DNA from: Candidatus Cloacimonadaceae bacterium
GTDB lineage: Bacteria > Cloacimonadota > Cloacimonadia > Cloacimonadales > Cloacimonadaceae
Length of the DNA stretch: 24,648 bases
Direction: 5' to 3'
Assembly (NCBI GenBank): GCA_046485025.1
Contig: JAWOHU010000111.1
Span: 1 to 24,648, forward strand
Translations under genes and position numbers: made by a program
Notes under the pieces: generated by a model
Told to the model about the DNA's origin: nothing
Seen by the model: only the letters and a program-made list of their open reading frames with translations
Databases searched by the model: none
In this document: piece by piece, positions 1 through 24,648 of the stretch
Position numbering within the stretch: the first letter of the stretch is position 1
Layout of the letters: every line of letters starts with the position of its first letter

Positions 1-1
1 G

Positions 2-1306
2 GGCAAATATCTGACGGTGATTACCTTTGCTCTCATCAACGTGGCGGTGAATCTGTTCAGTTTGTATTTCTCGATGCGCAGTATCGCCGGTCAGAGCGGA
101 TTGCAACTGGCGGGAGTCAAGTTTCCGACCAGCGGTTTTCTAACGCTGTTTTTGGCGCTGATTCCGCTGGCAACTTTCTATGCCGCTATCCTGCTTTCAA
201 TTTCCACCTTCTCGCGCAATATGAAAGAAGCTCGCAGTTATGAGCAGCCGATACTGCTGGTTTCGATGCTGTTGGCAATGAGCAGTTTCTTTCCTGCCAT
301 CGAATTGAATAATGGTCTGGCGCTGATTCCCGTGATTAATATTTCGCTGCTCTTCAAGGCAGTGATGATGAACGATTATCAAATCTCGCACCTGTTGCTG
401 ACCATTGGCAGCACTCTGCTGCTGGATGTCGCCGCCATCATAATGACAGTCAAACTGTTTAATAATGAGGCAGTGCTGTTCCGCTCCGAAACTGATACCA
501 ATCTCAAACAGCTCAGGAAAAATAAGAAGCTCTTCTTCTCGCCTTTCTACGGTCTGATTTATTTTGTGCTGGCTCTGCTGGCTCTCTATTACCTGGGCGG
601 CAAATGGCAAATCAAGGAAATCACTTCCGGTCTGATAAAAACGCAAATTATTATCATACTGCTGCCGGTTTTTCTGATTCTCAGGATTGGCAAGTTCAAT
701 CTGAAAGAGACCTTAAGAATGAAAGCGACCAAAGCTGCGAACTTCCTGGTGGTGCCGTTCTTTGCTATATCCGCAGCAATTATCGCAGCTCTCATTGGGC
801 AGCTGATCAATATTATTTATCCCTTCCCGCCAGAATATCTGGAACAGATGATGGAACTTCTCAAGCTGCCCAATCTCAGTCTCTGGCAGGTGTTTGCCCT
901 GATAGCTCTGCTGCCGGGAATCTGTGAAGAGATAATGTTCAGGGGATTTCTGTATCGCTTTTTCGAAAACAAAAACAAGTGGTATGCCATCTGGGCAAGC
1001 GCCGCGCTGTTTGCTCTCTTTCATCTTGACCCTTACAGATTTATTCCGGTGCTGTTCCTGGGATTCCTGCTGGGCTGGCTTTTGTACAGGACAGACAGCA
1101 TTTATCCAAGTATACTTTCGCACGCTTTGAATAATGCCACTGCTCTGTTTTTTATGCATTTTTCCAGTCTGGGATTTATGAAAGTGCTGGTCAGTGACGG
1201 TGAGAATCTGCACTGGTGGCTGGCTGCTCCTGCTGTTCTGATATTGGCAGCCTGCTTCAGCCTGTTTAACAAAATCAATCGCAACGATGAAATTGTAGTC
1301 GGATAA
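2..1306 (+). CDS. NatB-like ABC permease fused to a CPBP (CAAX/Abi) intramembrane metalloprotease; 5'-truncated
   Basis: The frame is open from base 2 (GKYLTVITF...), so the real start lies upstream. Many hydrophobic helices. C-terminal CPBP motifs EEIMFRG, FALFH and HALNN. Confidence 0.85.
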   Translation, partial: GKYLTVITFALINVAVNLFSLYFSMRSIAGQSGLQLAGVKFPTSGFLTLFLALIPLATFYAAILLSISTFSRNMKEARSYEQPILLVSMLLAMSSFFPAIELNNGLALIPVINISLLFKAVMMNDYQISHLLLTIGSTLLLDVAAIIMTVKLFNNEAVLFRSETDTNLKQLRKNKKLFFSPFYGLIYFVLALLALYYLGGKWQIKEITSGLIKTQIIIILLPVFLILRIGKFNLKETLRMKATKAANFLVVPFFAISAAIIAALIGQLINIIYPFPPEYLEQMMELLKLPNLSLWQVFALIALLPGICEEIMFRGFLYRFFENKNKWYAIWASAALFALFHLDPYRFIPVLFLGFLLGWLLYRTDSIYPSILSHALNNATALFFMHFSSLGFMKVLVSDGENLHWWLAAPAVLILAACFSLFNKINRNDEIVVG

Positions 1307-1321
1307 AAAAGGAGTCAGACA

Positions 1322-3157
1322 ATGTGCGGAATAGTGGGATACGTCGGAAAACGCAATGCCCTGCCGATTGTCATAGAAGCTCTGAAACGTCTTGAATACA
1401 GGGGTTATGACAGTTCAGGCTGCGGCATTATTCATAACGGAGAACTCCTTGTCGTCAAAAAACAGGGCAAAATAATTGAACTGGAACGCTCTGTTCCTGA
1501 CCCGTCCCAATGCACCGGCACCATCGGAATTGCACATACCAGGTGGGCTACTCACGGAGAGCCGAATGAAGTGAATGCCCATCCTCACGTGGATTGCAAG
1601 AATCAGATTGCCGTCGTGCATAACGGCATCATCGAAAACTACAAACCGCTGCGTGATAAACTCATTGAGATGGGACACAGCTTTACCAGTCAGACCGACA
1701 CAGAAGTTATCGTGCATCTGATTGAGCAATTTGTAGCTGACGGTCATGACCTGGACACCTCTGTCAGAGAAGCGATGAAACTAGTGGTCGGCACCTACGG
1801 ATTAGTGGTCATTTCCTCGCTTGAACCGGATAAACTGATTGCTGTGCGTAAGGGAAGCCCCCTCATTCTGGGCATCGGAGACAATGAATATTTCATTACA
1901 TCAGATGTGGGAGCCACTTTCATTCACACCAAAAAAGTGATATACCTTCAGGATGATGAAATGTGCACGGTCACTGTGGACGGATTTGAGATAACGACTC
2001 TGGACAGGAAAAGCGTCAAACCTCAGATTTCAACTGTGGATTGGGATATCACCGCCATAGAGAAAGGCGACTTCAAACACTTTATGCTGAAGGAGATATT
2101 TGAGCAGCCCATTACCATTGAAAATGCGTTCAGAGGTAGAATAGACGAGCAAATAAGTTCCAGCCGCCTGGGCGGACTAAATCTCTCAGGCAGCGAACTC
2201 AGACGCATCAAAAATGTTCACCTCGTTGCGTGCGGAACTTCCTATCACTCAGGACTCATCGGCAAATACATAATTGAAGACCTGGCACGCATTCCGGTGC
2301 AGGTGGAATACGCTTCCGAATACCGCTACCGCAATCCTATCATTCCGGAAGAGACTCTGGTCTTTGTCATCAGCCAGTCAGGAGAAACTGCCGACACTTT
2401 GGCGGCGCTGAGAGAAGCTAAAGCCAAGGGTGCATTGGTGATGGGCATTACAAATGTGGTGGGCAGTTCAATAGCTCGCGAATCAGACGGCGGAAGCTAT
2501 ATCCACGCCGGCAGTGAAATCGGAGTCGCCTCCACCAAAGCTTTTACATCACAGGTTACCATCCTTGTCCTGTTGGCAATTTTCCTGGGCAGAATGAGAA
2601 ATCTCTCACCTCTGCAGGGCCTCGAATACACACGTGAACTGGAAGCCATTCCTGCTAAAGTAGAACAGATATTGTCTCATAATGATTTAATCCGGGACAT
2701 AGCAAAAAGTATAATGAAGACAAGCAATGCTCTCTATCTGGGCCGGGGCGTGAACTATCCCGTGGCTCTGGAAGGTGCGCTCAAGCTGAAAGAGATTTCC
2801 TATATCCACGCTGAAGGCTATCCCGCCGCTGAAATGAAACACGGAGCGATTGCTCTGATTGATGAGAACATGCCTGTTATCGTGATTGCTCCCAAAGACC
2901 CGCTCTATGAAAAGGTCTATTCCAACCTGCAGGAAGTCAGGGCACGCAGAGCCAGAATCATCACCATCGCCACTGAAGGCGATACACAACTGCAGGCAAT
3001 CTCAGAACACGTAATCTATGTCCCTGACACTCTGACCAATCTGCAGCCTCTGCTGACTGTGATTCCCCTGCAGCTTCTGGCTTATCACGTGGCGGATTTA
3101 AGAGGTCTGGATGTTGACCAGCCGCGTAATCTAGCTAAAAGCGTGACAGTGGAATAA
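1322..3157 (+). CDS. glmS: Glutamine--fructose-6-phosphate aminotransferase (isomerizing)
   Basis: N-terminal MCGIVG (catalytic Cys), LEYRGYDS, HTRWATHG, SQSGETADT, EGALKLKEISY and C-terminal PRNLAKSVTVE. SD GGAG upstream. Confidence 0.98.
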   Translation: MCGIVGYVGKRNALPIVIEALKRLEYRGYDSSGCGIIHNGELLVVKKQGKIIELERSVPDPSQCTGTIGIAHTRWATHGEPNEVNAHPHVDCKNQIAVVHNGIIENYKPLRDKLIEMGHSFTSQTDTEVIVHLIEQFVADGHDLDTSVREAMKLVVGTYGLVVISSLEPDKLIAVRKGSPLILGIGDNEYFITSDVGATFIHTKKVIYLQDDEMCTVTVDGFEITTLDRKSVKPQISTVDWDITAIEKGDFKHFMLKEIFEQPITIENAFRGRIDEQISSSRLGGLNLSGSELRRIKNVHLVACGTSYHSGLIGKYIIEDLARIPVQVEYASEYRYRNPIIPEETLVFVISQSGETADTLAALREAKAKGALVMGITNVVGSSIARESDGGSYIHAGSEIGVASTKAFTSQVTILVLLAIFLGRMRNLSPLQGLEYTRELEAIPAKVEQILSHNDLIRDIAKSIMKTSNALYLGRGVNYPVALEGALKLKEISYIHAEGYPAAEMKHGAIALIDENMPVIVIAPKDPLYEKVYSNLQEVRARRARIITIATEGDTQLQAISEHVIYVPDTLTNLQPLLTVIPLQLLAYHVADLRGLDVDQPRNLAKSVTVE

Positions 3158-3167
3158 GGTAAAACTA

Positions 3168-3629
3168 TTGCAGTACTACCTTGGTATCGACCCCGGACGC
3201 AAAGGCGGTTTTGCTTTGATAGACGAGTACAAGAACCTGATTTACATTGAGCCTATGCCTTTGCTGGAAAAAGGTTACAACTATCCACTGATGGTCAGTA
3301 TGATAGAAAAACTGCCTGACACTACTAACATCATACTCGAACTCAAACCCGGCGTCATGGAACAGTCTGCCAGTCCCACCACCAGCTTCGGATTTCACTG
3401 CGGAGCCCTCTATGGCATCTGTCTGAAACACAGACTGCAAATAGTATCTCCCAAATCCTGGAAAGCTGAATTTGACGTCAACCGCAATTACAAAGAGTCA
3501 CGTCAGGATATGAAATTGCGCTCTGTTCAGATGGCGGAAAAGCTGTTCAACCTTAAGTTCAAAAGCACGGAAGACGGTCTGGCGGAAGCTCTGCTCCTGG
3601 CAGAATACGGCAGAAGACATCACTTATGA
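3168..3629 (+). CDS. RuvC-like (phage/MOC1-type) Holliday-junction resolvase-like nuclease
   Basis: TTG start. YLGIDPG (Asp8), IILE (Glu58), SPKSWK and C-terminal DGLAEALLLAEYG form the RNase H-fold acidic set typical of phage-type RuvC. Confidence 0.75.
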   Translation: MQYYLGIDPGRKGGFALIDEYKNLIYIEPMPLLEKGYNYPLMVSMIEKLPDTTNIILELKPGVMEQSASPTTSFGFHCGALYGICLKHRLQIVSPKSWKAEFDVNRNYKESRQDMKLRSVQMAEKLFNLKFKSTEDGLAEALLLAEYGRRHHL

Positions 3630-4003
3630 CTTCGGATTTTAACATTAGCGTCATGGAATCTCTGGCAGAAACGCATCTGGTCTGTGACTCCTCATATCCT
3701 CTGATTACCAATACCACTCTGCAGGAAGAAGCTCTGCTCTATAACCTCGATGTATCTGCAGTGTCAGAACTGATAACAAAATTCAATACTCTGACCGGAA
3801 AACAGATTTCATCTGCTTATGACATCAACAATCTGTCAGGAGGACAGAAGGTCATTTTGATGATTCTGCTGGCTCTCCACTCTCCGGCAGAGAATATCGT
3901 TTTTACTAATCTGAAAGTATCGCTGGACAGCATAAGACTAAAGGATGTTATGACTTTAATAGAATCCTGCCAAGCTCAAAAACGAGAAATCCTGGTCAGG
4001 TGA
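3626..4003 (+). CDS. Partial ABC ATPase (helical subdomain, signature and D-loop only); probable ECF A-component fragment
   Basis: LSGGQ at aa 70-74 and SLD D-loop at aa 99-101 with canonical spacing. The Walker B DE position is TN, and there is no Walker A or H-loop. ATGA overlap with the previous gene. Confidence 0.65.
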   Translation: MTSDFNISVMESLAETHLVCDSSYPLITNTTLQEEALLYNLDVSAVSELITKFNTLTGKQISSAYDINNLSGGQKVILMILLALHSPAENIVFTNLKVSLDSIRLKDVMTLIESCQAQKREILVR

Positions 4004-4536
4004 TGATTGTGAATTGGGTTGTTCCTGCAGAGGTTTATCATATCTGGACTGACTTTAGTCTGGAAATAGACAGTGAACTTGTCTTTGCCATAGGCAAGTG
4101 CTACCATCTGACCGGACAAAACGGAGCAGGCAAAAGCAGTTTTATCAAGAAAGTGCTGATACCTCAATTATTAAAACAACAATCCTTACAATTCATTCTC
4201 TATCTGGAACAGCAGGTACAGAGCCAGCTCGATGCAGTCAAAGCCAATGCCGCTCTGCAGAAACCGGCTATGCATATCAACACGATTGATGAGATGTTTG
4301 ACTATCAGTTAAAGCAATTGTCCCGTCAGCTTGCTGCAGAACCCAGACCCGTTATCATCATATTGGATGAGACAATTCTCTCTGACCTCATCAATCAGTG
4401 GCTGAACAAAGTATCAGTGGAACAGGCCTGCCTGATTTATATCTCTCATCAGGATTTTGATTTCCCCAGTTTTAAGGAGGTAATTAAAATCAATTTAAAG
4501 CCAGTCTCAGTCAGCCTTTCAAGGATTGAGGTATGA
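4000..4536 (+). CDS. Short ABC ATPase lacking signature and D-loop; probable ECF A-component
   Basis: Walker A GQNGAGKS (aa 39-46), Q-loop ILYLEQ, Walker B IIILDE (D123-E124) and H-loop IYISH (H150). The signature position reads MFDYQ. GTGA overlap with the previous gene. Confidence 0.75.
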   Translation: MMIVNWVVPAEVYHIWTDFSLEIDSELVFAIGKCYHLTGQNGAGKSSFIKKVLIPQLLKQQSLQFILYLEQQVQSQLDAVKANAALQKPAMHINTIDEMFDYQLKQLSRQLAAEPRPVIIILDETILSDLINQWLNKVSVEQACLIYISHQDFDFPSFKEVIKINLKPVSVSLSRIEV

Positions 4537-5150
4537 ATCCTCTGCTGAAAATCATAACTCTGCTCATCATCCTGACGCTGTTTATCTGGATAGTGTCTTT
4601 CCGGCTGATGGAAAACCTGCCCTGGCAGTTTGCCTTTCTGCTGGTTCTGATTGCCTCGGGAATGCTCAGGTTCGGCCTCAGAAAGTGGTTTAATGAACTG
4701 AAACTGATTCTGCCTTTCATTCTTACCATGCTCATTGTCTATGTCCTGATTGGGCTGATTACTGCAAAAATGCGCTATTGGCTGATTTACGGCTTGCTCA
4801 GAAGTCTGAACTTTATCAACACCATGTTCTTTATACAGCTTACATTATCATACATTTCTATCAATGATATAATCGCTTTGCCCCTGAGTATCGATGCTAA
4901 AAAACACCTGATTCTGGGCAGAGCGCTGTTTAGCCATGCTCTATTGCAAATCGGCAACATCGAGTTTCACCTCAGACTGCTGCACGAATTCCAGAAGCCG
5001 AGACTCAGTTTGAGACTGTGGTTTGCTCTCAGGCTGCAGCAATCCTTTGCCATCATCATTATGCTGCTGCGTGAATCAAAACTGAAGGGCGAATTGATTG
5101 ACAACCGCATCCGGCATTGTTATATTATTAATAACAGAGAAAATCCTTAG
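4533..5150 (+). CDS. ECF transporter transmembrane T-component-like (EcfT/CbiQ-like) protein
   Basis: About four N-terminal TM helices, then amphipathic coupling-helix-like segments with Arg at the usual XRX positions (HLRL, DNRI). Sits between ABC ATPase genes and an S-component. Confidence 0.62.
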   Translation: MNPLLKIITLLIILTLFIWIVSFRLMENLPWQFAFLLVLIASGMLRFGLRKWFNELKLILPFILTMLIVYVLIGLITAKMRYWLIYGLLRSLNFINTMFFIQLTLSYISINDIIALPLSIDAKKHLILGRALFSHALLQIGNIEFHLRLLHEFQKPRLSLRLWFALRLQQSFAIIIMLLRESKLKGELIDNRIRHCYIINNRENP

Positions 5151-5160
5151 GGAGGATGAA

Positions 5161-5619
5161 ATGAAATGGTATTATCTGGTCGGCATCACTATTGCAGTGA
5201 TGGTCATCACCTTATTTATCAGGATACCTTTGCCGAGCAAGGGATACTTCAATTTCGGCGATGTAGCTGTGGTCTTTTCAGGTCTGTTCCTCGGTTTCAA
5301 GGGCGGAGCCATAGCCGGCGGAATTGGTTCTGCACTGGCAGACATTTTGGGCGGATTTCCGCTCTTTGCACCTCTAACTTTAATAGCCAAAGGTCTGGAA
5401 GGTCTGATCAGCGGTTTTGCCAAAGATAAGAAAGGCTTTACCTTCTATCTGTATCCTGCCTTGGGTGTCATCATCATGGTGGCAGTGTATTTTGTGGGAG
5501 AACTGCTGATGCCGCAAATCGGTATCGGCGGCGCTTTGGCAGAACTTCCCGCCAATCTGATTCAAGCCGGTGGCGGTTATGCCGGAGGCATTATCCTCAG
5601 TAAATTAATCAGGCTCTGA
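5161..5619 (+). CDS. ECF transporter substrate-specific S-component
   Basis: RIPLPSKGYFNFGD...GGIGSALADILGG...TLIAKGLEG pattern, typical of ECF S-components; about 152 aa, hydrophobic. Start set at ATG 5161 behind GGAGG (5151-5155) rather than at 5098. Confidence 0.85.
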   Translation: MKWYYLVGITIAVMVITLFIRIPLPSKGYFNFGDVAVVFSGLFLGFKGGAIAGGIGSALADILGGFPLFAPLTLIAKGLEGLISGFAKDKKGFTFYLYPALGVIIMVAVYFVGELLMPQIGIGGALAELPANLIQAGGGYAGGIILSKLIRL

Positions 5620-5629
5620 ACGAAATTTA

Positions 5630-5656
5630 TTGACAACAATATCCCATCCGGATTTT
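5630..5656 (+). promoter_or_regulatory. Putative sigma70-type promoter for hflX
   Basis: Perfect TTGACA at 5630-5635. The best -10-like hexamer is GATTTT after only 15 nt, so it is non-canonical. Confidence 0.4.
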
Positions 5657-5666
5657 GGTTTGAGCA

Positions 5667-5760
5667 GAGGTGAACGAACATGATGATTATGAACTCCTAA
5701 ATCCGTAATAACTGCAACTCGCACACTAAGAACAAATCCATCTGAACAAAGGAGTTTATA
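5667..5760 (+). promoter_or_regulatory. Candidate translational attenuator: uORF MMIMNS* (5680-5700) with an anti-SD for hflX
   Basis: SD GAGGTG at 5667-5672 precedes ATG 5680; stop TAA at 5698-5700. TATGAACTCCT (5688-5698) pairs 11 bp (one G-U) with AGGAGTTTATA (5750-5760), which is the hflX SD plus the A of its start codon. Confidence 0.5.
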
Positions 5761-7088
5761 TGTATCACGACGATTTTGACCAATTTGACGAACTGGAAAT
5801 AGAATCACAATCCGAAGAGTGGGAAGAGCTTGCTCCGTCTGATGATTCCGCTTTCCTGGCGGCTTTGGGCAGGCAGGCAGACAAACCGGAAGAGATAGAA
5901 GCCTCGCTTGCCGAACTGGAACGCCTGGCTTACACAGCCGGAATATCTGTTCTGGGCAAGTATTATCAACGCCGCAATAAACCTGAGAAAGGAACCCTCT
6001 TCGGTAAAGGCTGGCTGCAGGAAACCGCTCAAACCATGAAACAGGCAGGAGCCGGACTGCTAATTGTCAATGAAGAGCTCTCCCCCATGCAGGGACGCAA
6101 TATTGAGCAGGATTTTGACATTAATGTTATCGACCGTACTGAAGTCATCCTCACCATCTTTCACAATCATGCCCGTTCCCGTGAAGCCAGGCTGCAGGTC
6201 AGACTGGCGGAACTGGAATATCAGCTTCCCCGACTGCGCAAGCTTTGGGGTCATTTTGACAAGGAACGCGGCAGTATGCGTGCCGCCGGCGGTTCTGCCT
6301 CACGCGGCATGGGTGAAAAGCAGATTGAAATTGACCGCCGCATCATCAAGCGTGACATTGCCAAAATCAAACGCATCATCAATGAGATTGTAAAGCAAAA
6401 ACTGACTCAGCGCAAACAGCGTGAAAAGGTGAAAAAGATCTGCCTGGTCGGCTACACAAATGCCGGAAAGTCCACTCTGTTCAATGCTCTGACCGACGCC
6501 GGTGTCCTGGTTGAGGACAAACTCTTTGCCACTCTGGATTCCACCACCCGTCAACTCAAAATGGAAATTGGCGGCAATGTGGTCATTTCTGATACCGTCG
6601 GTTTTATTTCCAACCTGCCGCATCATCTGGTGGCTTCGTTTAAAGCTACTCTGATGGAAGTGGAGGATGCGGATTTGCTGCTGCATATGATTGACAGTTC
6701 GGATGACAGGTATGAGGAATACATCCGGCAGGTGGATAACGTCCTGACTGAAATTGAAGCTCAGCACATCCCTCAACTGCTGGTCTTTAATAAAATTGAC
6801 CGCATCGGCGAAAACCTGCTGTCCTTACTGAAAAAGAAATATCCCGAAGCTGTGTTTATCTCAGCGCTGAATCAGACCCATCTGGATGAGCTTAAAAAGC
6901 GGATTGATGCTATTGTCTTCAAAGCTTTTTCCTGTAAACTGGTCATTCCCTATTCCGAAACCAGGCTGGTCTCCAAACTGCACGAAACAGCTCAAATCAT
7001 CTCTGAAGAATATACAGACCAGGGCATTAATCTGGAAGTCATTCTGAACGGCGAGGACAAATACATATTTGAAGAATTCATTGTCTAA
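5760..7088 (+). CDS. hflX: Ribosome-splitting GTPase HflX
   Basis: DRTEVILTIF, LAELEYQLPRL, GEKQIEIDRR, G1 VGYTNAGKST, LFATLD, DTVGF and NKID. SD AGGAG. Confidence 0.97.
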   Translation: MYHDDFDQFDELEIESQSEEWEELAPSDDSAFLAALGRQADKPEEIEASLAELERLAYTAGISVLGKYYQRRNKPEKGTLFGKGWLQETAQTMKQAGAGLLIVNEELSPMQGRNIEQDFDINVIDRTEVILTIFHNHARSREARLQVRLAELEYQLPRLRKLWGHFDKERGSMRAAGGSASRGMGEKQIEIDRRIIKRDIAKIKRIINEIVKQKLTQRKQREKVKKICLVGYTNAGKSTLFNALTDAGVLVEDKLFATLDSTTRQLKMEIGGNVVISDTVGFISNLPHHLVASFKATLMEVEDADLLLHMIDSSDDRYEEYIRQVDNVLTEIEAQHIPQLLVFNKIDRIGENLLSLLKKKYPEAVFISALNQTHLDELKKRIDAIVFKAFSCKLVIPYSETRLVSKLHETAQIISEEYTDQGINLEVILNGEDKYIFEEFIV

Positions 7089-7118
7089 TTAGTAAATAAT
7101 ATGATCTTGTGTTGCCTT

Positions 7119-7245
7119 TTCCGCTCATATTGCAATCAAGTGAAGCACAGGCTGACATCAGCGGGAGATCAGCGGGTTTTATTGCTCAATCACCCGCTGA
7201 AAACAGCTTTTGCTCTGACTATTTGTATCAGGCGGGATACAAGTA
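7119..7245. repeat. Cluster of TCAGCGGG-based direct and inverted repeats with hairpins
   Basis: TCAGCGGG at 7158 and 7169. TCAGCGGGT (7169-7177) pairs with ACCCGCTGA (7192-7200). Second hairpin TTGTATC/GATACAA at 7223-7242. Related TCCGCTCA near 7119. Confidence 0.5.
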
Positions 7246-7294
7246 AAACATCTATTGATAAGAGACAGGAAAAAATAATACAGAAGTTATGGAC

Positions 7295-7328
7295 AAAAAA
7301 AGGCACAGCTAGAATAAGCTGTGCCCTT
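7295..7328 (-). terminator. Intrinsic terminator of the leftward operon
   Basis: 9-bp perfect stem GGCACAGCT/AGCTGTGCC (7302-7310/7317-7325) with a 6-nt loop, followed on the minus strand by 7 U, just after the stop at 7344. Confidence 0.85.
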
Positions 7329-7343
7329 GGTGGTAACCTGATA

Positions 7344-10300
7344 TTATTTCAGGATTATCATTTTACGGGTGAAGTTACCTGAATCTGTTTTCAAACGCAG
7401 TAAGTAAACGCCTCCGGAAACAGGTTTGTTCCGGTTGTCAGTTCCACGCCAGACAAGAGCATGCTGTCCTGCCGATAGTTTTTCATTGACTAAAGTACGC
7501 ACTAATTGTCCTTTCAGATTATATACGCTCAGATTGGCATGTGAACCTGATTTCAGACTGAACCGGATGGTTGTTTCCGGATTGAAGGGATTGGGATAAT
7601 TCTGCTGCAGATATGTATAATTAATGCCCAGATCATCTTCTGCGCCGCTAACCTGAACTACTACAGAGTCACTGGGCTCTGAGTTTCCCATATCGTATAC
7701 GGCAAGCAGATAATAGGTATAGACATCAGTAGCAGAAATGGGTTCACTGAAATATTGGTCATATTCACTTAACTGGCTGACCATTTCGCCGTTACGAAAA
7801 ACTTTATAAGTCTCCAGTTCGGGATAAAGTCCTCTTATAACCGGCGGTTGATTCTGGCTTTCTCCGAGTTTAAGTCTCATTTTCCAGTTATGGTTGATGG
7901 AAAAGCCGGTAGCAAGATCACTCAAGACATCATTTATAATGATTTGATTCGCTCCTGCAGTAGGTGTGTCGGCATCATCAAGCATTAATCCGCCCGTTGT
8001 TTCTATTTCAAAACGGTATGAATCAGTAGGTGAATTTATCGCAAAACCCCAGATCTCAATTTCATTCCACTGCCCCGGGACAGGATCACTTAGCAGATGC
8101 TCATACAACTGAAATTCGTCATCAGGATAGCACTGATAAACTTTCAGGTTATACGGCAGATCGGAAGCAGGAACAAAAGCAACGCTGATGATATCCATAT
8201 TAATACAACTGATCAATTCGCCAGGTGAAAACTTAACACTGGCTTTGTAAGAATCCTGAAACGTAAACGGTACAGAAGTACCTTGGGAATCTTTGCCAAA
8301 GATCTTTTTTCCGTCATCCGGGCGGTCCCAGGTAAGTTGCACCATGCCGTTTTCCACTTCCGCAGCAAGGGCTGTAACCTGATGCAGAACGGGCGGGCCA
8401 GCTACCACTTCATATACCGGAGTCCAGGTCAGACCGTCTTCATACACAGCAGCAACACCATAAGAATATATCTCACCAAATATGACACCTGTGTCGATAA
8501 ATTGAACCTGATTAATCAGATTCGCTACAACTACAGTTTCTTCGCCATAATAACGCTCAATCTTATAGCCCAAAAGGACTCTGTCATCAAGGGACGGCGC
8601 TTCCCAATTGATCTCTACGCCGGCTACACAGCCAATCAGAGTTACGTTCTGGGGTGGAAGGAGCAGACGGTAATAATGAACTTCACTTTCCCAAATACTC
8701 CCATCCTGATATGAGGCAATCAATTGATATCCCACTTCCTCGTCATTACAGACAAGAGAGTCAAGGTAATTGGTTGAGTAGAGAATTGGAGTGGCGGGGA
8801 TGTCATTTATAGAATGTATGATTACTCCATTCCTTTTCAGATTAATCTGGGATAATCCACCATTAATATGATAAGCTTGTATCAGGATGCTGACATAATC
8901 ATCACCATTGTCATCACTTTGGAAGCTTATATAAGGCAGGTTGAGAGGAGAAACCATAACCCGGGCAGCATTGGAGATATTACTTTCTCCCTCGGAATAC
9001 ACTGCTATGACATAGTATAAATGTTCTCCCCAGGCAGGATTTACATCTTCATAAAAGGTAAAAGTCGTGGGTGTTGAATTCAGAAGCTGATGATCTTTGT
9101 AAAGGTTGTAACCAATGAAGCTCCTGTCGTCCCAGGGTTCAAATTCCTGGCCCAGAACCCTGATCATTGCATCCTGCCAGGGAAGATTCTGCCAAAAAGT
9201 ATCACCGTCTGACTTATATACAGTATGACTGGTGCTGACATCTGTAACTCCGATGCTGAACATGCTATCCATAACATATTTTACTCCGATATAAAACGGA
9301 GTTTGGGGTTGAATTGTCAGCCAGAGAGGGAATTGTACCCACTGAGGATATCCCGGAACATCGGGGATGAATTCAAATATCTTAGGTTCTGAGAACAGCG
9401 GTTGATTCAAATCAGGATGACCATCAGTTTCATAAAATCCCACAATTTCAACCTGAGATGATTCCATCGATTTCATCGCCAGTTTAATAGCGCCAATGCT
9501 CAATTCCCAATCATTAACATATCTTGTAACCAGATATTCATATTCGTTAACCATAAAAGGATAATAGAATTCATCAGCAGGTGGACTGTCATGAAATAGC
9601 TGAAGCGCACTATCACCTGAATTTTCATACACCCGATCCCAGCTGATGTTTGCCAGCGGACCATCCATAGTATTATAAACATTTGCAGTCAGACGGTAAG
9701 GTTCCATCAAAGGCTGTTCAGGTACAAGGTAGAAATTATGCATATAACTTTCACCGCTGACAAGGTTAGTTACATATGATGTGCTGTCATCGTATCCGAA
9801 AGCCTGGATGCTTAGGTTGACTAATGAATCAGGTTGAACAGGCAGAGAATAATTACCATTGATGTCAGAACGGGTATAACAGTCCCCGTCAGATATCAAA
9901 GCCCCGGTTACAGGATGCATATCAAAATCCCATATTTCTCCGGTTAACAGAGCAGGAGTTTGATAGTTCTGGTCACGCAGCACGATATCGTCAAAACGCC
10001 AGAACATAAGGTTGGAACTATTGTTACCATATACGCGTAACCTGAACTTAATGGTTCCTGAGCTGATGTAATCAACTAAGTTGTGGCTGAACTCCTGTAG
10101 AGGCATATTTATATTGTGCACACCGGTATTATGCTGTTGCAGAGTTAACCAGTTACTGCCATCCGTACTGATTTCGACTGCCATATGCAAAGTAGTATCA
10201 GCATTCATGGCAGACCCCAATGTTTTATAATCAAGGTAGAGGGCAGTGCAGGATGTTATGTCAAAGCTGCGTGAAACAAGACTTGAATTGAAATCGTTTA

Positions 10301-10484
10301 TTTCAGGCAATCCTGTAAACCTGAGATGAAAGCCATATACATCCATAATTTTCCAGTTCTCACATACCGGCTCACAGGTCCAGCTATTGGTATATAATCT
10401 GCCTGTTTCAAAACCTTCATGCATAAAAACCGCATGCAGGAGAGTGACCATAGTCAATACAGCTATCAGCAGATACTTTTTCAT
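7344..10484 (-). CDS. Large secreted multi-domain protein (MAM/adhesin-like N-domain, carboxypeptidase-regulatory-like domain, FN3-like modules, C-terminal FlgD-Ig/T9SS-type sorting domain)
   Basis: Signal peptide MKKYLLIAVLTMVTLLHA. FN3-like GYNLYK...VIAVY and YKVFRNG...LAVY modules. C-terminus LQQNYPNPFNPETTIRF...YNLKGQLVRTL...WRG...GVYLLRL. SD AAGGAG. Confidence 0.85.
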   Translation of the reverse strand: MKKYLLIAVLTMVTLLHAVFMHEGFETGRLYTNSWTCEPVCENWKIMDVYGFHLRFTGLPEINDFNSSLVSRSFDITSCTALYLDYKTLGSAMNADTTLHMAVEISTDGSNWLTLQQHNTGVHNINMPLQEFSHNLVDYISSGTIKFRLRVYGNNSSNLMFWRFDDIVLRDQNYQTPALLTGEIWDFDMHPVTGALISDGDCYTRSDINGNYSLPVQPDSLVNLSIQAFGYDDSTSYVTNLVSGESYMHNFYLVPEQPLMEPYRLTANVYNTMDGPLANISWDRVYENSGDSALQLFHDSPPADEFYYPFMVNEYEYLVTRYVNDWELSIGAIKLAMKSMESSQVEIVGFYETDGHPDLNQPLFSEPKIFEFIPDVPGYPQWVQFPLWLTIQPQTPFYIGVKYVMDSMFSIGVTDVSTSHTVYKSDGDTFWQNLPWQDAMIRVLGQEFEPWDDRSFIGYNLYKDHQLLNSTPTTFTFYEDVNPAWGEHLYYVIAVYSEGESNISNAARVMVSPLNLPYISFQSDDNGDDYVSILIQAYHINGGLSQINLKRNGVIIHSINDIPATPILYSTNYLDSLVCNDEEVGYQLIASYQDGSIWESEVHYYRLLLPPQNVTLIGCVAGVEINWEAPSLDDRVLLGYKIERYYGEETVVVANLINQVQFIDTGVIFGEIYSYGVAAVYEDGLTWTPVYEVVAGPPVLHQVTALAAEVENGMVQLTWDRPDDGKKIFGKDSQGTSVPFTFQDSYKASVKFSPGELISCINMDIISVAFVPASDLPYNLKVYQCYPDDEFQLYEHLLSDPVPGQWNEIEIWGFAINSPTDSYRFEIETTGGLMLDDADTPTAGANQIIINDVLSDLATGFSINHNWKMRLKLGESQNQPPVIRGLYPELETYKVFRNGEMVSQLSEYDQYFSEPISATDVYTYYLLAVYDMGNSEPSDSVVVQVSGAEDDLGINYTYLQQNYPNPFNPETTIRFSLKSGSHANLSVYNLKGQLVRTLVNEKLSAGQHALVWRGTDNRNKPVSGGVYLLRLKTDSGNFTRKMIILK

Positions 10485-10493
10485 TTTTACTCC

Positions 10494-12941
10494 TTACTTT
10501 ATCAATGTCATCTTATGTGTTAAGTTATAATTGCTGCCTTTAATCTTCATAAAGTAGATTCCGGTGCTGCAGGATGCACCTTTATCATTCTTGCCATCCC
10601 AAATCAGGTAGTTCATTCCTGCTTTCGAAGCGATGGCAGGATATTTTTTGACAACCTGACCTTTGGTGTTGTAAATGACAATTTCGACTGTCTCAGTTTT
10701 AGGTAGATCATAACTAATATTGGTGTTTGCATAAAAGGGATTAGGGTAGTTATCAACTTTAACGCTAAAACTTGGCAAGGGATCATTTTCAACTGAAGTT
10801 GATGAATAATCAAGACAGTAAATGCCATTATTGAAAGGATTCATCCACAGTTTGCCATTTCTGTCCGACTCAACTTGTGTTATATGACTGGTGGGAAGGG
10901 GTGTGTTGCTGCGGTTGTAAACTGCATAGTTCATTCCGTCATAATAAATCAATCCCTGATCAAGGGTTGCCAGCCAGAGACAATCATTTTCATCAACCGT
11001 GAGATCGGTTACGATTATACCTTCCAAATCAGCCACAGAATTCCACGTACTTCCAAAATAGCTGGCAATTCCATTATCAGTGGATGCCCAAATCCTTCCT
11101 GCCGCATCTCGCACTAGAGATGATGTTTCCCAACCAGGAAGACCTGAATTCGTCGGGTTGAAGTATTGCCATTGATAGGAAGCCGAATTGGAAATATCCA
11201 CTTTGTAAACACCAACAACAGTCGACACCCAGACTATGGGTGCGTCGTGCTGTGCCAGAACATCTGTAATTGTATTGGAATATAATCCTGTTACCGTTGT
11301 CATGTTATACTGGGTCCAGGCGATGTTATCATAAACAGCTATCCCGTCTGTTCTGGTACCAGCCCACAAGTGACCGTTGAAATCTTCCTGCGCATTGCTG
11401 GCATAGATAAAAGGATACCCGGAAGTTTCAGTATCATATATCTGCCAAGCTGTATCTGTTTTTCGGCAGATTCCTCCATACATATCGAATAAATCAGCTG
11501 CATTGGAATTAGCATCACCGGTAGCAATAAGTACAGCGCCCTGCCTGTCAAAGCTGACATCATTCACAACATAATTCTGATAATCATTGTAGTTATAATA
11601 TTCCCAGTTATTATCATCAAATCCCATAAGTGAGGTTTGAAGGGGTATATCACCCCAAACGTACCAGCCTGTTCCAAACCAGGTTTTGCCATTATTATCA
11701 GATTTAATATCCCAAATGCTGTTAAGCCCCTTGACCGGAGTATCCGGAAAGATGTCCGGCAGGATAAACTGATTATTTCTGTAACATATCATTGTGTCAT
11801 CATATAGGGCAATCCACATCGTGTTTGTGCAATCCATAAACAGATTCTGAAGCATGATGTCAGTTAAATACCCATCAGGATCAGCAAGAGCAGCCCAGGT
11901 GTCATTCTGGAATTTAAGTATTCCACCAGTGATTGTGTTGATGTATAATTCATCCTGATTGCCGATAGCAACATCCCAATACATATTAGTCAGATCTGTT
12001 GTATATTTTGTGAATGTTGTTCCGTTATATTTGAAAAGCCCGTTATCCACACTGCCCGAAAGACAAAACCAGATATTTCCCTGGCTGTCTTCGACAACAT
12101 TCTTAATATACCAGTCTTTAAGAGGTTCATTCGGATCATCTGCAATCTGTGTATTAAACACATCCCATCCGTTTGCTGTAATATGAAGCAAACCACCACC
12201 TACGTATGGATCGGGATCGACATCGCCGGAAAATGCTATCCATAACGAACCGTCATTGGCTCTGGTCATGGACATGACTGTGTTGGAAGGAAGACTTGAA
12301 TTGGTTTTGGTATAATACTGCCAGCTCTGGTCAGCAGGATTATAACAGGATAGACCGCCATCTGAAAATCCATTCATGGCATAGCCAATCCACAGTTTTC
12401 CTGAACTGTCAAATTCAAGACAGGTAATGTTATTGGAATGGAAAGGAGAATCAGTATAATTCATGGTTGACCAAGTCCCATCACTATGCAGCACACTGAT
12501 CCCTCCACAAAGCTGACTGTCAAAAGCAAATGCAAGGTGCGAAAACCAGTAATTTCCTGATGTATCTCTGGCCATATCAGTTATAAAATTCGAATTCAAT
12601 CCGCTGTTGGCTGTAGTGAGTAACTCGGAATACAGGAGCTGAGGATTGTACCTGATGACTCCAAATGGACTGGCAAACCATTGATAGGTATCGTCTTCAA
12701 AAAAAGATTGATAATTATAGGGATTTGTGTATGCAGTCCAACTGAAATCCGGTCTGTTTGAACTTGCCATCAAATCTTTCTTAACTGCGACTTGTTTACC
12801 GTGTTCATGATATGGACGATACACGGCAGTTGGTATTTGTTTCGAATCTGTAATAGCATACAAACTGATACAAAATGCTAAAATCAGCATAATCATTATA
12901 AAGTGACGGAATTTCCCATGCTTAAATACTAAGCGAGACAT
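10494..12941 (-). CDS. Secreted beta-propeller protein with two-component-regulator-propeller (Reg_prop)-like repeats and a C-terminal FlgD-Ig/T9SS-type domain
   Basis: Many D-x-x-G-x-x-W repeats (DTSGNYW, DSSGKLW, DSQGNIW, DNNGKTW, DFNGHLW, DAAGRIW, DRNGKLW) and NSGL/NSSLP motifs. C-terminus NYPNPF...YNTKGQVV...WDG...GIYFMKI. SD GGAGG. Confidence 0.85.
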   Translation of the reverse strand: MSRLVFKHGKFRHFIMIMLILAFCISLYAITDSKQIPTAVYRPYHEHGKQVAVKKDLMASSNRPDFSWTAYTNPYNYQSFFEDDTYQWFASPFGVIRYNPQLLYSELLTTANSGLNSNFITDMARDTSGNYWFSHLAFAFDSQLCGGISVLHSDGTWSTMNYTDSPFHSNNITCLEFDSSGKLWIGYAMNGFSDGGLSCYNPADQSWQYYTKTNSSLPSNTVMSMTRANDGSLWIAFSGDVDPDPYVGGGLLHITANGWDVFNTQIADDPNEPLKDWYIKNVVEDSQGNIWFCLSGSVDNGLFKYNGTTFTKYTTDLTNMYWDVAIGNQDELYINTITGGILKFQNDTWAALADPDGYLTDIMLQNLFMDCTNTMWIALYDDTMICYRNNQFILPDIFPDTPVKGLNSIWDIKSDNNGKTWFGTGWYVWGDIPLQTSLMGFDDNNWEYYNYNDYQNYVVNDVSFDRQGAVLIATGDANSNAADLFDMYGGICRKTDTAWQIYDTETSGYPFIYASNAQEDFNGHLWAGTRTDGIAVYDNIAWTQYNMTTVTGLYSNTITDVLAQHDAPIVWVSTVVGVYKVDISNSASYQWQYFNPTNSGLPGWETSSLVRDAAGRIWASTDNGIASYFGSTWNSVADLEGIIVTDLTVDENDCLWLATLDQGLIYYDGMNYAVYNRSNTPLPTSHITQVESDRNGKLWMNPFNNGIYCLDYSSTSVENDPLPSFSVKVDNYPNPFYANTNISYDLPKTETVEIVIYNTKGQVVKKYPAIASKAGMNYLIWDGKNDKGASCSTGIYFMKIKGSNYNLTHKMTLIK

Positions 12942-13302
12942 TTTTTCCTCCTTGGTTTTGTTGTAGTATTGATATTATATCTTCCAGCATAAATGGTTTT
13001 TCTTTGAATTGGATATTTTTCAATGATAATAAGTTCTCACTCAAATATGGATTTGGAAGATCACGATAAACCAGAATTCTCATATCGTATCCATCTTTCA
13101 TTGTCCCTAATAAATATTTCCTGTTGCTTTCAGGATCAATATCAAAGTCTATGATTACAGCTTCAATTGCGTCATGATTGTTTTTTATCAGGTTATCAGC
13201 TTCAATGATCGTCGTGAGAAAAATTGATTCGACGTCCATCCGTCTCAGGGCTCTGTGCAGAGACTGTTTTAACAACAAGTCTTGAACTACAATAATAATC
13301 AT
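12922..13302 (-). CDS. Stand-alone, atypical receiver (CheY-like) protein
   Basis: 126 aa with beta1 IIIVVQD, beta3 AVIID (D52) and K102-P103 (EKPF). The first acidic residue is Q and the beta4 Thr/Ser is absent. SD AGGAG. Confidence 0.7.
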   Translation of the reverse strand: MIIIVVQDLLLKQSLHRALRRMDVESIFLTTIIEADNLIKNNHDAIEAVIIDFDIDPESNRKYLLGTMKDGYDMRILVYRDLPNPYLSENLLSLKNIQFKEKPFMLEDIISILQQNQGGKNVSLSI

Positions 13303-13451
13303 TTTTTAAACTCCTTTGCTTTTCATATAAAACAAAAGTTGTTCTCAGAAAATCATATTACGCCGATACTTCCTATCTTTATGATAGAAATACATTTAGC
13401 CTATGAGATACACAAAATTCATTATATTCATTATGACTTACTGTATTATTG

Positions 13452-13462
13452 TGGACAGTCCA
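13452..13462. promoter_or_regulatory. Perfect palindrome TGGAC-A-GTCCA in the divergent intergenic region; candidate operator/UAS
   Basis: Seen directly; a half-site TGGACA recurs near 13508. Function is unproven. Confidence 0.3.
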
Positions 13463-13558
13463 TTATGAACTATGGTGAGCAATAACGTGGTTTTTTTAAG
13501 AAATCTCTGGACAAAAGATGGATTGCTGTTTTTGAGACTTTTATATCTATAATAACGG

Positions 13559-15214
13559 ATGATAGAAATGCAGCAAAGAAAAGTAAAAGAAAACAGGAAT
13601 GTTATCAAACGGGCTGAGACATTACTAAAAAATGCTTCTGAAGCTTGGAAAAGCGGTAATTACAGCGAAGGCAAGACATATGCGGAGGCAGCCTTAGAGC
13701 TCGGAATTATCGAAAGAAATTTAACGATTCAGGCTCATGCATCACATATTTTGGGGACAATCTATGCTTATCTTGATGCCTATGACCTGGCTTTGGAAAA
13801 TTATCTGAAAGCCCAACGTCTGAACGATAAATTGGGTGAAAAAACCAGGCAAGCTGAAGCCTTGAACAGCATGGGCGATATCTACATCAAGCTATCCGAT
13901 ATTCCTAAAGCTACTGAGTGTTTTGAAAAAGCCCATATGTTGTATCCGGAATATGAGCGGTGCATTAATAATCTTGGCTACCTGAAAATGTTAAAAGGTG
14001 AGTTGGATGAAGCAATCCGCTTTTACAGGATGGCGTGCAAGATTTCTGCATCAAACGGCAGTCTGCGCAGCGAGATAATCTCTCATATCAATATATCTGA
14101 TGCTTTATGTAAACTGGGTAAACCAGAGCTTGCCCTCGAAGAACTTAAGGCTGCAGATATTCTTATAAATAAAGGAAAAATTGAAACTCCCAATGAAATC
14201 AGGTGCGCTCTTCTTCTCAACCTGTCGTATGTAAAACAAATGCTCGACGATGATGTGAATGCCTTGTCTCATCTGAACGATGCATTAGATCTTTCTCAAA
14301 CTGCTCAGCTAAAAGATTACCAACAAAAATCATTTCATATGCTGGCAAGCTATAACGCGGCAAAAGAAAACTGGAAACAGGCTTATTTCAATCTGATGGA
14401 ATTCACAAATTTAAATACGCAGATACTTAGCAGCAATATGATCCAGAAATTAAGCAATCTCCAGAATTTCTATGCCAAGGAAACCCGCGATCTGATCACC
14501 ATGAATCTCACAGAAAAATCAGCCCGGCTGGCTACACTTGGGATTTTATCCACCAGCATAACCCATGAGTTGAACCAACCTCTCTCAGCAATTCGTATCT
14601 CCTCGGAAAGTATACTGTACTGGATTAAAAAGGAATCTATCGTAATGCCGATGAATTTTAACGTTGAATTGAATCATATCCTCGAAGGGATAAAACGCAT
14701 AGAAAATGTTGTTCGAATTATCCGGCAGTTCTGGAATTCCGGCAGAGATTCAGTTCTAGTCCGGTGTGATCTTGGCCTCACGATAGACAAATGCATCAGT
14801 CTGGTATCCCGCAGGATGTTTGCACACGGAATCACCCTTGAATATGATAATCCAGCTGAGAATTTCTATCTGGAAGTATCTGAGATTCACCTGCAGCAGA
14901 TTATTATAAATCTATTAAACCATTGTATTAATCTGCTGGAAAACTCTCCTGCCAAACATAAAATCCTGTTAATCAAAACGGATAATAACAAAGGCAGAAA
15001 CCTACTTACAGTTATGCAGGATGGTTCACAGATTACTGCTGAAATGCTCAGCCGGTTATTTAATCCTTTTAGTTCTGAAGATGTTAACAATGACAATGAA
15101 ATGGACATTGCAATTGTAAAACATCTTTGTGATAATTACCAGTACAAGCTGAATCCCATACAGCAAAAAAAACAGTTTTGGGGGTTTGTTATTGATTTTG
15201 GAGCAAACAGATGA
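13559..15214 (+). CDS. Cytoplasmic TPR-repeat histidine-kinase-like protein with a degenerate ATP-binding domain (pseudokinase or phosphotransferase)
   Basis: N-terminal TPR-like helices (LGTIYAYLDAYDLALENYLKA; NNLGYL) and no TM helix. H-box THELNQPL (H336) is intact. N-box is NLLNHC, G1 is MQDGSQ, F-box is LFNPF and G2 is DNEMDIAI. Confidence 0.85.
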   Translation: MIEMQQRKVKENRNVIKRAETLLKNASEAWKSGNYSEGKTYAEAALELGIIERNLTIQAHASHILGTIYAYLDAYDLALENYLKAQRLNDKLGEKTRQAEALNSMGDIYIKLSDIPKATECFEKAHMLYPEYERCINNLGYLKMLKGELDEAIRFYRMACKISASNGSLRSEIISHINISDALCKLGKPELALEELKAADILINKGKIETPNEIRCALLLNLSYVKQMLDDDVNALSHLNDALDLSQTAQLKDYQQKSFHMLASYNAAKENWKQAYFNLMEFTNLNTQILSSNMIQKLSNLQNFYAKETRDLITMNLTEKSARLATLGILSTSITHELNQPLSAIRISSESILYWIKKESIVMPMNFNVELNHILEGIKRIENVVRIIRQFWNSGRDSVLVRCDLGLTIDKCISLVSRRMFAHGITLEYDNPAENFYLEVSEIHLQQIIINLLNHCINLLENSPAKHKILLIKTDNNKGRNLLTVMQDGSQITAEMLSRLFNPFSSEDVNNDNEMDIAIVKHLCDNYQYKLNPIQQKKQFWGFVIDFGANR

Positions 15215-16656
15215 AAGTGCTGATAATTGACAGTGATCTCTTATTTGCGCAATCAATAGGTAATTTCCTTTCCGTCCAGTTGGGGCATAGCACCCGTCAT
15301 TGCACCAGAATCGAAGAAGGTCTTAATATCTTTGATGAATATGTGCCTGACCTTGTCATAACTGAGTTAATGATGCCCGGGATGGATGGTTTTGACCTGA
15401 TAGATAAACTGCGTTCTCCTGATAGTAAGTATGATGCAGGTATTTTAATTCTCTGCGGAGAGGGTGATAATGAAGCCCAGATCAAAGCTTTGGAAGCAGG
15501 TGCTGATGATGTTTTGTGTAAACCAATTCCACTTGAACTGCTTGCTATCAGAATTAAGAGACTGGAAGAAATTCTTTCGGCAAGACATAAACTGGTAAAA
15601 CTCAGCACTGATTTCGAATCTGAATTGCAGTTGAGGCTGCAAGACCTAAAAACCGCTCTTGGGAATCTGCAGAAGGAATACCAGAGCGAGTTGGGATTCA
15701 GCGGTTTAGGAGTATACAGCGATACGATGAGGCAGATTACTCAGCTCTGTCTGCGAATTCATAAAGATCGCGATTTACCGGTATTGATAACAGGTGAAAC
15801 CGGAACAGGTAAAGAACTGATTGCCAGGCTGATACATTATGGAGATGAAAACAGTAATCTGCCTTTTATTTCTCTTAATTGTTCTGCCATTCCTGCCACT
15901 CTTTTTGAAAGTGAACTTTTCGGTTATGAACGTGGAGCCTTTACAGGAAGCAACCGCGAAGGTAAAATTGGCAAATTGGAAATGGCTAATGGCGGAACAC
16001 TTTTTCTGGATGAGATTGGAGACCTGCCTTTGGACCTGCAACCCAAGCTGTTGCGTGTTATCCAGGAACAGGAAATGTACCGTGTAGGTGGAACCAAGAA
16101 AATACCCTTAGACATACGTTTTCTCTTTGCTACTCATCAGGATCTGCATAAATCCATCCTGGATAAAACTTTCCGTCAGGACCTTTTCTACCGCATTTCG
16201 ACAATTTATATAAATATCCCGCCCCTGCGTGAACGGAAGGAGGAGATCATTCCCCTGTCCCAGTTGTTCCTCAAACAAATCTCTGTTAAAAAACATATGC
16301 CTTTGAAATTTCTCAAAGAAGAAACAGCACAGTTAATTAAGGAATATGACTGGCCCGGTAATGTTAGGGAACTGCTTGGTGCCATGGAAAGGGCTTATCT
16401 GATTACCGATGAAGTTGAGATTAGCCCTGATAACTTCAGTTTCTTGTTGCCCAATTCTCCCCTGAATCTAAATTTCTCCTCACGTCGAAAACTCTTCCTG
16501 GAATTACCTGAAGCAGGATTAACTCTCTCCGATTTTCAGACCAGGATTATACAAAAAGTTCTGGAACTGCATAATAACAATAAATCTCAAAGTGCCCGAT
16601 ATCTGGGAATATCATTGAACAGACTAAAACGGCTGCTGCAAAGCAAACAAATCTGA
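15211..16656 (+). CDS. NtrC-family sigma54-dependent enhancer-binding protein with an aspartate-less receiver
   Basis: Receiver LVITELMMPGMDG (E52), Walker A GETGTGKE, GAFTGS, Walker B FLDEI, RQDLFYR, WPGNVREL and a Fis-type HTH. ATGA overlap with the kinase-like gene. Confidence 0.93.
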   Translation: MKVLIIDSDLLFAQSIGNFLSVQLGHSTRHCTRIEEGLNIFDEYVPDLVITELMMPGMDGFDLIDKLRSPDSKYDAGILILCGEGDNEAQIKALEAGADDVLCKPIPLELLAIRIKRLEEILSARHKLVKLSTDFESELQLRLQDLKTALGNLQKEYQSELGFSGLGVYSDTMRQITQLCLRIHKDRDLPVLITGETGTGKELIARLIHYGDENSNLPFISLNCSAIPATLFESELFGYERGAFTGSNREGKIGKLEMANGGTLFLDEIGDLPLDLQPKLLRVIQEQEMYRVGGTKKIPLDIRFLFATHQDLHKSILDKTFRQDLFYRISTIYINIPPLRERKEEIIPLSQLFLKQISVKKHMPLKFLKEETAQLIKEYDWPGNVRELLGAMERAYLITDEVEISPDNFSFLLPNSPLNLNFSSRRKLFLELPEAGLTLSDFQTRIIQKVLELHNNNKSQSARYLGISLNRLKRLLQSKQI

Positions 16657-16701
16657 TTGAATGGCTGATAAGTAAACACATTTCATTGTTTCTCCCTGTC
16701 A

Positions 16702-16767
16702 TTAAACCACGCGGCATCTACCCGGGCTCACCCCGGGAGGACCCCGCGTGGATCCCGCGTGGTTTAA
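16702..16767. repeat. 66-bp GC-rich palindromic element
   Basis: Perfect 13-bp terminal inverted repeat TTAAACCACGCGG/CCGCGTGGTTTAA, inner CCCGGG-N5-CCCGGG hairpin, and a tandem CCCGCGTGG at 16743 and 16754. Confidence 0.7.
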
Positions 16768-16799
16768 GTGGATGAAACACATTCCGGGACACATAGGTC

Positions 16800-16826
16800 T
16801 TGACAGAAAAGCTGTAAGCGGAAAAT
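16800..16826 (+). promoter_or_regulatory. Putative promoter for tRNA-Lys
   Basis: TTGACA at 16800-16805 and GAAAAT after 15 nt, about 15 nt before the tRNA 5' end. Confidence 0.45.
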
Positions 16827-16840
16827 AGACGACAAAATAG

Positions 16841-16916
16841 GCATCTTTAGCTCAGCTGGTAGAGCAACTGACTCTTAATCAGTGGGTCCGGGGTTCGAGT
16901 CCCCGAAGATGTACCA
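16841..16916 (+). tRNA. tRNA-Lys (anticodon CTT)
   Basis: Cloverleaf: acceptor GCATCTT/AAGATGT, D-arm GCTC/GAGC, anticodon arm ACTGA-CTCTTAA-TCAGT, T-arm CGGGG-TTCGAGT-CCCCG, and an encoded ACCA end; 76 nt. Confidence 0.98.
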
Positions 16917-16967
16917 TAATATAAAGGCTGATATGACCTCAGGGACATTTCGGCAAAGTGAATAGAC

Positions 16968-17013
16968 AGCGGTAATTTGCTCTTTGCTCCGCTTTGTAAA
17001 TGTGCTAAAGTGC
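16968..17013 (+). ncRNA. SAM-II/SAM-V-like riboswitch aptamer (H-type pseudoknot) upstream of metK
   Basis: P1 AGCGG/CCGCT (16968-72/16989-93); loop 1 TAATTT; P2 GC(T)CTTTGC (16979-87) with GC(T)AAAG(T)GC (17004-13), leaving U17006 unpaired; loop 3 TTGTAAATGT. This matches the remembered SAM-II pattern UGAUUU...UUGC...AAAU...GCUAAA, and the downstream gene is SAM synthetase. Confidence 0.75.
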
Positions 17014-17022
17014 TTTTTTCAG

Positions 17023-17048
17023 AGCCGGCTTTAGCGTCGGCTTTTTTT
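17023..17048 (+). terminator. Intrinsic terminator in the metK leader (riboswitch expression platform)
   Basis: Stem AGCCGGC/GTCGGCT, loop TTTAGC, then a T7 tract, ending 22 nt before the metK start. Confidence 0.75.
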
Positions 17049-17070
17049 ATTTAAGAGAAAGGAGAAGAAA

Positions 17071-18255
17071 ATGACAGCTTTACATCCTCAGGTTGACACA
17101 GCTAAAAACGAATTCGTGTTCACCTCCGAATCAGTCTCGGAAGGGCATCCCGATAAGGTTTGCGACCAGATTTCCGATGCCGTTCTGGATGAGTATCTCA
17201 AGGCTGACCCCAGCTCCAGGGTTGCCTGTGAAACGCTTGCCACCAAGAACCAGTTGATTATTGCCGGAGAAATCACTTCCAAACATAAGATAGATATCAA
17301 GGACATAGCGCGCCGGACCATCAGAGAAATCGGCTACACCGAACCCTGCCAGGGTTTTGATGATGACTGCAATATCTTTAACCTTCTGCACAAACAGGAA
17401 GGCGCACTGAAGGCAATCGGAGACCGGGAAAACACAGGAGCCGGAGACCAGGGACTGATGTTTGGCTATGCCTGCAATCAGACCAAACACTACATGCCCA
17501 TTCCCATTGCCCTGGCGCATAAACTTCTGCAGAAACTGGCTGAAGTCAGAAAAAACGGTCAGATTCCACAGATTCTGCCCGATGCCAAGTCTCAGGTTAC
17601 CTTCCGTTTTATCAACCGCCTGCCCGTCGAGCTTCAGACCCTCGTCATCTCGACTCATCATAAGCAACTTGATGAAAAGCAGTTTGGAGAACTGAAGGAC
17701 GCCATCAACAAGTTAGTGGTCATCCCTTCCTTAAATGAAATTGAAAACGAGAGCATTCATCAGTTTGCCGTCAACAACTGCCTTGTGAAAATCAATCCGC
17801 TGGGCATGTGGACAGATGGCGGCCCTGCCAATGACACAGGCCTGACAGGCAGAAAAATCATTGTTGATACTTACGGCGGCTGGGCTCAGCACGGCGGAGG
17901 AGCTTTCTCAGGCAAAGACGCCACCAAAGTCGACAGAAGCGCTGCCTATATGGCACGCCACATTACCAAAAGCGTTGTGGCATCCGGACTGGCAGAGGAA
18001 TGCCTGATTCAGTTCAGTTTTGTGATCGGAGAAATGAGACCGGAGTCCATAATGGTGGACACTTACGGCAGCGGCAAACTGCCTGACCAACAAATCGAAA
18101 AACTCATCATGGACAACTTTGACTTGACAGTAAAAGGAATCATCGACTATTTAGATTTGCGCAGACCCATCTTCAAACAAACTGCCAATTATGGTCATTT
18201 CGGCAGACTGGATTTGGATTTGAGCTGGGAAAAAGTGAAAGAAATTAAATTCTAA
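17071..18255 (+). CDS. metK: S-adenosylmethionine synthetase
   Basis: FTSESVSEGHPDK, GAGDQGLMFGYA, GLTGRKIIVDTYGG and GGGAFSGKDATKVDRSAAY. Confidence 0.98.
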   Translation: MTALHPQVDTAKNEFVFTSESVSEGHPDKVCDQISDAVLDEYLKADPSSRVACETLATKNQLIIAGEITSKHKIDIKDIARRTIREIGYTEPCQGFDDDCNIFNLLHKQEGALKAIGDRENTGAGDQGLMFGYACNQTKHYMPIPIALAHKLLQKLAEVRKNGQIPQILPDAKSQVTFRFINRLPVELQTLVISTHHKQLDEKQFGELKDAINKLVVIPSLNEIENESIHQFAVNNCLVKINPLGMWTDGGPANDTGLTGRKIIVDTYGGWAQHGGGAFSGKDATKVDRSAAYMARHITKSVVASGLAEECLIQFSFVIGEMRPESIMVDTYGSGKLPDQQIEKLIMDNFDLTVKGIIDYLDLRRPIFKQTANYGHFGRLDLDLSWEKVKEIKF

Positions 18256-18288
18256 ATAGAGACCTCAAAAACAAGGCGGAAGGAAGAT

Positions 18289-19101
18289 ATGACAGACAAT
18301 TTATTTGAGCAGTTAAAGCGCAGCCGTCCGTTCTTTCTGATTGCCGGACCCTGTGTCATAGAAGATGAAAAAACTATGATGCAGACGGCAGAAACTCTGG
18401 TCAGGCTTACCTCCGAACTATCGTTGCCCTTTGTCTTCAAAGCTTCCTTTCTGAAGGCAAACAGGACTTCTCCTGACTCGTTTCGCGGTCCGGGTTTGCA
18501 AGAAGGTCTGCAGCTGCTGCAGAAAATCAAGACTACTTTTTCTGTTCCGCTTCTGACTGACGTGCACGAGACTACTGATATTAATGCTGTTCAAGAAGTT
18601 GTAGATATCATCCAGATTCCCGCTTTTCTGAGCAGACAGACGTTGCTGATTCAGGCTGCCGCGCAGACCGGCAAGATAGTCAATCTGAAAAAGGGACAAT
18701 TCATGGCTCCGGAAGACATGCGCTCTGCCGCAGCCAAGGTTACTTCCATGCATAATCAGCAGGTCCTTCTGACCGAGAGAGGCACCAGTTTCGGCTATCA
18801 CAACCTGGTGGTGGACTTCCGCAGTTTTCAGATTATGCATCAAATCGGTTTTCCGGTGGTCTATGATGTTACGCACAGTTTGCAGAAACCTTCTGTAACT
18901 GATAAATCCGGCGGCTCTCCGGAGTTCGTGCAGATGATGGCTCAGGCCGCTCTGGCAACGGGATTTGTCGATGGACTTTTTATAGAGACACATCCTCATC
19001 CTGAAAAAGCTCTGAGTGACGCTGCCAGTATGCTGGCTCTGGACCAGCTTCCTGCCCTGCTGAAAAGCTGCATCAAAATTAAAGAAGCATTACAGGATTA
19101 A
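18289..19101 (+). CDS. kdsA: 3-deoxy-D-manno-octulosonate 8-phosphate synthase
   Basis: IAGPCVIE, KANRTS, QIPAFLSRQT, KKGQF, ERGTSFGY, DVTHS and FIETHP. Confidence 0.96.
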   Translation: MTDNLFEQLKRSRPFFLIAGPCVIEDEKTMMQTAETLVRLTSELSLPFVFKASFLKANRTSPDSFRGPGLQEGLQLLQKIKTTFSVPLLTDVHETTDINAVQEVVDIIQIPAFLSRQTLLIQAAAQTGKIVNLKKGQFMAPEDMRSAAAKVTSMHNQQVLLTERGTSFGYHNLVVDFRSFQIMHQIGFPVVYDVTHSLQKPSVTDKSGGSPEFVQMMAQAALATGFVDGLFIETHPHPEKALSDAASMLALDQLPALLKSCIKIKEALQD

Positions 19102-19102
19102 T

Positions 19103-19660
19103 ATGAATAAAGCGATAAAACCAACTGTGGACTGGCTGTCCATTCAGCTTGTCATCTTCGACTGTGACGGCGTGCTGAGTGACGGCAAAATCATTTATGG
19201 TTCAAATTCTAATCTTGAGACCATGGAACTAAAGAACTTCAATGCTCACGACGGCATGGGTTTTATGCTGCTGCACACGGCAGGTCTGCTTTCCGCTGTC
19301 ATTACAGGCAGGACTTCCTCCGCTTTGTCTAAACGCTGCAAAGACCTGCGCATCAAGCATGTGTTTCAGAAAGTTCAGAACAAGCTCGAAAAAGCAGACA
19401 AACTGCTGACAAAACTCAATCTTTCCTGGAGCCGGGTTGTCTATATGGGCGATGACTGGAATGACATTCCCTGCATGCAGCAAGCTGCTTTCTCAGCCTG
19501 CCCGTCTGATGCCATGCCCGAAATTCAGAAGCTGGCGGATCTGGTGACGGAAAGAAAAGCCGGCGAAGGCGCTGTGCGTGAACTGATAGATTTTATCCTC
19601 AGGAAAAAAGGCGTCTATGAACAGGTCGTCGATTCCTATCTGCGGGAAATCTCGCTCTGA
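19103..19660 (+). CDS. kdsC: KDO 8-phosphate phosphatase (HAD family)
   Basis: FDCDGVLSDG, FNAHDGMG, ITGR, YMGDDWND and GEGAVRE; follows kdsA. Confidence 0.93.
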   Translation: MNKAIKPTVDWLSIQLVIFDCDGVLSDGKIIYGSNSNLETMELKNFNAHDGMGFMLLHTAGLLSAVITGRTSSALSKRCKDLRIKHVFQKVQNKLEKADKLLTKLNLSWSRVVYMGDDWNDIPCMQQAAFSACPSDAMPEIQKLADLVTERKAGEGAVRELIDFILRKKGVYEQVVDSYLREISL

Positions 19661-19679
19661 AACAGCTGAAACATCATTT

Positions 19680-20219
19680 ATGAACAGGATTATTCTTTTA
19701 CTGCTGCTGACAATTCTGCTTTCCGGATGCGGCAAAAGCGTTCTGGACCAGACCACGCCTGCTCTGAACAGAAGTCTGCCGGACGAGACCAGCCGCGATG
19801 TCACGCTCTATTCCTACAAAGCTGACAAGGTTGATTACATCCTCACTGCATCAAGGATTGAGCGCTTTTACTCCAATCAGAGGCTCCACGCCTGGCAGGT
19901 TAAAATCGTCTCCTATGATGACAAGATGCGCATTACGAGCACTCTGGCTGCCGATACCGCCTATGTGGATGAAGCGCGCAACTTTGTGCAGGCGATGGGC
20001 AACGTCGTGCTCGAGTCCTCCAACGGCACCATCAAATCCCAACACATCAACTGGGACCGCAATGTCGATGAAATCTATACAGATCAACTCGTCACCCTGA
20101 TTCGCGAAGGCAAGACCCTGCGCGGCTATGACCTCAGAACCAATTCCCTGATCAGCTATGCGGAACTCACCACCGTTTCGGCGGAAGGCAAAATCCAAGG
20201 CGACGAAATTGACTGGTAG
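19680..20219 (+). CDS. lptC: LPS export protein LptC-like lipoprotein
   Basis: Lipobox LSGC after MNRIILLLLL, so the start is set at ATG 19680. Beta-jellyroll-like pattern (ADTAY, GNVVL, INWD, IYTD, GYDL); position after kdsC. Confidence 0.8.
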   Translation: MNRIILLLLLTILLSGCGKSVLDQTTPALNRSLPDETSRDVTLYSYKADKVDYILTASRIERFYSNQRLHAWQVKIVSYDDKMRITSTLAADTAYVDEARNFVQAMGNVVLESSNGTIKSQHINWDRNVDEIYTDQLVTLIREGKTLRGYDLRTNSLISYAELTTVSAEGKIQGDEIDW

Positions 20220-21303
20220 AAAGCTCTTCCTATTCACACTTTTCTTACTTATCACGAGCCTGGCTCTGACGGCTCAGACATCATCTGCCGGAGAGGATTT
20301 CCGGCTCATTCATTCCGACAAGCTGTTTTTGAACAAAGTTAATGGTGAAAACATCCTGGAGCTGAACGGTAAAGTGCATTTCTACTATGGCGACACCGAA
20401 TTCCGCAGCCACCAGGCAATCATCTTTGAAAAGCAGAAAATTGCCCGTCTCATCGGCAATGTCAGAGTCCGCAATGACACGCTCAACACAGTGGCAGACA
20501 GCATTTCCTATTATCGCATCACGGAATTTATGAACCTGGGCGGTAACATCATCATCACGGAACAGAAGACCGCCGGCGTATTCAACCAGATGGCAGCCGA
20601 CTTCGGTTCTTATGATAAACTCAACGACGTTATCAGTGCCCGCGGCAATGTGCGCGCCCTGAGTGCCAAGGATAAAGCCAGAGCCAGTGCCAATCTGGCG
20701 CACTGGGACAGGAAAAACGGCTATGCCTATCTGCTGGAGAATCCGCAGCTCTGGTCGGAAGACCGGGACACGCTTTATATCCGCTCTGAAAGGATGGAAT
20801 TCTTTGATGACGACCGCAAGGTGATTGCCACTTTTGACGTGCTGGCGCAATCCAAAGATTACACTGCCACCAGCGATTTCCTGCTCTATTTTCTGAAAGA
20901 CGAGAAAGCCATTTTCCAGGGCGAGCCCAAGTTCACATCAGGTTTTGCTGATGCCACTGCCGGGGAGTTTTATCTCTTCTTCAAAGAGAAAAAGCTCTAC
21001 ATGGCAGAACTGAAGGATAGCTGCGTGGTCTGGTTTGCCGAGGAGAAGGGAAAGCCCAAAACCAACTGGGTCAAAGCAGACTTCATCTCAATGAATATCA
21101 CGGATGATAATCTGGATGACTTTGAGGCGGAAAACAAAGTTACCTATTTCTATCAGCAGGAGCAGGAAGGGAAGAAGGATTTCTTCTCGAACAGCGCTTC
21201 CGGCAGTTTCCTATCCGCCACTTTTGGTGAAGACGGCAAACTGGAATCAATGATGATGAAGCAAGGCGTTAAAGGCACGTACATCTTTGAAAACAATCCC
21301 TGA
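20209..21303 (+). CDS. LptA/OstA-like periplasmic beta-jellyroll protein (long form)
   Basis: Signal peptide ending ...SLALTAQ. Repeated OstA-like motifs (LNGKVHF, LIGNVRV, ADSISYY, ARGNVRA). Follows lptC. The TTG start at 20209 is inferred; the ORF is open from 20158. Confidence 0.72.
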   Translation: MTGRKLFLFTLFLLITSLALTAQTSSAGEDFRLIHSDKLFLNKVNGENILELNGKVHFYYGDTEFRSHQAIIFEKQKIARLIGNVRVRNDTLNTVADSISYYRITEFMNLGGNIIITEQKTAGVFNQMAADFGSYDKLNDVISARGNVRALSAKDKARASANLAHWDRKNGYAYLLENPQLWSEDRDTLYIRSERMEFFDDDRKVIATFDVLAQSKDYTATSDFLLYFLKDEKAIFQGEPKFTSGFADATAGEFYLFFKEKKLYMAELKDSCVVWFAEEKGKPKTNWVKADFISMNITDDNLDDFEAENKVTYFYQQEQEGKKDFFSNSASGSFLSATFGEDGKLESMMMKQGVKGTYIFENNP

Positions 21304-21309
21304 TGCCCC

Positions 21310-21792
21310 TCACTTTTTCATATCGTAGAAATATAATTCCTTGTCCTGATTCATCCAACTGTAATGCACCTGACCCACATAGATAGTGTGGTCTCCGCTT
21401 TTAACCTGCGTCACCACTTCGCATTCAAAGGTCACTATGCTATCTTTCAGAACCGGCAACTTGTGCAATTTACCGGGCAGAAATTCCACCTTGCCCTCAG
21501 TGAATTTATCCATCTCACGTCCTGAATTGGAGCCTGCCAGATTGCACAGCGCGTGCAGTTCTTTGCCCGGAAACACCAGATTGAACCAGCGGTTGGTTTC
21601 CAGACAATCTTTGGTGAAACGGCTGTGCCCGATGGAGATAGCAAACATCGGCGGCTGGATGGAGGTGCGCATATACCATTCCGCCGTCATCAGATTGTAT
21701 CCGCCCAGCGGTTTCTCCGTCACAATCAGAGTCACTTTTGCCGGCAGATGAATCAGCGGATAGGCTTTCGAAAATTCTGTCTGTTCTATCAT
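21310..21792 (-). CDS. Flavin reductase-like (FMN-binding split-barrel) family protein
   Basis: NLMTAEW, SIQPP, GSNSGREMDKF, FECEV and GDHTIYVG motifs. Confidence 0.9.
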   Translation of the reverse strand: MIEQTEFSKAYPLIHLPAKVTLIVTEKPLGGYNLMTAEWYMRTSIQPPMFAISIGHSRFTKDCLETNRWFNLVFPGKELHALCNLAGSNSGREMDKFTEGKVEFLPGKLHKLPVLKDSIVTFECEVVTQVKSGDHTIYVGQVHYSWMNQDKELYFYDMKK

Positions 21793-21838
21793 AAACTGTC
21801 TCCCAGTCTGTCTTTATTCTGCGTCAGGAAAATATCAT

Positions 21839-21866
21839 TTGACACAAAAGCTATTCTATTGATTAC
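21839..21866 (+). promoter_or_regulatory. Putative promoter for the solute-binding protein gene
   Basis: TTGACA at 21839-21844, with only a weak -10 (GATTAC after 16 nt). Confidence 0.4.
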
Positions 21867-21880
21867 ATGATTATTGTCAA
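21853..21880 (-). promoter_or_regulatory. Sigma70 promoter for the flavin reductase gene
   Basis: On the minus strand: TTGACA (21880-21875), 16 nt, then TAGAAT (21858-21853). Confidence 0.65.
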
Positions 21881-21937
21881 TCACGACCTCAAAGGCAGAT
21901 TGTATGTATCTATATTACAAGGAATAAAGGAGTTTCT

Positions 21938-23215
21938 ATGAAAAAGATTTTGATAGTGCTGATGATTGCCCTGACGCTGTTCACTTTGTCCTGCGGCAAA
22001 AAGTCTGTATCCAAGACGAGTGTGCAGTTCTGGCATGGCTTAGGCGGACCTTTGGGCGATGCCTTGAACGAAATGGTCAGAGAGTATAACAAGATCCATC
22101 CCGAAGGTGAGGTCATTCTGAACCAGGTAAGCAGTTACGAAGCTTTGTCCCAGAAGCTGATGGCGTCCATCCAGGCAGGCAAACAGCCAGATATTGCGCA
22201 GGTGTTTGAAAGCTGGACTTCCAAGTTCATCGAAGCGGATGTCATTGTCCCGATTGAGGAGCTCATCAATGCGGATGAGGCATTTCTGGATAAGAATCTG
22301 GATGACTTCTATCCTGTTTTTGTAGCCAGCAACACCTTCGACGGCAAGCTGTGGTCTTTTCCTTTCAACAAAAGCGTCCGCGTCATTTTCTACAACAAGG
22401 ATGCCTTCGTCCGCGCCAATCTTGACCCCAATCAGCCGCCCGCCGACTGGAGTGCCTTCAGGGCATACTGTAAAACCTTTACGCAGGATTTGGACGGCGA
22501 CAAACAGCCGGATAAATATGGCACCAACTACAATCCCAACGCCTGGCAATTCATCAATCTGCTCTACCAGGCAGGCGGACAGGTTATTGACAACAAGGGC
22601 AAAGTGGTCATCAATCAGAAACCCGGTCTGGAAGCGCTGACCTTTATCACCGACCTCATCAACAAGGATAAATCCGTCTATCTGGTCACCGGATACGCCG
22701 GACAGAACGACTTCCTGGCTTCCAAGGTCGCCATGTATGAGGGCAGCAGCGTCAGCATAACGCATATGAAACAGCAGACCATCAATTTCAATATGGGTTA
22801 CGCCGCGCTTCCCACCTACAAGACTAACAAGAGCGCCATCAGCGGCAGCAATGTTGTCGTCTTCAGAAATGCTGACAAAGTAAAGGAAATGGCTGCCTGG
22901 AACTTCATCAAGTGGTTTACAGACACGGAACAAACCGCTAAGTGGAGCGCCCTGACAAATTATATGCCCATCCGCAAAAGCGCTATGGAAACCCAAACTA
23001 TGATAGACCTGCTGGCTTCTCACGACCAGTATAAAAATGTCTATGCCCAGCTTGACAATGCCATCACCGAACCCCAGATTCCCGAATGGTTTGAGATGCG
23101 CCCCGAACTGGAAAAGACCATCGAGACCGCGCTGCTCAAGAGAAACACTCCGCAGCAAGCGCTGGATGCCTTTGCCAAAAAGCTGACTGATGCCATCGAG
23201 GCGAATAAAAAGTAG
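21938..23215 (+). CDS. ABC transporter family-1 (UgpB/sugar-type) solute-binding lipoprotein
   Basis: Lipobox LSC, VQFWHG, GKQPDIAQ, GKLWSFPFNKS, FYNKD and AWNFIKWF. SD AAGGAG. Confidence 0.9.
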   Translation: MKKILIVLMIALTLFTLSCGKKSVSKTSVQFWHGLGGPLGDALNEMVREYNKIHPEGEVILNQVSSYEALSQKLMASIQAGKQPDIAQVFESWTSKFIEADVIVPIEELINADEAFLDKNLDDFYPVFVASNTFDGKLWSFPFNKSVRVIFYNKDAFVRANLDPNQPPADWSAFRAYCKTFTQDLDGDKQPDKYGTNYNPNAWQFINLLYQAGGQVIDNKGKVVINQKPGLEALTFITDLINKDKSVYLVTGYAGQNDFLASKVAMYEGSSVSITHMKQQTINFNMGYAALPTYKTNKSAISGSNVVVFRNADKVKEMAAWNFIKWFTDTEQTAKWSALTNYMPIRKSAMETQTMIDLLASHDQYKNVYAQLDNAITEPQIPEWFEMRPELEKTIETALLKRNTPQQALDAFAKKLTDAIEANKK

Positions 23216-23230
23216 TAAACAATCAGTTAC

Positions 23231-23417
23231 CCGAGTTCGAAATTGGCGTTTTCCGGAGTTCGAAATTCCCTTCGAAAACTATCAGGAACCACCTAACTGA
23301 AAGGGAATTTAGGACTTCGTAAAACACTCAACGACTTGTGCCGGAAACCACGAAGTCCGAATTGCCCCATTAAATACATACCCTTTATCAGCAGTCTGAG
23401 GGCAATTTGAACTCCGG
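23231..23417. repeat. Array of 4-5 alternating-orientation copies of an approximately 20-bp motif (REP/BIME-like)
   Basis: Consensus about CG(G/A)AGT(T/C)C(N)AAATT(G)CCCT. Copies at 23231(+, partial), 23253(+), 23299-23319(-), 23351(+) and 23398-23417(-). Confidence 0.7.
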
Positions 23418-23424
23418 GATTTCG

Positions 23425-23507
23425 TTGTAATTCTACGTTTACGCAGGTGGGTAAGCATTTTACAAGAATTTTGTTATTTGACTACCTGCCTGAAGGCAGA
23501 ACTACAA
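23425..23507. repeat. GTAG-type REP doublet (REPIN-like)
   Basis: Minus-strand GTAGTT-CTGCC-TTCA-GGCAG-G (23505-23485) and a degenerate inverted partner GTAATT-CTACG-TTTA-CGCAG-G (23427-23447). Confidence 0.6.
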
Positions 23508-23512
23508 ATTCA

Positions 23513-23544
23513 TTCCACTATTCCACTCATTCCACTTTTCCACT
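23513..23544 (+). repeat. Four tandem TTCCACT units (period 8-9)
   Basis: Units at 23513, 23521, 23530 and 23538. Confidence 0.8.
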
Positions 23545-23708
23545 ATCACACGCCCCTTTATGTCCAATACAGATCAAAGCCACAATACTCGCTGCTTGAA
23601 GCCTAAAACCGGCTTTATCTTGCGTAAAAACTATGTCCGGATTGTTTTCGGGATAAGGGGGCGGAGTATGGAAAAAGGAGTCAGGGCAGAAGTTTTGATG
23701 CAATTTTC

Positions 23709-23737
23709 TTGACAATCAGAGGCGGAAATGATAAACA
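23709..23737 (+). promoter_or_regulatory. Putative promoter for the PIN-PhoH gene
   Basis: TTGACA at 23709-23714; weak -10 (GATAAA or TAAACA); SD AGGAG at 23751. Confidence 0.4.
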
Positions 23738-23763
23738 AGTTTCACTGAACAGGAGTTAGATAA

Positions 23764-24648
23764 ATGGAAAAAATCTTTGTGCTTGATACGAACGTGCTGA
23801 TTCACAATCCGCAGTCGATGTTTGCCTTTGAGGAGAACAGAGTCGTGATTCCCATCGTGGTGATAGAGGAGATAGACCAGTTCAAAAAGGGCATTGACGA
23901 GAAGAGCCGCAACGCCCGTCAAATCGGCAGATACCTCGATGCCTTAAGGTCGCAGGGCAGTCTGCAGCAAGGCGTCAAGACACCCAAAGGCGGAACCATC
24001 CAGATTACCGTCAATAATGAAATCACAGATATAGCCAGGAAATATTTCTTTGTAGACCGCAATGACAATCTGATTATCGGCACGGCGCTTTATATGAAGG
24101 ATAAATACCCCGAAGCGCTTGTCACACTCGTTTCCAAAGACGCCAATGTGCGCATCAAGGCAGACGTGGTCGGCATCAACGCTGAGAATTTTGAAAATGA
24201 TGCACTCAGATTTGAGGAACTTTACACCGGCTGGGAAGACCTGGTAGTGGAACAATCCGTACTGGATGAACTGAGCGAAAAACATTATGTAGCCAATACT
24301 TTCGGCGAATTCCTGCCCAACGAATTCCTGCGCCTTCACACCAAAGACAGCGCTGCCAAAGACGTCCTGACCAGATACAATAAAAAACTGAATATTATCA
24401 GCCATCTGGCTGGTTACAAGAGCGGTGAGGTGTATGGTCTGACCCCGCGTAATGATGAGCAGATTATGTCGCTGGATTTGCTGTTGGATGACAACATCCG
24501 TCTGGTCTCGCTGTCAGGCATTGCTGGCACGGGAAAGACTTTGTTGGCTATGGCTGCCGGACTGAAAAAAGTAGTCGAGGACAGTATCTATTCGCGCCTG
24601 GTGGTCTCGCGTCCTATCTCGCCTCTGGGCAAGGACATAGGCTATCTG
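23764..24648 (+). CDS. PIN-PhoH (PhoH2/YlaK-like) protein; 3'-truncated and missing from the ORF track
   Basis: My translation from ATG 23764: MEKIFVLDTNVLIHNP (PIN), IEEIDQFKK, Walker A GIAGTGKT, and SRPISPLGKDIGYL at the window end. Confidence 0.92.
   Translation, partial: MEKIFVLDTNVLIHNPQSMFAFEENRVVIPIVVIEEIDQFKKGIDEKSRNARQIGRYLDALRSQGSLQQGVKTPKGGTIQITVNNEITDIARKYFFVDRNDNLIIGTALYMKDKYPEALVTLVSKDANVRIKADVVGINAENFENDALRFEELYTGWEDLVVEQSVLDELSEKHYVANTFGEFLPNEFLRLHTKDSAAKDVLTRYNKKLNIISHLAGYKSGEVYGLTPRNDEQIMSLDLLLDDNIRLVSLSGIAGTGKTLLAMAAGLKKVVEDSIYSRLVVSRPISPLGKDIGYL

Follow-up and report, generated by a model that had tools for sequence, protein, structure and literature searches.

ABC transporters are usually described as needing two NBDs and two ATP sandwiches. 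In the canonical NBD dimer each ATP is held by the Walker A, Q-loop, Walker B and H-loop motifs of one subunit together with the signature and D-loop of the other. Canonical ECF modules contain two complete ATPases of ~220-290 aa with two ATP sites; in group I (L. brevis, 4hzu; L. delbrueckii, 5d3m and 8bms) EcfA, EcfA' and EcfT are combined with an S-component. [quoted passage not shown]

It is established that ABC heterodimers may pair a consensus site with a degenerate one, and this arrangement is common (PMC3971661). In TM287/288, TAP1/2, CFTR and BmrCD a single hydrolytic site draws Walker A, Walker B and the H-loop from one NBD and the signature from its partner, and the motifs of the other site are dispensable. 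The NBDs of these proteins are of full size, and the degenerate site is a folded nucleotide-binding pocket. In Rad50 and SMC proteins two non-contiguous pieces share the ABC ATPase function, one having Walker A and the other the signature. They complement each other in cis as a single NBD, in which the signature piece also carries Walker B and the H-loop.

We analysed a window of 24,648 nucleotides (positions 1 to 24,648 of contig JAWOHU010000111.1, assembly GCA_046485025.1) from a Candidatus Cloacimonadaceae bacterium. Five tightly packed ORFs (U, A, B, T, S) are found on the plus strand at positions 3168-5619:

ORF U, 3168-3629, plus strand, 153 aa.
ORF A, 3626-4003, plus strand, 125 aa; P-loop-less ABC NBD fragment, putative donor of the signature motif and D-loop.
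ORF B, 4000-4536, plus strand, 178 aa; compact catalytic-type ABC NBD, judging by its motifs and predicted fold.
ORF T, 4533-5150, plus strand, 205 aa; polytopic membrane protein and probable EcfT-like scaffold, highly divergent.
ORF S, 5161-5619 (ATG at 5161), plus strand, 152 aa; ECF S-component, PF07155.

The cassette resembles group-I ECF transporters in several respects. One operon with the fixed order A-B-T-S has, in its upstream part, the genes for two cytoplasmic subunits derived from ABC domains, and both have EcfA chains among their fold matches. The adjacent membrane protein T has the size and layout of EcfT and a C-terminal Arg motif, and S belongs to a recognised family and is homologous to 4hzu_S. 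Unlike in canonical ECF modules, the two subunits have 125 and 178 aa, and their motif content permits only one site. The C-terminal dimerisation domains of EcfA and EcfA' are absent from A and B, and T does not match PF02361. A-B-T-S probably constitutes a dedicated micronutrient importer of ECF type, whose motor would be an asymmetric A:B pair forming one composite ATP site, the second site having been deleted. We give somewhat better than even chances to the stricter formulation, that a minimal one-site motor of 125 + 178 aa, in which the second site is physically deleted and not merely degenerate, is the sole power source of an ECF-type importer, with one ATP spent per cycle.

The U/A, A/B and B/T junctions are 4-nt start/stop overlaps; at the last of these the start of T overlaps the stop of B (ATGA). 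The frame of ORF A is closed upstream by TAA at 3554-3556, and thus an in-frame Walker A upstream of A cannot be encoded. An alternative start of B, GTG at 4009, was assigned by the gene caller (P0002) and yields a 175-aa protein; it is preceded by AGGTGA at 3998-4003. The residue numbering of B follows the 178-aa version throughout. The glmS gene and ORF U are found upstream of the cassette only within the genus, and thus are outside the module.

ORF A contains the signature LSGGQK at residues 70-75 (nt 3833-3850) and the D-loop S-L-D at residues 99-101 (nt 3920-3928). The 32 residues from L70 to D101 align without gaps to the LSGGQK...SALD segment of ABCB4, with T94-N95 opposite the Walker B D-E. 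There is no P-loop, catalytic Glu or H-loop in A. The same motifs, their canonical spacing and the same losses had been given in the preliminary description of this DNA, and they are confirmed here. When the profile of A was run against PDB sequences, it matched ABC NBDs over the signature and on to the D-loop, with ABCB4 matched at 2e-7 without gaps. The scores with the Pfam family PF00005 (ABC_tran) are 13.2 bits for A (E 0.14) and 18.2 bits for B (E 0.0038, Walker A region only), both below the gathering threshold of 25 bits, and the NCBIfam matches of A and B are all far under the cut-offs. A does not match the Pfam family DUF4869 at E up to 1. One orthologue of A is automatically named 'ABC transporter domain-containing protein' in UniProt.

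The AlphaFold2 model of A has a pLDDT of 90.6. Its top-50 matches in Foldseek and VIA are all ABC NBDs (Z up to 11.4, rmsd ~2.7 A over ~120 residues), and residues 1-125 map by structural alignment to residues 37-193 of LptB, 37-190 of MalK and 41-201 of EcfA. In the predicted structure A is an NBD running from the P-loop helix to the H-loop strand. It retains the Q-loop strand (with Q replaced by D21), the signature helix, the Walker-B-type strand and the D-loop helix, and its C-terminus lies one residue past the strand that normally bears the H-loop. The helical subdomain comprises ~45 residues, among which P25, E35 and Y39 are invariant. Thus the initial statement that A keeps only the trans motifs stands for the motif set; it does not stand for the protein as modelled, which spans the NBD from the P-loop helix to the H-strand with a helical subdomain and a remnant of the Q-strand.

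ORF B has W16 at the A-loop position, 23 residues ahead of the P-loop, followed by Walker A GQNGAGKS (G39-S46, nt 4114-4137), the Q-loop residue Q71, which comes behind a beta strand, then Walker B D123-E124 (nt 4366-4371) and the H-loop residue H150 (nt 4447-4449). The site of LSGGQ, at the start of the helix before the Walker B strand, is occupied by non-conserved sequence. The residues following D-E are not conserved, and thus B has no D-loop. In a profile search against PDB sequences B matched ABCF1 (N-terminal half, 1.3e-7), with plausible alignments of Walker B and the H-loop. The AlphaFold2 model has a pLDDT of 93.5. Foldseek results were ambiguous, with ABC, KaiC and ORC proteins at TM ~0.4-0.5; after re-alignment with VIA the top-50 matches are all ABC NBDs (150-160 residues aligned, Z ~10-10.7). 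Residues 1-178 map onto NBD residues ~1-224 of EcfA-type proteins (4mki_B, 5d3m_A, 6zg3_F) and other transporter ATPases. The predicted structure comprises the whole NBD core with the helical subdomain cut to two helices, ~45 residues being missing.

The Pfam matches of B are sub-threshold and belong to generic P-loop families, and source annotations name it 'hypothetical' or 'Cdc6-like AAA ATPase'. One possibility suggested by these matches and names is that the cassette does not encode a transport motor, B being a stand-alone P-loop switch or regulatory NTPase that, with A and T as accessory proteins, regulates a solitary S-component transporter. Indeed, some solitary S-components transport without an ECF module (PMC11109136), and a conventional EcfA-EcfA'-EcfT module of the same genome, described below, could serve S. 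However, all top-50 fold matches of B are ABC NBDs, EcfA among them, and little or no variation is seen in its ABC-specific Q-loop, H-loop and A-loop. Moreover, the partner protein A bears an ABC signature, and the four genes are translationally coupled and co-inherited. We consider this possibility improbable.

Both A and B have the ABC NBD fold, a RecA-like core with a helical subdomain, in truncated or reduced form. The full motif set (Walker A, Q, signature, Walker B, D-loop, H) is present in neither chain and is complete only in the pair. The elements required for one site are conserved, namely the A-loop, Walker A, Q, D-E and H of B and the signature of A, with the D-loop of A conserved only in the main clade. 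All elements of the second site are missing: the P-loop, catalytic Glu and H-loop from A, and the signature and D-loop from B. The Q-strand, Walker-B strand and H-strand are present in each of the two predicted structures. Since each protein has its own core strands, A and B would be two NBD-like bodies and not pieces of one. That A would be a second body of reduced size speaks for head-to-tail pairing around a single ATP sandwich.

A different arrangement is suggested by the helical subdomains, as the two helices of B stand against a subdomain of ~45 residues in A with its three invariant residues. A could mainly be an adaptor supplying the lost helical, coupling-helix-binding subdomain of B, docking in cis on B or bridging B and T, possibly as (AB)2. 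There would then be zero or two sandwich sites, and the signature of A would not be used as proposed here. The assembly of ABC domains from separate N- and C-terminal pieces has a precedent in Rad50 and SMC proteins, seen in the PDB matches, and SMC3 and Rad50 are among the weak sequence matches of the A and B profiles. Prediction of the complex of B, ATP and A yielded a median score of 0.63, compared with 0.46 for one unrelated control partner, a result that we count neither for nor against contact of A with B and that does not fix its geometry. On the other hand, the Q-, Walker-B- and H-type strands of A duplicate those of B and form a second NBD-like core, and the invariance of S-G-G-Q-K in all 42 orthologues is difficult to explain in a pure adaptor. 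B has no signature, and thus a B-B sandwich is impossible. An adaptor role of this kind is unlikely, though less so than the regulatory role considered above.

The head-to-tail pair with one sandwich can be compared with both groups of described proteins. As in TM287/288, TAP1/2, CFTR and BmrCD, the Walker A, Walker B and H-loop of a single candidate hydrolytic site come from one subunit and the signature from the other. Unlike in these proteins, the elements of the second site are deleted, and the P-loop of A is absent. As in Rad50 and SMC proteins, Walker A and the signature reside in two separate pieces. Unlike in the latter, B unites D-E and His with Walker A, and A represents another NBD in reduced form.

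Adjacent separate genes for A and B, with identities of 32-68%, were observed in 20 of the 24 sampled genomes of the same family, representing 10 of 11 genera. In sampling across the phylum, 71 of the 88 genomes of that family gave a match to B. All 35 loci fetched from GTDB species representatives (two of them cut by the contig end) are from MAGs of Candidatus Cloacimonadota, Cloacimonadaceae or Cloacimonas. The order A-B-T-S is the same in all 20 relatives fetched and in every sufficiently long GTDB locus, and wherever the locus extends far enough, T is followed by the S gene. Four genomes (L029, L080, L087, L091) encode T and S as a single fusion protein of 366 aa. Each of the 41 genomes searched either has A, B and T together or lacks all three, and the co-occurrence of orthologues proposed at the outset as a check is thus seen for the linked set of three.

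A version of ~25-30% identity with the same four-gene layout was found in the metagenomic contigs L045, L107 and L109 and in a second Cloacimonadota family (L111-L113). In L106, also of the divergent version, the contig is cut after T and A-B-T is visible. The signature in this version is (L/Y)SGG(Q/E), the D-loop Asp of A is replaced by His or Ser, and B retains Walker A, Q, D-E and H.

The motif residues are conserved far beyond chance, as judged from the alignments. S71, G72, G73, Q74 and K75 of A and G39, N41, G42, G44, K45, Q76, D123, E124 and H150 of B are invariant in 42/42 unique orthologues; Q71 of B and D101 of A are present in 41 of the 42. The motifs of B that the preliminary description had listed as kept (Walker A, Q-loop, Walker B, H-loop) are thus confirmed and near- or fully invariant, and the signature and D-loop that it had listed as lost are indeed absent. 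In orthologues of A the position of the catalytic Glu is occupied by Asn or Asp, and that of the Walker B Asp is variable. Synonymous sites are saturated in most pairs of genomes, and only the pair L039/L040 is fully informative; in this pair A has a dN/dS of 0.33, B of 0.25, T of 0.14 and S of 0.08. A and B are under purifying selection. A search of sequencing runs for expression of the genes gave one weak match (0.05 of words) and no RNA run.

The short ORFs, the sub-threshold family scores and the 4-nt overlap could also be produced by remnants of EcfA/EcfA' pseudogenes, by an assembly or frameshift error, or by programmed frameshifting of a single gene. However, the separate ORF pair recurs in 20/24 genomes of the family, B in 71/88, and both in a second family. 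The motifs are invariant, the dN/dS values of A and B are below 0.35, and the predicted folds are confident. Between genomes the relative frame of A and B differs and their spacing ranges from an overlap of 26 nt to a ~50-nt gap, and thus recoding into one protein is unlikely. No fused (~300 aa) or full-length A-B protein was found with the B profile among 5.8 billion proteins or with the A profile among 1.8 billion representatives. B-type matches are 166-196 aa long and A-type matches (E below 1e-10, 57 clusters) 81-176 aa long; beyond these, the matches are generic ABC proteins. One 176-aa protein, P0099, is an apparent chimeric call in which a T-like N-terminus is joined to an A-like C-terminus.

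We therefore reject pseudogenisation, assembly error and programmed frameshift, to which we assign a negligible probability. Full-length orthologues, named in the preliminary description as a sign of recent decay or misassembly, did not appear: in close and distant relatives alike the proteins are miniature, separate and never fused. Its two related arguments are upheld. The complementary losses reflect selection and not decay, given the invariant motifs, the dN/dS of 0.25-0.33, the confident folds and the fixed cassette. The pair is not a frameshifted single domain, given the upstream TAA in the frame of A and the varying A-B spacing.

The N-terminal part of T consists of four hydrophobic helices, with amphipathic segments after them. 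The conserved motif G-E-L-I-D-N-R-I-x-H-C in its C-terminal part falls on the second L-R-G-F (X-Arg-X) motif when T is aligned with canonical EcfT. Comparison with the canonical EcfT of the lineage by hhalign yielded a weak match (E 8.6e-4, probability 23%), collinear over 170 columns. Among the Atlas language-model neighbours of T are, at 0.95, a cluster named 'putative cobalt transport protein' and, at 0.87, an EcfT cluster, the latter regarded as a lead only. T has no match in Pfam, including PF02361, and its profile found nothing among PDB sequences at E up to 10. T is probably kin to EcfT through a weak link. The X-Arg-X-like motif is well conserved at one place only (N-R-I), and thus the anchoring of both A and B is uncertain.

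S matches PF07155 with E 1.2e-24 (87.7 bits, cut-off 26.7), and its nearest solved chain is 4hzu_S, the S subunit of the L. brevis ECF complex (E 1.4e-10). By these matches S is a bona fide ECF S-component. The 4hzu_S-like family has been proposed as a carrier of HMP or pyridoxine-type compounds. A riboswitch or RNA leader that might serve as a clue to the substrate was sought in the window with Rfam at gathering thresholds, and only a tRNA was found.

Another contig of the same genome contains a conventional module of EcfA-like (233 aa), EcfA'-like (221 aa) and CbiQ/EcfT (237 aa) proteins. Thus the miniature module is an addition and not a replacement. Comparison of A and B with the canonical EcfA-like proteins of the genome by hhalign, aimed at the origin of the pair, produced short local matches and no paralogue signal.

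The following mechanism may be proposed; in it we infer the A:B geometry, the binding of T, the ATPase activity, the stoichiometry and the substrate. Mg-ATP would be bound by B through the A-loop Trp, Lys45 of Walker A and Q71; A itself could not bind a nucleotide. Head-to-tail closure of A onto B would bring Ser71 of LSGGQ and Asp101 of the D-loop to complete the site of B, creating one sandwich per motor. ATP would be hydrolysed by Glu124 and His150 of B, and this step would reset the system. By analogy with canonical ECF transporters, the closure of A on B would act on T and S: the ATP-driven closing and post-hydrolysis opening of A relative to B would move the cytoplasmic coupling helices of T, and S would be toppled or released. 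The stoichiometry is presumably one ATP per cycle. The closure may not be stable, because half of the usual NBD-NBD interface is missing.

The preliminary description knew of no ECF transporter with such a layout, and our literature search likewise found no paper describing this two-piece, one-site arrangement. Current profile libraries miss A- and B-type proteins, which the sources list under the names given above. As proposed here, the layout would take the logic of the asymmetric ABC heterodimer to its limit in a group-I-like ECF transporter.

Whether one site is sufficient, and what the degenerate site contributes in asymmetric transporters, are open questions in the ABC field. Here a conserved module apparently dispenses with the second site, and its motor comprises ~300 residues in two chains. 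If the proposed reading is true, the module would be a small scaffold for structural and engineering work and would make the ATP-to-substrate stoichiometry of ECF transport addressable. It would also allow a test of how coupling helices read a half-size NBD pair, and would provide a natural system for the minimal requirements of the ABC power stroke.

Two open reading frames flank the A-B-T-S cassette on the same strand:

3168-3629, forward strand, ORF U (153 aa), upstream of the cassette; its stop codon overlaps the start of A (ATGA)
5760-7088, forward strand, ORF of 442 aa downstream of the cassette, with the G1 motif GYTNAGKST

ORF U matches the Holliday junction resolvase family PHROG 1770 at E 5.4e-17. 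Pfam gave no match for it, and its position between glmS and the cassette is seen within the genus only. The downstream ORF, which by eye looks like an HflX-type GTPase, adjoins the cassette, and this arrangement is kept within the genus.

The Rfam scan covered the whole window at gathering thresholds and yielded a single match:

16841-16913, forward strand, tRNA (70.6 bits)

No riboswitch family passed the threshold at 16968-17048, before metK, where a SAM-II/V-like element has been proposed.

The same genome (G000) also carries a conventional ECF module:

contig C120 (locus L049, 1402-3466), minus strand, conventional ECF module

Its ATPases are short (233 and 221 aa) and have the non-canonical signatures LSAGW and LSSGE. 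The Walker A, Walker B and H-loop motifs are intact in both.

In four Cloacimonadota genomes T and S are fused into a single protein of 366 aa:

L029, 4182-5282, T-S fusion gene
L080, L087 and L091, 4831-5931 or 2857-3957, T-S fusion genes

These fused genes provide a Rosetta-stone-type hint that T and S interact. A different combination was observed in P0099, a metagenomic protein of 176 aa from the A-profile search, where approximately 95 T-like N-terminal residues are followed by approximately 80 A-like C-terminal residues with LSGGQK...SLD. It comes either from a rearranged locus or from a chimeric assembly or gene call.

A divergent version of the cassette was found in genus g41 of a second Cloacimonadota family (loci L111-L113). 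Its A proteins (135-150 aa) have the signature LSGGEN, and S-L-D is replaced by E-S-L-S; the B proteins (188-196 aa) contain an insertion preceding Walker B. This divergent cassette would be useful for finding which residues are truly indispensable.

What the first reader, a model, noticed from the sequence alone, without database searches (positions are those of the whole stretch)
7344..16656. Self-contained five-gene module: a non-canonical sigma54 signalling cassette facing two secreted proteins
The leftward operon (receiver, propeller protein, 1046-aa secreted protein; tight spacing, strong terminator) and the rightward pair (TPR pseudokinase, D-to-E activator) share a 256-bp divergent spacer. 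All three signalling proteins have lost canonical phosphochemistry in different ways, while the activator's AAA+ motor and HTH are intact. This suggests a phosphorylation-independent, protein-interaction or phosphorelay switch controlling secreted-protein expression. The regulatory link is inferred from proximity only.
Basis: inference. Interest (0 to 1): 0.78.

Follow-up and report, generated by a model that had tools for sequence, protein, structure and literature searches.

The report
Phosphate-dead sigma-54 switch with surface-protein operon
A mobile five-gene island in an uncultured Cloacimonadota bacterium pairs a sigma-54 activator, a kinase-like partner and a small receiver protein with two exported binding proteins, and in this lineage the kinase and activator have jointly lost the residues needed to pass phosphate while staying under selection.

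Summary

They form a ~9.6-kb island (about 7100-16700) between hflX and tRNA-Lys/metK. Two congeners have an empty site there.

The same five genes recur in 9 of 98 family genomes, in different flanks. Looser, chemically canonical versions occur in other Cloacimonadota families.

In the close clade:
- The TPR kinase keeps its His, but the N, G1 and G2 ATP-binding motifs are gone.
- The activator has Glu at the acceptor site in 7 of 8 loci.
- The AAA+ motor and HTH are intact.
- The "dead" domains are still under purifying selection (dN/dS about 0.1 or less).

The small protein folds as a receiver. It keeps its acceptor Asp and Lys, so "all three lost phosphochemistry" is overstated.

Orthologous spacers carry a -24/-12 promoter and paired enhancer-like sites upstream of the cargo operon, so the regulatory link no longer rests on proximity alone. 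The window keeps the two sites, but its -24 GG is missing.

My best reading is a protein-contact switch derived from a two-component system. A residual relay through the small receiver is not excluded.

This scan already noted an orthologous cassette on another genome (e1-3017027).

The parts
7100..16700 (.). Approximate extent of the accessory island between hflX and tRNA-Lys/metK
   Evidence: blastn to congeners G007 and G002 aligns window 5073-6770 and 16707/16799-18880 with only about 550 bp between them there. GC is 0.35-0.44 inside against 0.45-0.50 in the flanks.
7299..7328 (-). Intrinsic terminator ending the leftward operon
   Evidence: 12-pair stem, 6 GC pairs, T-run.
7344..10484 (-). 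P0001, 1046 aa: signal peptide, jelly-roll binding module, CarboxypepD_reg-like and Ig/fn3-like domains, T9SS C-terminal sorting domain
   Evidence: TIGR04183 41 bits. N-terminal hydrophobic segment. Residues 20-175 model at pLDDT 94.5 and match CBM61, MAM and gingipain cleaved-adhesin domains at TM 0.66-0.72. Orthologues are 37-49% identical.
10494..12941 (-). P0002, 815 aa: signal peptide, double Reg_prop beta-propeller, T9SS sorting domain
   Evidence: Reg_prop 76 bits, with repeats in both halves; TIGR04183 38.5 bits. Orthologues are 43-55% identical.
12922..13302 (-). P0003, 126 aa: divergent single-domain receiver, first gene of the cargo operon
   Evidence: AF2 pLDDT 83.4, (beta-alpha)5 fold; Foldseek matches PmrA, PhoP and Spo0F receivers at TM about 0.7. 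D8, D52, K102 and P103 are invariant. No Pfam or NCBIfam hit.
13311..13319 (-). Conserved RBS block GCAAAGGAG
   Evidence: Same block in five of the eight spacers (window, G010, G110, G031, G099).
13331..13346 (-). Position of the family's -24/-12 sigma-54 promoter; here GAGAAC-N5-TTGTT, lacking the -24 GG
   Evidence: Orthologues have TGGCAC, TGGTAC, TGGCTC or TGGAAC, then N5, then TTGG/A at the same distance from the RBS. No other GG-N10-GC site in the spacer.
13427..13437 (-). Candidate enhancer (UAS) site 2, GTCATAATGAA, at -135 from the P0003 start
   Evidence: Same position as the TCC-N5-GGA palindromes at -134/-135 in G110, G031 and G099. Shares the core TCATAATG with site 1, 32 bp away.
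13459..13469 (-). Candidate enhancer (UAS) site 1, TTCATAATGGA, at -167
   Evidence: Same position as palindromes at -165/-167 in G010, G110, G031 and G099. Similar TTCATAATGAA sites precede the G027 promoter.
13499..13513 (-). Conserved box TGTCCAGnnAnnTCT near the kinase gene start; function unknown
   Evidence: Present in the window, G079, G010, G110 and G099, and partly in G031 (by inspection). The spacing does not fit a sigma-54 promoter.
13559..15214 (+). P0004, 551 aa: cytoplasmic TPR - DHp (His336) - degenerate CA domain; pseudo-histidine kinase
   Evidence: Pfam TPR, HisKA, HATPase_c. No TM segment. N, G1 and G2 lost in 8 of 8 close orthologues while the H-box is nearly invariant. Identity is 0.81 for DHp and 0.42 for CA; dN/dS is 0.01 and 0.09.
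15211..16656 (+). P0005, 481 aa: sigma-54 activator with pseudo-receiver (Glu52), about 50-aa helical linker, AAA+ domain, HTH_8
   Evidence: PF00158 212 bits, REC 70.5 bits, HTH_8 29.4 bits. Glu at the acceptor in 7 of 8 close orthologues. Walker A/B, GAFTGS and the FRxDLFYR block (R-finger region) are intact.
16841..16916 (+). tRNA-Lys(CTT), right flank of the island (not part of the module)
   Evidence: ARAGORN and Rfam.

Best explanation
SHOWN. This is a mobile five-gene module of Cloacimonadota. It descends from ordinary cassettes in which a cytoplasmic TPR histidine kinase, a sigma-54 activator and a single-domain receiver accompany operons for T9SS-exported surface proteins that carry sigma-54 promoters.

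On the stem of one clade, which includes this window:
- the kinase lost its ATP site but kept the His;
- the activator's receiver lost its acidic pocket and Thr;
- in the crown group the acceptor Asp became Glu.
All genes remain intact and under purifying selection.

INFERRED.
1. The activator no longer takes phosphate. Glu52 holds its receiver in an on-like state, as D54E does in NtrC-type regulators.
2. Control has moved to protein contacts. The DHp helices of P0004, its most conserved part, bind the pseudo-receiver of P0005 and gate assembly of the AAA+ ring. The TPR domain is the input.
3. P0003 is made from the first gene of the target operon. It docks on the same DHp surface around His336 and so feeds back on the switch.
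4. The output is an operon for two non-enzymatic binding proteins, a double propeller and a jelly-roll/Ig protein, displayed through T9SS.

In this genome the target promoter has lost its -24 GG, so the output step may be weak or rewired.
For: Unit of inheritance:
- Empty site in congeners.
- Same five genes in G079, G110, G010 and G031, with contig-cut copies in G048, G056 and G111, in unrelated flanks.
- 9 of 98 family genomes carry it.
- REC-propeller-P0001-like operon next to a TPR-kinase/activator pair in divergent, co-directional (G040) and convergent (L048) layouts.

Descent from canonical systems:
- All 12 other activators tabulated keep DD-D-T-K, and so do the two tandem loci G039 and G023. 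11 of the 12 paired kinases keep H, N, G1 and G2.
- The degenerate clade is monophyletic at 100/100 and nests among them. G031, which keeps the Asp, branches first.

Loss of chemistry.

Continued constraint:
- For G048/G056, dN/dS is 0.01 for DHp, 0.09 for CA and 0.02 for AAA+; for the receiver pN is 0.10 with saturated dS.
- DHp identity is 0.81.

Regulatory link: -24/-12 element plus paired palindromes in orthologous spacers, and perfect promoters in G040 and G027.

Sigma-54 use: 6 strong activators in this genome, and rpoN in 24 of 24 high-quality relatives.

P0003:
- It is a receiver fold.
- Docking test: P0004(310-551) x2 with P0003 scored 0.37 against a best control of 0.02, a 'weak support' verdict. 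That mark was reached by 51 of 78 solved complexes and 2 of 108 mismatches. At 0.60 or under it was reached by only 5 of those 78 and by all 4 mismatches that passed.
- The interface is the canonical one: kinase residues 335-355 including His336, against receiver helix 1 and the beta5-alpha5 loop.

Literature:
- D54E is phosphomimetic in an NtrC-like regulator (PMC6211767).
- Glu is the commonest residue at the acceptor site of pseudo-receivers (PMC12632262).
Against: - No binding, ATPase or expression data exist.
- The complex score is weak and may reflect memory of solved kinase-regulator complexes.
- The P0004-P0005 contact was not tested.
- The nearly invariant His336, with an intact HExxN motif, and the retained Asp52, Asp8 and Lys102 of P0003 are more than a pure docking role needs. 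They hint at surviving phosphochemistry.
- Helix-1 similarity between the two receivers of a cassette, expected if both use one DHp surface, is clear in canonical cassettes (0.34 against 0.20) but not in this clade (0.19 against 0.14).
- The window's own promoter lacks the -24 GG.
- rpoN was not found in this 78%-complete genome.
Confidence: 0.45

Rival explanations
1. Residual phosphorelay. P0004 acts as a ChpT/Spo0B-like histidine phosphotransferase or as a phosphatase. Its His336 would be phosphorylated in trans by a kinase encoded elsewhere, or by back-transfer from P0003~P made from acetyl phosphate. The phosphorylation state of P0003 and P0004 would then decide whether P0004 holds or releases the non-phosphorylatable activator, in the way DivL reads DivK~P.
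For: - The H-box is nearly invariant, with an HE[IL]N motif, and DHp dN/dS is 0.01.
- P0003 keeps D52, D8 and K102 in all relatives, and Ser at the Thr position in most. The G048 copy even has a full DD pair.
- In G039 and G023, tandem paralogues have degenerated in complementary ways: one keeps the His and lacks the ATP motifs, the other has His to Tyr and keeps the ATP motifs. So trans-phosphorylation of an ATP-blind TPR kinase is plausible in this family.
- Kinase-like phosphotransferases without ATP binding are known (ChpT, PMC3433190; PhyT, PMC5898713).
Against: - The cassette holds no second kinase.
- The terminal regulator cannot accept phosphate: Glu52 in 7 of 8, and in G031 the acidic pair is NN.
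- In this window P0003 has Arg at the Thr/Ser position and Gln at the first acidic position.
- The no-ATP paralogues of G039 and G023 are a separate lineage.
Confidence: 0.27
2. Constitutive activator with relic partners. Glu52 makes P0005 permanently active, so the cargo operon is simply on wherever the island is present. P0004 and P0003 would be leftovers with no role in its control, or with unrelated roles.
For: - D-to-E phosphomimics activate NtrC-type regulators (PMC6211767).
- The CA domain and receiver are the least conserved parts.
- In G099 all five genes are fragmented, so the cassette is dispensable.
Against: - All three signalling genes are kept full-length and co-inherited in every other copy.
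- dN/dS is about 0.1 or less in every domain that could be measured, including the 'dead' CA.
- The kinase and activator genes overlap, which suggests translational coupling.
- The DHp is more conserved than the AAA+ motor.
Confidence: 0.13
3. In this particular genome the link is broken. The cargo operon has lost its sigma-54 promoter and is silent or read from another promoter, so the window's signalling pair no longer controls the two secreted proteins.
For: - GAGAAC replaces TGGCAC at the conserved position, and no other GG-N10-GC site lies in the spacer.
- The two enhancer sites deviate from the family's TCC-N5-GGA consensus.
- rpoN was not found in the assembly.
Against: - All five ORFs are intact.
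- Both enhancer sites are kept at exactly -167 and -135 with a shared 8-mer.
- The genome has six activators and is only 78% complete.
- The spacer could not be checked against reads.
Confidence: 0.15

Closest known systems
NtrB/NtrC-class two-component systems with sigma-54 activators (AtoS/AtoC, ZraS/ZraR, NtrC1)
   Same: A HisKA-type kinase gene sits directly upstream of a REC-AAA+-HTH_8 activator. Upstream palindromic sites and a -24/-12 promoter are present at the target in orthologues.
   Different: The kinase lacks the N, G1 and G2 ATP motifs. The activator has Glu at the acceptor, so the defining His-to-Asp transfer cannot occur. The sensor is a cytoplasmic TPR array.
Engineered phosphomimics NtrC D54E, LuxO D47E, NmpR D54E (PMC6211767, PMC4878744)
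   Same: Glu at the acceptor position of an NtrC-type receiver.
   Different: Here the Glu is natural and fixed in a clade. It comes with loss of the second acidic residue and the Thr, and with a matching dead kinase.
Bacterial pseudo-receivers / aspartate-less receivers, e.g. FleQ, RitR, HP1043 (PMC12632262, PMC4395418)
   Same: A receiver fold without phosphorylation chemistry. Glu is the commonest replacement.
   Different: 18 of the 20 characterised cases are orphans (PMC12632262). This one is translationally coupled to a cognate pseudo-kinase and comes with a second receiver.
DivL-DivK of Caulobacter (PMC4211667)
   Same: A kinase-like protein reused as a binding partner or sensor of a single-domain receiver.
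   Different: DivL lost the His (Tyr) and keeps its ATP domain. P0004 is the reverse: His kept, ATP site lost.
ChpT / Spo0B / PhyT histidine phosphotransferases (PMC3433190, PMC5898713)
   Same: A kinase-like DHp + CA-like fold with the His conserved and no ATP binding.
   Different: Those shuttle phosphate to a phosphorylatable regulator. Here the adjacent regulator cannot accept it. P0004 also has a long TPR input domain.
NifL-NifA (own knowledge, not tested here)
   Same: A kinase-like protein controls a sigma-54 activator by protein contact, without phosphotransfer.
   Different: NifL binds nucleotide and has PAS sensors. NifA has a GAF domain, not a receiver. There is no sequence relationship beyond the domain classes.
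PEP-CTERM PrsK/PrsR/PrsT system (PMC1569441)
   Same: A dedicated kinase/sigma-54 activator pair, with a TPR protein, accompanies genes for proteins carrying a C-terminal sorting signal.
   Different: The sorting system is different (exosortase, not T9SS). P0005 scores 306 bits against the TIGR02915 cut-off of 502.6, so it is not a member.

Membership tests
Sigma-54 bacterial enhancer-binding protein (NtrC family) | AAA+ sigma-54 interaction domain with Walker A/B, GAFTGA loop and R-finger | tested here: met
   PF00158 212 bits. GETGTGKE, LFLDEIGD, GAFTGS and FRQDLFYR are present and conserved.
Sigma-54 bacterial enhancer-binding protein (NtrC family) | C-terminal Fis-type HTH | tested here: met
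   HTH_8 29.4 bits.
Sigma-54 bacterial enhancer-binding protein (NtrC family) | Sigma-54 (rpoN) in the genome | tested here: inconclusive
   Not found in the 78%-complete assembly. Found in 24 of 24 high-quality relatives. Six activators in the own genome.
Sigma-54 bacterial enhancer-binding protein (NtrC family) | A -24/-12 promoter at the target | tested here: not met
   The window has GAGAAC-N5-TTGTT at the conserved position. The feature is met in 7 of 8 orthologous spacers and in G040 and G027.
Phosphorylatable response-regulator receiver (activator N-terminus) | DD, acceptor Asp, Thr/Ser and Lys quintet | tested here: not met
   DSD, Glu52, Cys82; Lys kept.
HisKA-type sensor histidine kinase | H-box with phospho-accepting His | tested here: met
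   SITHELNQPL, His336; conserved in all close orthologues.
HisKA-type sensor histidine kinase | N, G1 and G2 boxes of the ATP-binding CA domain | tested here: not met
   The N-box Asn aligns to His, G1 reads QDGSQ, and G2 reads EMDIA, in alignments to HK853 and to canonical relatives.
HisKA-type sensor histidine kinase | ATP-dependent autophosphorylation | not testable with these tools
   Needs biochemistry.
CheY-like single-domain receiver (P0003) | (beta-alpha)5 fold | tested here: met
   pLDDT 83.4, five strand-helix units. Matches PmrA, PhoP and Spo0F at TM about 0.7.
CheY-like single-domain receiver (P0003) | Catalytic quintet | tested here: inconclusive
   D52, D8 and K102 are kept. The first acidic residue is Gln7 and the Thr/Ser position is Arg80 here; it is Ser in the orthologues. 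No PF00072 hit at E 0.01.
T9SS type A cargo | C-terminal sorting domain plus N-terminal signal peptide, and T9SS machinery in the genome | tested here: met
   TIGR04183 at 41.4 and 38.5 bits. Hydrophobic N-termini. PorU 460.7 bits over the cut-off of 420, SprA_N, and at least 45 CTD ORFs.
ChpT/Spo0B-type histidine phosphotransferase | A phosphorylatable receiver both upstream and downstream of the His | tested here: inconclusive
   P0003 could serve as one. P0005 cannot. No donor kinase lies in the island.
PEP-CTERM-box regulator PrsR | Score over the TIGR02915 cut-off | tested here: not met
   306.5 bits against 502.6.

The most novel reading that the evidence does not exclude
A whole cognate two-component system (kinase, regulator and auxiliary receiver) has been converted in nature into a phosphate-independent partner switch. 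The pseudo-kinase's DHp/His surface would be kept as the regulatory interface for a Glu-locked sigma-54 activator. Living relatives preserve the steps: canonical cassettes, the G031 intermediate with the Asp kept, and the D-to-E crown group. A parallel lineage has split the kinase into complementary halves.
Probability: 0.35. Interest if true: 0.75.

Novelty: new variant of a known kind. Interest (0 to 1): 0.6.

Why it matters
How bacterial pseudo-receivers are switched on and off is an open question (PMC12632262). Nearly all studied cases are orphans, which leaves no partner to test. This cassette offers three things:
- a pseudo-receiver activator with a dedicated, co-inherited pseudo-kinase and a second receiver;
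- a defined target promoter and enhancer in the orthologues;
- chemically canonical relatives to serve as built-in controls.

All the proteins are soluble and could be expressed heterologously. The cassette also indicates that in Cloacimonadota sigma-54 cassettes of this type are the usual neighbours, and probably regulators, of T9SS surface-protein operons. That fits the proposal that sigma-54 governs the cell exterior (PMC3162934).

Tried and rejected
- Word-indexed search with P0003 found only itself. Relatives came only from synteny.
- A strict sigma-54 pattern search found no site in the spacer.
- A genome-wide scan for -24/-12 sites was too noisy, and its inside-ORF filter was flawed, so it is not used. 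It showed only about 77 CTD ORFs and one other cargo gene (C207, 774 aa) with a site 41 nt upstream.
- No RNA runs hold the locus. The one DNA run with fragments does not cover 13087-13865, so the unusual -24 sequence could not be verified.
- The helix-1 similarity test for a shared docking surface was inconclusive in this clade.
- Pfam scans of proteins that share P0001's N-terminal module gave no enzymatic context.
- dS is saturated for all but the closest pairs, so dN/dS rests mainly on G048/G056 and G010/G111.
- I considered and rejected a sigma-54 promoter for the kinase operon at the conserved TGTCCAG box. The GG-to-GC spacing is one base short in the copies inspected.
- I considered and rejected tRNA-targeted integration. 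The island lies 5' of the tRNA and encodes no integrase.
- The terminator at 17021-17044 lies beyond the tRNA, in the metK leader, so I do not assign it to the activator operon.

Full report
**Observation**

- The five ORFs lie exactly where stated.
- The leftward genes are tightly packed. P0003 and P0002 overlap by 20 nt, P0002 and P0001 are 9 nt apart, and the operon ends at a strong terminator at 7328-7299.
- The rightward genes overlap by 4 nt. The spacer is 256 bp.
- Pfam and NCBIfam give these domains:
  - P0001: T9SS sorting domain.
  - P0002: Reg_prop repeats in both halves plus the T9SS sorting domain.
  - P0003: nothing.
  - P0004: TPR, HisKA and a weak HATPase_c.
  - P0005: REC, Sigma54_activat (212 bits), AAA lid and HTH_8.
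- Hydropathy shows signal-like N-termini only in P0001 and P0002. There is no membrane segment in the three signalling proteins.

**Organism and setting**

- Relatives' record titles name Candidatus Cloacimonadota. Full-length TPR-kinase relatives were found only there.
- The assembly is 78% complete, in 288 contigs.
- rpoN was not found in it. It is present in 24 of 24 high-quality relatives, and the genome has six strong sigma-54 activators. I take the gap as an assembly effect.
- T9SS is present: PorU over the cut-off, SprA, and at least 45 CTD-bearing ORFs.

**An island inherited as a unit**

- The flanks are hflX (5760-7088) on one side and tRNA-Lys(CTT), metK, kdsA and kdsC on the other.
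- In congeners G007 and G002 the two flanks are about 550 bp apart, so about 7100-16700 is an insertion. Its GC content is lower than that of the flanks.
- G001 carries a different insert at the same site, with a CTD protein and a C10 peptidase with a CTD. This site is therefore a hotspot for cargo islands.
- Among 98 family genomes, 9 hold a close orthologue of P0004 (48-57% identity), scattered over five genera.
- G079, G110, G010 and G031 have all five genes in the same divergent layout. G048, G056 and G111 are cut by contig ends. In G099 every gene is fragmented.
- The flanks differ between genera.
- In 5.8 billion proteins the P0004 family has only 13 clusters.

**Descent from canonical cassettes**

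- In other Cloacimonadota families a TPR kinase and an activator are always adjacent. CTD cargo genes lie beside them in nearly every locus with enough flank.
- The REC-propeller-P0001-like operon recurs next to such a pair co-directionally (G040) and convergently (L048). Linkage therefore survives rearrangement.
- Motif table:
  - All 12 activators outside the close clade keep DD-D-T-K, as do those of the two tandem loci G039 and G023.
  - 11 of the 12 paired kinases keep H, N, G1 and G2. The twelfth (G009) has Ser at the His and a second kinase core beside it.
  - Their small receivers are canonical.
- In the close clade, all eight loci checked show the following:
  - The kinase N-box Asn is His, Phe or Tyr. 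G1 reads QNGxx or QDGSQ. G2 has lost its glycines.
  - The H-box GITHELNQPLSAIRIS is almost invariant.
  - The activator has DSD, Cys/Ser/Leu at the Thr position, and Glu at the acceptor in seven. G031 keeps the Asp but has NN for the acidic pair.
- Alignment to HK853 confirms the Asn-to-His and DxGxG-to-QDGSQ assignments.
- On the kinase tree the clade is monophyletic (100/100), on a long stem, nested among canonical kinases. G031 branches first. The Asp-to-Glu change therefore probably followed loss of the ATP site.

**A second, independent loss**

In G039 and G023 two tandem TPR kinases precede a canonical activator. One keeps the His and has lost N, G1 and G2. The other has Tyr at the His and keeps the ATP motifs. 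This looks like a kinase split into complementary halves. It is a separate lineage on the tree.

**Still under selection**

- Within the clade, DHp identity is 0.81, TPR 0.52 and CA 0.42. For the activator, AAA+ is 0.80 and REC 0.51.
- For the closest pair (G048/G056, dS about 1), dN/dS is 0.01 for DHp, 0.09 for CA, 0.10 for TPR and 0.02 for AAA+. For the receiver, pN is 0.10 with saturated dS.
- The dead domains are relaxed but not neutral.

**The small protein**

- P0003 models as a (beta-alpha)5 receiver (pLDDT 83.4) and matches PmrA, PhoP and Spo0F receivers.
- D8, D52, K102 and P103 are invariant across all small receivers.
- Most orthologues have Ser at the Thr position, and the G048 copy has a full DD pair. 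In this window the Thr position is Arg80 and the first acidic residue is Gln7.
- P0003 is thus the least degenerate of the three proteins.
- In a controlled docking test with the P0004 core dimer it scored 0.37 against a best control of 0.02. The verdict was weak support. That mark was reached by 51 of 78 solved complexes and 2 of 108 mismatches. At 0.60 or under it was reached by only 5 of those 78 and by all 4 mismatches that passed.
- The interface is the textbook one: kinase residues 335-355 including His336, against receiver helix 1 and the beta5-alpha5 loop. This may be memory of solved complexes.

**Regulatory DNA**

- On the strand of the cargo operon, the orthologous spacers, which cannot otherwise be aligned, share three features:
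  - an RBS block;
  - 26 nt upstream of it, TGGCAC, TGGTAC, TGGCTC or TGGAAC, then N5, then TTGG/A;
  - TCC-N5-GGA palindromes at about -167 and -135.
- G040 has TGGCAC-N5-TTGCA before its receiver gene. G027 has TGGCAC-N5-TTGCC, with TTCATnATGAA palindromes, before its large cargo gene.
- The window keeps two sites at exactly -167 and -135: TTCATAATGGA and GTCATAATGAA. They share an 8-mer and lie 32 bp apart.
- At the promoter position, however, the window reads GAGAAC-N5-TTGTT. No alternative site exists in the spacer.
- Reads could not confirm this stretch, and there is no RNA data.

**Cargo**

- The first module of P0001 is a confident jelly-roll (pLDDT 94.5). It resembles CBM61, MAM domains and the cleaved-adhesin domains of the gingipain Kgp.
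- The rest of P0001 gives weak CarboxypepD_reg and fn3 signals. The family is rare.
- P0002 is a double Reg_prop propeller.
- Neither protein shows a catalytic domain. Both look like surface binding proteins.

**Mechanism**

Shown:
- a co-inherited module derived from canonical systems;
- a kinase without an ATP site;
- an activator that cannot be phosphorylated on Asp;
- an intact motor and HTH;
- a sigma-54 promoter and enhancer at the cargo operon in the clade.

Inferred:
- Glu52 gives an on-like receiver. D54E is sufficient for activity in an NtrC-like regulator (PMC6211767).
- The P0004 DHp gates the activator by contact, with the TPR array as the input.
- P0003, as the first product of the target operon, feeds back by occupying the same surface.

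The main rival is a residual relay through His336 and Asp52. Their conservation and the split kinases of G039 and G023 favour it. The absence of any kinase in the island and the dead acceptor in the activator count against it.

**Comparison and novelty**

- Pseudo-receivers, Glu at the acceptor site, pseudo-kinases and kinase-like phosphotransferases are each known (PMC12632262, PMC4395418, PMC4211667, PMC3433190).
- What differs here is that both partners of one operon-encoded pair have degenerated together, in the reverse pattern to DivL. An extra receiver and a defined sigma-54 target are attached, and canonical and intermediate relatives are available.
- 18 of the 20 characterised atypical regulators are orphans (PMC12632262).
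- I class this as a new variant of a known kind.
- An orthologous cassette was already described by this scan on another genome (e1-3017027), with a concordant reading.

Noticed in passing
L123 (G039:C3) 8850-12178 and L124 (G023:C25) 8617-11916: Tandem TPR-kinase paralogues with complementary defects. One keeps the His but lacks N, G1 and G2. The other has His to Tyr but keeps the ATP motifs. A canonical activator follows. This is a candidate split kinase that works in trans.
   Followed up: partly
L038 (G009:C26) 8836-13118: A TPR kinase with Ser at the His position (GILSDIGNPL) but intact ATP motifs. A canonical activator and an extra 384-aa kinase core follow it.
   Followed up: no
L037 (G099:C144), whole 9743-bp contig: All five cassette genes are broken into two to three ORFs each. 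Either the cassette is decaying as a whole or the assembly is error-prone (67% complete, coverage 2.6 in the contig name).
   Followed up: no
L042 (G001:C2) 2320-6683: At the same hflX/tRNA-Lys site a congener carries a different 4.8-kb insert. It holds a CTD protein and a C10 (streptopain-like) peptidase with an inhibitor prodomain and a CTD. This site is a hotspot for T9SS cargo islands.
   Followed up: partly
window 16968-17048: The terminator-like hairpin at 17021-17044(+) lies after tRNA-Lys and just before metK. The Rfam gathering scan found only the tRNA in the window.
   Followed up: partly
window 13499-13513 and orthologous spacers: A conserved box TGTCCAGnnAnnTCT lies about 45-60 nt upstream of the kinase gene start in most copies. 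Its spacing does not fit sigma-54. It could be an operator or the promoter of the kinase-activator operon.
   Followed up: no
L022 (G028:C21) 7486-8856: In one canonical cassette a 456-aa Schlafen/AlbA_2 + HATPase_c_4 + winged-helix gene sits between the kinase and activator genes.
   Followed up: no
window 7101-7382 (+): A 93-aa ORF overlaps the 3' end of P0001 and the terminator. It has no family hit and is probably not a gene.
   Followed up: no
G000 whole assembly: rpoN was not detected although six sigma-54 activators are present. This is most likely an assembly gap (78% complete).
   Followed up: partly

Follow-up and report, generated by a model that had tools for sequence, protein, structure and literature searches.

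The window, by which we mean the whole stretch of 24,648 nucleotides that was analysed, comes from a Candidatus Cloacimonadaceae bacterium and holds five genes of interest, arranged on both sides of a divergent control region of 256 bp (13303..13558, assigned to neither strand). To the right of this region, an intact open reading frame (13559..15214, + strand) encodes a pseudo-histidine kinase of 551 amino acids with Pfam matches to TPR, HisKA and HATPase_c; the gene caller places the start at Met4, which gives 548 amino acids. The first-pass annotation had described this frame as intact and full-length, which it is, and the interval to which it referred (14564-15115) corresponds to residues 336-519. 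The following gene (15211..16656, + strand) encodes a sigma54 enhancer-binding activator of 481 amino acids (Pfam Sigma54_activat, 212 bits), the start of which overlaps the stop of the kinase gene (ATGA), so that the two are translationally coupled. To the left and on the minus strand lie the genes of a small receiver-fold protein of 126 amino acids, here called SR (12922..13302; hhalign, AF2 and Foldseek), of a Reg_prop beta-propeller protein of 815 amino acids with a T9SS C-terminal sorting domain (10494..12941; Pfam), whose start overlaps the SR stop, and, last in this leftward operon, of a secreted protein of 1046 amino acids with a T9SS sorting domain (7344..10484; Pfam). This five-gene module of pseudo-kinase, activator, SR and two T9SS-secreted proteins is conserved wherever context exists: the Reg_prop gene adjoins every orthologue with enough context, and the last gene is found in orthologue loci at 1044-1048 amino acids. 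Rfam and repeat searches returned nothing relevant in or near the kinase gene.

Motif loss and conservation of the pseudo-kinase

From its N-terminus, the protein has TPR repeats followed by a coiled-coil linker and then by the DHp and CA domains. The repeats occupy approximately residues 20-290 (13616..14428, + strand; TPR_12, TPR_1, TPR_2 and TPR_8 matches), and the protein, which has no hydrophobic segment (the maximum Kyte-Doolittle mean over 19 residues is 1.25), is soluble and cytoplasmic. The TPR input proposed in the first-pass annotation is real, and so is its sigma54 partner, as their profile matches indicate. The DHp four-helix-bundle domain (residues 321-395; 14519..14743, + strand), modelled by AF2 as a helical hairpin, has kept its H-box ITHELNQPL (ITHELNQPLSAIRIS) together with H336 (codon 14564-14566). 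The degenerate Bergerat-fold CA domain (14846..15205, + strand) was identified from its motifs, its AF2 model and Foldseek. Its N-box reads N451-L-L-N-H455-C, with the first Asn kept and a His in place of the Mg-ligand Asn (14921-14923); its G1 box reads Q487-D-G489-S-Q491 (15017-15031), the adenine-binding Asp being replaced by Gln487 and the second Gly being lost; and its G2 box reads D512-N-E514-M-D516 (15092-15106), from which the glycines are gone. In a comparison with HK853 (2c2a/3dge), phmmer aligned H455 with the second Asn of NLLNN, and Q487 with the Asp of DNGIG.

Read from these motifs, the key ATP and Mg ligands are absent from the CA domain. Given what the lost residues (the Asn for Mg, the Asp for adenine and the glycines for phosphate) are known to do, canonical ATP binding is very unlikely. 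The initial observation of a kinase that kept its phospho-His and lost its ATP-binding motifs therefore stands in substance, with H336 and the H-box intact and substitutions seen at His455, Gln487 and D512/E514/D516. Its wording that every ATP-binding motif had gone was a slight overstatement: it holds for the N-box Mg-Asn, G1 and G2, but N451, G489 and the F-box (LFNPF, residues 500-504, 15056-15070) remain. The comparison of PF00512 with PF02518 which had been suggested gave 24.1 bits for HisKA, just below the cut-off of 26.9, and 31.6 bits for HATPase_c, above the cut-off of 26.4 and over profile positions 3-88 of 111 only. Of the 16 HATPase_c matches in its own genome, this one scores lowest (35 bits against 41-117 for the others), and the protein is the sole kinase core there devoid of the N/D/G pattern. 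The core of the CA model is nevertheless predicted as a Bergerat fold, with pLDDT 85-91 and a lid of roughly kept length, and the best Foldseek matches of the CA domain and kinase core are bona fide kinase cores (ZraS, FixL chimeras, HK853 and RetS).

The same losses are shared by about 13 orthologue clusters at 46-57% identity, all from Candidatus Cloacimonadota, and by a further 9 fetched loci, with H336 invariant throughout. In 14 sequences residues 334-348 are almost entirely invariant, DHp helix 1 is invariant over its whole length, and so are E337, N339 and Q340, beside H336, in the clade. The position of the Mg-Asn is occupied by His, Tyr or Phe, that of the G1 Asp by Q or T (the second Gly again being lost), and G2 reads x-E-M/L-G/D; new clade-invariant residues, namely E514, N/D488-G489 and N502-P503, have appeared in the former pocket. 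The clade is monophyletic (SH-aLRT 100), has a long stem and is nested among canonical TPR kinases, of which the 18 relatives examined (25-31% identity) keep all boxes. Of the 191 distinct kinase cores encoded by all the loci fetched, the complete canonical pattern is present in 150; the loss pattern of the window is confined to its own clade, and strong degeneracy of other kinds occurs in only two other small groups of Cloacimonadota.

Between the orthologues of loci L021 and L022, dN/dS is 0.075 overall, 0.012 in DHp, 0.087 in CA and 0.096 in TPR, with dS above 1. Mean pairwise identity within the clade is 81% for DHp, 0.53 for TPR and 0.45 for CA; in the canonical relatives it is 0.45 for CA and 0.26 for TPR. 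Purifying selection acts on the pseudo-kinase, its dead CA domain included. A single orthologue, L024, is broken; its assembly has 2.6x coverage. Recent decay and assembly artefact were both considered as causes of the motif loss and are ruled out by the conservation and by dN/dS. The view taken in the first-pass annotation, of targeted loss and not truncation, is borne out by the orthologues at 46-57% identity, all of which keep H336 and lack the N, G1 and G2 residues; it had taken intact boxes in close orthologues as the mark of recent decay, and the nearest box-intact relatives are only 25-31% identical.

The two receivers and the divergent control region

The activator has an intact AAA+ domain followed by an HTH_8 domain. 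Its receiver domain carries D7-S8-D9, Glu52 at the acceptor position (15364-15366), Cys82 and K104-P105, and in the alignment with PleD E52 falls under D53. Orthologues of the activator and of SR were taken from the contigs encoding kinase orthologues; word-seeded protein searches with the receiver region of the activator and with SR as queries returned no orthologues. Nine of 10 distinct activator orthologues have Glu as acceptor, with a D/E-S-D pocket and with Cys or Ser replacing Thr, while a basal subclade shows N-N-E, keeps the acceptor Asp and has Leu in place of Thr. The neighbouring activators of the canonical relatives, which could be retrieved for 16 of the 18, all show DD..D..T..K. 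It is very unlikely, on these residues, that the receiver of the activator accepts phosphate, owing to the phosphomimetic Glu52 together with Ser8 in the acidic, metal-binding position or, in the basal subclade, to N-N; at the level of sequence, the activator has co-degenerated with the kinase homologue. A Glu acceptor with the first acidic residue kept and the second lost is the commonest pattern of aspartate-less receivers (PMC4395418), and the same source, citing Klose 1993, gives the D54E substitution of NtrC as activating. A predicted complex of the DHp-CA dimer with this receiver scored 0.18 against a mark of 0.32, a value which weighs neither for nor against binding.

SR is present only beside the pseudo-kinase clade. 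A Pfam search with it gave no match, the Response_reg model included; compared with a receiver profile, it reached 85% probability and E 6.6e-6 (hhalign), and its AF2 model is a (beta-alpha)5 fold (pLDDT 82) for which Foldseek returned receivers and the LdcI wing domain. Its invariant residues are D8, D52, D54, K102 and P103. Seven of the 8 sequences have Ser or Thr at position 80; the exception is the SR of this window, which has Arg there and in which the first acidic residue is also missing. Of the two receivers, SR alone appears from its residues to keep a plausible acceptor set. The first-pass annotation had drawn a parallel with ChpT and suggested tests of phosphotransfer to both receivers; for that of the activator this reading is not supported.

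In the control region, a palindrome TGGACAGTCCA (13452-13462) lies 160 nt from the SR start codon, the same distance as in three orthologues, and an octamer TTGTCCAG (minus strand, 13507-13514) recurs in four orthologues, at about 205-213 nt from the start. Matches to the consensus sigma54 promoter TGGCAC-N5-TTGC occur in the window at chance level, with zero in the control region; upstream of the SR gene in orthologues, only relaxed matches were seen. The rpoN gene was found in relatives carrying the module and was not found in the own assembly, which is 78% complete. A look for RNA sequencing runs containing the locus returned none.

Binding or phosphotransfer

Pairs of His-only and ATP-only paralogues, as a split-kinase stage would have them, are seen in related Cloacimonadota. 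In genomes G039 and G029, one protein (HKa) has the His without the ATP motifs and another (HKb) has Tyr for His with its boxes intact, the receiver being canonical, and in G009 a degenerate protein of 395 amino acids which keeps the His occurs together with a TPR kinase having Ser for His. His-to-Tyr and His-to-Ser replacements occur only in such paralogues of other genomes. Since a His-kept, ATP-lost protein stands there beside a His-lost, ATP-kept one and a canonical receiver, members of this family that have the His alone can still take part in phospho-signalling. A search for an ATP-competent paralogue without the His gave none in the genome of the window (78% complete) or in the module-carrying genomes G010 (99% complete) and G019 (92% complete), and the module itself holds no His-less or dedicated partner kinase.

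We consider, with moderate confidence and by analogy with NifL/NifA and DivL/DivK, that the pseudo-histidine kinase regulates its activator through stoichiometric binding. Since the residues for ATP and the phospho-Asp pocket of the partner are both lost, this former two-component switch probably works by protein-protein binding. The system would descend from a canonical TPR-kinase/NtrC-type ancestor in which phosphotransfer between kinase and activator was abandoned. The strongly conserved DHp surface, possibly together with a remodelled CA face, would bind the receiver of the activator, SR or both stoichiometrically, and protein partners sensed by the TPR repeats would control whether the activator, "always-on-like" through its Glu, assembles and fires. 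Its likely targets would be sigma54-type promoters of the divergent operon of SR and the two T9SS-secreted proteins. Several points count against binding: the invariance of H336, E337, N339 and Q340, for which binding alone gives no necessary reason; the retention in SR of D8, D52 and K102, with Ser/Thr80 in 7 of 8 sequences, owing to which SR might be phosphorylatable; the complementary half-kinase pairs of related genomes; the Asp of the basal-subclade activator; the failure to find rpoN in the incomplete own assembly; and the lack of a clear sigma54-like promoter in this window.

The main alternative, which we regard as possible but doubtful, is that the protein supplies the His in a phosphorelay or a split kinase. 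An unlinked, ATP-competent kinase acting in trans, or back-transfer from another receiver, would then phosphorylate H336, which would pass the phosphoryl group to Asp52 of SR or remove it from there. The protein would be a transferase like ChpT or else a dedicated phosphatase, and control of the Glu-bearing activator would be indirect. This would account for the invariance of the full H-box, and it agrees with the CheY fold of SR, where D8, D52, S/T80 and K102 are in canonical topological positions, with the pairs in G039, G029 and G009, with the weak placement of the window clade as sister to HKa (SH-aLRT 87), and with the precedent of ChpT, a transferase DHp with a dead CA domain (PMC3433190). 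However, no His-less or otherwise dedicated partner kinase was found in the module, in the own genome or in the two near-complete genomes carrying the module, the coupled, adjacent activator is implausible as phosphate acceptor, and the SR of this window, unrecognised by Pfam Response_reg, carries Arg in place of Thr or Ser and is without the first acidic residue. A further reading, which we find rather unlikely, would make the system wholly phosphorylation-free: perhaps by way of a split-kinase stage, it would have lost the ATP half, after which the activator fixed the phosphomimetic Glu, and the invariant His336 would now contact this Glu or Asp52 of SR. The frozen geometry of phosphotransfer would in this case be a stable, TPR-regulated complex gating sigma54 transcription of the T9SS cargo genes.

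It is quite improbable, in our opinion, that the CA domain binds a nucleotide or small ligand non-canonically and serves as an energy or ligand sensor, or as a weak autokinase. Some eukaryotic pseudokinases do show non-canonical binding of nucleotides or ligands. The well-predicted Bergerat fold with its lid, the new invariant residues of the former pocket and the regulation of NifL through ADP binding (PMC12998190) speak in favour of this possibility; against it, three independent ligand-contact motifs were lost at once, the replacement residues vary among orthologues (H/Y/F; Q/T; G/D), and the partner receiver cannot use a phosphoryl group either. Lastly, a decaying, functionless relic, to which the broken L024 orthologue (although at 2.6x coverage) and the faster evolution of CA relative to TPR in the clade (0.45 vs 0.53) than in the canonical relatives (0.45 vs 0.26) might point, is effectively refuted by conservation, that is, by frames intact in about 13 clusters diverged to 46-57% identity, dN/dS of 0.075 overall and 0.087 in CA with dS above 1, the kept synteny of five genes and the co-ordinated, non-random changes in the partner.

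Known systems and meaning

By function, the closest analogue would be NifL-NifA of Azotobacter and Klebsiella, where a kinase-like protein is the anti-activator of a sigma54 activator (PMC12998190). NifL is likewise a non-phosphorylating protein with DHp-like and GHKL domains, whose gene adjoins that of the activator (PMC12998190); it shows neither phosphorylation nor ATP hydrolysis, and its DH and GHKL domains serve to sequester NifA (PMC12998190). Its control of NifA by stoichiometric binding (PMC12998190) is the logic proposed here for the window pair. It differs by a working nucleotide pocket (ADP sensing) and a PAS/FAD input, and NifA has a GAF domain and not a receiver, whereas the window pair has lost the pocket residues, takes its input through TPR repeats and retains a degenerate receiver in the partner. 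Membership of the NifL family was rejected: the pseudo-kinase scores 23 bits against TIGR02938, for a cut-off of 242, has no PAS domain and has lost the nucleotide motifs.

The parallel with pseudokinases drawn in the first-pass annotation names the right class. DivL of Caulobacter is a pseudokinase whose DHp-CA core senses a single-domain receiver, DivK, by binding it and sends the signal back towards its N-terminal domains (PMC4211667; summarised in PMC12963549). The likeness fails at the His, which DivL has lost in favour of Tyr and which is invariant here; DivL is moreover PAS-based and membrane-anchored and controls the kinase CckA, not a sigma54 activator. ChpT, also of Caulobacter, combines a DHp with functional His and a Bergerat-fold domain unable to bind ATP (PMC3433190), a likeness which for the window protein is one of sequence. 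Unlike it, ChpT is a small, sensorless two-domain protein with a lid turned into helical turns and fully phosphorylatable receivers, whereas the window protein has a 290-residue TPR module and a cognate receiver without acceptor Asp; sequence and fold searches with the pseudo-kinase return ordinary kinases, not ChpT. PsmA of Streptomyces and RetS of Pseudomonas act with a kinase fold through protein contacts and not by autophosphorylation (PMC12963549), but PsmA has lost both His and ATP motifs, RetS heteromerises with GacS, and neither has a paired sigma54 activator. On the receiver side, the activator resembles aspartate-less receivers and NtrC D54E in its Glu acceptor, its kept first acidic residue and its lost second one, Glu being activating in NtrC (PMC4395418). 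The aspartate-less regulators described so far (ChxR, HP1043 and RitR are examples) are for the most part orphans, whereas the degenerate receiver encoded here remains coupled to a kinase homologue that has degenerated with it.

Pseudo-histidine kinases (DivL, PsmA, NifL, ChpT) and aspartate-less receivers are thus already known, mostly as isolated cases. What is distinctive here is a cognate pair in which the chemistry is lost on both sides and which is yet adjacent, translationally coupled and strongly selected. The canonical relatives and the half-kinase pairs of neighbouring lineages provide a record of possible intermediate steps, so that the re-use of a phosphotransfer interface as a stable regulatory interface, and the reason for which the His is retained, become testable within a single family. 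Labels such as "sensor histidine kinase" and "response regulator" call for caution when given to such genes in the uncultured phylum Cloacimonadota, and the module offers a candidate regulator of the T9SS-secreted surface proteins of these bacteria.

A kinase core without a canonical ATP site

The pseudo-kinase gene is a single intact frame of 551 aa at 13559-15214(+). Its product opens with about 290 residues of TPR repeats, continues through a helical linker into a DHp domain and ends in a CA-like domain; lacking any hydrophobic segment, it is cytoplasmic. The first-pass annotation had described, at 14564-15115 (residues 336-519), a full-length kinase which kept its phospho-His but lost every ATP-binding motif. 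The uninterrupted frame agrees with this, and the quoted motifs are all present: the H-box ITHELNQPL with H336, the N-box N451-L-L-N-H455-C, the G1 box Q487-D-G489-S-Q491, the F-box LFNPF (residues 500-504) and the G2 box D512-N-E514-M-D516. An unbiased phmmer alignment pairs H455 with the second Asn of the NLLNN motif in the solved kinase HK853, and Q487 with the Asp of its DNGIG; in the GHKL fold, as is well established, the former position is the Asn that ligates Mg and the latter the Asp that binds adenine. The canonical ATP site is absent. The word "every" was slightly too strong: the catalytically essential ligands are all gone, while N451, G489 and the F-box are retained.

The Pfam scores point the same way, with a HATPase_c (PF02518) match of 31.6 bits over profile positions 3-88 of 111 only and a HisKA (PF00512) score slightly below the cut-off. 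This HATPase_c match is the weakest among the 16 of its own genome, where no other kinase core lacks the canonical residues. The protein is a class I kinase homologue, yet it fails three defining motifs. Membership of the NifL family was rejected (23 bits, where the cut-off is 242). The AlphaFold2 model of residues 300-551 displays a helical hairpin and an alpha/beta sandwich (pLDDT 85-91 in the CA core), and the structures that it resembles most are those of ordinary kinase cores (ZraS, FixL chimeras, HK853, RetS); as modelled, the fold is kept and the loss is confined to chemistry. A single public run, a sediment metagenome, contains part of the locus.

Maintenance of the degenerate pair

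As the annotation had anticipated for orthologues, H336, together with almost all of helix 334-348, is kept in thirteen orthologue clusters (46-57% identity). In all of them the N-box Asn is replaced by H, Y or F, the G1 Asp by Q or T, the second G1 Gly is lost, and x-E-M/L-G/D stands in place of the G2 glycines. These orthologues form one clade (SH-aLRT 100), which branches, with a long stem, from within the TPR kinases of this phylum. Intact boxes, which in close orthologues would have implied recent decay, are first met in relatives 25-31% identical, where NxxxN, DNGxG, FDPF and GMGLGL are complete in 18 proteins of the same architecture. For the pair L021/L022, of usable divergence with dS above 1, dN/dS is 0.087 in the CA domain, 0.096 in the TPR region and 0.012 in the DHp domain. 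Recent decay is rejected by the same losses across thirteen clusters, the single clade and the CA value. Constraint on the CA domain, compared with that on the TPR region, is lower than in canonical relatives; despite this the domain is clearly maintained, and new residues have become clade-invariant (E514, G489, P503) or nearly so (N488, N502). Selection acts on the whole protein, and the His and the DHp domain are conserved. At locus L024 (JAJOKA010000042.1) the pseudo-kinase frame is disrupted and the neighbouring small receiver truncated; since contig coverage is only about 2.6x, the damage is probably an artefact of assembly and not a true pseudogene.

The annotation had also proposed a TPR input with a sigma54 partner, and downstream of the TPR protein there is indeed a receiver-AAA+-HTH activator gene at 15211-16656(+), whose start codon overlaps the pseudo-kinase stop. 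Its AAA+ domain is intact and strong (212 bits, Pfam). In the receiver alignment, Glu52 falls under the PleD phospho-acceptor Asp53. In nine of the ten distinct activator orthologues the acceptor is Glu, the acidic pair is replaced by D/E-S-D and the beta4 Thr by Cys or Ser; in the basal subclade (P0013 type) the acceptor is still Asp, with N-N-E and Leu at the other sites. DD...D...T...K is found beside all canonical TPR-kinase relatives with a readable neighbouring activator. The two acids usually follow directly after beta1, and we inferred the register from this rule; a shift of one residue would make D9/E9 a possible metal ligand. Because of this uncertainty, the sequences make the Glu-form receivers very likely, and the Asn-Asn form likely, not phosphorylatable. 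The combination of Glu and loss of the second acidic residue is seen more often than any other in aspartate-less receivers, and NtrC is activated by Glu at the acceptor site (PMC4395418). The activator has co-degenerated with the pseudo-kinase, and its cognate receiver is degenerate.

The five-gene module and its control region

A divergently transcribed gene at 12922-13302(-) encodes a protein of 126 aa which Pfam does not recognise. Profile comparison aligns it with receivers (85% probability), and its model has the (beta-alpha)5 CheY fold (pLDDT 82), with structural matches to receivers and to the wing of LdcI, which is receiver-like. Invariant residues are D8, D52, D54, K102 and P103; at position 80, seven of eight sequences have Ser or Thr and the one from the window has Arg. 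This small receiver was found beside the pseudo-kinase clade only, always followed by a Reg_prop propeller protein of 811-815 aa and then by a protein of 1044-1048 aa, both with T9SS sorting domains. The five-gene module is conserved. T9SS-sorted cargo genes also adjoin canonical TPR-kinase loci (L026, L027, L028; cleaved adhesin, carboxypeptidase-regulatory-like and M14 peptidase domains), an arrangement suggesting that, in Cloacimonadota, secreted surface proteins are under the control of the TPR-kinase/sigma54 family as a whole.

We compared the divergent control region (13303-13558) with its equivalents in L183, L184, L186, L187, L021, L002 and L003. Measured from the start codon of the small receiver, conserved elements keep a constant spacing: the palindrome TGGAC(N)GTCCA (13452-13462) is at -160 and TTGTCCAG (13507-13514) at about -210. 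A sigma54-like TGGC(A/T)C-N5-TTG(A/G) lies about 40 nt upstream in five orthologues, and L021 has TGGCAG-N5-TCGC at 73 nt; the control region of the window has no clear element of this kind. Such elements probably represent sites bound by the activator, together with the promoter on which it acts. Despite the encoded activator, rpoN (Sigma54_DBD) was not found in the 78% complete assembly of the genome itself; it is present in five relatives, including both genomes with the module, and in one of these (G010) lies about 10 kb from it on the same contig. A tRNA at 16841-16913(+) is the only Rfam match of the window at gathering threshold; at 16968-17048, where a SAM-II/V-like element had been proposed, no SAM-riboswitch family reaches that threshold.

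Binding or phosphotransfer

We somewhat favour the reading that the pair exchanges no phosphate and that the pseudo-kinase binds one or both receivers stoichiometrically under TPR input. Phosphate exchange with the activator would have been abandoned. The DHp surface, normally the receiver-docking surface, and perhaps a remodelled CA face would bind the activator receiver, the small receiver or both; protein partners would supply the input through the TPR domain, and the outcome would be control over assembly of a Glu-bearing, constitutively "on-like" activator. By analogy, this logic would be that of NifL-NifA and of DivL reading DivK (PMC4211667). NifL is kinase-like, neither phosphorylates nor hydrolyses ATP, and uses its DH and GHKL domains to sequester a sigma54 activator (PMC12998190). 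The annotation's parallels went further than we can follow: the pseudo-kinase differs from DivL in retaining the His, and from ChpT (PMC3433190) in size and partners.

The main alternative, which we consider doubtful, is that H336 continues to carry phosphate between the small receiver and an unlinked kinase, as ChpT or a split kinase would. G039 and G029, two genomes from a different family, have a three-gene operon (L181:5408-10196 and L182:5593-10378) of HKa, which keeps the His and has lost N, G1 and G2, HKb, in which Tyr replaces the His and N, G1 and G2 are kept, and a canonical activator. In G009 (L069:1338-5650), a canonical activator adjoins a degenerate, His-kept protein of 395 aa and a TPR kinase in which Ser replaces the His and the CA domain is intact. 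The half-kinase pair is conserved across two genera of a single family, with a separate origin in a third genome. Among the 191 distinct kinase cores of all fetched loci, strong degeneracy is confined to the half-kinase groups and the window clade; this clade groups weakly with HKa (SH-aLRT 87), on long branches. Such pairs look like complementary halves able to trans-phosphorylate, and may be natural heterodimeric split kinases. Hence, a His-only protein of the TPR-kinase family need not lie outside phospho-signalling. Against a shuttle here, no HKb-like gene was found in the search of the genome itself, and none was seen in G010 or G019. That the CA domain is a non-canonical ligand site seems to us improbable, and that a protein so conserved is a relic, hardly credible.

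Pseudo-kinases of the histidine kinase superfamily (PMC12963549) and aspartate-less receivers (PMC4395418) were already known. The novelty is a cognate pair whose members have degenerated together and yet remain coupled, in which the His survives, the input is through TPR repeats and the output through sigma54; the canonical and half-kinase relatives document plausible steps towards it.

Follow-up and report, generated by a model that had tools for sequence, protein, structure and literature searches.

A putative SAM-II-class riboswitch with a transcription terminator upstream of metK in a Cloacimonadaceae bacterium

Upstream of the S-adenosylmethionine (SAM) synthetase gene metK in a Cloacimonadaceae bacterium, the leader at positions 16968-17048 of the stretch of DNA analysed here (24,648 nucleotides, hereafter the window) reads as a riboswitch of the SAM-II class, taken in the wide sense that includes SAM-V, which would turn transcription off in response to SAM; we give this reading of the sequence a probability of roughly 0.87. 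We file the leader as a diverged variant of that class because its architecture and core are SAM-II-like while its scores fall below the cut-offs of RF00521, RF01726 and RF01826, which places it outside all three Rfam families by their own standards. The case is built on the anatomy of the sequence, its conservation, its association with particular genes, and covariation in P1, in P2a and in the antiterminator; from these we infer SAM as the ligand. Weighed against a SAM-II assignment were the sub-cut-off Rfam scores, a variable nucleotide at the position equivalent to A20, the lack of a promoter-like site between the tRNA and the aptamer, and the fact that our main alignment (A3) was fitted to P1.

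The features of the region, in window positions, are as follows.

16841-16916, + strand: tRNA-Lys(CUU) gene, directly upstream of the leader (Rfam tRNA model, 70.6 bits)
16968-16972, + strand: P1 5' strand AGCGG, partner 16989-16993, pairs checked base by base
16973-16978, + strand: L1, UAAUUU, whose U run corresponds to the major-groove triple former in SAM-II/V
16979-16987, + strand: P2a 5' strand GCUC followed by P2b 5' strand UUUGC, within the P1 loop
16989-16993, + strand: P1 3' strand CCGCU, partner 16968-16972
16994-17003, + strand: L3, A-rich linker UUGUAAAUGU, 10 nt, with AAAUGU nearly invariant
17004-17013, + strand: switching strand GCUAAAGUGC, the P2b/P2a 3' strand and also the antiterminator 5' strand, U17006 bulged
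17021-17048, + strand: intrinsic terminator from the terminator scan (stem 17021-17029/17036-17044, loop 17030-17035, U run 17042-17048)
17024-17029 / 17036-17041, + strand: G+C core of the terminator
17022-17035, + strand: antiterminator 3' strand, containing CUUUAGC at 17029-17035 and overlapping the terminator 5' arm and loop
17059-17064, + strand: Shine-Dalgarno sequence AAGGAG of metK, read from the sequence, 6 nt before the ATG, downstream of the terminator and outside the switch
17071-18255, + strand: metK, SAM synthetase (Pfam S-AdoMet_synt N, M and C domains PF00438, PF02772 and PF02773, E 1e-34 to 1e-61)

The aptamer and terminator occupy the 154-nt spacer between the tRNA-Lys(CUU) gene and metK. 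Positions 16968-17013 can form an H-type pseudoknot, its 3' tail base-pairing into the loop that P1 closes (UAAUUU-GCUC-UUUGC-U). P2b joins U16983-C16987 to G17004-A17009 and leaves U17006 bulged, while P2a joins G16979, C16980 and C16982 to C17013, G17012 and G17010, with one U.U mismatch. The switching strand 17004-17013 has a second possible partner in 17022-17035, in addition to 16979-16987. In particular, CUUUAGC at 17029-17035, which comprises the terminator's last stem pair and its loop, is perfectly complementary to GCUAAAG at 17004-17010. The switch design is therefore compact, since the terminator loop itself is the antiterminator partner. Behind metK, at 18289-19660, are a DAHP_synth_1 family gene (KDO-8-P synthase-like, 270 aa) and a HAD phosphatase gene (KdsC-like); both lie on the same strand with tight spacing and may be expressed by read-through from metK.

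The folding energies fit a transcriptional OFF platform, in which one strand is common to the aptamer and the antiterminator and an intrinsic terminator follows. The terminator has an energy of -13.2 kcal/mol (z = -3.95) and the 12-bp antiterminator (17004-17015 with 17022-17035) one of -13.0 kcal/mol, so that in the window the two are isoenergetic, and they are mutually exclusive. The minimum free energy fold of a nascent RNA ending at 17035 consists of P1 plus the antiterminator. Nearest-neighbour folding without pseudoknots gave no significant z-score for the aptamer alone, which we regard as uninformative rather than negative, as the method is blind to the pseudoknot. A terminator-like hairpin with a T run follows 116 of the 126 unique homologous leaders (matches listed plus 25 relatives).

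With SAM bound, the pseudoknot would hold 17004-17013, the terminator at 17021-17048 would form, and transcription would stop before metK. When SAM is scarce, 17004-17013 would instead pair with 17022-17035 as the antiterminator, which would be complete before the 3' arm of the terminator is transcribed, and RNA polymerase would read into metK. Within the pocket, the bulge at U17006 would meet the adenine of SAM and the U run of L1 would lie in the major groove; this triplex role is carried over from the SAM-V structure (PMC6061858). We infer SAM binding, triplex formation and the kinetic order of folding as parts of this mechanism. The preliminary description of this DNA had proposed that all the pseudoknot pairings could be satisfied with the UUU of L1 and an unpaired U in GCUAAA, that GCTAAAG at 17004-17010 is complementary to CTTTAGC at 17029-17035 across the terminator loop and stem, and that pseudoknot and antiterminator compete for the same strand. 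Every pair was verified base by base, the complementarity is exact with all coordinates right, and the competition for 17004-17013 is backed by covariation as well as by the folding of the nascent RNA.

To follow the motif outside the window, MetK searches in 40 relatives yielded 30 loci. Of 26 relatives with a MetK identity of 60% or more, 25 have the motif in front of metK, each time accompanied by the complementary terminator segment; at the remaining locus (L025) there is no upstream sequence. The consensus of the relatives is AGCGG-yRAUUU-GCyC-UUUGCU-CCGCU-..-AAAUGUGCUAAAG-..-GCCGGCUUUAGC.GCCGGC-U run. A pattern search of species-representative genomes, in which only ATTT, TTGCTCCG and AAATKTGCTAAA were fixed, found the exact pattern in at least 120 species-level genomes from several phyla; hosts among the matches listed are Cloacimonadota, Smithella and other Syntrophales, Omnitrophota, Gemmatimonadota, Hydrogenedentota and a few others. 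The P1 5' strand was left unspecified in the search pattern, and [G/A][C/U]GG is nevertheless found 0-2 nt before [G/A]AUUU in 142 instances among 145 loci (120 matches listed plus 25 relatives). The 10-nt length of L3 is kept in 116 of 126 instances (matches listed plus 25 relatives), and the A-UUU of L1 is invariant in 66 sequences. The presence of [G/A]AUUU in all 126 unique instances is to be read with the extraction regex in mind, which required it.

The motif lies in the 5' leaders of genes of methionine/SAM metabolism, mainly metK and also MetY-type and PALP genes. A downstream open reading frame is present in 119 of 129 unique instances and encodes MetK in 94 of these 119 (matches listed plus 25 relatives), which gives the metK association put forward in the preliminary description a comparative footing. 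Six Omnitrophota loci have what looks like a MetY-type PLP enzyme downstream, one confirmed by Pfam (Cys_Met_Meta_PP, E 9e-133) and five judged by their N-terminus, and one locus has a PALP enzyme. Several of the loci without metK directly behind the motif contain a second, more diverged aptamer in tandem. Tandem pairs 100-240 nt apart were seen at L033, L066, L067, L085, L121, L124, L145, L163, L164 and L169; the second aptamer is mostly the more diverged one, with P1 as GGCGGG/CCGCC, or as GGCAG/CUGCC with a compensatory change. Tandem SAM-II arrangements are already known (PMC9481103). We also observed a GGGCAG box a few bases after the terminator U run at L012, L019, L021, L183-L185, L188, L191 and others; it occurs in Cloacimonadota leaders both before metK and of the GCUAAGG type described below, and is absent from the window's own leader.

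A covariance model, R1, was built from 66 diverse sequences of the subgroup with P1 as its only structure. With R1 the window scores 65.5 bits, and of 68 further family genomes sampled, 67 proved to carry the motif. Four R1 matches scoring 22-25 bits (L170, L171, L173 and L174) lack GCUAAA or the pseudoknot and were not counted as aptamers. Covariation was counted on the 107-sequence alignment A3 made with R1. Here P1 shows compensatory changes at all five pairs and its inner four pairs are never unpaired (n = 107); the changes include GC to AU, CG to UA and GC to CG, and the outer pair occurs as five pair types. The A3 covariation score of 0.145, against 0.068 +/- 0.005 for shuffled alignments (reached in 0 of 500) and at most 0.092 for slid controls, comes from an alignment that favours P1 by having been fitted to it, and from related sequences that are not independent. 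The four UUGC pairs of P2b never vary in A3 and so carry no information for or against pairing, although such invariance is as expected of a ligand pocket; the fifth position (18':A50) does vary. P2a columns 26-28 covary with columns 107-109 in A3.

Two independent permutation tests, each with one representative per tail class, bear on the two partners of the tail. For the P2a complementarity between loop and tail, the native mean was reached in 25 of 5000 permutations. For the aptamer tail against the 5' half of the terminator, the native energy was -11.7 kcal/mol against -10.0 +/- 0.35 kcal/mol for permuted pairs, and none of 5000 permutations reached it. The antiterminator covaries visibly between lineages: AAAGCAC stands opposite GUGCUUU in Smithella, AAAGUGC opposite GCGCUUUGGC in Syntrophales and AAAAAGC opposite GCUUUUUAGC in Omnitrophota, and AAAGGC opposite GCCCUUU is a further example. 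As for the pseudoknot of the SAM-II class, then, its pairs are verified in the window, P1 and P2a covary and P2b is invariant.

Curated models scarcely register this motif. The cut-offs are 36 bits for RF00521 (SAM_alpha), 44 bits for RF01726 (SAM-II long loop) and 41 bits for RF01826 (SAM_V). On the window leader RF00521 gave no match at E <= 10 and RF01826 gave no match, while RF01726 aligned end to end at 15 bits against its 44 (E 0.6-1.6). At the Rfam gathering thresholds, only the tRNA was matched in the window, and a permissive search added weak sRNA-like matches driven by the terminator, along with RF01726 at 15 bits. No Rfam family reached its cut-off on the motif in 18 diverse representative loci. 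The kinship with SAM-II is nonetheless real despite these scores, as judged by cross-retrieval between R1 and RF00521, the shared GCUAAAg and the invariant core. In an Omnitrophota and a Gemmatimonadota whole genome the best RF00521 match is this motif, at 20-22 bits against 36, and a Desulfobacterota leader with an RF00521 score of 36.2 bits (cut-off 36) is in turn picked up by R1 at 28 bits. The consensus 3' halves of RF00521 and RF01726 both carry GCUAAAg, as does the window.

The preliminary description had anticipated that standard models could miss this leader, and the Rfam results bear this out. It had counted a lack of conservation and covariation in relatives as evidence against the switch; both were found. 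Two of its remarks need revision. SAM-II/V were said often to act on translation, although SAM-II riboswitches are already mostly transcriptional (Huang and Lilley 2018, PMC6061858) and a terminator platform is thus nothing unusual, and UAAUUU in place of UGAUUU was taken as a possible lineage variant, although it is ordinary within the subgroup (36 AAUUU and 90 GAUUU, matches listed plus relatives).

The ligand core can be compared with the solved structures. The SAM-V contacts are the U-run triples, the bulged U47, and A48-A50 with A18-U20 (PMC6061858), and the SAM-II contacts are U10, U11, A20, U21, U22, U46, A47 and A49 (PMC11508383). By these references (PMC6061858, PMC11508383), the SAM-contacting nucleotides are invariant in the subgroup except for the equivalent of A20 (SAM-II) or A18 (SAM-V). 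The invariance of AUUU, UUGC and GCUAAA is partly due to the collecting pattern and regex having fixed them. The A20/A18 equivalent is U16983 in the window, and across the subgroup it is A in 65, U in 40 and C in 21 instances (matches listed plus 25 relatives). Judging from these sequences, this subgroup may recognise the methionine end of SAM differently, and A, U or C all seem to be acceptable to the SAM-II pocket at a position where the solved structures show a ligand contact.

A related motif in the same genome has a change in the core. R1 detects, at 52.5 bits, another aptamer copy in this genome (G000) on contig 25 at 2519-2577 of the - strand (loci L161/L162/L184), which reads GCUAAGG instead of GCUAAAG, the third A of GCUAAA having become G. 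Its terminator loop, CCUUGC, carries the compensatory change, which lends further support to the antiterminator; by a crude regex tally, 16 of 18 GCUAAGG paralogues have complements of the CCUU type in the loop and none of the 18 the CUUU type. The variant is carried by 7 of 98 family genomes (this one and six others) and by 21 metagenome contigs, sometimes as tandem copies. No copy in front of metK was found: MetK is among none of the 71 open reading frames on the metagenome contigs and stands behind none of the genome copies inspected. The genes behind it encode a family of small proteins of 70-100 aa, FGE-sulfatase-like proteins, an ARPP-1 protein and unknown proteins. The copy on contig 25 precedes a 76-aa open reading frame and faces a Schlafen-like helicase matching PADLOC PDC-S41 (E 4.5e-260), and the GCUAAGG neighbourhood also holds an McrB-like protein matching PADLOC PDC-M26A (E 1e-48), so that candidate phage-defence genes are close by. 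Proteins downstream of the paralogue had no matches in PHROGs.

It is tempting to see the metK switch as a member of an uncatalogued SAM-II subclass that was copied and re-used in the same genome, including the GCUAAGG copy near the candidate defence genes, although we hold this broader proposal to be doubtful. If the paralogue still senses SAM, its genes would switch on when SAM falls, and the paralogue could link SAM sensing to functions outside methionine metabolism; if the proposal is true, possibilities include the sensing of phage SAM-destroying enzymes, or a coupling of defence to methyl-donor supply.

The variable position in the core raises the question of the effector. The same fold and switch might respond to something other than SAM alone: to S-adenosylhomocysteine (SAH), to both, as SAM/SAH riboswitches do, or to another adenosyl-sulfur compound. 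Behind this proposal is the lack of conservation at the nucleotide contacting the amino-acid end of SAM in SAM-II/V: the window has U there, the subgroup A, U or C. The GCUAAGG paralogue adds to the proposal by changing the partner A to G. Even so we consider it improbable. The genes regulated here are metK and metY, classic SAM-repressed genes, and no ahcY, the usual target of SAH regulation, was seen directly downstream. Moreover, the nucleotides of the U:A.U triples around the sulfonium, which account for the selectivity of SAM-V for SAM over SAH (PMC6061858), are invariant in the subgroup. SAM itself remains the putative effector.

The upstream tRNA gene must also be accounted for. A tRNA-Lys(CUU) gene precedes the motif on the same strand in the window (L001) and in 24 of 25 related family loci (ARAGORN), and the gap from tRNA to P1 is only 10-12 nt in five relatives (L012, L013, L016, L019 and L021). 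A sigma-70 scan found no promoter-like site between the tRNA and the aptamer. An AT-rich "TATAGA" box before P1 in some relatives was considered as a -10 element and dropped, since it would set the start site within P1, and since the space behind the tRNA is no more than 10-12 nt in five relatives. From the same-strand tRNA in 24 of 25 loci and the short gap in five, we conclude that in this family the leader is probably co-transcribed with tRNA-Lys, starting as the 3' trailer of the tRNA transcript. If so, the riboswitch terminator doubles as the terminator of the tRNA gene, and the switch decides on run-on into metK.

The same observations, the frequent tRNA with its sometimes very short gap and the promoter-like site that was not found, could be turned into a case that the leader binds no small molecule at all, being a protein-binding or processing element tied to tRNA-Lys whose hairpin is simply the terminator of the tRNA gene. 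We find this more improbable still, because in other phyla the motif goes with metK or metY and not with a tRNA (across 18 diverse loci Rfam finds a single tRNA, 2 kb away from the motif), and because a plain tRNA terminator leaves the covarying antiterminator and the SAM-II/V pocket-like core unexplained.

Elsewhere, the aptamer may be joined to a different platform. A sister family in the same class (f14, two genomes) has aptamers before metK at L177 1568-1633 (-) and L178 232-288 (+), which end in or just before AAAAAGGAG, a short way upstream of the ATG; L177, which RF01726 scores at 27.9 bits, has GCUAAAAAGGAG 8 nt before the ATG. This arrangement suggests, as far as sequence can, a translational, SAM-V-like platform in the sister family. 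That the window's aptamer, like that of SAM-V, controls translation or mRNA decay and not transcription termination is the least probable of the alternatives, for although the aptamer 3' strand in f14 sits in or just before AAAAAGGAG upstream of the metK ATG, with no terminator noted in the genome that has GCUAAAAAGGAG, the window's Shine-Dalgarno sequence at 17059-17064 is 46 nt downstream of the aptamer and not complementary to it, a canonical terminator with seven U's stands between the two, and terminator-like hairpins follow 116 of 126 homologues (matches listed plus 25 relatives).

If the SAM-responsive OFF switch is as we describe it, a SAM-II-type riboswitch missed by Rfam 15 would account for the regulation of metK in Cloacimonadota, Syntrophales, Omnitrophota and Gemmatimonadota, and a new seed alignment (A2/A3) would recover the at least 120 genomes found in this analysis. 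In our literature search, no paper came up that names a switch of the SAM-II type in Cloacimonadota, or one upstream of metK in these phyla.

Among known systems, SAM-II (RF00521; Corbino et al. 2005; structure 2QWY, Gilbert et al. 2008, as cited in PMC6061858) shares with the window the H-type pseudoknot (P1, an L1 with AUUU, P2a/P2b, and an L3 rich in A), conserved strands UUGC and GCUAAAG, the bulged U, the usual intrinsic terminator making a transcriptional OFF switch (PMC6061858), and methionine/SAM genes downstream. The RF00521 consensus 3' half is UUAAAcAAgUCGCUAAAg, compared with UGUAAAUGUGCUAAAG in the window. The subgroup differs from SAM-II in its P1, a near-invariant 5-bp GCGG/CCGC helix; in the P2a of the Cloacimonadota, which has only 3-4 bp with a mismatch; in the A20 equivalent, which is U in the window; in its main target, metK rather than metX, metY or metA (Leyn 2014, PMC4239095); and in its hosts, Cloacimonadota, Syntrophales, Omnitrophota and Gemmatimonadota.

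Of the three curated models, the one for the SAM-II long-loop family of Bacteroidetes and marine sequences (RF01726; Weinberg et al. 2010, PMC2864571) fits the window best. Its consensus, GaGG-AaaGAUUUG..GAUUGCAA-CCuC..AAAAUGCUAAAgCA, may be set against AGCGG-UAAUUUG..UUUGCU-CCGC..AAAUGUGCUAAAGUGC in the window, which is without the hairpin insert in the P1 loop that defines the long loop and has a P1-to-GAUUU linker of 1 nt. With regard to SAM-V, GUGCUAAA of the window matches exactly the SAM-V 3' strand G43-A50 as we presume it to read, above all at nucleotides 44-46. SAM-V (RF01826; Poiata et al. 2009; 6FZ0, PMC6061858) further resembles the window in its third-strand U run, its A/U-U-U-G-C strand and its G-C-U(bulge)-A-A-A. 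SAM-V is translational, however, with a 2-bp P2a over the Shine-Dalgarno sequence and an extra P3, whereas the window has a terminator platform, no P3, and a Shine-Dalgarno sequence that P2a does not overlap, 46 nt downstream of the aptamer.

A parallel in circumstance is the beta-proteobacterial metXZ element, which was missed by the then-current SAM_alpha model (Leyn et al. 2014, PMC4239095) and was later called canonical SAM-II (McCown et al. 2017, PMC5473149). It belongs to another lineage and differs in its genes (metX/metZ) and in its conserved blocks, but it too sets a pseudoknot, an alternative helix and a terminator before methionine genes, and it provides a precedent for a SAM-II riboswitch that had been missed.
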